A stretch of 60,072 bases of DNA, filler included, from Hausera hauseri (lineage: Eukaryota): the NCBI GenBank assembly GCA_046269625.1. It is 10 parts of 10 records of this genome, joined end to end, with 100 filler letters (N's around TTAATTAATTAA, not from the genome) between each part and the next. Parts side by side here need not be neighbours in the genome. Positions count along the whole stretch, not along the records: positions 8,525 to 13,505 come from JBJURY010371925.1; 9 more parts are not named here. The stretch is one strand, 5' to 3'. The translations under genes and the position numbers were made by a program. Under the pieces are notes generated by a model. It had not been told where the DNA came from, did no database searches, and worked only from the letters and a program-made list of their open reading frames with translations. Positions 1 through 60,072 of the stretch are shown here, piece after piece (the stretch's first letter is position 1; each line of letters starts with the position of its first letter).

Positions 1-901
1 TGTACTTTTCGATTTCTTTCTGTACTTCATGAGAATCCATACCGTTCTCTATCTGTTCCCAGGTGAGCATATGTCTGATGCTATTCAGATTATGTATATT
101 TCTGCGTGGAGCAATGATGCTCTTGAAGAGTATTTCACCTTTCTTGTCCGCTATCATTATTTCTACAGGTAAAGGGACTTGCATTCCATTGGATTTGTTA
201 CCGTAGGCAAAGGAGACGGCTAAGTATCTCGTGCTCTGAGCTTTACTGGTATACATAATGTTCGGTTCCCCTATCAGTTCCTCATCTGTTGGTTCTATTT
301 TGTACTTCAATGGGAGTAGATTCGGAAATTGTTTTTCTCGTCTAATAATTTCTATCATGCCCATATTTATCAACTCTTTGGCAATTATTCTTGTGTTCTT
401 AGAATCTATTGGGAAATTGATTTGACAAGATTCTTGTCCGTTTATGGTCTCCAAATTGTTCCTACGTCCTTTCAATCCCCTGAATACTAACATAATTTTC
501 CCAATTGCTAAATGTACGGTAATTCCGATATTGTCACCTGTCCAAACTGGAAATCTGAATGTGGTTTCGGAATTGAATATTTTGAAAGGAAGGATTGCCC
601 TGTTCCTTTGTTCGCCATATTTTAAATTATTGGGTATCTTGGTGACGTCGTTAATTCTATCCACTGGACGATCTAAATGTGCCAATATTTTATCATAGAA
701 AGAATAGCTCATGTTGTTTTCTGCTGTACTGAGTCTGAGTGTTGATCTTTTCTCATTTAATCGTTGAATTAGAATATTTCCGGGTATCTTAAATTCTTTG
801 TTTTCGTTACACTTAATTGGTTGATAGTTTGTGATTGTGCCGTGGTTTCCGAGTTCCGGCGCTTGATTAGATGAATTACCTAACAGATTTATTTTCGCCA
901 T
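1..901 (-). CDS. Open frame of at least 300 codons running off the window edge; last ~75 aa resemble the N-terminal half of a DEDDh (REX4/ISG20/DnaQ-like) exonuclease
   Basis: Manual translation from ATG at 901: MAKINLLGNSSNQAPEL...RYLAVSFAYGNKSNGMQVPLPVEIMIADKKGEILFKSIIAPRRNIHNLNSIRHMLTWEQIENGMDSHEVQKEIEKY, no stop before base 1. Absent from the ORF track because it has no stop in the window. Confidence 0.65.
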   Translation of the reverse strand, partial: MAKINLLGNSSNQAPELGNHGTITNYQPIKCNENKEFKIPGNILIQRLNEKRSTLRLSTAENNMSYSFYDKILAHLDRPVDRINDVTKIPNNLKYGEQRNRAILPFKIFNSETTFRFPVWTGDNIGITVHLAIGKIMLVFRGLKGRRNNLETINGQESCQINFPIDSKNTRIIAKELINMGMIEIIRREKQFPNLLPLKYKIEPTDEELIGEPNIMYTSKAQSTRYLAVSFAYGNKSNGMQVPLPVEIMIADKKGEILFKSIIAPRRNIHNLNSIRHMLTWEQIENGMDSHEVQKEIEKY

Positions 902-1112
902 TCTGCAATTGTACCAATGTTTTATAGTTCCCCAGGTTGGATGTGATTGGCCAATAAATGAATCTTCTTAACAAGTTAAATATCCCTTTCTGATTGGTTC
1001 TTAATTTGTAAAAAGTATAATACATCATGATTGGTCCGATAAGAGGAAGGATTGTGACTACTGAAGTTATGTCTAATTGTATTGGATGACGTAGGACCAA
1101 ATTTCTGAAGAT

Positions 1113-2936
1113 TCACAATGTTAGTATTGGCGCGAAGCAAAACACACTTTGCGTATTCTCATTTGGATCGGTTACAATGGGCTTATTGGTTGTCATATTA
1201 CTTATTTCGCTTATCTCCGTTCTATCATTTAAGGTAAAATGTGGCTCTGGTTTGATATATGTTTTATTATCTCGGATTACCGAATAATGAGATCTGTATA
1301 GCTTCCTCTTCTTACATTTGACTTTCTGTCCGAATGCGACTATTAAAATAACGATGATACCTAATGCTAACAAGATGAGAAATATCCACCAATATTGTGT
1401 AAGATACATTTCCGTAGTTATTGGCACGGATGTAGTTCTCTGCCAATTCCCATCTTCTTCATTGTAACGTATGTTTCTGTATCTATCTGCTGCAGGTAGT
1501 GTCTTTATGTCCAGAAGTTTAGAATTGTCATGAATTTTTATGTTCACTAAATAATTCGTGTCTGGGGTCAATTTTTCACAAAAATTCCGTTTGTTTGTAT
1601 TGTAATTGAAACTAATCTTCTCATGAGTACCTGTACATGTTATCAGGATACTCTGGTTATTTGGATTTTGTGCAAGTAGAATTTCAATCCGATTTACGTA
1701 TGGTGTTAACCTGACCTTTATTGGAAACTCTTTCATGAGTTTTCCATGAAACATGTGTTTGTTTATCGACTTCTGCATTACTATTTGCCCATTTCCTTGT
1801 AATTCTAATGTGAGTTTCCTTTTTGGCTTGTTTTGATTCTCTGCTCTTGATTTGCGTGGACTCCTTGTTGTTGAATTGTGTTGGCTCTCCGATTTTCCCC
1901 TATCCTTAAAAATGGAGGTCCGGGTAGGTGATGAATGTATAGCTATCCGAAGTGTAGTAAATGTGTTTGTAAGTGGAGGCGAGATCAGTCTCAATTGTGC
2001 CTGTGTGAGGGAGATAAAGATTGGTAGTTGTGATGAATGTATGCGTGTAGAAGGTTGTGTACCACGTCCAAAATACATATCGAAACGAATAATGTATCGA
2101 ATATCGGTGTGAAGAGTACAGCATACTTGCGGATGGGCTCCATTCAGATGGCATAGATGCGGTTGAGGCACAACGTGAGGGAAGGAGTCAAACCATATCT
2201 GAATTTCATATCCGAGGGGCAAAAGTTGTAAGGTTCGAAAGTTGATGCAGGAATGAGTCCGATGCACACCGATCATCACAAGATTATTCTTTAAGAATTG
2301 AGTAGTAAACCCATCGTGTAATGACGTAGGGGGGTTACCTAGAAAGTCCATGATATAATGCACTGGAACATGAATACTGAAATGAGGGTTCCATTTTGAA
2401 ATGTATTGCTCGTGACTAGACTTTTTAAGCAATATATAGTAAGAATATGACGTATCATATTCGAGTTGACTGCATGTCTGATTCTTTTTTTCAAAGATTG
2501 AACATGTGGTTGTTTCTATATCTGCTGAGGTAAAAACAATTGTAACTTCGTGTTGCAGGGGAACTGGTGAGTGTGTTTGGAGGCAAATGCTAGGTTCATC
2601 GACGTCGACGTGAGTAATGGTCGTGAGTTGAACCAAGTCGACATAGTCGTCCGAGGTTATTACCAGTTTCACAGAAAACGCTATAAGAAGTAATAAAACT
2701 ATACCAACGTATCTACCTGGAGTGAGGTGAACATGATAAGTAGCGGATTTGTGTGTATCCCGTTTTTGTTGCAGGGATAAAACAGCGACTTTGTTATCTA
2801 TAATTGTTGGAGACTCCAATTCTGTTTGTCTTATAAAGTCAGTGTATGAAGAGGGTGCTCTCATAACTCGTTGTACGGATACAGCTTCGTACTTGTCTGC
2901 ACCCTTTTGAATAAAGAGTCTGGGGACGAACATCAA
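1113..2936 (-). CDS. Integrase C-terminal tail continuing into a type I membrane protein (internal signal, Cys-containing ectodomain, FN3-like domain, TM, basic tail)
   Basis: 607-aa ORF. Hydrophobic GIVLLLLIAFSVKLVI (~2658-2708); FN3-like LTPDTNYLVNIK...IKTLP (~1495-1572); TM WWIFLILLALGIIVILIVAF (~1330-1392) followed by QKVKCKKRK. Confidence 0.7.
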   Translation of the reverse strand: MMFVPRLFIQKGADKYEAVSVQRVMRAPSSYTDFIRQTELESPTIIDNKVAVLSLQQKRDTHKSATYHVHLTPGRYVGIVLLLLIAFSVKLVITSDDYVDLVQLTTITHVDVDEPSICLQTHSPVPLQHEVTIVFTSADIETTTCSIFEKKNQTCSQLEYDTSYSYYILLKKSSHEQYISKWNPHFSIHVPVHYIMDFLGNPPTSLHDGFTTQFLKNNLVMIGVHRTHSCINFRTLQLLPLGYEIQIWFDSFPHVVPQPHLCHLNGAHPQVCCTLHTDIRYIIRFDMYFGRGTQPSTRIHSSQLPIFISLTQAQLRLISPPLTNTFTTLRIAIHSSPTRTSIFKDRGKSESQHNSTTRSPRKSRAENQNKPKRKLTLELQGNGQIVMQKSINKHMFHGKLMKEFPIKVRLTPYVNRIEILLAQNPNNQSILITCTGTHEKISFNYNTNKRNFCEKLTPDTNYLVNIKIHDNSKLLDIKTLPAADRYRNIRYNEEDGNWQRTTSVPITTEMYLTQYWWIFLILLALGIIVILIVAFGQKVKCKKRKLYRSHYSVIRDNKTYIKPEPHFTLNDRTEISEISNMTTNKPIVTDPNENTQSVFCFAPILTL

Positions 2937-5900
2937 CTACTTCATATGGTCCTTGACCAGTTCGTGTTAACTTTAGTGATTTGCTTTTCTTTGCGACTAG
3001 ATAATGAACCATTACATAATCGCCAACTTTGTAAATATGTGGGCGTGCTTTCTTGTTAAAATGTTTCTTATACCCAGCTTTGTACTTTTCTTCAAATTCT
3101 TTAGCCTCATGTTGAAAATATTCTAACCGTTTCAGTAGGTCTTGGTACTGTTCGTCCATGTGATCACTAATTTTTAAAGATGACGGTAGTAATTCGATGT
3201 CTAGTGGCAACAATGGCAAGCGCCCAAACATCAGTTCAAAGGGTGAATGGTTAGTGCTCTTCGTAGACGTAGTATTGACAGCAAAAGCAGTAGTTTTAAG
3301 GTGGAGATGCCAGTCCTTTTGATCGTGTGCAACCTTTGTTAAAAGTATGCCTTGGATTGTTCTCTTCATTCGTTCAATCATACCGTTACATTGCGGGTGG
3401 TAAGCAGCAGTAAGTAAATGTTTGCATTGAAATATTTTGGATAATTTTTCAAAAAATTCGCTAATAAAATAGGGCGCGCGATCAGTTAATAATTGTTTTG
3501 GTGTGCCTAGTACGGCTACTACCTCATAAAAATGCTTCGGCAACAGTGCTGCTAGTCATATTCTTTAATGGCACCAAGACGACATATCGCGAATAATAGT
3601 CCACAATTGACAGAATATATTTATATCCGGAATCAGACGCTTGAAAGGGACCGGATATGTCCATTGAACAAACTTCCATTGGTCTACGTGCTTCTGGTAG
3701 AGTCCCTAAGAAAGGTTTAGATCGAAATCCTCTATCTTTTCTTGTGGCACACATCTTACATAAGCGTACTCATCCTTCAATGTGTTTGTTCATCTGTGGC
3801 CAATAGTATTTCGCCGTTATTCGTTTTAATGTCTTATTCAGAGAAGGGTGGCCAGCTAAGTGAGAATCATGTTCTTGTAGCATGACAGCTTTGATTGCTA
3901 CTGACGGTACTATTACTAGTTTCCGCTCGCCAACTTTTAGTTGTAGAATTCCATTTTCTATTTTTAACTGTTCTTTGTGTTTATCATAGAATTTCTTAAT
4001 ATGACTTGATACTTGATCGGCCGACTGTTCATTGATCAGTTGTTTAATCTGTGCAATAAGTGTATCCTGTTTTTGTAGTGTTTCGATATTTCGAACCTGA
4101 ATCAATCGTTGCTCCTGCAACATCTCATTGATAACTGTCTCTTAGTTGTTTATCTTTTTCATTATCAGGTTTGTGAGTTGCTGCGATTATTCTTTCGTAG
4201 GGTAAACGGGAAATTGCATATGCGTCTATATTTTCCTTTCCTGGACGATATCGATATTCAATGTCATAATTCAAAAGCTCTAACTTCCATCTTTGGAGTC
4301 GGCTTGATACATGTCGATTATCAGATCGAAATGATAGTAAGGCCTTATGATCAGTGAATATGATGATTTTGTGTCCATAAATGTAATATTCGTAGTGTCG
4401 CAGTCCGTCTTTGATAGCTAACAACTCCAGTTCTGTTGTAGAGTATTTTCTTTCAGCACTATTTAAACTACGTCCGCCATATGCTATGACGTGTTCCGTC
4501 TTTTCTTCTGGACTTTGTTGGGTTAATATATAACTAATGGCATTAATACTGGCATCTGTTTTAAGAATGAAAGGTAAGTTAAAATCTGGGTATCTCAATA
4601 TCGGTGCTGATACTAATCTTTTCTTAATTTCGTCAAAAGCATTCTGATTTTCTTCACTCCATTCCCATTTTTGGTCCTTCTTTAACAATTTGTATTGTGG
4701 TTGATTGATTTCTGCAAAATTTTCGATGAAAGTGGAGTAAAATCCTCCTAAACCTAACCAAACTTTCATTTCATGTACATTGGTTGGTAAGGGATATTCT
4801 AATATTTTAGATATCAAGTCTCGACTAGTGGATATTCCTTTGTTTGAAACTATGAATCCAAGATATCGGACTTCGGTTTTACACCATTCACATTTCTTTG
4901 GATTCAGCTTTAATTTTGCAAGTCTGATTCGATCAAATACTTCTCTTAACTCTACTAGATGTGCTGACCATGTTGTTGAAGCGATTAAAATGTCATCAAT
5001 ATACGATAGGCCCCAAACTCCTTTAAGTACTAAGCGAATAAATTCTTGAAAGAATGCCGGCGCAGTCTTTAATCCGAATGGCATGCGGGTAAATTGATAC
5101 ACTCCGGTATGTGTCTTGAATGCGGTTTTCCATCGGTCCTCTTCTGCTACTGGAATTTGCCAGAATCCACTTTGCAAATCGAGAGTTGTAAAATAATTAC
5201 AATCTTTCAATTCATCTATGATATCGCGTATTCTAGGTATCGGGTAAGCATGATTCGCTAAATGCTTGTTTAACGTAACACAATTTACACATAACCGACG
5301 TTTCGTGGTATTAGCTTTCTTTGCCATAACTATAGGGGATGGCCAAGGTGACTGACTAGATTCAATGATGCCTTTGTCCAACATGGTTTGGATTTGTTCC
5401 TCAACTTCCTTTTGGAGTGCCTTTGGAGGCGGATACCATTTGGGTACTGGTTGTCGTAAAAGATCTGTTTCTTTCCCTGTCAGAGGATCAATCATAAATG
5501 ACAGCTTAAACTCAACCAAATCAGTCCGTCCAATATCTGTTTCATCTTTAGCAAATATATCAATATATTCAAAGATGAGGTCCGAGAGATTTTTTGGTAT
5601 TCATCTGATAAATTTTTCTTCGCTTTTGCGAGAATAAGATCAAGCATATCTTCAACAATTTCATTTGTAGACAGAGCTGCAAGTTTACCGTCATATTCTT
5701 TATGTAGAATAGTTTCGAGAGCATGTCCAAGCTTCGTTTTAGTAAATATCGTGACATATCTCGGAGTTGGATTCAATATTTCAATAGGGATTGTTCCGCC
5801 GATTACATTTACACAATAATGCGGTAGTATAAGTCTGTTCAGGAACGTTCTTGGTATAAATTCAATGACACTGTTGTCGGGAAACATTGTTCTGGCGTGT

Positions 5901-6976
5901 ACTACCATTCTAGAATATGGTGGTATCTTCTCGACATGTCCTATCCAAATGTCTTTATTTTCATAACTTGGCGGAAAATCCTCGTTATTAGGGCAAATTG
6001 ATCCTGATTGTAAATTTATGTGAACTCCTTCCAATCTTCTCAATACGTTCATGCCTATAATGCATCTGGGATCTAAATTTGTCATGACCTCGAAAATTAC
6101 TTTAACCTTTTGTCCGCAGATGATTGGTTCACTTTTCCAATGTCCGTATGGTTTGCTGCATTGCTGGAAAGCTGAGATTGTACCTAGAGTGTCTTTTGCT
6201 GCTAATTTTATCTGTGACTGAAGTTCGTCCGGGATTGCGTGTTTTGCTATCAGTGATATATTGGCGCCTGTATCTACCATGGCGTTTAGATCAAAGGTGC
6301 CAAAGTGAACGGTTGTATGTGGTCGATTATCTCTAATTAACTCTAAAAATGTCAATACATCATTATGATCGTCGATATGAGGTTCCATCAAGGTGTAGCT
6401 GGATGCACAATAATGTCTTGTTCCGTTAGGTAATATGACTGTTAAGCTTTCCAAAGATAGTGTATCCTTTTCTATTTCCTTTGTCTTTGATTTAAGTTCA
6501 GCCAAATCTGGATAGCAACTTAGGTGTCTAACGGTCTGTTGAGTACTATCTGATTCTGTTGTTGCCATTATTCGGTTAGACTGACTTTCTACAGATTTAT
6601 TTGTTCGGTGATAAGTCACTGGCGGCATCATATCAAGCTTAGGAGATAGTGGCAAGTTTATTCGGTTTCGTTCTATGTTTTGTGTAACAATAGACTGAAG
6701 TATTTCGTCTTGAGAAATTTTTGGTAGGTTACGCAATTTTATATATTCTTCTCTTTTTGTATATTGGTCTTCCAACTTCGGTAGATTGAAATTTGACATT
6801 TCATAAGGTGCACCTGGTACTTGGTGTTTATTCTTTGGTTTTTGTTTAATCTTTTCCTTTGATTTCATTAGTTTAAATAATTTCTTTTTCTTTTCTTGTA
6901 TATTGGATGTATTAGTTCTGTACCATGGTTTCCTAAATATGTTTTTGGTTTGCGATTCACTTACATATGAGCCCAT
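2839..6976 (-). pseudogene. pol: Gypsy pol (linker-PR-RT-RNaseH-IN) split by a few frameshifts and a stop
   Basis: VDTGANIS; LDLQSGFWQIPV, MPFGLKTAPAFFQ, YIDDILI; TDAS, YSTTELELLA, TDHKAL; integrase HHCC (HDSHLAGH...CKMC), MDISGP, TDRAPYF, YHPQCNGMIER, GPY. Confidence 0.95.
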
Positions 6977-7607
6977 ATTGGTGCTGTTTATATAGTTTTT
7001 TGAAAATGTTCAAATCTGGACATCAATAATTAAGACCTGCAGTGGGAAATTTGTATTGAATGAGATTCTGCATAACAGAATTTACAAGGTTTGACCAGAG
7101 TGAGTGCGAATGAATCCATCCTTCTCATCTTAAGATTATTTTTGTTTAAATGTCTGCCATAAAAGGTGGTGGGTGATTACTTCAAGGAATTATAGGTTTT
7201 CATCTGTAGTATGTTTCAATCCCTTTTACATACAGCACTTTTATATACAGCACTTTTATGTTCTAACTAGTGACCTCATTTTTAACACTAGACCTTTGTC
7301 TCTAGCTCTTAAAGGGAACTGAAACCAGTTTACAGGAGCTGCCCTGTTACGCTTTTGGAACCAAAAACTCAAAACTGGTAATGTGAGCAGATAAGTCCCA
7401 CCTACTTTTCGGCATGCAACCCAAACAGGAAATAACTAATTATTGTTGAACATGTTTAAAAAAAACATCTGAACATACAGCAGCAATTAGAGGAAACTCT
7501 GGTTCATTTTCCGAACTTAATAATCTCAATATTGCCCATAAAAAATGCCCTCATTAACAATGATGATTTCAAGACGGCAGTTTTTATACATGAGAAAATT
7601 GAAACTA

Positions 7608-8424
7608 CACTGTTAAAAATTCCCGTAAAATTATGGTCACTGACCATATAATTTGACGGGAAACGACCTCCATAGCAAAAAATGGTCTACGACCGTAAAA
7701 ACCCTTAGATCCCTATGAGCTTGAATGTATACTTCGCTGCCAGCTTTGAATTACGGTCGCTGGTACTAAAATAGCCACATTCGCTTAAGTCACGTGGTGT
7801 CATCTGTGAGCGAGGATCCGAGATCAGTCGCCTCGCCGCCATTAAAACAGCATTGTTGGACGTTTTTTGAGGTAAGTTTCTTTATTTATTATTCGTTAGT
7901 AAGTTTTGTTATTAGTATACTTTGAGTATAGAATTGAGGATGTTATTTCTCAGTCTGTACTGAAATATACGTCATAGAATATATATACGGTTTATATATA
8001 TTTATTTTTTTCTCTTTAGAAAAAAAAGTGTTTACACCACCTAAAAGTTAAGCATGAGCATGAGAGTGTTTGCAGGTGTGTGATGCACATCGGGGTTCTT
8101 TCATGTAGTAAATACACTGGTATTAAGTGAATCAGATTTAAACACAATGTGTGTCCAGGTGATGAGCGATTCAGGCTTACGGTTCTTCCCGGGTGCAGTT
8201 CACAAAGTGCCATCGGGATCACACAGAAGAGAGTTTTGTCTCCACTTTGACTCTAATACATTGTAATTTGATATTTTGGCACAATAACCTGCATTCTTTT
8301 TTCAGATGTCTTTTGAGAACTAACTGGGCCTTTGTAACTGTGTACACATGGATGCAGCCAGATACACACACATGCTCATGAATCACACAGCTTGATTGTA
8401 TATTGGATGAGGACGGCTTTCATT
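7608..8424 (+). mobile_element. Possible CACTA/CMC-like DNA transposon end followed by spliced exon fragments
   Basis: TA|CACTGTTAAAAA start, internal palindrome TTCCCGTAAAATTATGGTCA-C-TGACCATATAATTTGACGGGAA (~7620-7662), splice-like GAG|GTAAGT (~7872) and polypyrimidine-AG (~8019, ~8305). Only one end seen. Confidence 0.3.
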
Positions 8425-8524
8425 NNNNNNNNNNNNNNNNNNNNNNNNNNNNNNNNNNNNNNNNNNNNTTAATTAATTAANNNNNNNNNNNNNNNNNNNN
8501 NNNNNNNNNNNNNNNNNNNNNNNN
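8425..8524. other. Artificial scaffold linker
   Basis: N44-TTAATTAATTAA-N44 (stops in all six frames). Confidence 0.98.
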
Positions 8525-8810
8525 TTTTTGATAAACTGATTGTTGGTTTAAAGGAAATTGTTGTAACAGAATCTGTTTTTTTCCTAACGAACTTGCTTCA
8601 TTTGCAAAATCAATAAAAATTTTTCTATATTTTCTTAAAACATTTCCTTGCTTCCAATATTAACACGACCTTTTAAAATAATTTTCAAAACTTCAAAAAA
8701 TCCTGCATAACAAATTCCGGCATGGAATGCAACAATTCTCATCTAAATCTGTTTGGCGAATTGATTGTTGCTTTGAAGTATGGTAAACTTCTCTCTAATC
8801 GTGTCATCAT
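8525..8810 (-). pseudogene. Small Maverick/Polinton accessory ORF remnant
   Basis: MMTRLERSLPYFKATINSPNRFR*ELLHSMPEFVMQDFFEVLKIILKGRVNIG resembles a small helical ORF I associate with animal Mavericks; lies downstream of the ATPase on the same strand. Confidence 0.4.
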
Positions 8811-9210
8811 ACAACTTTCACTTCCACCAATTTTGTTTCTTTACAGTCTAAACCATCGTTTAGGTAACCTAAACTTTTTTCGTGTATGATCTTTTTAACA
8901 ACTTTTCGTCTCTGTTTTTGTCTCTGTTTTCGTCCCAGTTTGATTATTACTGTTTTGAATTTCATTATTTAGATTTTCATGTCTCATAACTTTGATTATC
9001 AACCTTAGGAAAGTGATTAGCAGCTTGCTCCATTAGATAATTAAGCCCACTGCTTATGTTTTCTACAGCTTTTGTGAATTTGTGAGGCTTGCGTAGAAGG
9101 AAGTACAAAGGTAATGAAAGAAACACGCCTTTTAATTCTTTCGACATTTTTCGACGTCTAGTTTGATTTTTTCATTTGGCCTTTCTAGCCATTTGTTTTA
9201 TCTATTTTTG

Positions 9211-9432
9211 TTATATTTGTTTATACACTGTTATTCCTTTCTGATTAAATATATCTGTTTTAACCCGTTCATCATCTGGACATTGTTGTGTGAAGTCGAT
9301 AAAAATATACCCATGTGCATTTTTCGTTTAATCATGAAATGCATCAAGAAAATATTTCTATCATGTGGATAAGCTTGTCGAGCAACAAAATCAATTACAG
9401 TTTGATCACGAGGATTTTTAAATAAAAGTCCT
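9211..9432 (-). pseudogene. Maverick/Polinton packaging ATPase, C-terminal fragment
   Basis: LFKNPRDQTVIDFVARQAYPHD/KYFLDAFHD*TKNAHGYIFIDFTQQCPDDERVKTDIF follows the FKNPRD..ARQ.YP..GYL.ID..RTNIF pattern; one frameshift and one stop. Confidence 0.8.
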
Positions 9433-10094
9433 GAATGAACTGTACAAGTTAACACAATTACTCGTAAAAATGGCGGAGATTAGCAATGAGAAGGTGAGAC
9501 AATTGATGCCTCAAATACGACAGGCTGAAGAAACGTGCATTAGAAATAAACAAAGAGCAGTAAAGTTAGACGAACTAATAAATGAGCTCGAAATTTATAG
9601 GAACAAGTATGCTTTTACTGAGTCAGAAATTAACAGGAAGATAGTTTATACAAAGATGGCAAAGGAATGTAATTATCGAGGTAACCGACTATCATCAAAA
9701 GGAACTCATTCCTGCTAACGAAGTAGGCAAACTATTAAAACTGATCCAGTACGCTTCTGGAAACGGAATAGATTTCCGGACCACACAGATGAAAGAAATA
9801 CAACCGAGATTAAAGGACATTCGAGAGAATGTGCAAAGAATGAATACAGCACTAGCAGACAATGGACTTCCAGAAGTTGGAATGGGATGCTTACTTAGAT
9901 GTCATGTCGAAAATCCGATGACTCCAGTACGGTTAAATGAAACAGAAATGTATCCGCCGAACAGAAAATTATACGTGGAGACGCTCCTGAATTCGACTCT
10001 AAATTATCTTGTGAGAACGCAGTTTACAGCGCGGTGCCGAAACTTTTGATAAGGAAACATGCTAAAATCTTAAGGGCTAAAACCTGAGGTAACG

Positions 10095-10305
10095 ATGAAA
10101 ATAAAGATATCATCTGAGTGGATGGATGAAAGACAATGTGAGTTAACCACATTCCTGTGTGAGGGATGTAAGAGAATGGTTGATAAATAATGGTAGAATA
10201 AATGAACTATAGACTCTACTTTAGAGGTAGAATATTAGACGACTTAGAACCGTTAATAGACGTTGGAATTATACTTGATGAAACAAACCGAATAGTAGTA
10301 ACAGT
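10095..10305 (+). pseudogene. Ubiquitin-like domain within the retroelement coding region
   Basis: MKIKISSEW...YRLYFRGRILDDLEPLIDVGI...IVVTV aligns with ubiquitin [20 protein letters not shown]; no C-terminal GG. Confidence 0.6.
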
Positions 10306-10965
10306 AGCTAATGAGCAGACTAAAGAAGCCACACGTAAGACTAAGACAGCACAATGCGTAGGACAAATTATGGGAGTCCGAGACGCCGCCATGTATTTTG
10401 AGTATCTGCAAACGGATGAAGACAGGGAACAGTATGACAAGAATTTAGTACCAATAAGTGAAATGACAACGACGGTTTCAAAACAGAAATGCCCTGTAGG
10501 TAGGCTCAGGAAAATATGAGATGTTTACTATAACGGAGAATTGATTAAAGAATTGAGACAGATGTCAATTTCTATCTTCAGCGCAGACAACGAAGAATTA
10601 AGCGAGTTAATGAAAAATCTAATACGCATCGTAAATTATTCAAGCCTCCATGGTGACGTATTAGACGAAAAAGAAAAAGCGATATTTAACGCAGCAAAAA
10701 CGATGAAGATCATGGTGAAGAATGCAATAGAAGAGCTAAGGAAAGTATTAGTGTACTTAGCTATTAAGAGAAATCCCAGTAAAGAGAATGAATTTAATAG
10801 AGCTACAAGCTTGATAAGAAAAACAGCTAGAAAACTGCCTCGAGAAATAAACTGGCTACGACTATTCGATAAAAAAGAAGATAAACGATCCAGCAATAGT
10901 AACCGACTCGAAGACGTGTTACAAAATCTCACAACAACGGAAAATAACAACCATAGAAAGGAGTC

Positions 10966-12625
10966 CAATTGGCTAATCAACTTACTCACCTTGATGATAT
11001 TGGTAAAACAGATAGGTGCCCTTACCATCTATGACTGCAATAAATTTAAACTTGGACAGAAATACTGCTTAATGGATTTAGAGGCGTGCGAAGATGCCAG
11101 ATCGCATAAACTAGAGAAAGGAGAAAAGTTATTTTCTATACCAACAACAAGAATTGATATCATTGGATGGAATGAAATGTATGTTACGGCGATCATGTAG
11201 CATTTTCCACTCTGGGTTAATACACGGACATTCGCCGATAATTAAACCGACGACTCACCTAATTCCAATGAACTTAGAACGACAACATTGTAAAGAGGCA
11301 AGGGAAACAGGAAGATTAAAGTGGGATGGTATGGAACTGGAAATTCAACCTGGAAAGATAATTAGAGCATATAAAGTAGTGGCTGGGAGGCTAGATATGT
11401 ATAACGGACAGTGTAATGAAAATCAAAAATGCCATTTACAAGACGGAACATGTGCTTTTAGAAGTTCTGTTATAATAAGGGAACCCCCTTCAGGAAGAAA
11501 TTGTAATTTTATCAAAATCAAGGAATTAAAATTTAATGAAACTACCGGAAACTGATATGTGGATAAATCTGATAGCAACTCAAGAACAGGCGAGGACGTG
11601 GCAGAACATCCTACACTTACTATTTTGACCGCCGATCCGCATGGACTAAAATTTTTTAAAAGGGAGATGATCCCACTTTGCGAAATTGTGATGTTCGCCA
11701 TTAATTATGAAGCAGAAACGGAAATAAGTGCAAATACTTACAACCTTGAGACGCAAGGTATTCGTATTGAAGATTACCTAAAAAATCAAGACGATTTTTA
11801 CTACAGAGTGCAAATCGGAATTACCGAATTAAATCACAAAATGATAAAGAATAATTGTAAATTGGATATGGAAATCATGAGGACAAAATTAGCTCTTATC
11901 TACGCTAACCATGATTTAGCATCGCCAATAATTCTGATGAGAGAAGGAATTTTCGGTCGAGTTACCGGTGAAGTCTTATTGACTTATGAATGTGAGAAAC
12001 GAGACGTACCAATCAATGTCGAAGAAAAACGGTGCGTACAAGAACTCCCCCTTATTTATCAGAACACTCAATGCTTAGCCATGCCGCTTACTAGAGTATT
12101 ATTAGATAATGCTACCGAACCAACGATCCTTAAGGAATGTAAGGCAAGTTTAGTAGAACTCATGTAGCGAAACGGATTGGGTAAGCTTGCCAAATGAAGG
12201 TATTAATGTCGCTCGAAATTCAGTTAACAGGAACTAACCTAGTAAAAGGGATAACGGACGACAAATTCCAAGCACCTCATCAAAAGGTATTATAGACCAA
12301 AGGAAATTGATGCGTTCAGACAATTTCGTGCCTTTCCGCGACAACGAACGCATACATTAAACCGAGCCATAGCCTAAGTAGTACATGATACTCGATATCA
12401 AGCTAAATTACCATTACCAACGACTAACCACGGAAATACTCTATAAAATATTAGGAAGATTTGTAATTTTTGGACAAGCTGCATCTGGATTTTTAACCAT
12501 TTACTTTTTAGTCCAATTAATTAAAGCGGTAATCCAAGCTATTATAAACTGATATGAAATATTCACATTGACAGGATTCTCCTGCAAAATTTTTACCGCA
12601 ATCATCACACCCTTCGGAAAGATGC
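10966..12625 (+). pseudogene. env: Chuvirus-like envelope glycoprotein (presumed class III fusogen), frameshifted
   Basis: Signal NWLINLLTLMILVKQIGA then LTIYDC...LMDLEAC (11021); VAGRLDMYNGQC; GEVLLTYEC..CVQELPL..PLTRVL; Y.PKEIDAFRQFRAFP..TLN; C-terminal FGQAASGFLTIYFLVQLIKAVIQAIIN*YEIFTLTGFS. All match, in order, the chuviral G motifs as I recall them. Confidence 0.85.
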
Positions 12626-13289
12626 TTAAGGCATACGAAGAAAATCGATGGATAAATGTTGTAGAACGCCATGTCGGATATTATAATCGTAAACGACGAG
12701 GCAGACCCTCGATTCTCAATAAACGCAAAAATAAAAAGTCAATAATGCGGAAAGACGAATCAGATGATGACGAGCCTAAGGGAGGAGAAGTGAATTCCAG
12801 AATGAAGACGCACAAGATGTACTCAGTGATTAACTCACCGTTACCTATCATGCCGCCAGCAGCACCAATATATGAGGAGTGCAACCACGAATAGATCGTA
12901 TCATGTGGGTCCGAAATTTATCAAAGTCCCATAAACTATGAAGACCGTTACGAAAAGACAAAACAATATGTAGTACTACGGAAAATGAATGTTATCAACC
13001 AAGGGCAAACCTAAAACAACCACGAAATATTGTACTCAAAAAGAATACAGCGTAACATAGAATCGAAATAAACGATCTGGGAAAACCCAAAATTGTGTTT
13101 ACGAACTCACGAAACGCATATCGACAGTCGCGCCAATGAGATGGTGAATAATAATTTATACCCCAGTGGAGAATTAAGCCAATTGAGGCAAGATACTATT
13201 TCATCTCCAGAGATAACAATAAATGGACACAGAGTCTCTACTATAAAACGGTCAAAGGCAGTGTCAAATTGTTTTGGAACAGTAGTAGA

Positions 13290-13505
13290 AAAGAGGCCCT
13301 TCGCTAAAATACACATCGAAGATTAGGAAATGTATGCACTAATCGACACAAGATCAGAAAAATCATTCGTAAAATATGAATCCATACCAACCACTTTACG
13401 AGACCAACTATGTCCACCGCATCATCAGACCCAGGTAGCGTAGGAGCATTTGGGCAAGTATCGAAGCCGACATTTAACTGGACTGCTACCGTCCATATGA
13501 TGGGC
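13290..13505 (+). pseudogene. Retropepsin (aspartic protease) fragment
   Basis: KRPFAKIHIED*EMYALIDTRSEKSFV (DTR at 13345-13353, one base from DTG) ...GSVGAFGQVSKPTFNW. Confidence 0.85.
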
Positions 13506-13605
13506 NNNNNNNNNNNNNNNNNNNNNNNNNNNNNNNNNNNNNNNNNNNNTTAATTAATTAANNNNNNNNNNNNNNNNNNNNNNNNNNNNNNNNNNNNNNN
13601 NNNNN
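13506..13605. other. Artificial scaffold linker
   Basis: N44-TTAATTAATTAA-N44. Confidence 0.98.
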
Positions 13606-14306
13606 TAGCGCGTTTGCAAAAGTTCATGAACTCGTTGCAGCTGTTCCGAATAGAGGTTAGCATCTATTGCGTGATCCTCTGGAATGAGTTTTAAGTGCAG
13701 TACTCCCTCAAAATTCCACCAGACGTCCTGCATAATCTTCCTTTCAAATCGCCTTCTTCGAACAACCGGGACTGCTGATTGACTGGGCATCAACCATTTA
13801 TTATCCTTGTAGGGATTGCTTAAATAAATCCATTTTTCATCCACAGTCACAAATCGTTTCCAGAATCGGGCATCCTGAGTATTGGCAAGGAGTTGTTGAC
13901 AGATGTCCATACGACGTTGAGCATTCGCTGGAGTTAATTCATGTATAATTTCTCGATAGCGTCTGTTGCGGAACCAAAGTTGCTGGAGATGGCGATAAAT
14001 GGTGGTATAATGGGGACCAAGTTCTTTTGACAATCTGCGTGTACTGGTGGCTGGCTGGTTTTTCGCTGTTTGTATCAGTGCTGTGTTGTCAAATGTGGAT
14101 GGGCATCCGGATCGGGTTTTGTCTTCGAGGCTTGTGTCAACTTCATTGAAGCGCTTGAACCATTCTGCTGCTGTAGTCTTGTTGACGACCCTTTCACCTT
14201 TCACTGCACAAACTACCTCGGCTGCAGTTCTTATGCTGAGCCCTTTTTTCCAATAGTGACGCAATTTTTTCATCACACATTGCGATACAGTAGATCGAAT
14301 AAGCAA
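13606..14306 (-). mobile_element. mariner transposase fragment, cut by scaffold end
   Basis: WFKRF..DTSLEDKTRSGCPS, IIHELT (WVPHEL-like), VTVDEKWIY, VWWNFEGVLH, YSEQLQRV. Confidence 0.9.
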
Positions 14307-14529
14307 CAGCTGCAGTGACTTGCGTGGAAAATTCTAGAAATAAGGATGTAATTGATGCATTTTTTTCTTGAATNNNNNNNNNNTAAGTGATTCGTTATCT
14401 AATTTATTCTATGTCTGAACCTACATCTTGTTCATAATCCTCGTTAATCATGTCCATATCTTAAAATCTCAAGTAATCAGTTTTCTAAATTTGGCGAGTT
14501 ACACGTTATTGAACATGACTATACATATA

Positions 14530-16146
14530 CAGTAGTGGCGGAAAATCTACTACCTTTTAGTTTTCTGCGCATATTTTCGTTTAAACTCAATGTATTTGGT
14601 TGCAATTTAAATATGCTATCTATTAAGCCGCGGAGAGTACTGTACAGAGTGTCATTAAACTTCTGCAAGCGATTTTCAAAATAGAATAGGTTTATTTATT
14701 TTTTTATCAAATAAAGTACAGTCAGCAGATTGAATTCAATATTGCAAAATGCTGCAAACGTAACATAAAGTGTAACTTTGCACACATGTATTGTGAATCT
14801 AGTACTTTGTAGGAAAGACTCGAGCATCAACTGCAGCTTGGCATTTTCGGGACATGGAGTCGATTAGGTTGTCAATGACGCTCTGAAGGATTTTCTTCCA
14901 CTCCTTCTCAAGCTGACGGAACTTCTCATCCACATTTTTGGCATGAACACTTTTCGGGCGACGGTCTAACATCCCAGATATGTTCAATGGGATTGAGGTC
15001 CGGGGATAGGCTTGGCCACTTCATAACCTTCATTCTCCGTTGGTCGAACCATTTGCGCACTAGGCCTGATGAGTGTTTAGGATTACGTTCGTGCTGGAAA
15101 ATGAACCAACGTTCAAAAACATGACGTGCATATGGCAGCATGACCTTATCGAGGATTTCCACATACTCCTCTTTTTTCATGATGCCACTGATATGATGCA
15201 GAGGACCAACTTCGCGAGCACTGAAGCAACCCCACATCATAACTGAACCTCCTCCATGCTTGACAGCAGGAATCTGGTACTTTGGATCGAAGCCTTTGCC
15301 TTTAGGACGACCATCACTTCCAAACAGCATGAACTTTTACTCGTCGCTCCAGAGGGCCTCCTACTATTGCTAAGGAGTCCACGTGAGGTGGTCATGTGCA
15401 AACACTAGTCGAGCTCTTCTGTTCTTCAAAGAAACCAGCGGTTTTATGGTGAGGCATCGTCCCTGGAGTCCAGCTGTCTGTAGACGACGTCGAACAGTTC
15501 GGATGGACACTTTAACTCCATCGTTCTCAGCTAGTTTACTGGAAATTTCAACTGCTGTCAGCAGGGGGTTGCTTCACGACAGTCGGAGCAGTGTTCTGTC
15601 TACCAATGTGTTGGTGATACGTGGTCTTCCAAGGTTCTTCTTCTTCTCAACTTTTCCCCTTATCTATACTCTCTTCAAAAGCTTCGATATTGTTGTTCCT
15701 GAGACACTGAACTGCTTAGCAAGCTTCCGCTTCATACCTTAACGCCGTCCATTGAAGATCGCCTCCATTACTTCAGTCGACAGGTTATTGCTACCAAAGT
15801 TACGGGCCATACGTCCAAGAATAACACAAAAATAACAAAATTATATCCAACCAAATCACAACAAAACTGTTTTAAATAACTATATTTGATGACACCAACG
15901 TTTCGATTAACAATATGTAATCTTTCTCAAATCTTTATGGCTTAATTAGTTTACTTGGATATCTGTTATTTTCAGCCAATGAAAACAATGAAAATTACTC
16001 TACCATACCGGAAAGTTATATAATAATAAGGTTGAAACTTTCAATTTTGATTCAACTTAAATAAAATTAATTAACGGGAATAAAATTGAGTTTAAACGAA
16101 AATATTCGCAAAAAACTAAAATGTGATAGATTTTCGGCCGCTAATG
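14530..16146 (-). mobile_element. Full-length degenerate Tc1-family transposon with ~60-bp imperfect TIRs and TA target duplication
   Basis: TA|CAGTAGTGGCGGAAAATCTA...TTTAAACTCAAT versus ATTGAGTTTAAA...TAGATTTTCGGCCGCTAATG|TA. Confidence 0.92.
14799..15810 (-). pseudogene. Tc1 transposase pseudogene
   Basis: WSDE, VKHGGGSVMMWGCF, QHERNPKH (degenerate QDND), WPSLSPDLNPIEHIW, PTKY*; stops and frameshifts. Confidence 0.92.
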
Positions 16147-17814
16147 TATGTTTTGTTACCATATTAACCTTATCCTAATTATAAAATATGAAAACCAATT
16201 GAAAATTAAAAACAAATCTCATTAAACTTAAACGTGATGTTTCTAAATTTGCAAACCACTTTGCCGGTAAGGTATTTTTTTAATTTTTGCTTAATGTTTT
16301 TCTTTAATTATTCGTTTATCAATATAGATATCTATTTATTTTTTTGGTTTCGGTGAGGTTCATTGTATTAATATAGTTTTTCACCGTTTTTTCTGTCTGC
16401 AATCAATGAGTAAATACTAGCTTGTTGCCAATATTATTCGTTAGACTTAATTTGCATTGGCCGTTAAAATGGCAAACGGATTTCCGTTTTTGTTTTTCAC
16501 TGAGAATCCTTAATATGTCGTTTAGAGCTTGTATTTAAACGACTCTTGCTCTTAATAGACGTCATTGTTATTAAGGTATTAAATTTCAGCTACTGTTGAC
16601 GTTGAGATTTAAAATTCAAAATATGAATTAAAACCAAAATGCTCAAAACGATGTCGAGCAAAATAAAAACATGAACCTCACTTTAAATTAAAATGTGACA
16701 TGTTTGCATCTGAATGAGTTAAAGAAAGTGATTTTTAAAACAATGAAAAATGTATTATCAAAATATATCTACATTGAAAGCAAAATGGAACCAAACAGTT
16801 TTGTCTCCCAGTGAATTGCTCTGGTGTATTTTATTCAAGTTGGCACAGAAAGCAGCACCTTAGACAGCTTTCAGCTGTTTCTACAAGGCAAAAGTGGTAT
16901 CTAATCGGCAAGTCAGGATTAAGAAATCATGCCACTACAGCAAAAAGAGTCCACTGGTTTATATAAGCTTCCAAATCAGTGCTTCCAAAGAAGCTTTAAA
17001 GTTTTCAACACTGACATTTTTTAAAGAAAATGGAAATATTATGTATACATATTGGCAAAAGTGTTCCTAACGCAGTATCCAAATAGTGATTGATCAGTTT
17101 GGCTGATGACTTTCATAAATCACGAGATAAACTTAACTTTTACAATATGGAGTAGACTGAAAACAGGTGAGTTTTATGAGCAACTCAAAACATGCCTCAG
17201 TTATTTAAATAGGTAATTTTACTTTTGTTACTACTCAAGACTAATTTACTGTAATAACACTAAAATATTATATAGTAAAAAAACAGATTAAATAGAAACT
17301 GTTGATATCAAAAACATGCTAGCCTGTTTCAAAAGTAGTTTTCCTCCCAAAAAGCTTGCTGATGAGTCCTTCCACCAAAACATAGCTCTTAATATGCCCT
17401 TAAGATGGCGGACTCCCAGTTCTCTCCTCCAGGATTTGCAGAAAGCCACATCAAGCTGAACTCCACTGTGGGTTTTTGAATGTGGTTTTAAATGCCAAAA
17501 AGCCCTACTCTAATATTTCAGTGGGATTGACTTTGCACCTCGTTTTTGAAGCACATACAATTCTTAATTGAATTTCGTCAGCATTTATAGCTTACATTTT
17601 TATGTCACCTAGAGTGATAAAGAGAGAGAAACATCTGTGCACCTCTGCAATTCGAAATTCTAAATATATATTGGAAGACACTCAAATTGTATGTTAAAAG
17701 GTTAACTGAAGAGACTGACACACACATTTGAACACACTTTAAGGAAGGCACTTTCTTGTCAGTTGTTGATATAAGAAAAATTATACCAATCATACCACTA
17801 GCGTTTTCACACTA

Positions 17815-17914
17815 NNNNNNNNNNNNNNNNNNNNNNNNNNNNNNNNNNNNNNNNNNNNTTAATTAATTAANNNNNNNNNNNNNNNNNNNNNNNNNNNNNN
17901 NNNNNNNNNNNNNN
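17815..17914. other. Artificial scaffold linker
   Basis: N44-TTAATTAATTAA-N44. Confidence 0.98.
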
Positions 17915-17931
17915 AGCAAACCGATCATAAT

Positions 17932-17949
17932 TGGCGATCAAGCCAGGAC
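17932..17949 (+). promoter_or_regulatory. Primer-binding site, tRNA-Arg type
   Basis: TGGCGATCAAGCCAGGAC lies a few bases after a ..CA and just before an ATG (17952); resembles the complement of the tRNA-Arg(ACG) 3' end (TGGCGATCCTGCCAGGA). Confidence 0.55.
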
Positions 17950-19289
17950 AATGAGACCGGGTAATACTAGGCTTCCAGATTATAACGAACATTTCGCAAA
18001 CACTATGATGCCTTACTTCGGCCATTTGATAGTTCATTTACGGATAAAGTAAGACGATTGCTGGAAGATATGATACACGCTAACAAATTTTTTGACGGTC
18101 ATTTGTGGATCTGTGTGAAATATTGTTAACAGAACATGCCAGAATTCTGTGGATGGATTTTAAACAAAAAAGGCGAACCAACCGCCGGACAAAGAGGCCA
18201 TAGTATGGTTTAAAACTATGTTTATGAGAAAGGTGAACCCTGTGGATGAGGTATTCGAATTGGCTAACATGTGTCAAAAAGAAGGAAAAAAGTTTTTAAC
18301 ATTTGATATCAGGGTGCGCCAAGTAATCGATAAAATTTTTGAATTATACAAAGAAGAATTCGTTCAAGATGTTCTGAAAAAACGAATTACTTCAAAAGTG
18401 TTAAGACAGCGGCTTGTTTTCAAACCAAAAATGACGGTAGAAGAGATGGAGGAGGCGACTAAAATTTTGGGAAATAACCAAACCGTAGAGGAGTATAGAG
18501 AAATGGCTTCAGTAAAGAAATCCATCCTGAATGTGACAAAGGCTCCCAACAGAAATCTCGGAAAGACACCGTACGTGAAACCCATGGAATTACAGAAGAC
18601 CGGTCATACACAACAGTGGAACAGAATATCCGAGAAAAAAACGTTCGAAAAAAGATCGATAAACAATAATATTGTTCAGGACAGAAAACCACCTTTTCGG
18701 TTTGATCAGCGATAGGAGAAGACAGGCTCCATCGCACTCTGTGTATCATGAAGCCAGAAAGCTCTACTGCCGCATGAAATAGTTACTAGAGCCGATAGAG
18801 GAAGTTCATTCTAAGGGTGATTATTATTACTTTCAAAATCATGGGCACATTAGGAGAAACCGGGTGGACACGGATTTAGAAACTGTTTCAAATTACGACA
18901 GGTAAATCTGATATGTGTGGAAGAGATGTATGAAGACCATGGGGATGAAATTGTGCCGTATGAAGACGACATACAGGAAACTTTAAACACCAGAAACTCT
19001 GCAGTGAGCATTTCGTCAGTAGAGTTGGCGTATGAAATTTACAAAATCGAGAGGCAGCAATGGTAGTGGGGAAAGACGGACGGTGGTGCAGTGAAGTGAA
19101 GTTGAACAAGGGTGGAATAAAAATGTTGTTGGATAGTGGGATAGTGTGTCAGTAATCAGTGAAAAGATTTGGAACGCGATAGGACAACCTAGACTAATTA
19201 AGTGCGCTTTAATATTGAATGAAACCTTTTTGAAAAGCGGTGGATGTTTGGGAAAGTATAAAGTCACTTTGGCGTTGGATGCTGAAGTA

Positions 19290-19517
19290 CATATCCTCTT
19301 GAGATGCCTGTCCACATTTGGAGGCAGCACTTTCGAAAGGCATATTTTATTTAACAGATGTTTGTGGGGGTTAATTTTCATGTCCACGTATGTTGACTAA
19401 CTAGCGCTTAGTCAACATCCATGGACATGAAAATTAACCGCCACAAACATTTGTTAAATAAAATGTGCCTTTTGAAAGTGCTTTCCCCAAGTGTGTCCGG
19501 AATCTTAAGAGAATAGG
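19290..19517. repeat. Foldback: ~110-bp imperfect inverted arms with a 7-nt loop (MITE-like)
   Basis: Arms 19290-19400 and 19408-19517, e.g. TTAATTTTCATGTCCACGTATGTTGACTAA-ctagcgc-TTAGTCAACATCCATGGACATGAAAATTAA. Confidence 0.85.
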
Positions 19518-20969
19518 ATTGAATTGATAGTAATAAAGACAACCAGATCGGAAGCCATTGCGGTATAGATATTTTAAAGGCATTCGGTGTGAAATTAATG
19601 ACAATGGGCGTAGGTGGATTTCAAATGAGGGAGAGATAGCAGCAGTGACAACAATGGGAATATCGGAAATGGCGGAGGGTCAATTAGTGGAAGTTGTAAA
19701 ACTCTACGATGTGTTTATGAAACATGAGTACTATTTAGGGTTTACGGAGGGTAAACCAATTTTTTGAATCCTAGAAGACAATCATTACATCTGAAAGGTA
19801 AAATTGAATAATATTTGAAAGATTTGGGGAAAGCGAATATTATCCGGAAATGCAAAAGTGAATTTAATTCGCCTTTACTGATCGCTCAAAAGAATAATAG
19901 AGGAATCCAAATTTGTATGGATTTTAGGTAGTTAAATGAAATAGGAAAGAAAATTTCTTTTCTCATGCTTAAAAGCCAGACTCATTTGATGCTTTAGGAG
20001 TATCAAGAATTTCTTCAAGTACTGACCTCAGTAAAGCATATCATCAATTCGCAATGGATGAAAATTCCCAAGAGAAAACAATTTTTTCATGAAATCATAA
20101 CAATACTGTTTTAACCGAATACGATTTGGTCTCTCAACGGCTACGGGAACTTTCCAGAGACTGATGAATGCATTGTTTGGAGATCTACTATTTTCGGATG
20201 TTGTCATGTACTTGGATTACTTACTGATTTACTCAAAGACAATTTCAGAACATTGCAGATTACTAGAAGAAGTGATGAAAGTGTTGAAAAATGCAATTCT
20301 AAAAGTGAATCCCAAAAAGTGTTGATTTGACGTTTCGGAGTTCATATTTCTCAGATATACAATTAATAACCATGTAGTATCAACAAATCAATTAAAGTAA
20401 CAGAGATCCAGAATTTCCCAGTCCCAAAGTGTATGCCATTGTTGGGAGCATTTTTACGTCTGGCAACCTATTACAGAAGGTTTATCAAGAATTACGCGCT
20501 CATTGCGGTACCCTTGCATCAAGCTTGGAAGAGTACTTGTAAAGTGCTGTTATGATCAAAAGAATGTGAGGAAAGCTTAAAGCTGTTGAAGTTGAAGTTA
20601 TGCCAGGCTCTAGTATTAACCTTCGTGGATCCAGCGAAGGATTTTATTTTGCATGCAAACGCATAGTTTGGTGCAATAGGAGCAGTACTCAGCAAGAAAT
20701 AGGAAATGAAGAAAAGGTAGTGGCATATGTCTGTAGAAAATTCTCATTTTTTGAGAAAGGCTACTGCGTTACGAGAAATGAACTGTTGGCATTGCAATAG
20801 TTTATGTTGCATTTTAAACAGTATCTGTATGGTAAACACTTTAAGGTTAGAACTTTGTGAGGAAGAATTTAAACGGATATTAATGTTTAAATTCAAATCA
20901 AAGTTAATTCAATAAATAGCCAATAGAAAGTCAGGAAATTCCGAAAAGGATGAAAATAAGACTCATTTA

Positions 20970-22401
20970 ATGAGTGAAGGAGATAATTGTTATACAAACT
21001 TTTATAACAAATCTGTTACAAATAATTCTATTTTACAATCATCAAGTCAGGTTGAGGTTGAGATGGTAGAGACGCGATCTACTAACATGGAGACCAACGC
21101 TTCAAGAGACTTCTTCGAGAAGAAATTGATGCCAAAAGAATTCCAGAAAGATGACAACGTGGAAATCTTTATTGGAAAATGCGAGAGATACTTCGACTTC
21201 ATAAAGATGTCGGAGGCGGATCGGGAATCTGCGGTCCTGCGCCTACTGGCGGACGAAACATTGGAAAAATACCATTTGGTGAGCCAGAAGATGAAAGGTT
21301 CCCAAAACCGGTTGAAAAGGGCCTTTGCAAAACCCACAATACTGTGCGAAGATCTGCGGGAAGCATTGGAGTACAGAATGAATGGGGCAGAACCGGCCGC
21401 CTACTTCAACAAAATTGAACAGCTGGTAAAGGGCATCCTTAGCCACAAAATAACAGCAAAAGCTCTAACAGAGGCATAAATGATCCACTGTTGCAACAAT
21501 CCAGAAATGAGAAAGGAAATCTGCTACAGTGACAAAAAAGCGTCGAACAAATCAAAGAGAAAATACGGAAAGTGTACGAAGTGGCAACAAAGACAGAAGA
21601 AATAAATACAGTCAGAGAATACACTAGAGAGGGTCTACCGAGTTATCGAGATGTTGTGGTACACAAATTTGACAAACCAAGACAGGAAAAAAGGGACTTC
21701 AAACTTCACAATACGCAGGCAAAGAGTATGATGAAATGCTGGTCATGCCAAAAAGATGAACATACAAGTCGGACATGCAACCTCCAACAAGCACCTCGAT
21801 GTTTTGGTTGAAAGAAAGAAGACATATTAACAGGAATTGCCCAGAAAAAAAAACCGTTAGTATGCTACGGGTGCGGTCAACAAGGGCACATAAGACGAAA
21901 TTGCGTAAACATAAAACGCAATCGATGTCACGATAGAGGGCACAGGAAAAAAGAGTGATATACAAAATTGGACAAGAGCAGAAGAGAACAAAATACGTAT
22001 ACCGACAATTTCAAACGTGCGGGTTATGGTCAGAAAAGATATGGAGAAAGGGCGAAAAGCAGGCATGCATACGTTGCAAATATTGATGAGGACTATGGAG
22101 AATCCATCACAGAGTCGACAAACCCAAAAAGCAGAGCCTCGACAGAAGTGGAGCTAGTCGGGTCATTACATTAAACAAATTCAAAGGCTCCCAAAATATT
22201 TAAAGGAATGGATAAGGCATTGAAGAAATGAAGGAAAAAACAGAGGAAAAGGTACGGAGGTTCATATAAAAGGGATCACTTGGAGACAGAAACGAAGAAG
22301 TACGAATTACAGAAAGTCAAAACAAGAGCCTCCATGAAGAGGGGATTTTTTCCCTGGAAGGACTGTCGGAAAAGCAGATCACGTACGATAAACTACAAGG
22401 A
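20970..22401 (+). mobile_element. gag: Second (nested) Gypsy gag with up to four CCHC zinc knuckles, frameshifted
   Basis: MVETRST..MPKEFQKDDNVEIFIGKCERYF; CWSCQKDEHTSRTC, CFG*KK..H..RNC, CYGCGQQGHIRRNC and a degenerate fourth knuckle. Confidence 0.8.
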
Positions 22402-22501
22402 NNNNNNNNNNNNNNNNNNNNNNNNNNNNNNNNNNNNNNNNNNNNTTAATTAATTAANNNNNNNNNNNNNNNNNNNNNNNNNNNNNNNNNNNNNNNNNNN
22501 N
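22402..22501. other. Artificial scaffold linker
   Basis: N44-TTAATTAATTAA-N44. Confidence 0.98.
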
Positions 22502-22554
22502 TTGTATGATTGTTGATTATAGTTTAATCCAACGCTTTGATACCCTTGTTTTCA

Positions 22555-23292
22555 ATAGCATAGCTAATTTGTTAAATTTTCTGTTATATCTTTGCTTTAT
22601 AACTAAAATCTTAATCTACACACAAGCGAAAGTTAATGTGATATGATCATGGTAGGCACAAATGTATGTGGAAAAGGACTCGGCTGTAGTACTCTCAGTC
22701 AAAGGTTAAATTAAACTAAAGCATAAAGCAGACAAGACTATATAATTATGAAAGGACAAACAATAAAATTCTAATACTAGCAAATAAAGAAAAATTTTTT
22801 CAATCAACTAAACTTTATTAAATAACAAACAAATTATTAAGCAGCAGCAGCTTTTCCGATATTCCTAAACTCTGATAATATTGTAATGGGGGCTAATTAA
22901 TATTCACCAAAAACAGTTGATCTTTTTAACTTGTATGTCTTTTCTCGCCGAACAAAATTTCAAATATGTATCTACTTCAATAGCATAACTAATTTCTTAA
23001 ATTTCTTTTATGTTTCTGCCTTTTACATATGTTCTTAATCTACACAAGAAAATTTAATGTCATGGCAGACATAAATGTATGGTATAAAAAGACTTCTTTA
23101 GTACTCTAAGTTAAACGTTAAATTAAACTAAACCATAGAACCAGGCAAGACTATAAAATATGAAAGAACAAACAATAAAAATTTGAAACTAAAATACAAA
23201 GAAAACTTTTTTCGAGCAACTAAATTTTATTGAATAATACAAAATTATTAAGCACCATCATCGTGCCCAATATTGGTATACTCCGCTAATAT
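22555..23292. repeat. Diverged direct repeat, two copies ~415-420 bp apart
   Basis: Shared blocks TAGTACTCT, GTTAAATTAAACTAAA, CAAGACTATA, ACAAACAATAAAA, AAATTATTAAGCA in 22555-22882 and 22978-23292. Confidence 0.8.
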
Positions 23293-23896
23293 ACAAATTG
23301 ATTTATTCATGTATCGGAAATCGATGTATTTGTTTCGCCTGCGTTTTCCCCATATTGTGTACTGCAATCGATCCAAACTGCATTTATTTGTATATCTCTG
23401 ATCCAATCAGTGTTGATAAAATTGAAAGAGATTTTCATTGAATTTTACAATGGTTGGAATTAACAGTATTAAAATTACTGTGTCGACGGACGTTGACGAA
23501 ATATCCCTCAGTGTTAGGAAATAATAATTTGGAGTTTGTATTTTTCAGACAGGTATAATTTGTTTTATATATGTATAAATATATACTTAATTAAGTGTCT
23601 GTAAGCAACCAGTTAAGAAGTAAAGAAATCCTATGGTTTATGTGAGGGAATTCTGTTACATAATCTGTAAAATATTTTCAAACCTTTTTTAATTAAATAC
23701 AGCATTGCAGCTTTTCCGCGGCGAAGCCTTGGCATAGCTGCAACTAAATGCCATGATTTTGTGGACATACATTTTTAAAATTTTAGTGCTTTGGGCAATT
23801 TTTGGGATATAGCTTTTTGGCAAATTTTTCCATTTGCGAAATTATTTTGGACATTGTTTTTTTTTATTTTTTTCTTATTTTTACTACAACACTACT

Positions 23897-24845
23897 TTAG
23901 ATGGTGCAGTTGTGGTAACCATTTGTCATTTCACCAGCAATAACTTGCACCTCATTGTCCTCCACTGCTTTTAAAATTTCAACTTTAGACTGGACCACTT
24001 GCACCGCATTGTCTTCCTTTACTTCTATCCTTTTAACTTCAGGCTTGACCAAATCCTCTGACTTTACAAGAGACCGAACAATTTTCTCAGCCTCTTTGAG
24101 TATGCCAAATTACTTTTGCCAGATCTTCTACTTTGGCTCTAAACCCTTCTGAATAAATTTTTATGTCCTTTAACTGCCTTTTCAGTTGCCTAACTTCCTC
24201 TGATTCCTCAGTTGCCTTCTTTTCCCTCGGCTAAGCTTCCCATCTCTTCTGGAAATGGCCCTTCAGCAGTTTAGGATCCCGCGGATAGTAAAACTCCACT
24301 GCTTGGCTTTTCAACTTCCGTTTCAACCGACTTTTCTTTTGTTGATCATAATCCGTTTGCCACTTTCCTTCGATCCTGTTGGTAATAACAATACGCTCCC
24401 TCGTTTTATCCGCATTTTCAATAGCCTTCGTCAACTGTTCCAACTGACGTTTCGTTATCCGAAGTTGGCCGGTTTCTTGTATATTTGGCTTTTTGATTGC
24501 TTTTGCGCATTCCTCTTTCTTTGCTGATGCACTTTGCTTCATCCACAGAAAAACTTCACGTGCTTTCTTTTTTTTAACTACTGTCAAACTTGTGTCCGAA
24601 AAATATTCATCAGAAGAATCTTGAGACAGTGCGAGATGTTCACGCAATTCTCTTATAACATTTTCTTCATTTCCATTGCAAATCAAATTGTCTTTTGATT
24701 TATTCGGTTTACCTTCTTAATTATTCACATTGTCTTTTGATTTGTCTGGTTTGCCTTCTGAATTGTCCAAATTAATTTCTGACTGTCTGCTGACAAAGTC
24801 CATTGTAGCCTGAATGACTTCTTCAATAACATGAGTGTTGTTCAT
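23897..24845 (-). pseudogene. Unknown K/E-rich, coiled-coil-like ORF with stops and a frameshift
   Basis: ATG at 24845 (MNNTHVIEEVIQATMDFVSRQ), includes ORF 24231-24686 and continues in another frame to ~23897; divergent from the pPolB remnant. Confidence 0.4.
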
Positions 24846-25459
24846 TTTTGAGCGTTGAAAAGTGACAAAATTATGAAAAACACTGACTTATAAACGATGA
24901 GTTTTACTGTGTGCACATATAATTTTAGGTGTACATGCACATGATTTTAGATATGTGCGTACATGAAAATGAATAAAATCACACTTTACTTTTATTATAC
25001 ACATATCTGTGCAAACACACTCAACATTACGTATAAATGAAAACCTAAAATAGTTTAGTTATTTTTTCAAAAAGCCATAGTGTCAAATGTAAATTTTTTA
25101 AACAATTTTCATTTATTTTACTTTAAATTTTTTTAGAAATGTGAACTTTACAAATAATGCATTTCTGCAGTGTACAATGAAGAAAATTATCAGAGAACAA
25201 TGGAAAAATATTGCGGGGTTTTATTTCATCGCTGCAATTATTATACATGTCAATATTGCGAAATTGCCTCGAGACTTTCTTTTTCATAATTTTTCAAGCA
25301 CCGTGGATAAAAAAAGAAAAAAGTTTATTTTTCAAAATCAAAAGGAGGCAGTGGAGATGGCAATGAAATTCTTCAGGCAGAATAATATAAATGGACAGTC
25401 AACCAATGAAGCAATGTAAACAGGAGTAGGCCAAAACGCTCAAATGTCACTTTGACCAG

Positions 25460-26095
25460 GCGACTTAAGCAAGGACTACAGAGACATCCAGATGGCGTTG
25501 CTTTTAAAAGTCGAATGTGAAAATTTGTATTATCTGCAACAGGACAAAATACATTTCAAGATTTTCTAGCTTCAATTTTAAATGATCAATAGGACTTTTG
25601 GATAACAATCTGAAGGAGTTGATTTAATGTGAGAAACCATATATACTGATATAGATGGTGAAAAAGCAAGCAGAGCATTTAAAACAAGCCAGTTTTAAAA
25701 CAAAATCATATTTGTGGATTTTTGGGAAATGAATTCAGATACTTTGTACATAAAACAGAAGAATGTTAAGAAAAGAGCGGATGGACACTTTCGGTGATTA
25801 AAATTTTAATCATTCAGGTACATAAGTATTCTCCATGGAGAGGAAGTTCTTATATTAAGCTACCTGAATGGATTGAAAATAAAAAAAGCATGTATTAATG
25901 TTAAGAACAGTGATAAATTTTATGTTGAATATTAAATTTTATTTATATTTATAAGTAGAGATGCTCAAAGAAATGAATTATAGAGACCTTCAGCATGATT
26001 ACAGTTTCTCATGTATCAGTTTCAGCATCATTTCATGATATTGAGAAATTTGTGAAAATTGATGCAATTTCAATCAATATATTTGCGATTGATCA
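25460..26095 (+). pseudogene. Maverick/adintovirus protein-primed PolB, N-terminal region remnant
   Basis: GWTLSVIKILIIQVHKYSPWRGSSYIKLPEWIENKK/ACINVKNSD and DIEKFVKIDAISINIF follow the GW....KY.P.RGSSYI.LP.WI..KKA.INVKN pattern. Confidence 0.8.
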
Positions 26096-26252
26096 TTCAC
26101 GGAAAATACCAGTAGATGAGCGGAACGGTATGTGTCAGAAAAAAACATACACAAACCTCCCCATGGCTGTTTATAAAACACACAACCAACACAGTAGTTT
26201 CATAGCTTCCTACAACATTGACATTTAAAGTTATTATTTAGCGTTTGTATTT

Positions 26253-26471
26253 ATGAATGTGTCTATGTTCTCTGAACAGGTCGAGCAGCTGGAATTGCAG
26301 ACGCTACACATGCAGAGGCAGTTAAACTTACTCCTTATTATCCAGTTCTTGACAGCTTTCATCTTGATTCTCATCATGTTAGCTTATTCCTGCTTTGGTG
26401 AGGAGCTGTTTACCAGATTCCTGGCTTTGCCTTTAGATTTCTGCCACGTGCCTTATGGACGCAAGTGCTAA
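26253..26471 (+). CDS. Small ORF or exon with one hydrophobic segment, unknown
   Basis: LLLIIQFLTAFILILIMLAY; flanked by splice-like CAG|G (~26279) and AAG|GTATTT (~26521). Confidence 0.25.
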   Translation: MNVSMFSEQVEQLELQTLHMQRQLNLLLIIQFLTAFILILIMLAYSCFGEELFTRFLALPLDFCHVPYGRKC

Positions 26472-26858
26472 CCTAGGATTGATAGTCCGTGATGTTTGAC
26501 GAAACTCGATAGCTTAGTAAGGTATTTGTTTTCACTTAGTTTGCATGGACTGACATGCATGGAGTGTAAATCTTTGATTTTGTTAAACTTCTTATTAAGA
26601 AGAGTGCTTATGAATCTTTTCTTCACTTTTTTGTCCTATTTCAGGGTTGGGAAAACTTTGTGAACAGAGAGCCACTTTGATATACCAACCAGTGGCTTTC
26701 CAGTGACCTGAAAATGGGCCATAACAGTATTTAGTGGCTGCTTATATGATGGTAGAAAATGAATGTAAAAATCTGTTTTTTTTTTTTTTTATTTAAACTA
26801 CATTTTTAGCATTAAAATTGTTTGTGTGTTTGTGTATATTTTTTCCTTTTTTCTTTCC

Positions 26859-26958
26859 NNNNNNNNNNNNNNNNNNNNNNNNNNNNNNNNNNNNNNNNNN
26901 NNTTAATTAATTAANNNNNNNNNNNNNNNNNNNNNNNNNNNNNNNNNNNNNNNNNNNN
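26859..26958. other. Artificial scaffold linker
   Basis: N44-TTAATTAATTAA-N44. Confidence 0.98.
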
Positions 26959-28743
26959 AAATCATTCATTAAGGAGAATTATAAAGTTAGGGATTATTTC
27001 CATTTCACGTGCACATATCGAGGTGCAGCATACAACATGTATAAAATATTTACATATGTGCCTATAGTGTTCCATAATCTCAGTGGTTATGATTCCCATT
27101 TCATTGTTTGAAACTGAGCAGCATTGAATGAAACACTGATATGATCCGTAATAGTGAGGAAAAATACATCACATTTACCAAGCATGTTGGAAAAATCAGG
27201 CTTTGTTTCATAGACAGTTTCCGTTTTATGTCGTCTTCACTTGAAAGTTTAGTGAAGAACCTCCCAGCAAAAGAACTCAAGGAGACTAAGCGGTTCTTTC
27301 TCATTGCATTTGATCTATTCAAAAGGAAAGGCGTGTTTCCTTATGACTATATAACATCATGGGAAACACTGGATGAGGCCTCATTGCCGGCCAAGAAGGA
27401 TTTTTACAACATCCTCTCTGATTGCAATATCAGTGATATGGATGACCAGCATGCTCAAAATGTCTGGCATGCATTTCAATGACGAATATTAGCAGAATAC
27501 AGCGACATATACCTAAAGACGGACTTGCTGCTTCTGACGGATGTCTTTAAGAGTTTCAAGGATGCTACGATAAAGAGCCATGCATTGGATCCGGCTCATT
27601 TCTTTACGGCTTCATAGATGAGTTTGGCAGCTGTGCTGAGATATACAGGTGTCAGGCTACAGATCATAAAGGATTACTACATGATCCTCATAATTGAGAG
27701 AGGCATTATAGGCGGAATATGCCAGGCCATCCACCGGTATAGTGAGGCAAACAACAAGGAATCCTCATATTTATCATACCTGGATGCCAACAACTTGTAT
27801 GGATAAGAAATGAGCGCCCCATTGCATATGATAACTTCAAGTTGGTTGAGCATCCCGAAGGCATCCTTATACTGGACCTGGATTCCAATGGAGATACAAG
27901 CTATATACTGGAAGTAGATATGGAATATCCGGCTTCTATTTACAAAAGGAATGAGCATCTGCCTTTCCTTCCTGAGAACAAAAGACCTCCGAATGGGGGA
28001 TTAGAAAAGTTACTGTGCCATCTTCGAAATCGGGAAAGACATGTAGTCCACTACATAAATCTCCAGCAAGCGGTCAGAAATGGACTCCGTGTTATTAAGA
28101 TCCATTGGACCCTGCAGTTCAGCCAGTTCATGTGGCTGCAGCCATACATAGATCTCAATACCAAGCTACGGACCAATGCCAAGAACGACTTTGCGAAGGA
28201 TCAGTTCAAGCTATACATCAACAGCGTTTTTGGCAAGACCATAGAAAATATCCGCAACAGGGTTAACATCGAACTGGTCTCTGAGTGGAAGCGGGCATAG
28301 AAGCTCATTGCCAAACCAAATTTCCACAGTAGCATCATATGTGCGGAGAACTTGGTCAGCATCCATATGCTGAAAACATCCTTGCAATTCAACAAGCCCA
28401 TATATGTGGGTATAGCAAAAATGGACCTGTCAAAGACCCTGATGTACAAATTCCACTATGACATCATGGTCCCTAAGTTTGAGTCCATGCAGCTGATGGA
28501 TATGGATACTGATAGTTTCATCTATCAGATCTATACAGATGATATTTTAAGGACTTTGTCCAATTGGCACATCACATGAATATCTCGGATTATCCGAAGG
28601 AACATTCCAACTATTCAATAGCCAACAAAAAGGTCCTTGGGAAATTCAAAGACGAGGTGAATGGAGCAATCATCTCGAGATTTGCAGCTCTTAGGTCCAA
28701 AATGTATGCCATTGATATATTTGGCCAAGTAACGAAGAGGGCT
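26959..28743 (+). pseudogene. polB: Maverick/Polinton protein-primed DNA polymerase B (exonuclease and polymerase domains), disrupted and 3'-truncated
   Basis: VRDYFHFTCTYRGAA, FHNLSGYDSHF, FIDSFRFMSSSL, KGVFPYDY, YLDANNLYG, KLYINSVFGKT, MDTDSFIY, LGKFKDE, LRSKMYA. Confidence 0.95.
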
Positions 28744-28744
28744 G

Positions 28745-29460
28745 TGTCACCGCGTCGGATTTATAGTTGTACCCGATCCCCCGCCGCGAAAATGTCACAA
28801 GATGACCTTCTCACACATGAACGGAAGAAAGTTTTGTTATTCCCAAATCTGTATCAATCGATTTAGTCAGCTCATCCCTGCAAAATTCTCAACCTTTTGT
28901 TATCCGTTATCAGAAACCTGATTCATTCATCAGGCCTACCGATGAAAATTTTATTTTGAAAAACATCGGCGAATTTCAAGACAACGAAAGATTTGTTTGT
29001 ATCATTTGAAAATTGGAAATCAGGTACTACATACAGCTTCACGGTTTTTGCTCCAAACATTCTTGGAAATTCATCTAAACCAAAGGAGTCATATGAATCA
29101 ACATTGCGACCAGATTTTAAAGATTTCAAATTAAATTCCATCGAAAATGGATTCAATCACAAAGTTAATGTTTCATGGACTTTCGAGGTTCGCCGGAACT
29201 GTTCGCATTACTTCACCGTAAGTTACAAAATCTCTGGTAAAAACTCTCGTACAAATACAACAAACAATACAAATTTGTTATTAAATGAATTGAACACGAA
29301 CGAGGTTTACAACGTCACAGTCAGACCAGAATTAAGAATAAAAACAGAGAACAATGAAAAGTTTGGTCGACCACAATTTCAAATATTTTATACAGGAAAG
29401 CAACTCATTAGAATCACAAATGTCAGATTAAATAATTCTCTCAGTAATCAAATAGAGACA
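28745..29460 (+). pseudogene. Fibronectin type III repeats (host surface-protein fragment)
   Basis: VPDPP.., NWKSGTTYSFTVFAPNILGNS, VNVSW...FTVSYK...LNELNTNEVYNVTVRP. Confidence 0.7.
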
Positions 29461-29779
29461 ATTTCATGGATTTCCTTGAAGAAGATATTTTGGCAATTTT
29501 CAATTATTTGGAAGTTTGTTTCGTCAAAAGCAAAACTTATAAATTCAATTTTTATATCATCATTAAATTAATTCTGTTTTATACAATTTTTTATTTAATT
29601 TTATACTCAAAAGATCGTCATGAAGTACGAAAACGAAAGACGCTTGGAAAATGATAATTATTATTCTGATGACGAAAGAGGCGGATACGGAAATATGTCG
29701 TCAGAACAAAAAGAAGCAGGATTGCATCTTATTCGTGCGGTACGCTATTGAAATTGAATATTATAAAAGCAGCCCATTT

Positions 29780-30120
29780 ATACCCGACGAAATGGGAATG
29801 ACTACATTGCATCATGCTGCAGAAAATGGAAATTTTCTTGTCGTACAACATTTACTGCATTCATTTTCTGACATTGACGTTGATCACCAATCAGCCGCCG
29901 GTCGCACAGCACTACCAATTGCCTGCTGTAACGGATATCTTGATTTGGATTCGTTGGGTTATCATTCTTTGTTGTGGGCCATCGAGAAACGTCATTTGTC
30001 AGTCGCTCTATTTCATCAATGAGACTGATGTTGATGTAACAATGAAAAATAATTTTGAGGAAGATGCCTGCTAACTTGCTCTAGAATTGGATGATCCCCA
30101 GTTGTTTGATATTTTAAACG
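29780..30120 (+). pseudogene. Ankyrin-repeat fragment, frameshifted
   Basis: DEMGMTTLHHAAENGNFLVVQHLL..DVDHQSAAGRTALPIACCNGYLD..GYHSLLWAIEKRHLSVALF. Confidence 0.85.
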
Positions 30121-31142
30121 GTTGTTTAATTTGTAGGATTTGAATTTGCGGTTGTTTGTGCATTAGTGATGTTGAAAAAAATTTATGATTTCGGAAAAAG
30201 AATTGTTTGTTTAAATAATACACAATTTTGAAATTTCGTCTTCGTCATTTTTACAGAGTTTGCCTGTTGCTATTTTAATTGAATTTTGTTCTCTATTTTA
30301 AAAAATTTTTAACTTTCCACAATTATAGTTGTAATTGCGATACGTTCCAAATATTTTGGTCGACGTGTAACAAACAGTACAAAAGGAAATTTAACCGTGG
30401 GATTATTCGAAGTTATTTTTCAAACATTTCAAAAAACATACAGATATGTTCTATGAGGAATTGGCGAAATTTTATCAGGATTTATTCATTAAGAAATATC
30501 TAAATAACAGTTTGGTTCGGTGGTATTTGGAAAATGTCATCGACTTTGCATTTTAAATAATATACAAACTCATCTTTCATTTTTCATTCTTCTAATCAAT
30601 CTTCAAATAAACTAATGTCACGTTCAAAACGATGTATGAATGAAGAATCATTTGAATAATGTAAATCAGAGTTATCCATATGAATAATGATGTTAAATAA
30701 TTATTGTAAGTTCCATTGAAAACATACAATGTTAGAATCAACTGAATCGGATATTTAAATCAGTGCAGTGGAAAGCAACACTGGATTTTGTACAGATAAT
30801 TACAATTAAATTATGTACCGAAAATATGTCATCCTTCGTAAGTTAACGCCAAAATAAAATGACAAAATTTTACAACAATGCATCTACAATATTTGAAATC
30901 GGATGATTAACAGAATGGTAATTACAAAAATGTAGAATCTAAAGTTTCCAAATTGAACATGTTACCGAACTTTAGATGTTTGTATTGTTCAAAAGCCTTG
31001 TATAGGCCGCATAATACAAGTACTAAAATCCAGTCGATAAAACGAATGATAAAAACGTGAGAAACCAATAACTCCAGTATATAAAGTTTATTAAAACAGA
31101 TGTATGTTGGCGGAGGGGATTTCGATGTCGTGTGTATGTGGA

Positions 31143-31242
31143 NNNNNNNNNNNNNNNNNNNNNNNNNNNNNNNNNNNNNNNNNNNNTTAATTAATTAANN
31201 NNNNNNNNNNNNNNNNNNNNNNNNNNNNNNNNNNNNNNNNNN
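31143..31242. other. Artificial scaffold linker
   Basis: N44-TTAATTAATTAA-N44. Confidence 0.98.
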
Positions 31243-33340
31243 CATAAAGCATATCATCAAATTCCTGTTGCACCTGATGATATTCCAAAAACTGCTATCA
31301 TTACTCCATTTGGCCTCTATGAATACATCTTTATGTCATTTGGTTTACGTAGTGCTTGTCAAACTTTCCAACGGCACATTGATACCGTACTCTCGGGTCT
31401 AGATTTCCCTCATCCATATATTGATGATATACTACTTTTCTCTACGTCTGTCAAACAACATCAAGAATACCTTCGTATTATCTTTCACAGATTACATTAT
31501 AGCAATTTGCAAGTCAACTTCTCCAAGTGTCATTTCTTTCAAAAACGTGTAAATTTCCTAGGTCACGGCATCATTCCTGACGGCCACTCTCCACAACCGG
31601 ATTGACTACAATATTTAAATAATATAACTATACCAACGACTACCACGGACATGAGAAGCTTCTTAGGCACACTCCACTTCATCCAAAAATACGTACCACA
31701 TTGCTCTGAGCTTACAGCACCTTTCGCACATCTATCATCCGGAAAAAAGAGGCAGTTGTTCCACTGGACTCCAGATTTGGTAACGAAGTTTGATCACTTG
31801 CGCGAAGGTCTTAAAACCGTAGAAATACTGGCTTGTCGGAAACCCAAGGCACATCTTATTCTTTCAACCGATGCCTCAACCACAGCTACTGGCCCTGTAC
31901 TACACCAGATTTCTAATGGCGTTGACGAGCCATTATAATTCTATTCTAGGAAGCTTACACAACCCGAGAGCCGTTACTCCACATTTGACCGTGAGTTACT
32001 CATTATAGTTGTGGCAGTAAAACACTTCAAACACTTACTTCTCTCTCGTTTATTTGTAATTCAAACTAACCATAAGCCTCTGCTGCACATCATGTCGTTA
32101 AAAGAGCCATCACCGAGGCAAGAGAGACATATATCATACGTGTCTACGTTCAGTTTTGCTTTGGAATATATCTCGGGCACAGATAACTTGTAGCTGACTT
32201 TCCATCGAGGTCGGTTGGATCCATCACAGTTGAGCCGATTTTTTCATCTGAAGTCTTAAAGGCAATCAACCATCTGCTGATTTCCTCAGTTCCTTCAAAT
32301 CCTTCGAGATCATTGATGGAATAGCTTTTTATACTTCTAACACAGAGAATAAAAAGATCATTCTTGCTCCATCGCTACAAAAGACAGCTTTCAACCACTT
32401 TCACTCTCTTCATCATCCGGGTTTAAAAGCCACATTTCGCCTACTACAACACCACGTTGTATGGCCAACTATGCGTACAGATGTAGAGATCTGGGTCAAG
32501 GGATGTGCAGCATGCCAGCAATACAAGGCCCACAAACACCTAAAACCACCACTTTACTACTTCCCTTGTACGTCCAGTTTTGACACTGTGCATTTGGATA
32601 TTGTCGGTCCTTTGCCATCCGACAACGGCTATCAATGCATCTTATCTATGATGGATCGAGCTTCACGCTGGCCTGAAGCCGTTCCGCTTCGATCAACCAA
32701 CACTGACTCTGTAGTAGATGCATTTATTAAGATATGGGTCAGCCTTTTTGGTTCATCACGTTACATCATAACGGACCAGGGTCCGCAATTTGAAGCTGAT
32801 CTTTTCAAATCTCTAGTAAAGCACTTGGGGATAGCCCACTTCCATATGACGCCGTACCATCCCCAAGCAAGTGGCCTTCTTGAGAGATTTTACCGCACCA
32901 TGAAAATTTTATTTAAAAATTCTGGCTAACAGCAATCGCAATTGGACCTCGATTATTCCTCTTGTCCTACTTGGTTGGCGCAACAGGCCATCCACTACCA
33001 CAGGTTGTGCTCCGGCTGAAGCTCTCTTTGGGACACCAATTCGTGCACTATTTGAGCTTTCCAATTTGGATGAAAGTCCATCTGATGAAGTTATTCGTGC
33101 AGCACAGTCCCACTTTGTAGAGGTAAACTCAAACGCCTTTTGTCGTCTTATAAATAAAGATAAATCTTATATTCCAGAGGACATATACTCAGCCAAATTT
33201 GTATGGCTGAAAGATCCGTAACCTTCAGGTTTTCGGCCTCAATACGTTGGACCTTACAAATTACTAAATCTTTCTTCGCATAATGCCACCATTTTGCGTA
33301 GGGACAAACTTCAGAACGTACATATTTCTAACCTTAAGCC
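31243..33340 (+). mobile_element. pol: Gypsy pol (RT-RNaseH-IN) pseudogene, CsRN1-like lineage
   Basis: AYHQIPVAPDDIPKTAIITPFGLYE, YIDDILL, TDAS, YSTFDRELL, HLDIVGPLP, DRASRWPEAVPL, TDQGPQFE, YHPQASGLLER, GPY. Confidence 0.92.
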
Positions 33341-33851
33341 AGCATTATTTGTTGATGATGATCAGGACAACAGTCTTATCTTAAATCCTGACCCTAATTT
33401 GTCTTTTGGCGAGACATTATCCAATTTCCTCGATGGTTTTGAGCTGCCGCATCAATCGAGTCACATTCAATCTTTCTCACCTTCGTCGTCTTCTAAACAA
33501 CTAAAAAAACAACATTCACTTCACCGTCATCGCACTATTTGTCTTTATTTCCAGCCACACTTCCTCAGTTTCGCCTACTCCACTTTTCAGTTTCTTCTCC
33601 ATCCTCAACTCTTCATGAAGGATTCTCTCAAAACACCACAAAATCTACAGCATCTCTTTCTAAAACGACTCCACAAGCACCAGTAACATCTAACAGTTCA
33701 CGCCGAGTGGCGTTTAGCACTTATAGCAAGGAGAAGTTCATAGATGGAGTCCAACGTCTAACACGTACCAAAACCGAATAGGTATAAACTTTTCCTTTTC
33801 CTACTATAATTTCCATTCATTTTCTTCTCTTCATAGTCTTCGTCTTGCCAC

Positions 33852-33861
33852 GGGGAGGGGG
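33852..33861 (+). promoter_or_regulatory. Polypurine tract preceding the 3' LTR
   Basis: GGGGAGGGGG immediately followed by TGTGATGT (33862), downstream of integrase. Confidence 0.7.
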
Positions 33862-34423
33862 TGTGATGTAGTGCCTAGGATGTGGCTGCACTGGTTGGGG
33901 GCTGTCGAATCGGTGAGAGAATTTTCCCCACTATATGATTTGTGAACATTACAAGAACATTACAACAGGAGTACTTATTTCTTCAGATATGAAACCTGTT
34001 ACGTTATTTCACACTTTTACAATGCTCCTTTTCTGAAGAAATAACTATTTGAGTTTGACTATTGAGAATTTTCAAATTGGATAAAAACGCTCTTTTCTGT
34101 TATCTGTCAATACGGATCACAACTTTGCCGAAGAACATTTTATCATTGGAATGAAACTATAATTGTCAAGGGACAGAATTTAATACAAATTGACAGACAC
34201 AAATTGATGGATTTTAAATTGTTGGCAAATGTATACGTCGGTAACAATCACGTATTGCCTATTACCCTGTAATGGACAATTGTACATAAATGTAAATATA
34301 TAGACATAATTGATATTAAAAATCAATAATTTTGTAATTTGAAATACATCAGCGTTCTTTTGGATTTTCCTTTTGGATTCTTATGGTAATTGTGGATTTT
34401 TTCCTCAACCAGATAAAACTACA

Positions 34424-46900: not shown

Positions 46901-49900
46901 CATTCGTTCTTTCGTTCTTTCGTTCGTTCTTTCAATCCTTCCTTCCTTCTTTCATTCGTTCGTTCTTTCATTCGTTCATTAGTTCCTTTGCTCGTTCGTT
47001 CGTTCTTTCTTTCGATCGCTCGATGGATCGTTCTTTTATTCGTTCCTTCGTCCGTTCATTCTTTCTTCCTTTCGCTCGATCGATTGTTCTTTCTTTCGTT
47101 CCTTCGTTCCTTCTTTCTTTCCTCCCTTCGTGAGTTCGTTCTTTCTTCCGTTCGTTCATTCGTGACTTCGTTTCTTCGTTCTTTCGTTCGTTCTTTTGTT
47201 CGTTTTTTTGTTCGTTCTTTCGTTTCTTCGTGAGTTCGTTCCTTCGTGAGTTCGTTCATTCGTGAGTTCCTCTTTCTTTCATTCTTTCCTTCTTTCCTTC
47301 TTTCGTTCGTTCATTTGTTCATTCTTTCGTTCTTTCCTTCGTTCTTTCGTTCTTTCGTTTCTTCGTTCCTTCGTTCCTTCCTTCGTTCTTTCATTCCTTC
47401 ATTAGTTCGTTTGTTCTTTCGTTCCTTCCTTCGTTCTTTTGTTCATTCGTTCGTTCGTTCATTCGATCGTTCCTTCGTTCGTTCCTTTGTTTGTTCCTGC
47501 ATTCGTTCGTTCGTTCTCTCATTCGTTCGTTCGTTCGATCTCTTATTCATTCGTTTGTTTGTTCGTTCGTTCGTTCTCTCGTTCGTTCCTTCGTTCTTTC
47601 TTTCGTTCGCTCGATCGATTGTTTTTTCTTTCGTTCCCTTGTTCTTTCTTTCTTTCGTTCGTTCATAGTTTCATTCGTTCTTTCGTTCCTTCGTTCGTTG
47701 GTTCATCCGTTCGTTTGTTCGTTCTTTCGTTCGTTCGTTTCTTCGTTCGTGCGTTCGTTCGTTCGTTCGTTCTTCCGTTCGTTCTCTCGATCGTTCGTTC
47801 TTTCGTTTTTTTGTTCGTTGGTTCATCCGTTCGTTCGTTCGTTCTTTCGTTCGTTCGTTTCTTCGTTCGTTCGTTCGTTCTTTCTTTCGTTCTTTCGTTC
47901 TATCATACGTTCGTTCGTTCGTCCGTTTTTTCATTCTTTCCTTCGTTATTTCTTTCTTTCCTTCGATCGTTCGTTCTTTCCCTCGTTCCCTCGTTCGTTC
48001 CTTCGCTCGTTCGTTCGTTGTGTCATTCGCTTTTTCGTTCTTTCGTTCGTTCCTTCGTTCGTCCGTTCGTTCTTTCGTTCGTTCCTTCATTCCTTTGTTC
48101 GTTTGTGAGTTCGTACTTTCTTTTATTCCTTCCTTCTTTCATTCCTTCGTACGTTCTTTCTTTCGTTCATTCGTTCCTTCTTTCGTTCTTTCGTTCTTTC
48201 ATTCGTTCGCTCGTTCGATCATTCGTTCACTCGTTCTTTCGTTCATTCGTGAGTTCCTTCTTTCGTTCATTCGTTCCTTCTTTCGTTCTTTCGTTCTTTC
48301 ATTCGTTCGCTCGTTCGATCATTCGTTCATTCGTTCGTTCGTTCGTTCATTCTTTCGATCGTTCCTTCGTTATTTGGTTCTTTCTTTCTTTCCTTCCTTC
48401 GGTCTTTCTTTCGTTCTTTCATTCCTTCATTCGTTCGTTTGTTCGCTCGTTCCTTCCTCCGTTCTTTTGTTCATTCGTTCGTTCGTCCTTTCGAACGTTC
48501 CTTCGTTCGTTCCTTTGATCCTTCCTTCATTCGTTCGTTCGTTCGTTCTTTCCTTCGTTCGTTTGTTCGTCCGTTTGTTCTTTCTTTCGTACGTTCGTGC
48601 GCTACTTCCTTCCTTCGTTCGTTCGTTCGTCTATTTTTCCTTCTTTCCTTTGTTCATTCGTTCTTTCGTTCGTTCGTTCGTTTGTTCGTTCGTTCGTTCG
48701 TTCGTTCCTTCTTTCGTTGGTTCATCCGTTCGTTCGTTCGTTCTTTCGTTCGTTCGTTTCTTCGTTCGTTCGTTCGTTCGTTCGTTCGTTCCTTCTTTCG
48801 TTGGTTCATCCGTTCGTTCGTTCCTTCTTTCGTTTGTTCGTTCGGTCGTTCGTTCCTTCGTTCGTTCGTTCGTTCGTACGTTCCTTCGTTCCTTCGCTCA
48901 TTCTTTCGATCGTTCGTTTGCTCCTTCCTTCCTTCGTTCTTTCGATCGTCCTTTATTTCGTTCTTTCTTTTGTTCATTCGTTCTTTCATTCGTTCGGTCT
49001 GTCGTTCGTGAGTTCGTTTCTTCGTTCGTTCGTGCGTTCTTTCGTTCATTCGTGACTTCGTTCCTTCCTTCATTCTTTCTTTAGATTACTCGTTCTTTCG
49101 TTCCTTCGTCCATTCGTTCGTTCGTTCGTTCGTTCGTTCCTTCTTTCATTCCTTCATTCGTTCATTTGTTCGTTCGTTCGTTCGTTCGTTCTTTTGTTCG
49201 TTCGTTCGTCCGTTCTTTCGTTCTTTCCTTTGTTCATTCGTTCTTTCGTTCATTCTTGAGTTCGTTCTTTCGTTAATTTGTTCCTTCTTTCCTTCTTTCG
49301 TTCGTTCCTTCGATCGTTCGTTCGTTCCTTCAATCGTTCCTTCGTTCGTTTGTTCGTTCGTTCCTTTTTTCCTTCGTACTTTCGTGCGCTCCTTCCTTCC
49401 TTCGTTCGTTCGTTCGTCCTTTATTTCGTTCTTTCCTTTGTTCATTCCTTCTTTCGTTCATTCGGTCGTTCGTTCGTGAGTTCGTGAGTTCGTGTGTTCG
49501 ATCCTACGTTTGTTCCTTCGTTCATTCTTTTGTTCGTTCTTTTCTTTGTTCTTTATTTCGTTCGTTCAATCGTTCGTTCTTTCGTTCCTTCGTTCCTTTC
49601 TTCATGAGTTCGTTCGCTCGTCCTTCATTCGTTCGATCTTTCGTTCCTTCGTTCCTTCGTTCGGTCGTCCGTTCTTTCGTTCTTTCCTTTGTTCATTTGT
49701 TCTTTCGTTCCTTCGTTTGTTCCTTCGTTCCTTCCATCGTCTGTTCGTTCCTTCAATCGTTCTTTCGTTTTTTCGTTCGTTCGTTCTTTCCTTCGTTCCC
49801 TCGTTCGTTCCTTCGCTCGTTCGTTCGTTGTGTCATTCGCTTTTTCGTTCTTTCGTTCGTTCTTTCCCTCGTTCCCTCGTTCGTTCCTTCGTTCGTCCGT

Positions 49901-50192
49901 TCGTTCTTTCGTTCGTTTTTTCGTTCCTTCCTTCCTTCGTTCTTTCGCTGTTTCGTTCGTTCTTTCGTTTGTTCGTTCTTTCATTCTTTCGTTCGTTCCT
50001 TTATTCCTTCGTTCGTTTGTGAGTTCGTACTTTCTTTCATTCGTTCCTTCTTTCATTCCTTCGTTCTTTCATTCGTTTGCTCGTTCGATTATTCGTTCAC
50101 TCGTTCTTTCGTTCCTTCGTGAGTTCCTTCTTTCGTTCATTCGTTCCTTCTTTCGTTCTTTCGTTCTTTCATTCGTTCGCTCGTTCGATCAT
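43963..50192. repeat. Degenerate tetranucleotide tract: (CGTC)n then (TTCG/TTCT/TTCC)n, with an internal N gap at 44222-44409
   Basis: Directly visible; strongly pyrimidine-rich on the plus strand. Confidence 0.98.
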
Positions 50193-50292
50193 NNNNNNNN
50201 NNNNNNNNNNNNNNNNNNNNNNNNNNNNNNNNNNNNTTAATTAATTAANNNNNNNNNNNNNNNNNNNNNNNNNNNNNNNNNNNNNNNNNNNN
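50193..50292. other. Artificial scaffold linker
   Basis: N44-TTAATTAATTAA-N44. Confidence 0.98.
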
Positions 50293-50960
50293 TCTAACTA
50301 AAAGTTTAATGCCTACTGTAAACCACAATAGGTCAAGTAGCTATTCTACAAAGAAGATTCCAACAACCTGGAGAAACTGTCACTCATTATTCTTACGCTT
50401 TATCAAAACTAGTAAAAGATTACGTCAACACTGTTAAGACCCAAATCTTAATTAAAAATCCTAATGCAAAAGAAGATGAATTAAAGATTGAGACAGATAT
50501 TCACCTATTAATTCAATTTTTGAAGGGTGTCAGAAAAGACATCAAAACAGATATTCTAAAGAGAATCTGGCTAACATTCAATGAAGCAGTGCGAGAAGCA
50601 CAGAATCTTGGAGATTATGTAGGCCCTATAAGAATGAACCATCTTTCAAATATAATAAAAGATTTGGTAATCAAAACAATAACTCAAATAACCAACAACA
50701 AAGTCAACAAAACCAATCTAAACTTCAAAATGTTAATAATCATCAGCAACATAGATCCCAGCAAAATCAGAACGCATATGACAATTCAAATAATAGCTCA
50801 TATTCAATAGAAAATAATTCTGGTAAAAAATATAACAAAAACAATAACAATTCATCTAACCAATATCAACAAAAAAGTCGAATTGATGTCAATAGAAACG
50901 GTGCACACATAGTTTGCAGAAGATGCGAACAGACTGGTCATAATTCCATAAACTGCATTG
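50293..50960 (+). pseudogene. gag: Retrotransposon gag remnant
   Basis: QFLKGVRKDIK...TFNEAVREAQ, an N/Q-rich stretch, and knuckle CRRCEQTGHNSINC (~50915-50956). Confidence 0.7.
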
Positions 50961-51097
50961 TGGTGCCCACGTTCATCCAATGGGCGATTTGATAAAAAAC
51001 TATTTTGTTTGAATATTTAAATAAAAAATAAACTTTTGTGTTTGCCGTACGAAACTATTGTTTTATAATTGCATGATTTTTAATCAACTATTTCCAA

Positions 51098-52115
51098 ATG
51101 TCTACAGGTTTGATTTCAATATTTGAAACAGATCTAAACGAGATTATTTTGGAATATTTTGAATATTGTGGGTACAGCAGTGCACTTCAAAATTTCATCA
51201 AAGAACTGGAAGACAAAGGCAAACCGACACCGAAGGAGTCGTCCGATAAGAAATTTAATTCGGTATCACGTGATGTCACTGGCAGAATTTTAAATGCATT
51301 TCATCGCGGAAACAAATTGGAATTTTTCAAATTATGGAATTCTCATTTACCAGAGACATTGCATCAGGATGATCCCGTCTGTCAGAAATTAGAAGTCTAT
51401 TGCCCAATCTATTTTGCAATTTTTTCGATTGTACATAATTTTGATAATGAAGGCGAATTGTTGTCAATGCAAGGATTCCGCGAATTTCTGGAAACTAGAG
51501 GTGCAAAATTAAGCAAAAGTACAGAATTCGTACGATTTTATGCGTTACCCTATGTGCCGAATCCTCGAGAACATCCGTCGTTTTGTGAATTATTTCAAAA
51601 CAGATGGATTTCCGGTTTAGGAATGCGAGTAAAACGATTTTTCAAATTAGCTCTATCAAATAACAGGGAACCAAAACTTATAAAATTATATCAGAAAAGT
51701 GGTTCAGACAACGATGAAATCAGTTTAAAACAGTTAGATTAAAATGGTTGACTCCGAAAGACTGACCACTAGTTACATGAAACGACTGAATCAAGTTCAA
51801 ATCGACTAACATAACTTAATAGGCATTAGTGCTGAGCTTGTTGATTTATTAGAAAAAAGTCTTCAGGGTATTCCGGTCAGTCCTAGTCATTTGCAACATG
51901 TCTGTCAAAAATTATTGGTTTCACAACAGCATCGACTTAAAACGAATGGAATTCCGGTAAATATAAGTTACGATTTATCGAGACCAGGAACAACGTCCAT
52001 GATGCTTCGACAATCCATTCAAGTGAATAACCTTCCTATGGCTAATGGACGAGAATCTACTGATATGAGTAATAAAGCGTTTAAGCCACTAAACTTTACG
52101 AAAGTGAAACATAAG
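51098..52115 (+). pseudogene. ARMC9: ARMC9 (LisH-domain ciliary protein) intronless pseudogene, N-terminal ~340 codons
   Basis: LisH LNEIILEYFEYCGYSSALQNF; QKLEVY..IYFAI; FLETRGAKLSKSTEFVRFYALPYVPNPREHPSF; D*HNLIGISAELVDLLE; RPGTTSMMLRQS, all collinear with ARMC9. Frameshift near 51740 and TAA near 51807. Confidence 0.88.
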
Positions 52116-52116
52116 T

Positions 52117-54790
52117 CTAACGAAACGTTCGATGGTCAACCGGTCCAATATATAATGGCAACCGATAGCATTGGGCCAAACTCGGAACAATCTGATGGTG
52201 GCGGTAATGAAGAAGAGTATGCCGTAGTTGAAAGAACCCAGTTAATCGATTCACGGAATAAACAATTGGCATCATTAACTGAAAAACTTCGCATTGTCGA
52301 TCGATTATGGTCAGAATGTACGTCTTACCGTTCACTGGTGGAAGTGACCCGACTATGTCCATGTGAATCGCATGAAAACGACTTGCTGGTGGTAGTGGGA
52401 TGATTGGAATTTGACGTGCCTGTATATTTTGGCTCTTTCACAATGTTGGCACTCTTGGAACCATTTTTGTATATCCTTTGACATTTGGTGTCAGGTATAT
52501 GACATTTGAATTAGTTTCTTTGTCCGTCGAATCCATGGGTGGCCTTGATTGTGGTAAAGACTGAATGTTTCTTTTCGGAATGATGGTGATAGTATGACTC
52601 TCCCGTTTTTGGTGAGTAATTCCACTGACGGATTCTGTAGTTCCAGTCCTTGTCTGTTTCGAAATCTTCGAAAGGCCACGGAAATGTATATTTCTGTGAT
52701 GTATCGATTTGTTGGATGTGTTTTCTTGAGTGTGCATCAGACACAGCATTATCGAGTTCCGGGCAGTATTCTTTTTTACAGTTGATTTTGGAGATATATT
52801 GCAAGTGTCTCCTCTGGCGCTTTGACGGTTCCTTTGGGCGCTTGTGGGTCAACAGTCTGCAATTCATATATATTGTGGTTGTAGTCGCCTGTAGAAAATG
52901 TCGAAAGTGTTCACAAGCTTTGTAAATAGCTAACAACTCTCGGTCATAAGAGTTATATTTTCTTTCGCACAATGATAGTTGTCTGCTGAAGAATGATATC
53001 GGTCGCCCATTTTGCTCTATTACTGTTCCGATAGCTCTGCCGGACTCACCCGTTGGTAGTATTGTCGGTGCTTTGTAGTCGAAGATCGTTAGTTCCGAGG
53101 CCCTAATTAGTTCTTGCTTGGTATTTTCGAAAGCTTCGCTTGCCTCGGATGACCATATCAAATTCGTTGTTCTTTTCTTCGATAGTTCGTAAAATGGACT
53201 CATTATTGCGGCCGCCTGTGGAATAAATCGATTGTAGAAATTTACCATGCCACAGTTGTTTGGTTGTATCGGGTTGCTTATAGTTTGTTATTGCGGTAAC
53301 TTTGGATGGTATGGGTTTGATACCCTTGTCGTTGATCTGGTGGTTCAAGAATTCGACTTCTTTTTTGAAAAACCGGCGTTTGTCTTTGTTGATTGTCAGG
53401 TTCGCTTTTGTTAGTGCCGTTTTGATCTGATCGATATGCTGAGTGTGTTTCTGCTTCGCTATGATAATATCGTCGAGGTACGCTGCCTCGAATAGATAGA
53501 GGCGAAGGACGTTATCGATTGCCTTTTGGAACGTAGCAGGGCATTTCGTAATCCAAAAAGCACAAATAGGAACTCGAACATAAAAATTGGTGTGCTGATG
53601 GCCGTTCTGCCATCGGTATCTAAAGGTACGCCTTCTCCAGGTCGATTGTGGAATTTTTTTCTTTTTTCCCTTGACTAGGAGAATGTCTTGGATCCTGGGA
53701 ATTGGGTATTTATCCGGAATCGTTTCCTGGCTGAGCGCTCTGTAATCTCCGCAAATCCTGTAGTTCTTCCCCTTTTTATTACCACTAGTGTGGATGCTAT
53801 TGATGATTGTGGTGGTCTGCATTTGTTTGCCATTATCATTTTTTCGAATCATCTTTTGGCTGTCTGTAACTTCTCGCCGAACAGCCTTCTGGGGGTTTAC
53901 TTCGTGGTAGTCCCGATAAATGTATTCCATGACAAACTTTTTCTCTGGTGGCGTTGTGTGTGCTTGTTTTGTACTTCTGCCTATCCGCTTGGATTGTGTT
54001 GATACGAAGTTTCCTTTGCTCGTACTCCAGGACGAACCCGAAGTGTGCCAAAAATCGTCATCCAGTATTGGTTGATTAACTTTGCAGACGTGAAATTTCA
54101 AAAAGAATTCTCTGTCGTTGATGGTCACCGTTAGTTGAAGGTTCCTCTGGCATTTCATTATCGAATTGTTGGCGGTGTGAAATATGAAATCGAAATGTTG
54201 CTTCGGTGGGAATCTGGATGTTGGTACACACGATATGGCTGCCGATGTGTCCACTAGAAAGGTAATACCCCTGCTCGAGACGGTTAATGAATTAATGCAT
54301 CGTTCCGAAGGTACCTCCACGATGTTTATTTTCGGGGTACCATGTCGTTTTCCTGCGTGTTGAAAGTGCAAGGTCGGCCGTCGCCTAAATCTTTGCACTA
54401 GATTGCTTTGTTTCCAAACTTAACGTGATAAAAACATAGTGAGCTTCGTTTACAGTTGAGTTGTTTCTTAATCTGCAATATGTCATTGAGAAACTCATTC
54501 AAATGGCTCTGTAGGTCGTTTGTCGCTGATGTTTGGGACCTCACGATGGAGATTTCTGAAGCGCTCGGATCGTACAATAAGTCGGCAAGGTCCACCAGTT
54601 CCTCGATCTCCTTGTCCATGTGTTCCATGTTGCTGCTTTGGAGATGGTCCGGCAATGCTACTAAGAATTTAAAATTTTCGGTCTCTTCGTTGCCTATGTT
54701 GGCTTTGTGTAGGGCCTGTTTTATCCTGTGGAACATCAGTGAGAGTTTGTCCGTTCGATGATGTCGATTGGTCAGTGCAGCTTCCATGCA
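52117..54790 (-). mobile_element. Decayed Gypsy element (gag-PR-RT-RNaseH-partial IN), CsRN1-like lineage
   Basis: gag CFYHVKFGNKAI*C; FLVDTSAAISC; CGDYRAL, PDKYPIP, YLDDIII; YNSYDRELLA; MDIVGSLP. Confidence 0.9.
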
Positions 54791-55178
54791 TGAGTAGATA
54801 GAAGGGAGCGCACGGCCCCAACATAAATTTCCTATCTCGAAGAGCCCCGGGGGAGGGGAAAAAATTTCTTTGCCGGATGGGTCATAGTGGGATAGGAAAA
54901 TTGGCTAATGGGAAACAAGACATGACTCCCCCCAGTTTGGGATATAAGCTTGGTGTGTCTTGGTTTGGCCTGGTGTGGCTAGGATTTGGCTTGATGTTGT
55001 GGTGTCCACAGCGGCCGGTGCCCTTTAGCCCATTTGGTTGGGCACGGCCGGACTTCCGCTATCGCCGTGTCGGATCAATAGTCGGATCCGATTCGTCACT
55101 AAGAATCAAATCTGAAAATTTTTTTGTACTTCAATTACCGAAACACAATTTTTTCCTGTTGAAAGTGAATGATGCAAT

Positions 55179-55610
55179 ATGAATAAAAATCTACTAATAG
55201 CAATTTGTAAAACCCAGCAAAGTGGGAAATTTAATTTCGTAAAACTGGAATTAAAATATTCAAAATAATTTGGCCTTATCCATTAATGATGTAAATTCTA
55301 TGGATATCAGTGAAAATCATCTGACAACAATTCTGGATATTATTATGGAAGTGAGTTCTTTGGAAATATTTATTTGTTCTCATAATATGAATCTTTGCCT
55401 TCCGTTAAACATTAATTTAACCACAATTCATCCATCGGTTTGTAAATTAGAACGTTGGAAAATCTTTTTACTCAGCAGTAACCAATTGGTCTCGTTGCCA
55501 AAGAATATCAACTCATGGAAAATGCTACAAAAAATTTGATGTCAATCGTAACGGACTTACCTGTCTTCCCGATGATATGGCTCATACGAAAAATTTACGA
55601 AAATGGGCTA
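55179..55610 (+). pseudogene. Leucine-rich-repeat protein pseudogene fragment
   Basis: MDISENHLTTI, LLSSNQLVSLPKNI, DVNRNGLTCLPDDM with stops and frameshifts. Confidence 0.7.
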
Positions 55611-55710
55611 NNNNNNNNNNNNNNNNNNNNNNNNNNNNNNNNNNNNNNNNNNNNTTAATTAATTAANNNNNNNNNNNNNNNNNNNNNNNNNNNNNNNNNN
55701 NNNNNNNNNN
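55611..55710. other. Artificial scaffold linker
   Basis: N44-TTAATTAATTAA-N44. Confidence 0.98.
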
Positions 55711-56147
55711 AGTATCAGTATAGTATTAACATCAGTATTATCAGTATTAATATTATAAGCATCATTAATGCCATTAGTGTTTTTATCATTTTTGTTTCTT
55801 TTGTCTTAATGGTTTCAGTTTGAATCGTGGTCGCTATCTACAGCTGGCTTCTTTGCTATATAAAGCCAAATAAATTTTATTTTCATAGCATTTTTGTTTG
55901 TTTGGTTAATCAGGTAGGCTTGTTTCTTGTCGCCTGTGGCTGGCTACATAAGCTTGAATAATTAACCACAACTAAGAAGAATCAGTTGTAGCCCGGGTCT
56001 AAACCTTCGCACACTTCACCACAGACACATGCGTATCTGTTTTATGGAAAGTTGCTCATTATTAAACGTAGTCTCCCTAATACTAGTTGTAAATTTGATC
56101 TAAATGGGGAAACGTACGTTTTAAGAAAATAGAACCTAATCTCACAC

Positions 56148-56233
56148 CCCGCGATAGCTCAGTTGGTAGAGCGGAGGACTGTAGAAGAAATGCTGATATC
56201 CTTAGGTCGCTGGTTCGAATCCGGCTCGCGGGA
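56148..56233 (+). tRNA. trnY-GUA: tRNA-Tyr(GUA) with a 13-nt intron (56185-56197)
   Basis: Acceptor CCCGCGA/TCGCGGG-A, D arm GCTC-AGTTGGTA-GAGC, anticodon GTA at 56181-56183, intron after position 37, T arm GCTGG-TTCGAAT-CCGGC. Confidence 0.97.
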
Positions 56234-56241
56234 GGAAATTA

Positions 56242-56255
56242 TTTTTTTTTTTTTT
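56242..56255 (+). terminator. RNA polymerase III terminator
   Basis: T14 run 8 nt after the tRNA 3' end. Confidence 0.85.
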
Positions 56256-56589
56256 AAATCGTTTTCATAATTGGCTAATCATTTATTATTAATTTACTAT
56301 ACAAATACTTCCTAAAATAATACTATTACCTTGTTTTTCTTCTTTCGTTCATGTTGATCAATATCTGCGGATGTATCGCCTTTATGAAGTGCAGAACTGT
56401 ACCGAGTTTCATATTTGTGGCAATGCATGGTAACCTGCTTGATGTGTCCGGCCTCATGGCATAATACCTCCTGAGTTGCACCTTTTGGTTACTAGTGCAA
56501 ACTGGGTCTTGTTCGACTGGAAGAATTTAACCTGGTGGTACCCATCTCCACCAGGCGCGCCAGAACCCAGTTATTCTGTGTCCTTTATT

Positions 56590-56815
56590 CACCCATGTTG
56601 CATACATTGACAAACCATCTCATATTGGGCCTGGTCCACACAGGACTGTTGTGACTGCACATCAAGACCCTGGCGTATTGTCTCGATTCGTATCTTATCC
56701 ATTCTCATTTTCTTTCAGTTGTCCCCAGGCTACTTCATTTCAGATATCTCCAGGACAAGCCTTATGAAACATCATTAGGGACTAAACTATACGGCAGACT
56801 GTGTGAGCTGGAAGC
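56590..56815 (-). mobile_element. Old non-LTR (RTE-like) retrotransposon remnant, copy 1
   Basis: Minus strand reads RMDKIRIETIRQGLDV, then a frameshifted RWF-like motif; homologous to 58505-58700. Confidence 0.5.
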
Positions 56816-58504
56816 AAGAATAAGTTTGTATAAGAGACAGCTTCCAGCCTGTACCGCCGCGTGGATGTGGGGATGACTTGTGTGGATGCAGGACGCCGGC
56901 TGCTTACTAAATTTCACTTTTCGCCCCGAGTTGGACTTGGTGACTCCTACACTGCTGCAGTGTCAGGCACAACCACAGCTTGCACACCATTATTATATTC
57001 CAATAGTGTTTTCTTATTTGAATATAAACGCAGTAATGTTGCTCTAGGAATCTTGATCTTTCTGCATCAAAACTTGATTGTTTAACTGTGCTGAACTAAT
57101 ACTACGACTACTACTTACGTTCGTTTTATGGCTAAACATAAGGCCACCACTGGATCCGCATCTCTGGCGATCCAGTGCACCCATTGTTATTCTGTTTCAC
57201 GATGTCCGTGCTACGCCAATCTCTATGCCAAGACTAATATATATACCTCTGCCAGAAAACTGAATGTGTATACTCGTACACACTATTGCTACTTATATTT
57301 TCAATTCACAGAGACGGATGTACTGTGCAAGCGGCGACCCATAGCCGACCCTGATACACACTACCAGGGCTGACAAATCATAGTCAGCCAAGATCCTCTG
57401 CCCACGTCTTCATCGTCCTCCCCAGGCAACGGTAGGGAGACCCACTGTCTAACACGCAGAGGTTCGAGATGGTCCTGGTTGAGTGGTGGACCGCTTCTAG
57501 GAGGCCAAACATTGCACAAAAACTAGGAGGACTCCAGTCCACCTCCTGGACACCACCGGGACAACAGGAAAGCTCAGCTACTCTCCTCCATAGTCCTCCT
57601 TAGGTCTGCAACAGCCCTTCTCATGGTTCGTAATACAACCACTTCAATAAGTTCTTCATACTTGACTCCAGTGCTTAGTTTTTGAATTTTGCGAAATATT
57701 TTTATTATTCTTGTATTCAGTGTGCTCCCTGTTGTAATTAAATAAGTATAGTTTGGGTTATTGTTTGTGTTCCAGTAGTATTCGCATGCATGGACTGCCA
57801 CTATCTTTTCAACATTCTCGGCTTTGTGTGCTAACATGTAATATAATAAGCAGTCTCCATAAGAAGCCTTTCCCCGCTGTGTTTCTTGTTTATTGTTGCA
57901 CCTGATGAACACATTGCTGGCCGTAACGTTGTTGTGTCGTCTGTTTCTTCCTTCTGAGTAAAAAAAAAAAAAAAAATGCTCCGATCTCGCCCTTGGTACG
58001 TCTTACTCGCTACGCCCTTGGTACATCTTACTCGCTAATTTAAAACGCTCGTAAAGATTCTCTGTCCAGGCCCTCGACGTGTCTCACGGCAAAGCTAGGA
58101 AAATCTGTCTGCTTACGGGTGGAGGCTTGGGATGATCCTCATTTGAGTGGTGTATCTCTTTTAGGAAGCCTAGCATTGCACTGCTGCCTGGAGGACTTCC
58201 GTTTACCTCTTAGGCATCATCAGGATGACAGAAAAGCTCAGCTATCCTCCTCAACAGTCCTCCTAATTCCCGGACTCATTCAAAAGAGCTGACATCTCGG
58301 TGATGCGAAGATCAAACAACCCTTGGGTTTTCTAAAGAATTCTCTAGACTTTTCGGTCGCTGTCTTTATCTTGGAGTATTTCAACTTCATCTTTGGAGCC
58401 TCTCCAGTTTCTCCTGTCCAGCGTGTGTTCTTCTGGGAGATCTAGTTCCCTGACGTTTGGTTTTCAATGCTGTTAGTGGCAGCTTTTATTAAATCATTCT
58501 GTAT

Positions 58505-58700
58505 ACATGAACAAACCATCTCATTTAGGCCTGGTCCACATAGGGCTGTTATGGCTGCACATTAAGTCCAAAGCTCACTGTCTGGACTTTTATATTATCC
58601 TTCTCATTTTATTTTGATTTCTCCTCAGATGTCTACAGAACATTGGCCTTGTGAAACATCATTAAAGACTAAACTTTTTGGCAGACTGTGTAAGCTGCAA
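58505..58700 (-). mobile_element. Old non-LTR (RTE-like) retrotransposon remnant, copy 2
   Basis: Shares ACAAACCATCTCAT..GGCCTGGTCCACA..TGAAACATCATTA..GACTAAACT..GGCAGACTGTGT with copy 1. Confidence 0.5.
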
Positions 58701-58869
58701 ACAACAAAGACGAAGAAGAAGATTTTGACCCGGTACATGTGCGGAGCGTTAGACGATCAACTTGTCACCACTACTACTTCACTAAATCTGTTTTGGTTAA
58801 TTAAACTTCATTTCTTTTTATGCATGATGCTCATATCTGGCAACACAATGTTTTTACTTCGTGTTCCTG

Positions 58870-59085
58870 CAAGAGTGGAGGAACCAAGTGGTCTCGAGAT
58901 AAGGCGCCCGCCTCAGGTGGTAGAGATCAGGGGGTTCAAATCACGGTGTAAATAATGGGGATATTTTTCACCTGGTAAAAAAAAAAAAAAAAAATTCCAT
59001 CGCCTTTGGGTAGTGAGACGGAATGTCCGTGTACATTATAGTGATTGTTAAACATTGCTTAGCAGTTGGAAATCGAATAAAAATA
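58870..59085 (+). mobile_element. tRNA-derived SINE-like remnant, copy 1
   Basis: B-box-like GGGTTCAAATC (~58932) then GGGTAGTGAGA..GTCCGTGTACATT..GTTAAA..CAGTTGGAA shared with copy 2. Confidence 0.4.
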
Positions 59086-59699
59086 AAGTCTCGAAACTCG
59101 AAGAAAAACCACTGTGACGCAGTTTCCGATACTTGAGAGCGGAGCACTCACTGATATACAGGGACCTATCTGTGTGCAGTGATCTTGACTCAGTGAGTAG
59201 ACTAAAACAAAATCCCTGCAAAAGTGGTCAATAATTCTGTGAAGGGAATAAACGAAGTGAGAAAAAACTGGTGTGAGACAAAATATACGAAGGTAGGGTA
59301 GGGGAAGTCTCATGTAAGTAGAAAGAATGGAAAAAAAAAACACAAGATTACATTACGACCAGAAGGTCTTCGTCAGGTACAAACAACACAATGACACAAT
59401 GAGAAACAAGACTACATGATTAAACAAAGAAACAAGAATGCTGATACTATAGTAGCAAACTAATGGAGAAGGAAACAATGAAATAAACATTTATTACGTG
59501 TATGAACAGGACAATTTGAAAGACGGAAAGAAGTGGATAAGAAGAATAAGAACACACTAGATAACAGACAAAAACAGAGAGAAAATTGACAACTCTGAAA
59601 ATCGGACCCACAACATTGAAACGACACCATCACATTGCCACGACAATACGCCAAGTAGTCTAGACTGCAACAGAAAAAAAAGAGGAAATTTATCGCTCC

Positions 59700-59895
59700 G
59701 GGAATAACCGTGTTTCGTTTCAGTGTTGTGGGTTCGATTCCCAGAATGGTCAATTTCCTCTTTGTTTGTTTCTGTTGTCGATTGTGTTTTTATTCCGCAT
59801 ATTCTTTCCCCAGATCTCTGGGTAGTGAGATCGGACGTCCGTGTACATTGTCGCGCACGTTAAAAATCAATTGACAGTTGGAATTAGAAAACAGT
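59700..59895 (+). mobile_element. tRNA-derived SINE-like remnant, copy 2
   Basis: B-box GGGTTCGATTCCC (~59730) then GGGTAGTGAGATCGGACGTCCGTGTACATTGTCGCGCACGTTAAAA..CAGTTGGAA. Confidence 0.45.
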
Positions 59896-60072
59896 AGGCC
59901 TAACAGCCGCTGTTCGAACAAAATTCTAGGAAAAATCTACCCTCTGGGCAGAAATGTTAAAAGACAATACTGCCTATTTCTTTACCCTGAGAAAATAAAG
60001 TTTCATTTATTCATTCATATCTACTTCGTTCAGTCTATTGACTGCCCCGTCCATACACACAACATGTGTTTG

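Follow-up and report, generated by a model that had tools for sequence, protein, structure and literature searches.

Exonuclease cargo of gypsy elements is already known, and the accessory ORFs of animal LTR elements are for the most part unexplained; to our knowledge, few transposon-encoded counter-silencing proteins have been described in animals. Nematode Cer elements, which Malik et al. in 2000 are said to have described with an 'Exo' domain next to an env-like ORF, are BEL/Pao elements and belong to a different LTR superfamily from the Ty3/gypsy element presented here. Closer relatives come from bdelloid rotifers: in the available parts of the cited sources, the Ty3/gypsy elements Juno and Vesta carry a DEDDy (RNase D-like) ORF3 with its invariant residues intact (PMC5408684), rotifer Athena/Terminon elements also carry DEDDy ORFs (PMC5408684, PMC6431247, PMC5718144), and a DnaQ-like domain is counted among the well-known accessory domains of LTR elements (PMC6338049). 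On the host side, the available part of PMC5408684 describes two piRNA-pathway proteins, Maelstrom and EXD1, as DEDD derivatives that are inactive but still bind RNA. CERV, an accessory protein of the C. elegans element Cer1, is made from a spliced message and is needed for export of the genomic RNA, as stated in the accessible portion of PMC10309623.

We analyzed a window of 60,072 nucleotides from Hausera hauseri (GenBank assembly GCA_046269625.1), built from joined assembly pieces, in which positions 1-8424 (JBJURY010647663.1) hold a Ty3/gypsy element. The pieces are 4-12 kb long, need not adjoin in the genome and are separated by joints (8425-8524 and eight similar), each with a 12-base spacer (in the first joint, TTAATTAATTAA) flanked by N44 on either side. 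Like the rotifer elements, this one carries, as a separate ORF downstream of pol, what appears to be a DnaQ-superfamily 3'-5' exonuclease domain, its function being predicted in both cases. Our literature search, with subscription papers, supplements and Repbase/GyDB lying outside it, turned up no LTR element with an exonuclease ORF that is of DEDDh type or inactive, and the available passages of PMC11662393, PMC13269885, PMC9094657, PMC13524379 and PMC2774666 hold nothing on such an ORF.

Gene order of the element

On the - strand, the element reads zinc-knuckle remnant, protease ORF, RT-RNase H, integrase, ORF3, a 211-nt spacer and ORF4 (Table 1). The best PDB match of the RT was the Ty3 Gag-Pol (E 2e-75); because this closest solved relative of the RT is Ty3, we place the element in Ty3/gypsy, and pol indeed follows the order PR-RT-RH-IN with a Ty3-like RT. 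The copy is broken, in that the protease, RT and integrase pieces lie in different frames and a stop falls inside integrase. The 5' end has decayed, and neither the rest of gag nor a 5' LTR was recognizable upstream of the zinc-knuckle remnant. No LTR pair was visible and no long direct repeat was found within 1-8424, the window ending before the 3' end of the element, and a search of viral and metagenome contigs gave no loci related to the RT.

Table 1. Features of the element and of its accessory ORF4, in window positions
Feature	Position	Strand	Basis or remark
gag zinc-knuckle remnant (C-x2-C-x4-H), near 7086	7040..7095	-	motif
Protease-containing ORF, frame differs from RT in this copy	5492..7009	-	PF00077, E 8e-8
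Reverse transcriptase and RNase H, Ty3/gypsy type	4125..5600	-	PF00078, PF17917, PF17919
Integrase core with H2C2 zinc-binding region, split into three pieces here	2839..4141	-	PF17921, E 1.6e-12; rve weak
ORF3, 607 codons, env position	1113..2936	-	start overlaps integrase tail in another frame
ORF3-ORF4 spacer, 211 nt	902..1112	-	overlapped by diverged contigs of sibling copies
Accessory ORF4, at least 300 aa	2..901	-	runs off window edge; open-frame analysis
ORF4 N-terminal region, aa 88-209, common to P0003	275..640	-	blastp E 2e-6, 27% over 133 columns
First half of putative DEDDh-like (DnaQ/PolC/RNase T type) domain, aa 226-300	2..226	-	homology to P0003 246-317, pairwise E 1e-7
Exo I D-x-E position, reads S230-F231-A232	206..214	-	alignment; N258-L259-A260 in P0003

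ORF3 has a strong C-terminal hydrophobic segment at aa 518-536 and a weaker N-terminal one at about aa 69-98, and the C-terminal membrane segment carries a basic tail. The protein returned no Pfam or PDB match and contains no R-x-K/R-R site; its stretch LTPDTNYLVNIKI resembles a fibronectin type III strand by pattern only. The product of ORF3 may be a surface protein of non-viral type and not a fusogen, and its translation may continue from the integrase tail. The spacer that follows contains no polyA signal and no long repeat with a copy elsewhere in the piece, and has one 9-nt purine run.

In the next assembly piece, broken ORFs at 11115-12167 (+) match the Monjiviricetes fusion glycoprotein (PF24664, E 1e-13 and 0.003) and are preceded by unannotated ORFs at 9645-11200; they probably represent either an endogenous viral fragment or the env-like gene of a different element. 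At 27746-30022 (+), a fragment of a protein-primed-type DNA polymerase B is followed by weak fn3 and ankyrin ORFs, a Polinton/Maverick-like remnant. Remnants of mariner and Tc1 transposases, a further integrase and a further protease-RT-RNase H occupy 13554-14333 (-), 14926-15336 (-), 32252-32929 (+) and 52514-54419 (-), while 34424-42813 and 44412-50187 hold, respectively, 124 copies of a 68-bp satellite and a 5.8-kb degenerate GTTC array. The sole clear host gene among the ORFs scanned is an ARMC9 N-terminal region (PF23138, E 5e-41) with one 221-codon open stretch at 51077-51742 (+). Taken as context, ARMC9, mariner and Tc1 indicate that the host is an animal.

ORF4 and its sibling copies

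ORF4 runs stop-free for 300 residues from the ATG at 901 to base 2, and the same frame is open from 967. Each of the other five frames has 10-29 stops over 1-967, and the chance of 300 open codons at the local composition is about 3e-10. The ATG has A at -3 and G at +4, with an acceptor-like TTGCAG directly before it. ORF4 is a real gene. Translation and stop counts thus bear out an earlier sequence-only reading of this DNA, which had claimed 300 open codons from this ATG on the same strand as pol; protease, RT-RNase H and integrase are indeed all on the - strand. The motifs it quoted are all present, although the domain that it began at about 229 starts at about aa 226. The protein contains YLAVSFAY at aa 226-233 (window 226-203), PVEIMIAD at 245-252, LFKSIIAP at 258-265, IRHMLTWEQIENG at 275-287 and SHEVQKEI at 290-297. 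Family searches with the N-terminal region (aa 88-209) gave no family match. The window covers just about 75 residues, the first half of the putative C-terminal domain, with Exo II and Exo III lying beyond the edge; low-confidence secondary structure prediction gives aa 226-300 three strands followed by two helices.

Five public runs contain parts of 1-3000, and contigs of four of them were aligned (418, 56, 16 and 10). Many of these contigs, whether they fall on ORF4, on ORF3 or on the integrase tail, are less than 90% alike; this points to a multi-copy family, although contig depth cannot be read as copy number. The spacer is crossed by an overlapping series of diverged contigs from sibling copies (X2 269-1037, unaligned over 824-888; X3 885-1090; X4 1026-1174), and this overlap, together with the multi-copy behavior, supports the claim that ORF4 is part of the element. 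We regard it as very unlikely that ORF4 is foreign to the gypsy element, whether a neighboring host gene or part of another repeat. Such an origin would fit with the fact that no LTR or polypurine tract was located, that the window stops before the 3' end of the element, and that ORF3 to ORF4 is spanned by none of the contigs listed. Against it, the spacer is short, ORF4 shares its strand and its coding-strand A-rich bias with pol (A 0.40 in ORF4, 0.35-0.40 in pol and 0.32 in the upstream flank), the ORF is intron-free over 900 nt, and it carries many variant contigs, as ORF3 and integrase do, with diverged ones overlapping one another across the spacer.

The differences listed between sibling copies were largely silent. 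In bases 1-330, 11 of 16 were silent across four runs, where 20% (all changes) or 32% (transitions) would be expected (p 4e-5 and 3e-3, values that overstate independence because the copies share ancestry). Over ORF4 the count was 13 of 22, among the 40 of 452 differences that were listed. None of these differences created a stop, and one low-depth X4 contig had a one-base insertion in ORF4. Judging from these substitutions, the ORF4 protein is evidently under purifying selection. Sibling contigs in three runs extend 219-306 bases past the window edge.

A search of 1.84 billion representatives with the ORF4 protein returned two matches, P0002 and P0003. P0003, 333 aa long and taken from an ENA assembly, is a true homologue, with 27% identity across 218 columns (E 5e-4), and both halves of the ORF4 protein match it separately (Table 1). 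We discarded P0002, a repetitive archaeal protein of CheA type with P2 and CheW domains (pairwise E at least 0.01). Among candidates of 165-583 aa, a range that places fused forms outside it, the ORF4 protein had 0 matches in 352, P0003 as query recovered itself alone in 494, and the two as a pair recovered P0003 alone in 1380. Viral and metagenome contigs contained no loci related to ORF4; three phage tblastn matches to its domain (E 3-7) were disregarded, and P0003 had none. On its own, the ORF4 protein found no match in Pfam, NCBIfam or PDB sequences and matched PHROGs at E > 0.1 only. Full-length P0003 likewise had no family in Pfam, NCBIfam or PHROGs at a meaningful E, and an Atlas search with the whole of P0003 gave no usable match. 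Neither protein had a Pfam match to the DEDDy family; the best matches, made by P0003 and by the two-sequence profile described below, are of DnaQ/PolC type.

A probable DEDDh-like domain and its Exo I position

The likely relationship to DEDDh exonucleases runs through P0003. A two-sequence profile of the ORF4 protein and P0003 had two PDB matches at E <= 10, the better being the PolC exonuclease 2P1J (E 0.06). For P0003 248-333, the top Atlas cluster scored 0.91, where 0.9 is reached by 4-10% of shuffled proteins and the score is uncalibrated for protein parts; RNase_T (PF00929) was assigned to 16% of the 64 cluster members, and the ten best family-bearing matches share a family or clan. On a DnaQ/PolC profile from a prokaryotic reference set of 16 sequences (E. 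coli dnaQ and L002 plus 14 phage matches out of 40 listed), P0003 scored 15.7 bits, compared with 2.5 for the next of 358 targets and 8.7 for the best of 2000 shuffles. The pair profile against a 15-sequence DnaQ profile scored 34.9 (52% probability); as controls, shuffling the columns 150 times gave no score above 21.3, and reversal gave 12.1. The ORF4 protein alone fell in the same register as P0003 at -1.3 bits (its own shuffles reach 10.2) and at 1.2% probability in the profile-profile comparison, and two AlphaFold models gave no confident fold (mean pLDDT 32 and 29).

These data suggest that the C-terminal domain of ORF4 very probably has a DEDDh origin, by a link that is transitive through P0003. 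The register is shared with the PolC/DnaQ proofreading domain (2P1J) and PF00929 over strands 2-3 and two helices, where P0003 reads PIEI..D..G...LIAP...I....ITGI....L. Unlike these, ORF4 has its Exo I D-x-E replaced, and scores stay below all curated cut-offs. P0003 continues into FIITGF where DnaQ proteins carry the Exo II strand and ends at the start of that strand, which may reflect a break in this copy or a domain that is truly shorter. Each single signal is modest, and the ORF4 protein and full-length P0003 lack a meaningful Pfam, NCBIfam or PHROGs match, as would be expected if the resemblance were a coincidence produced by a three-stranded meander and helices of another fold. We consider this quite improbable, given that the DnaQ profile, the PDB profile search and the language-model features, which are partly independent, all rank DEDDh first, that they agree on one register over about 65 residues, and that P0003 runs on into FIITGF at the right position.

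REX4 and ISG20, to which the sequence-only reading had likened the ORF in proposing a DEDDh-like domain with a degenerate Exo I motif, belong to the RNase_T family PF00929. That domain assignment found support by way of P0003 (profile, PDB and Atlas) and none from the ORF4 protein taken alone; the proposed profile check against DnaQ-like families divided in the same way, positive for P0003 and negative for the ORF4 protein. The degenerate Exo I was confirmed, as S-F-A in ORF4 and largely so in P0003 as N-L-A. All aligned DnaQ reference sequences have D12 and E14, and the T and G after them are likewise invariant. The ORF4 protein has no D or E between E212 and E247, so no alignment register can supply Exo I; E247 itself falls on the glutamate of the DnaQ motif IIEI, which is non-catalytic. 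In P0003, E261 lies one place past the canonical E position. The sibling copies, where a check of catalytic residues had been advised, list no amino-acid change at aa 230-232 in four runs and a silent change at S230 alone (partly fitting contigs may escape listing).

Since the sibling copies are unchanged and P0003 reads N-L-A, loss of Exo I appears to be a trait of the family and not decay of this copy, and it is probably old. Two-metal DEDD catalysis requires both Exo I acids, which bind the metals. Because these acids are missing, canonical activity would be excluded whatever Exo II and Exo III read, and from this family knowledge we infer that canonical exonuclease activity has been lost. 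With Exo I gone, we do not class ORF4 as a DEDDh exonuclease; it is likely a DEDDh-derived pseudo-enzyme. The conserved G-I motif, ITGI in P0003, reads IRHML in the ORF4 protein and is lost, so that the binding pocket may also have drifted.

Possible roles and relation to known systems

On balance, we think that ORF4 is an accessory gypsy gene for a non-cutting pseudo-exonuclease of likely DEDDh fold that likely binds the 3' ends of the element's RNA or cDNA. For a selected gene on a retroelement, encoding a nuclease fold with no catalytic centre, the binding surface is what would most plausibly be retained, and the fold may have been kept for it as in Maelstrom and EXD1. The protein would probably be made from a spliced or subgenomic RNA; the TTGCAG before the ATG would fit a spliced message, by analogy with Cer1 CERV. 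It would then coat or cap the ends of the element's genomic RNA or cDNA, which would be shielded from host 3' trimming and small-RNA processing or escorted for export and packaging. A bolder version, which we put forward only tentatively, is that a lineage of invertebrate gypsy elements kept a disarmed DEDDh exonuclease as a decoy over a divergence to about 27% protein identity. Such a pseudo-enzyme silencing suppressor would occupy RNA 3' ends or outcompete host DEDD trimming nucleases of the small-RNA pathway.

Two other readings accept the DEDDh origin and differ on what the domain now does. Maelstrom domains without DEDD reportedly cut RNA, and a derivative that still cuts, its active site rearranged and using acids from other positions, could trim the ends of the element's RNA or cDNA. 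The two proteins share several acids (E247/E271, D252/D276, E282 and D289), P0003 has E261 beside the Exo I strand, and Exo II and III lie outside the window. We nevertheless judge this reading unlikely: E247 matches a non-catalytic glutamate, the ORF4 protein carries no acid on strand 1 or close to it, and RNase H-like enzymes with incomplete active sites are often inactive, according to the available part of PMC3985635. Alternatively, the fold may now serve as a protein-interaction or structural module, for instance for a host silencing factor, Gag or the ORF3 tail. Loss of the Exo I acids along with the G-I motif, a net charge of only +2 over aa 213-300, and the long attached N-terminal region without a family would all suit such a module. 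This too seems improbable to us, as no direct evidence points to any partner and the inactive DEDD derivatives described in the available part of PMC5408684 keep RNA binding.

If the RNA- or cDNA-binding reading is true, ORF4 would represent a second, independent type of exonuclease cargo, DEDDh as opposed to DEDDy, selected after losing its catalytic acids, and would indicate that elements value the DEDD fold for binding rather than cutting. If it is just another uncharacterized extra ORF, it is a modest extension of the rotifer observation. ORF4 offers a small soluble protein open to direct assay.

Like Maelstrom and EXD1, the ORF4 domain appears to be a DEDD-derived fold without the canonical catalytic acids, for which action through RNA binding is proposed; those proteins are host silencing factors, whereas the ORF4 domain stands on the transposon side, and no sequence match links them. 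With CERV the analogy is functional alone, and the accessible portion of PMC10309623 mentions no nuclease-like domain for it. The rotifer ORFs are DEDDy with an intact DEED and stand as ORF3, whereas ORF4 follows a separate membrane-protein ORF3, shows a DnaQ/PolC/RNase T (DEDDh) pattern free of Exo I acids, and has about 225 residues without a family preceding the domain. What sets this locus apart among exonuclease-carrying gypsy elements is thus the putative DEDDh type, the fixed loss of Exo I, the family-less N-terminal region and the position behind a membrane-protein ORF.

Follow-up and report, generated by a model that had tools for sequence, protein, structure and literature searches.

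We detected a 607-aa open reading frame (ORF; positions 1113-2936, minus strand) behind the integrase of a Ty3/Gypsy element in Hausera hauseri, predicted to encode a membrane protein with three likely fibronectin type III (FN3)-like repeats. The ORF travels as cargo in a Ty3/Gypsy family that has many copies. Its product is likely to be the tail of Pol and to function as a non-fusogenic surface attachment protein, a reading to which we assign a probability of roughly 0.55.

The window, i.e., the whole stretch of DNA that was analysed (60,072 nucleotides), comprises separate contigs, with one and the same artificial linker (N44-TTAATTAATTAA-N44) at each of the nine joins, the first at 8425-8524 and the last reaching 55710. 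Contig 1 (1-8424) carries the 607-aa ORF and contig 2 (8525-13505) carries a chuvirus-like glycoprotein (G) on the opposite strand; the linker at 8425-8524 divides the ORF-bearing element from the G-bearing contig. Any gene neighbourhood claimed across the linkers is an artefact, and caution is warranted since adjoining genes in the window come from unrelated contigs.

The Ty3/Gypsy element on contig 1 and its sibling copies

The Pfam domains on the minus strand of contig 1 follow the order protease, reverse transcriptase (RT), RNase H and integrase, which is that of Ty3/Gypsy. The aspartic protease is found at 6026-6331 (minus; RVP, E 8e-8) and the RT with RNase H at 4128-5600 (minus; RVT_1, E 5e-31 and RT_RNaseH, E 3e-31). 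The integrase (2842-4141, minus) is present in pieces that comprise the H2C2 zinc domain (Integrase_H2C2, E 2e-12), the core (a weak rve match) and a terminal GPY/F module, as seen also by tblastn with the Gypsy Pol protein P0060, and is interrupted by one stop plus frame shifts. Reading frames indicate about five breaks along Pol in this copy. Ahead of the protease, a segment of about 225 aa (6332-7009, minus) has a basic cluster, no CCHC knuckle and no recognisable Gag. The family sequence ends near 7025, where the summed contig depth drops from 491 to 5 (5' truncation), and the element is also cut by the contig start; on contig 1 we detected no Gag match and, for LTRs, no repeat within the contig. 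The contig-1 copy itself is dead. A beta-rich stretch lies between protease and RT (5600-6010, minus), where Burro has a dUTPase-like domain, and gave no Pfam dUTPase match.

A further element ORF runs off the contig (2-967, minus) and has family cover in all four runs in which the 607-aa ORF is covered. Its C-terminal ~100 aa look by eye like a DEDD/RNase T exonuclease, for which Atlas gives a weak lead (RNase_T cluster, 0.83, 14% of members; a lead only), and the ORF has no Pfam or PDB match.

Five public runs of five organisms contain part of the stretch. In X1, possibly the source, 3937 contigs map to contig 1, with a summed depth (which is not a copy number) of 223-8464 over positions 1-7025 and 2-22 beyond. 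The region 900-3100 is represented by 368 X1 contigs, 247 of them less than 90% alike, and is covered in 30, 28, 16 and 15 of 30 bins in X1, X2, X4 and X5, respectively. The first-pass annotation had asked whether the ORF might be a host gene outside the element or be missing from siblings. Hundreds of divergent contigs from sibling copies, drawn from four runs, map to it, and the ORF is therefore neither a host neighbour nor absent from siblings. The comparison of silent sites across copies, proposed at the same time, gave mostly silent listed differences and a kept frame. Specifically, 22 differences were listed within the ORF and 12 of these are silent, against an expectation of 0.286 (p 0.01), in a crude and selected sample in which 40 of 403 differences were listed, and the eight sibling indels listed inside the ORF cancel locally or total a multiple of three.

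One distant full-length relative, P0001 (27% identical), was found among 1.84 billion proteins. It retains the signal, the three repeats, the Cys pairs, the transmembrane (TM) helix and the basic tail. We found no homologues of the ORF among 6084 near-length and 3219 longer candidates, no match in a metagenome scan with P0001, and no match in viral contigs for the RT or the A1 alignment. An integrase scan detected 22 distant loci (27-40%), none of which matches the ectodomain profiles (best E 0.56), and the ectodomain was matched in none of 120 long Pol hits. The ORF thus represents a new protein family under selection in a retroelement, with the ORF and P0001 (27% identity) as its two members besides the many sibling copies. 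A host gene lying beside this one copy, or passively captured by it, would have the type I FN3-like architecture typical of animal host genes, but the ORF is intronless and placed between two element ORFs, the hundreds of divergent sibling contigs occur at family-level depth, and apart from P0001 no host homologue is present among the 1.84 billion representatives. This origin, largely refuted already by the sibling cover, is barely credible.

Topology and repeats of the 607-aa protein

An ORF of this length has a chance of about 2e-19 at the local composition. It consists of the integrase end, an internal signal-like segment, an ectodomain, a TM helix and a tail, in an order colinear with P0001. 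Hydropathy agrees with the first-pass description of these parts. The internal signal-like hydrophobic segment (residues 76-95; 2652-2711, minus; hydropathy 2.5) lies about 81 codons past GPY and corresponds to the N-terminal signal-like segment of P0001. The TM helix (residues 515-536; 1329-1394, minus; hydropathy 3.3) is followed by basic residues and a cytoplasmic tail of 71 aa (1116-1328, minus) with one YxxPhi motif, which is poorly conserved among copies; sibling cover is low at 1122-1269. The ectodomain between the two hydrophobic segments has the proposed size of ~420 aa and, on counting, contains 9 Cys and 3 NxS/T sites. The ORF product is predicted to be a type I single-pass membrane protein with three cysteine repeats of ~80 aa. 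Past the ORF stop, the same frame is open for 78 codons (878-1112, minus) with another hydrophobic stretch.

The first repeat, D1 (2367-2630, minus), is a predicted Cys beta-sandwich. The second, D2 (2052-2294, minus), was modelled by AlphaFold2 as a seven-stranded beta-sandwich (pLDDT 74, pTM 0.66); a single-sequence model of the whole protein reached pLDDT 36. The third, D3 (1485-1712, minus), aligns to D3 of P0001 with z 11.8. D2 and D3 are separated by a linker (1713-2051, minus) rich in Ser/Thr/Pro and Lys/Arg, which varies among copies and where sibling indels cluster; the P0001 linker is shorter, Thr/Ser-rich and not basic. The basic stretch reported at first pass is indeed present here, at residues 358-375. 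As a conserved furin site it was rejected, being missing from P0001, and the 607-aa ORF contains no canonical furin site R-x-K/R-R. The combination of a furin site and a hydrophobic fusion peptide is absent, the signal-like and TM segments being the sole hydrophobic ones.

The sequence LTPDTNY in D3 conforms to LxPxTxY, the tyrosine-corner motif of fibronectin type III. Both the ORF and P0001 have the motif in D3, with degenerate LxxxxxY forms in D1 and D2. The earlier proposal of an FN3-like domain therefore holds for the motif and for the D2 beta-sandwich, which is compatible with FN3, but there are three repeats and not one unit. The Pfam fn3 profile matched neither the whole ORF, nor the three repeats alone, nor P0001. 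In a fold search of D2, 11 of the 50 matches listed were FN3-type as judged from titles, none of them significant, and the Atlas leads were FN3 and cytokine receptors (0.85-0.89, below significance). Similarity to the host FN3 gene in the window was at most z 1.9, with an hhalign probability of 0.2%. On the D2 model, an FN3 fold appears compatible, and is unproven. The protein resembles FN3-type cytokine receptors and adhesion proteins in its type I topology, tandem seven-stranded sandwiches and Cys pairs, and in the LxPxTxY motif of D3, whereas it differs from FN3-type receptors in that the fn3 profile of Pfam does not match it, its fold matches fall short of significance and its sequence is not similar to the host FN3 gene of the window.

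No known viral envelope could be assigned. Pfam matches were absent below E 0.015 with the ORF and below E 0.059 with P0001, in the same scan that finds PF24664 on contig 2; PDB sequence searches with the ORF returned chance matches only; and a BFVD fold search with D2, the sole repeat modelled, gave no match under E 0.001. The ORF appears to belong to no known env class (F-type, gB/chuvirus-type or class II), as the first-pass annotation had supposed and as the lack of Pfam and PDB sequence matches bears out.

The cytokine-receptor leads from Atlas and Foldseek (IL-11R, gp130 and IL-13R; IL-2R gamma and IL-17RA; all below significance) point to the main functional rival of an attachment role, namely a receptor mimic or decoy, encoded by the element, that would target host signalling or immunity at the cell surface without any role on particles. 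Planarian Burro elements likewise carry host-regulatory domains, according to the part of PMC6431247 consulted. Since none of the receptor matches reaches significance, the window's host FN3 gene shows no similarity and the tail is short and poorly conserved, we regard such a decoy as distinctly unlikely.

The integrase junction and a probable Pol tail with a membrane protein

The reading frames confirm that GPY (2952-2944) is in the integrase frame and that the expected end of the integrase, EAVSVQRVMRA, is in the frame of the 607-aa ORF. Of the single frameshift near 2920 that had been proposed to separate them, the junction break itself stands, placed by siblings at ~2912, but Pol has about five breaks and not one. 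The frame break (2905-2925, minus) is not common to the siblings that show an indel here. One X1 contig (depth 66.6/248.6) and two X2 contigs (15/17.5) carry the junction indel near 2912, so that the evidence at the junction consists of three short contigs in two runs and not of an intact copy; X2 pieces bridge the site and X4 and X5 have no cover there. Because sibling contigs carry the junction indel, we read the frame break as probable decay and the protein as the likely in-frame C-terminus of Pol. Judged from these contigs, the frameshift looks private to this copy, with siblings apparently running from integrase into the ORF. A programmed frameshift was rejected, as siblings differ at the junction.

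The protein could also be a separately expressed accessory ORF of the ORF3 type that overlaps the integrase end, with a programmed or ancestral change of frame. P0001 begins with its own Met and signal, and Gypsy ORF3s are typically separate spliced units in the part of PMC5408684 consulted. This arrangement would nevertheless leave the integrase's own last motif in the downstream frame, siblings carry the junction indel, no Met is present within 50 residues upstream of the signal segment and a crude pattern detected no acceptor-like site; we consider it very unlikely.

For the preferred reading, a Pol tail that acts in surface attachment, the position of the gene, its repeats, its presence and frame conservation in siblings and the junction indel are the observed elements, from which the following targeting and attachment steps may be proposed. 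Translation of Pol would run past the integrase and reach the internal hydrophobic segment, which would target the growing polypeptide to the ER. There, signal peptidase could release the N-terminus of the ectodomain on the lumenal side, and the protein would be held in the membrane by its C-terminal helix. Disulfide-bonded repeats on a Ser/Thr-rich stalk would then be displayed at the surface of the cell or particle, where they could bind a molecule on neighbouring cells and so help the element to move between cells.

An integrase match is present in 106 Pol relatives, of which 18 have a tail longer than 150 aa and one, P0060, follows the same logic as the ORF. P0060 encodes integrase, an internal signal-like segment, a Cys ectodomain, a TM helix and a tail, all in frame, but its ectodomain is short and unrelated (no A1 profile match), and its RT is 41% identical and not grouped with that of the window. 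BEL/Pao elements such as Atlas virus have env in the same ORF as pol. They share the layout of a membrane glycoprotein as the C-terminal part of a polyprotein, but belong to another LTR superfamily and carry a recognised viral fusogen.

Behind pol, bdelloid Juno and Vesta have additional genes, some for DEDD exonucleases and some for TM proteins whose origin is unknown (PMC5408684, in part). They resemble the contig-1 element in these extra genes and in the GPY/F end of the integrase; their ORF3s, however, are separate units that encode either TM types of 210-230 aa or a paramyxovirus-like F, whereas here the gene appears fused to the integrase. The consulted part of the same paper describes no FN3-like repeat protein ('fibronectin', 0 occurrences), and in the main text of PMC13524379, as far as consulted, neither 'fibronectin' nor 'accessory' occurs. 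Gypsy elements are already known to have env genes of the F or gB type, and various additional ORFs. In the literature searched, which lay outside Repbase and subscription journals, no Gypsy integrase was described with an FN3-like single-pass membrane protein fused behind it.

The chuvirus-like glycoprotein of contig 2

The broken chuvirus-like (gB-type) glycoprotein on contig 2 (10958-12600, plus; Pfam PF24664, E 1e-13) is encoded in pieces that match PF24664 and P0102. A protease motif of its own follows at 13336, and a weak ubiquitin-like segment (E 0.09) lies ahead of the G. We assign this G to another element because it has its own protease, blastn and tblastx at E 1e-3 match no part of contig 1 to contig 2, and contig 1 carries no G remnant. 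Linkage of the two contigs was ruled out, their adjacency crossing an artificial linker with no shared match. The first-pass annotation had paired the two proteins in a two-glycoprotein element; with the window's G beyond the linker, on the opposite strand and next to its own protease, that pairing falls, and what survives is a weaker form, by way of spacer likeness only. Contig 2 as a whole (9422-13505, plus) resembles a decayed Burro-like fragment with ORF pieces, the ubiquitin-like segment (~10202-10270), a helical segment, the gB-type G, a spacer and the protease; this layout gives no more than a hint of a flatworm-type genome.

The sequence of the contig-1 element reaches only 245 aa upstream of the protease Asp and has no CCHC knuckle in that stretch; in 14 of the 17 relatives that have a knuckle, it lies within 104 aa. 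The pre-protease stretch aligns colinearly with the spacer between G tail and protease of contig 2, with a score of 66 excluding the protease. This score was reached in 9 of 5000 shuffles (three frames tried) and is above all 29 control spacers (best 61). With relaxed settings, tblastn gave E 0.02 for the spacer by itself and 4e-6 when the protease was included, and the distance from the basic cluster to the catalytic Asp is 207 aa in contig 1 and 220 aa in contig 2. Given the truncation before the protease and this weak likeness of spacers, an upstream G in intact members is therefore possible, and we tentatively allow, with the odds leaning the other way, that intact family members may carry their own G.

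A stronger claim, compatible with the attachment reading, is that intact members are gag-G-pol elements with a gB-type fusogen before the protease and the ORF protein behind the integrase as its receptor-binding partner, all in one polyprotein. Besides the truncation, the missing knuckle and the colinear spacer, this arrangement finds support in the sister relationship (100/99) of P0102, which has the order Gag-G-PR-RT-IN in a single frame, and P0060. Layouts of the gag-env-pol type are also known already, from planarian Burro/GYPSM1 (PMC6431247, in part) and from nematode, bryozoan and flatworm errantiviruses with an HSV/gB-type env (PMC13524379, in part). Contig 2 resembles these elements in its weak ubiquitin-like segment, G and protease, and the contig-1 element may be of the same type; yet contig 1 has no G, and the consulted parts of PMC13524379 and PMC6431247 mention no second membrane protein behind the integrase. 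Further evidence tells against the claim. The window's G belongs to a different contig, whose protease is only 22% identical where the two align, the contigs have no match at the threshold given above, and a spacer in common does not entail a G in common. The window RT was unplaced in RT trees and did not group with P0060 and P0102 in free trees (AU test of that grouping, p 0.36, which neither establishes nor rejects it), and none of the 120 long Pol hits has both proteins in one sequence. We therefore consider gag-G-pol members of this kind unlikely.

Quite unlikely is a lineage of animal Gypsy elements whose single polyprotein would carry a two-part entry machine, with a class III fusogen of the gB type ahead of the protease and, behind the integrase, an FN3-like receptor-binder acquired by capture. 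If true, this would be a retroelement counterpart of herpesvirus gB plus gD, and would answer how gB-carrying errantiviruses choose and enter target cells. The entry mechanism of these errantiviruses is unknown according to the consulted part of PMC13524379, which notes that HSV needs gD, gH and gL besides gB. Should intact members also carry a G, the ORF product would offer a tangible candidate for the attachment partner still lacking. The clade of P0102 and P0060 is a good place to seek elements with two membrane proteins.

The other contigs of the window contain further Gypsy and mariner fragments and a piece of a Polinton-type DNA polymerase B (27746-28300). Host-like FN3 and ankyrin segments (28960-30022, plus) are unrelated in sequence to the element repeats. 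Tandem repeats with units of ~68 bases extend over 8 kb (34424-42813), and an array of 4-base units over 6 kb (44440-50190). Finally, the host gene ARMC9 (51077-52403, plus; Pfam CTLH_Armc9, E 5e-41) has long open frames and is perhaps intron-poor or a retrocopy.

Follow-up and report, generated by a model that had tools for sequence, protein, structure and literature searches.

Two broken, probably Burro-like Ty3/gypsy elements in Hausera hauseri and a conserved FN3-like membrane protein encoded after integrase in their lineage

Two scaffolds of the Hausera hauseri assembly GCA_046269625.1 carry damaged retroelements, one with a pol and further ORFs beyond integrase and the other with a viral-type glycoprotein ahead of a protease. 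Together they raise the question whether both descend from one virus-like lineage and, if so, what the complete gene order of that lineage is. The window (the whole stretch of DNA analysed, 60,072 nucleotides with filler) consists of scaffolds joined by N-linker-N spacers, in which scaffold 1 occupies positions 1-8424 (JBJURY010647663.1) and scaffold 2 positions 8525-13505. The original prediction tied the two into a single family through a shared linker and protease. Our analysis indicates that they are probably broken copies of two divergent families within one giant Burro-like lineage of Ty3/gypsy (Metaviridae-type) elements, a reading that includes the mechanism of expression proposed below. 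The features are listed here, with G for the glycoprotein, TM for a transmembrane segment, and PR, RT, RH and IN for protease, reverse transcriptase, RNase H and integrase.

Scaffold 1:
6326..7009, minus strand: linker before the protease, putatively homologous to the post-TM region of scaffold 2 (1/2000 shuffles)
6026..6331, minus strand: aspartic protease with DTG motif (Pfam RVP E 8.3e-8; reciprocal best match to that of scaffold 2)
5492..6025, minus strand: protease-RT interval common to G-bearing relatives (blastp to P0002, P0010 and P0015, aa 226-428, E ~1e-13)
4125..5600, minus strand: reverse transcriptase and RNase H of Ty3/gypsy type (RVT_1 E 4.7e-31; RT_RNaseH_2 E 1.2e-33)
2839..4141, minus strand: integrase (Integrase_H2C2 E 1.6e-12; rve E 6.1e-7; tblastn to P0002 and P0004)
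1113..2936, minus strand: post-integrase membrane protein of 607 aa (hydropathy; relatives' repeat profile)
2..967, minus strand: 3' ORF of 322 aa, with an N-terminal domain as in contig L001 and the start of a DEDD exonuclease; the scaffold end cuts the ORF
7026..8424, no strand: flank unrelated to the element (depth drop in run X1; no G or G-tail profile match)

Scaffold 2:
10022..10318, plus strand: ubiquitin-like domain (UBL) with stops (relatives' UBL profile iE 9e-4; 18.4 bits, 0/500 shuffles)
10520..10897, plus strand: helical domain at the Bcl-2-like position of some relatives (borderline)
10937..12392, plus strand: signal and Monjiviricetes/gB-type fusion glycoprotein ectodomain (PF24664 E 1e-13; family G profile iE 3e-47)
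12466..12522, plus strand: glycoprotein TM with an FGQAASG motif common to relatives (hydropathy; G profile)
12553..13293, plus strand: cytoplasmic tail and linker (sequence; linker alignment)
13294..13505, plus strand: protease in broken form, incomplete at the scaffold end (tblastn; alignment with the scaffold 1 protease)

The pol of scaffold 1 has gypsy-type Pfam domains in the order PR-RT-RH-IN and falls among gypsy pols in the tree. Four frame changes and one in-frame stop lie between its protease and the 607-aa ORF; the frame shifts within the protease-RT interval, and the integrase is split by a stop and frame changes into three open pieces (3770-4141, 3524-3769 and 2839-3555). The glycoprotein ectodomain of scaffold 2, with its hydropathy-defined signal segment at 10973-11029, is likewise interrupted by stops and frame changes. 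Both copies are dead. Neither Gag nor a CCHC knuckle was found in either scaffold, both being truncated, and no paired LTRs were found in scaffolds 1 and 2 or in the related contig L001, all of which stop short of both ends. Among the three runs, X1 gave a summed contig depth of 223-8464 over positions 1-7025 and of 2-22 over 7026-8424, with a drop from 491 to 2-22 at the boundary near 7025; this measure gives no copy number. The depth pattern indicates that positions 1-7025, including both 3' ORFs, are repeated DNA and that the copy ends at about 7025. Just beyond this end, window 7054-7177 is occupied by a short interspersed repeat, at which runs X2 and X3 show many loose ends.

All five motif pairs by which the scaffolds had been linked were present in the claimed order on direct sequence check, in scaffold 1 within a minus-strand ORF (5492-7009) and in scaffold 2 on the plus strand across stops and frame changes (12856-13505). 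A tblastn search of scaffold 2 with the scaffold 1 ORF gave E 7.7e-7, or 2.7e-5 with composition correction. In tests with 2000 shuffles, in which stops and breaks were read as X, no shuffle reached the score of the protease-only alignment (87; z 17) or that of linker and protease together (117). The linkers alone gave a modest match (score 62; z 4.7), reached by one of 2000 shuffles and by none of 1830 background windows drawn from the rest of the window. The PGAPYE/PAAPIYE pair is not independently significant, because it lies outside the best local alignment. Since the linkers score 62-66 by chance against the much longer 141 stored proteins, the linker match alone is weak and the protease carries most of the link: the two proteases are mutual best matches, scoring 87 vs best scores of 62 and 72 among the 141 other proteins. 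The modest match suggests that the scaffold 1 linker is homologous to the region behind the glycoprotein TM of scaffold 2. No significant DNA similarity between the scaffolds was found by blastn, and they therefore represent two families rather than two copies of one. The original motif correspondence is thus confirmed, and a common lineage is likely from the protease and linker homology.

It is highly improbable that the scaffolds are unrelated Gypsy elements joined by a chance linker match and generic retropepsin similarity. A linker-only p of ~0.0005-0.001, the similar linker scores against long unrelated proteins and the lack of DNA similarity would fit such a reading. It is largely refuted, however, by the margin of 15-25 score units that separates the match between the two proteases from the best match of either among 141 proteins, by a similarity that does not stop at the DTG motif but continues far past it, and by the independent agreement of both scaffolds with the same relatives through different modules.

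These relatives also reveal the gene order of the proposed Burro-like lineage. A phmmer search with the scaffold 1 linker-protease ORF against 1.84 billion representatives returned seven matches, each of them to the protease part, with the linker matched in no case. The top match, P0001, was disregarded as a plant repeat of caulimovirus type. The second, P0002, is a single ORF of 2855 aa with G at 133-813, followed by PR-RT-RH-IN and two later hydrophobic segments. With the P0002 G as query, a search covering proteins of 1570-4997 aa, a range that favours fused forms, found 12 proteins of 1582-4057 aa; RT was present in eight, always behind G, and the other four consisted of G and then protease. 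Eight database proteins of 2855-4057 aa place G before PR-RT-RH-IN, and seven of these have a membrane segment after integrase. A gB/Monjiviricetes-type glycoprotein with signal and TM thus precedes the protease both in scaffold 2 and in the relatives. A word-indexed search of longer proteins with the window linker and protease confirmed none of 7372 candidates.

CCHC knuckles occur in the N-terminal part of all ten relatives examined, and P0014 matches Ty3_capsid (E 3.5e-4). Therefore, the Gag of the relatives is ordinary and lies upstream of the UBL, so that the linker neither occupies the Gag position, as had been supposed for scaffold 1, nor serves as a Gag substitute. The UBL of scaffold 2 lies upstream of env as in Burro-like elements, and P0016 has a Pfam ubiquitin match (E 4.4e-5). 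A Bcl-2-like domain before G in relatives is weak (Pfam Bcl-2 E 0.022; PDB Bcl-2 E 0.04-0.1), and the helical domain of scaffold 2 is a borderline match to it (24/1000 shuffles vs L002; 16/500 vs the profile). Ankyrin repeats are found in P0014 and P0016 and a C2H2 finger in P0013. Several protease-like motifs lie downstream of the G TM in relatives; P0002, P0010-P0020 and L001 each contain several such domains per polyprotein, in some cases with one after integrase. ORF limits differ, with P0002, P0010 and P0013 starting shortly before G, and Gag and the remaining proteins are therefore not necessarily produced in equal numbers. In L002, a lone TGA (3058-3060) lies in the same frame between the Gag-UBL-Bcl-2-like ORF and the G ORF, just before the G signal; it could be a readthrough site or a mutation. 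P0011 (Gag-G-proteases, 2296 aa) and P0004 (PR-RT-RH-IN-FN3-like-TM, 1782 aa) have a longest listed contig of equal length (21743 bases), and a single element may encode both.

A metagenome contig scan confirmed two of 466 pattern matches; among viral contigs, none of seven pattern matches was confirmed with RT and none of 53 with a G alignment. Contig L001 encodes a 3425-aa ORF composed of a UBL-like start, G, proteases, RT, RH, IN, a signal-like segment, FN3-like repeats and a TM, and a 495-aa RNase_T ORF starts 338 bases after this polyprotein ORF. The order that had been reconstructed as a composite, from UBL to exonuclease ORF, is thus present in one natural contig, which joins G to the post-integrase ORFs. 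No sequence within the window makes this junction. L001 also has an extra 145-aa ORF (12229-12663) after the exonuclease ORF, without a significant Pfam family. These comparisons establish how the domains are ordered in the relatives and that each ORF of the window elements is homologous to them. Intact relatives encode Gag, UBL, the gB-type glycoprotein, PR, RT, RNase H, IN and the FN3-like protein in one polyprotein.

For the family of scaffold 1 itself, the predicted full layout holds as far as the order seen in relatives; an upstream G does not appear in this copy, which ends at about 7025. The G and G-tail profiles detected no glycoprotein or TM remnant in the 1.4 kb of 7026-8424. However, the scaffold 1 ORF remains open as far as 7009, and the repeated DNA then breaks off abruptly, without anything resembling the end of an LTR. 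The distance from TM to protease is about 290 codons in scaffold 2, and scaffold 1 retains about 240 before its DTG motif; the TM of its G would therefore sit just past the cut. We propose that the scaffold 1 copy was cut within the tail of G, and infer that a G lay upstream in its own family.

Phylogenetic placement of the scaffold 1 pol bears on this point. The RT coverage filter was passed by 129 proteins, and trees were built on 106 rows after removal of long-branch or repeated-domain rows and of rows without integrase blocks; IQ-TREE and the AU test used 53 of the 106. In the RT-only FastTree, scaffold 1 and P0118, a pol fragment without post-integrase TM, were sister to the G clade (support 0.936), whereas the integrase-only and concatenated trees placed scaffold 1 with a clade without G in the same ORF (0.909 and 0.978, respectively). 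In the IQ-TREE result, the G clade has 100/99 support, and scaffold 1 branches from a basal polytomy with P0118 as its sole partner. Forcing scaffold 1 into the G clade was not rejected by the AU test (p-AU 0.33), nor was the grouping demonstrated. A 130-row RT tree that grouped scaffold 1 with P0118, P0007 and P0009 was discarded as probable long-branch attraction. The scaffold 1 RT scored 380-384 bits against G-bearing relatives vs 377-379 against ordinary pols. It is therefore the accessory modules rather than the pol tree that tie scaffold 1 to the G-bearing relatives, and at best scaffold 1 is a deep branch of their lineage.

Scaffold 1 might instead represent a related G-free family, in which Gag-G was lost or G was never present, the FN3-like protein is the sole env-like gene, and the protease is common by descent or recombination. 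The absence of G upstream, the unstable pol placement with two of three FastTrees putting scaffold 1 away from the G clade, and the lack of G in the same protein for 119 of the 120 RT matches listed at 861-2455 aa (the exception being P0121, with G before PR) are in line with such a family, but this length range leaves out most full gag-env-pol polyproteins. Moreover, besides the open ORF and abrupt boundary described above, the linker matches the region right behind the TM of G in scaffold 2, and eight of the nine proteins matching the FN3-like profile carry G, the ninth (P0004) starting at the protease and falling inside the G clade. We therefore consider a G-free family rather unlikely and retain the reading of scaffold 1 as a truncated member of a G-bearing lineage.

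The 607-aa ORF behind integrase has a signal-like hydrophobic segment (2676-2732), a TM (1329-1385) and then a tail, as judged by hydropathy. Its ectodomain has Cys pairs and three sequons, with three Cys-bearing FN3-like repeats at about 2436-2564, 2076-2156 and 1533-1694. An FN3-like profile built from 10 repeats of seven relatives matched all three (E 4.4e-13; 0/500 shuffles) and matched nine of the 141 stored proteins, seven of which had built the profile. Post-integrase TM segments occur in 10 of the 129 RT-bearing proteins, namely eight G-bearing proteins, P0004 and P0079. By profile, relatives have one or two repeats vs three in scaffold 1, and no repeats were detected in P0013 or P0079. 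L001 carries a second signal/FN3-like/TM module between G and the main protease (aa 1585-1770; ~nt 4750-5310), a sign that the module is able to change its place or number inside a polyprotein. The membrane-proximal repeat, modelled from a 13-row alignment (pLDDT 67), gave a Foldseek list dominated by FN3 domains, though with a weak best E of 0.07; in VIA, C2 domains scored Z 7.0, practically level with FN3 domains of cytokine receptors at 6.6-6.8. The model thus suggests that the repeats likely adopt an FN3-like fold.

The 3' ORF of scaffold 1 aligns with the exonuclease ORF of L001 (P0141) over 249 columns (blastp E 3e-7; 0/1000 shuffles), and its N-terminal domain alone also matches (2/1000 shuffles). 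P0141 matches Pfam RNase_T (E 1.4e-5). Pfam assigned no family to the scaffold 1 ORF, and a PDB sequence search with the whole ORF or its last 100 aa gave no match; a single-sequence fold (pLDDT 32) was set aside, and the Atlas provided a lead only (0.83; RNase_T in 14% of members). The first DEDD acidic motif is DAE in L001 and lacks acidic residues in the scaffold 1 copy, in which exonuclease activity is therefore doubtful; its later DEDD motifs fall beyond the scaffold end.

It is conceivable, if somewhat improbable, that neither the FN3-like/TM ORF nor the exonuclease ORF has a role on the particle, both being host genes or captured passengers that act, for example, as a cell-surface decoy in host cells only. 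In the Atlas, the FN3-like protein resembles FN3 and cytokine-receptor proteins of animals (0.85-0.90, as leads only); this resemblance and the variable module, with its changing repeat number, extra L001 copy and non-detection in P0013 and P0079, would be compatible with passengers, as would the missing acidic motif of the exonuclease. Nevertheless, the module is in frame with pol in nine relatives and present in both main subclades of the G clade. A flanking host gene is rejected, because the FN3-like ORF is multi-copy with the element in run X1 and in frame in relatives. We favour the interpretation of the FN3-like protein as a part of the element, most likely an attachment or host-receptor-mimic surface protein, as our best guess.

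Elsewhere in the window lie a mariner transposase, part of a viral-type DNA polymerase B, further gypsy pols and a piece of ARMC9, a content that would suit an animal genome. At window 50322-52403, a Gag-like piece containing an Asn/Gln-rich stretch gives a match (iE 3.5e-6) to the Gag profile of the relatives, and long ARMC9 ORFs (CTLH_Armc9 E 4.7e-41) follow it directly; an element has possibly captured an ARMC9 retrocopy here. An FN3 ORF piece (E 1.8e-4) lies next to an ankyrin one (E 4e-9) on one scaffold at 28960-30022, adjoining the DNA polymerase B piece (27746-28297). A long diverged satellite-like array (35800-42800) and a long simple-repeat tract (43900-50190) both contain many spurious ORFs.

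Several known systems resemble the gene order described here. Burro/GYPSM1 of planarians has one huge ORF with Gag and CCHC, Ubi/SUMO-like, Bcl-2-like and ankyrin domains and then PR-RT-RH-IN, and its env, in frame between gag and pol, matches mononegavirus fusion glycoproteins (PMC6431247). The present lineage, compared by description only, shares Gag/CCHC (in the relatives), the UBL, env before pol and perhaps a Bcl-2-like domain, with ankyrin in P0014 and P0016. The gag-env-pol design with these extras was already published for Burro in PMC6431247. Burro has MATH and BIR domains and an internal region near 25 kb, whereas Pfam scans of the relatives gave no MATH or BIR. The available Burro description names neither a post-integrase FN3-like membrane protein nor an exonuclease ORF (PMC6431247). 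GAG-ENV-POL errantiviruses with HSV/gB-type env are reported from Nematoda, Bryozoa and Platyhelminthes (PMC13524379), the nematode elements by Sacco et al. 2022 as cited therein. They resemble the present elements in the Ty3/gypsy pol and in the upstream gB/chuvirus-like glycoprotein with an ectodomain between signal and TM. According to PMC13524379 they are not monophyletic, and the layout alone therefore assigns no clade. The main text of PMC13524379 has no occurrence of fibronectin, exonuclease, ubiquitin or ankyrin; fibronectin, FN3, exonuclease, ubiquitin and Bcl-2 were also not found in its supplement, a weak result since a control term was unmatched as well.

The bdelloid rotifer LTR retrotransposons Juno and Vesta carry a DEDDy exonuclease ORF3 after pol (PMC5408684) and are thus similar in having an exonuclease ORF downstream of the pol of a gypsy-like element. 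As described in the part of that source available, their ORFs are RNase D-like DEDDy proteins replacing env, whereas the present lineage has RNase_T (in L001), an extra N-terminal domain and two membrane proteins alongside. Mosquito elements with a chuvirus glycoprotein (Dezordi et al. 2020, as mentioned in PMC13524379) share the glycoprotein family, but their pol is of BEL/Pao type vs Ty3/gypsy here. In insects, gypsy fragments are described beside such glycoproteins without evidence of functional capture in the portion consulted (bioRxiv 2022.06.22.497255). The literature searched reports no FN3-like protein behind integrase in elements of this kind, and supplements or Repbase entries outside it may note one.

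Hydropathy and domain order suggest how such a polyprotein might be expressed. Gag and the accessory domains would remain cytosolic. For G, an internal signal would direct entry into the ER lumen, and the TM of G would bring the chain back to the cytosol, where PR-RT-RH-IN would fold. A second internal signal would then export the FN3-like repeats, to be anchored by the last TM. In this arrangement, Pol would at first be attached to the tail of G instead of being fused straight to Gag, so that the enzymes would be recruited via that tail, and the protease or proteases would free the enzymes within the particle. Intact relatives are predicted to bud as enveloped particles. Class III fusion proteins act as fusogens, and G would accordingly fuse membranes. 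A likely role of the UBL, Bcl-2-like and DEDD exonuclease modules would be to counteract host defences such as cell death and RNA silencing.

The layout cannot be regarded as categorically new, because the gag-env-pol core is published for Burro and for gB-type GAG-ENV-POL errantiviruses. The addition made here, relative to the literature searched, consists of a second membrane protein of FN3-like type, conserved behind integrase, and of an exonuclease ORF at the 3' end, both within a gag-env-pol lineage resembling Burro. To our knowledge, enveloped LTR elements have so far been described with one env gene. If our reading is true, a second surface protein after integrase would amount to a two-protein envelope in a metavirid, and would offer a handle on the cell choice of these elements, which is elusive outside Drosophila according to the portion of PMC13524379 consulted. 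Tentatively, these elements may represent a widespread giant invertebrate retrovirus-like lineage that makes its capsid, class III fusogen, enzymes and FN3-repeat surface protein from one membrane-threaded polyprotein. Such a lineage would package Pol via the G tail, split entry between attachment protein and fusogen as in herpesviruses and paramyxoviruses, and carry anti-apoptotic, ubiquitin-like and exonuclease accessory genes. The relatives suggest that the Burro design is a family of many members and not a planarian oddity, and that annotation ending at integrase misses about 3 kb of coding sequence.

Follow-up and report, generated by a model that had tools for sequence, protein, structure and literature searches.

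Does a chuvirus-like fusion glycoprotein (G) lying ahead of a Gypsy-type protease (PR) belong with it to one retroelement, and is such an order (env before pol) new? The question is raised by one piece of the window, i.e. the whole stretch of DNA analysed (60,072 nucleotides, from Hausera hauseri), in which separate assembly pieces are joined by artificial spacers (44 N, TTAATTAATTAA, 44 N). The feature found at 8525-13505 is very probably what remains of a Ty3/Gypsy LTR retroelement with env before pol (Burro-like; GAG-ENV-POL gB-type errantiviruses), a partial copy that is now dead. The env-before-pol order and the single reading frame are both already in print and are not new. Judged by about 30% identity to the nearest G, the copy is a divergent branch of this known architecture.

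The piece stops at 13505 inside the protease, where an artificial spacer (N/TTAATTAATTAA/N) follows. Because the contig ends there, the piece lacks RT, RNase H, integrase and the 3' LTR. Since RT, RNase H, integrase and LTRs are absent from the contig, the Ty3/Gypsy membership of the copy is drawn from relatives at about 30% identity. The copy is dead and can make none of the products proposed below. It matters little in itself because order and single frame are published and because it is decayed and truncated. Two leads are worth keeping: the YPx(n)L motif conserved in the tail of the fusogen, which gives a concrete budding hypothesis, and the missing Gag.

Organisation of the element

Table 1. 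Features of the element-bearing piece. Positions are those of the window. The features that follow the whole piece are sorted by position.
Feature	Position	Strand	Evidence and remarks
Element-bearing piece	8525..13505	.	Contig of about 5 kb; N44-TTAATTAATTAA-N44 spacers at both ends; adjoining pieces not physically linked
AT-rich, stop-rich 5' region	8525..9330	+	Stops in all frames (8526-9330)
N-terminal region, two open pieces	9431..10049	+	Coiled-coil-like by eye, then helical
Ubiquitin-like domain, C-terminal half	10202..10312	+	Weak: Pfam ubiquitin E 0.042; relatives' profile iE 0.0007
Helical domain in frame with the signal peptide	10520..10960	+	Position of the relatives' Bcl-2-like domain; low-confidence four-helix model
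Internal signal-peptide-like hydrophobic segment	10961..11020	+	Hydropathy 1.83 over 15 residues from 10985; layout as in relatives
Decayed ectodomain, Monjiviricetes-type (class III, gB-like) fusion glycoprotein	11021..12468	+	PF24664, relatives' profile; internal stops
Membrane anchor and conserved G C-terminal region	12469..12669	+	PF24664 positions 532-601; hydropathy 2.03 over 19 residues from 12490
Cytosolic tail/linker, in frame with G and PR	12670..13290	+	LYPSGEL (YPx3L) at 13156-13176
Retropepsin-type protease, N-terminal part	13291..13505	+	Degenerate motif at 13345; cut by the contig end

The glycoprotein

The motifs quoted in the preliminary description lie where it had placed them: a signal-like stretch from about 10961, LTIYDC at 11021-11038, FGQAASG from 12469, a stop at 12550 and DTR at 13345. 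The signal peptide and the C-terminal anchor of G are both present by hydropathy and position. PF24664 matches 11556-12164 (E 1e-13, 50.6 bits) and the anchor region (E 1.9e-12, 46.4 bits), both above the cut-off of 27; its match to 11115-11552 is weak (E 0.003) and below the cut-off. A profile built from the G of 13 relatives matches in three frames, at its positions 5-158, 197-536 and 548-634 (of 663). A match split in this way implies two or more frame changes in the ectodomain, near 11.1 and 12.4 kb. The ectodomain also lacks about 38 profile positions near 11420.

The fold was modelled for a relative, P0016 (pLDDT 78; 32 sequences in an alignment that included one window piece). The best matches of this model are herpesvirus gB in the PDB (E 1e-13, TM 0.34/0.42) and chuvirus-type glycoproteins in BFVD (E 1e-43). 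The window G is a chuvirus-like class III fusogen, the family being matched on the copy and the gB-like fold being predicted for the relative. The earlier claim of a chuvirus-like, class III glycoprotein thus stands by two matches above the cut-off and by the gB-like model, and the structural outcome expected at the time (chuviral G or class III) was obtained, on P0016. No sequence relative of the G alignment was found in the PDB (one match, at E 0.34). A word-indexed protein search with the G piece gave nothing among 287 candidates; the HMMER search did find relatives.

Copies in sequencing data

Run X1 (15.5 million contigs) contains 47% of the sampled words and may be the assembly's own source. 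In this run, 11,436 contigs lie on the piece 8525-13505 at 85% likeness or more and cover 30/30 bins, the 5' part included; no contig of the run spans the whole piece. The matching contigs are mostly below 95% identity, and transitions account for 391 of the 562 differing places. Among the 40 differences listed, three hit stop codons of the reading frame shared by G and PR; those stops are therefore not common to all copies. These counts, from one run whose depth is not a copy number, indicate that the family is abundant and diverged. At 8526-8857 and 9190-9521 the read depth rises well over the level of the coding part, which points to an LTR segment or to some other repeat of high copy number.

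Region upstream of the glycoprotein

The frame of the signal peptide continues upstream (10202-11200, with one stop at 10517), a continuation that the earlier reader had missed. Since 10202-10960 shares the signal peptide's frame, G lies within a longer ORF and is not the start of the polyprotein.

The ubiquitin-like stretch at 10202-10312 was spotted by eye before the profile search. The profile that matches it, made from 9 relatives, finds there its best match of 60 frames; a longer profile gives iE 0.003. Weak as the match is, the half-domain occupies the position where Burro-like relatives carry such a domain. A profile of the helical region ahead of the ubiquitin-like domain gave no match. 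Two candidate identities were considered. An RIH-domain for 9645-10046, a weak lead, was not accepted (Atlas score 0.94, 156/256 features shared, recognition below threshold). For 10520-10960, a Bcl-2 identity found no match by two profiles, by pairwise search (best E 0.29) or by Atlas search; the single-sequence model (pLDDT 59) matched generic helical bundles only, with a best Z of 9.4.

Gag was not detected in the 2.4 kb upstream of G by a profile from 12 relatives (best iE 1.8). The same profile detects gag in other pieces of the window (iE 2e-7 and 0.001). In relatives that have a ubiquitin-like domain, the zinc knuckle lies about 210-490 aa ahead of that domain; the relatives' spacing would put it at about 8.8-9.6 kb in the window. 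A simple motif scan of the piece for an LTR or a primer-binding site, of an element of which only one end could lie there, gave nothing convincing.

The copy could belong to a Gag-less derivative, whose ORF would start near 9.3-9.5 kb with non-capsid domains and run through G into Pol, a helper capsid being used or gag lying elsewhere in the element. This reading is unlikely. It agrees with the silence of the gag profile in this piece as against its matches elsewhere in the window, with the stops found in all frames at 8526-9330, and with the coverage of the whole piece, 5' part included, by many diverged contigs of one run. It is weakened by its source, a single decayed copy on a 5-kb contig, and by the nature of gag, which is poorly conserved and may, in such a copy, be deleted, interrupted by a repeat (see the two depth peaks) or placed past the contig edge. 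Moreover, the relatives with apparently Gag-less N-termini look truncated (P0002 compared with P0071, its longer, 95% identical twin).

Relatives and phylogeny

A phmmer search of 1.84 billion representatives, with the unbroken piece 11556-12164 as query, yielded 66 homologs, 21 of them at E<=1e-10. Eleven of these 21 extend at least 100 residues past G; the protease comes next in 11/11, and five also have RT. In the remaining 10 the protein stops inside G or shortly past it. Of the full 66 homologs, 19 extend that far past G, 11 of them with PR, and RT is found before G in none. A second search used the G of relative P0002 and was limited to proteins of 1570-4997 aa, a limit that favours polyproteins. 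It gave 17 proteins, with PR after G in 17/17, RT in 13 and a zinc knuckle before G in 13.

The order of domains is given here for two relatives. P0076: knuckles, ubiquitin/Rad60-SLD, G, ankyrins, PR, RT, RNase H, integrase. P0074: Ty3 capsid, knuckles, Bcl-2, G, PR, ankyrins. In the unbroken relatives a single ORF holds G, PR, RT, RNase H and integrase, and for this reason the ancestral G-linker-PR-Pol polyprotein that had been proposed is upheld in its continuity; its supposed beginning at G is not, the frame reaching further upstream. Among the families of the nearest relatives are RVT_1, RT_RNaseH, Integrase_H2C2 and either Ty3 capsid or Retrotrans_gag; none specific to Pao is listed for them. 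Public assemblies commonly contain this Burro-like architecture (25 G-PR polyproteins were compared).

Further features of the relatives were recorded. Many have several aspartyl-protease domains per ORF (P0002, P0010, P0068 and others; seven in P0068). A second membrane-anchored protein, after the integrase, ends most of them. The database entry for P0003 (HBK71150.1), a full env-pol retroelement polyprotein, assigns it to a Flavobacteriaceae MAG; the record is probably a misbinned eukaryotic contig.

Profiles of 17 polyprotein G regions and of 17 stand-alone G proteins were compared. All four window G pieces score higher with the polyprotein-G profile (165/57/56/42 bits) than with the stand-alone-G profile (103/35/35/7). 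In the G tree (55 rows; rows not spanning the core were left out), the window G lies within a 100/99 group of 38 rows, together with every G-PR polyprotein. Six stand-alone G proteins also belong to this group; the one named chu-like virus glycoprotein lies outside it. The branch of the window G is long (2.26) and its exact place is unsure; no starred set of at most half of the rows holds it.

This lineage might instead have acquired its G recently and separately from a chuvirus and have converged on the same order. Such a capture could account for the long branch and would accord with the GAG-ENV-POL elements not being one clade on the POL tree (in the account of PMC13524379). It is improbable: every window G piece is nearer to retroelement G than to stand-alone G, and the tree places the window G with the polyproteins.

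The six stand-alone G proteins nested in the retroelement G group are P0033, P0038, P0046, P0063, P0064 and P0066. Two of the six are on contigs of 7-10 kb, and P0046 has 75 cluster members, mostly on contigs of about 10 kb. No relative was found in the viral contigs scanned with P0046. If these six belong to RNA viruses, there may have been more than one transfer of G between viruses and retroelements, a point left unsure by the long branches.

Shared frame from the anchor to the protease

Over the 311 codons between the anchor (12421) and the protease motif, one frame is interrupted by 5 stops (12550, 12892, 13012, 13069 and 13324), against 28 and 19 in the other two. Dinucleotide shuffles have a mean of 20.5 stops per frame; 0/2000 reach 5 or fewer, even as the best of three frames. 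In the linker alone (12694-13260), 3 stops are found, vs 14 and 12 in the other frames (best-of-three P 0.0025). Env is in frame with PR in this copy, as one ancestral ORF with five point stops. The preliminary description was right on this point: one frame is kept from 12421 to DTR at 13345, broken only by point stops.

The protease match is weak (RVP E 0.024; family profile iE 0.002). The canonical triad is found in 19/19 relatives; the window copy departs from it, with a DTR motif. The distance from anchor to protease is 291 aa in the window and 140-383 aa in the relatives, with one at 661 (21 measurable).

The tail between anchor and protease contains a YPx(1-3)L/I motif in 15 of 21 non-redundant relatives (25 G-PR polyproteins minus 4 near-duplicates), with 2.75 expected from shuffles. 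The motif is found in 1/18 control stretches ahead of G and in 5/13 stand-alone G tails. This conservation is a lead only, because the pattern was picked after it had been seen and because kin share motifs and are not independent. YPXL late domains are linked to ALIX. By analogy, the YPx(n)L of the tail may recruit ALIX/ESCRT for budding. YPXL motifs are described as ESCRT-recruiting late domains in PMC5834213. Among the papers listed by a search on late-domain motifs in Ty3 elements, none has a title on env-before-pol elements; the motif may still have been reported.

Two independent insertions would have left a chuvirus glycoprotein fossil by chance ahead of an unrelated Gypsy protease. The chuvirus-like character of G, the frequent flanking of Jingchuvirales G fossils by Gypsy fragments (as given in PMC10084718) and the absence of a run X1 contig spanning the whole piece are compatible with this. 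The frame shared across the G-PR junction, the nearest homologs, which are G-PR polyproteins, the conserved tail motif and the ubiquitin-like domain upstream, as in relatives, all speak against it. It is very improbable and already largely refuted. A BEL/Pao element of the Anakin kind is scarcely credible: chuvirus G capture is documented in Pao elements (PMC7642597), as the preliminary description held, but the nearest relatives have Ty3/Gypsy-type families with none specific to Pao among those listed, and in Roo, Tas and Cer-7 the env-like gene is downstream of the polyprotein (PMC7642597).

Other pieces of the window

In the other pieces there are satellites and fragments of Gypsy, mariner, Tc1 and polB type, as would suit a eukaryote rich in repeats, probably an animal.

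1-8424 (minus strand): a separate piece with Gypsy PR-RT-RNase H-integrase. After the integrase comes an ORF of 536 aa that has a membrane anchor and weakly resembles the membrane protein found past the integrase in P0003 (E 0.04). A further ORF is exonuclease-like by eye, with no Pfam match. The pre-protease region resembles the tail of the window G (BLASTP E 3e-6) and has a YPDL motif. Membership of this Gypsy element in the same family was not confirmed: no G was found by profile, and its RT branch is 2.56 in a poorly separated tree.

50322-52403 (plus strand): an ORF that resembles gag (profile iE 2e-7) and has a zinc knuckle. Less than 100 bases past it lies an open frame of 221 codons corresponding to the N-terminal part of ARMC9 (CTLH_Armc9 E 5e-41), possibly a copy of a host gene caught in an LTR element. 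A search with this ARMC9-like ORF gave a single fungal protein, at 38%, which is uninformative as to the host.

43900-50190: a long satellite with a 4-base unit. At about 35800-42800, the ORF list shows longer tandem repeats of a degenerate kind. 13609-15336 and 27132-29571: fragments of mariner and Tc1-type transposases and of a protein-primed polB, and an ORF that contains FN3. No gene was found by a tRNA gene search.

Proposed polyprotein

Order, frame and family are the observed part; the mechanism proposed here is drawn from the anatomy of the element and from general membrane-protein biogenesis. The ancestral polyprotein would have comprised N-terminal domains including a ubiquitin-like one, an internal signal peptide, the fusogen ectodomain, the anchor, a cytosolic tail and PR, followed, as in relatives, by RT-RNase H-integrase. 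The signal peptide would thread G into the ER lumen, and signal peptidase would free the N-terminus of G. The membrane anchor would return the chain to the cytosol and make G a type I membrane fusogen; with the chain so returned, Pol would begin tethered to the inner side of the envelope protein. Pol would then be packaged via the G tail, in place of a Gag-Pol frameshift, until the protease of the element cuts it free, and the YPx(n)L of the tail may drive budding through ALIX/ESCRT.

A wider reading joins these steps: a high-copy, Gag-less env-before-pol branch, possibly in animals outside flatworms, nematodes and bryozoans, with captured host-like N-terminal domains, Pol tethered to the fusogen tail and budding driven by YPxL through ESCRT. 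Taken as a whole it is unlikely. If such a Gag-less branch is real, the element would move in particles that have an envelope and either a borrowed capsid or none.

Comparison with known systems

Jingchuvirales/Monjiviricetes glycoproteins (PF24664) share the sequence family and the fold of the window G. They are stand-alone viral genes, and the named chu-like virus G falls outside the group of the window G. Nematode endogenous retroviruses reportedly have a continuous gag-env-pro-pol ORF. Their ENV/POL order is flipped (Sacco et al. 2022, as paraphrased in PMC13524379), and one nematode ENV row of PMC13524379 looks, by eye, more distant from the window G than the flatworm rows do. Anakin, a Pao element (PMC7642597), has a glycoprotein of the same superfamily inside an LTR retrotransposon; its backbone is BEL/Pao, whereas the relatives of the window copy have Ty3/Gypsy-type domains with G before PR. 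Troyka (PMC12440569) was dropped from the comparison, being, as far as that source goes, unrelated to env order.

GAG-ENV-POL Ty3/Gypsy elements with a gB-type env are described in Nematoda, Bryozoa and Platyhelminthes (PMC13524379, Chary and Hayashi), with up to 215 copies in Schmidtea, and are not monophyletic on the POL tree of that source. Like the window copy, these errantiviruses have a class III, gB-like env before pol in a Ty3/gypsy element, and the Schmidtea ENV rows (configuration C1a) share motifs, by eye only, with P0002 and the window G (PMC13524379). They are intact and multi-copy and have GAG; the window copy is a decayed fragment in which Gag was not detected.

A close likeness in description is to Burro/GYPSM1, giant planarian Gypsy-like LTR retrotransposons in which env is in frame between gag and pol (PMC6431247). 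The order had been thought undescribed for Ty3/Gypsy elements, a view refuted by Burro (PMC6431247) and by the GAG-ENV-POL elements (PMC13524379). Burro is over 25 kb, has a planarian host and carries a Bcl-2-like domain directly before env (PMC6431247); the window copy is on a contig of about 5 kb, is likened to it by description, and shows no Gag, Bcl-2, MATH, BIR or ankyrin domain. It is called Burro-like and not Burro because Gag with CCHC knuckles was not found where relatives place it. Burro and the window copy have in common a Mononegavirus-like env in frame directly before PR, a ubiquitin/SUMO-like domain upstream of env (a weak match in the window) and, apparently, a very high copy number, decayed fragments of Burro being known from a related host (PMC6431247). 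The Burro domain set given in PMC6431247 is present in P0068, P0074 and P0076, the nearest relatives of the window copy.
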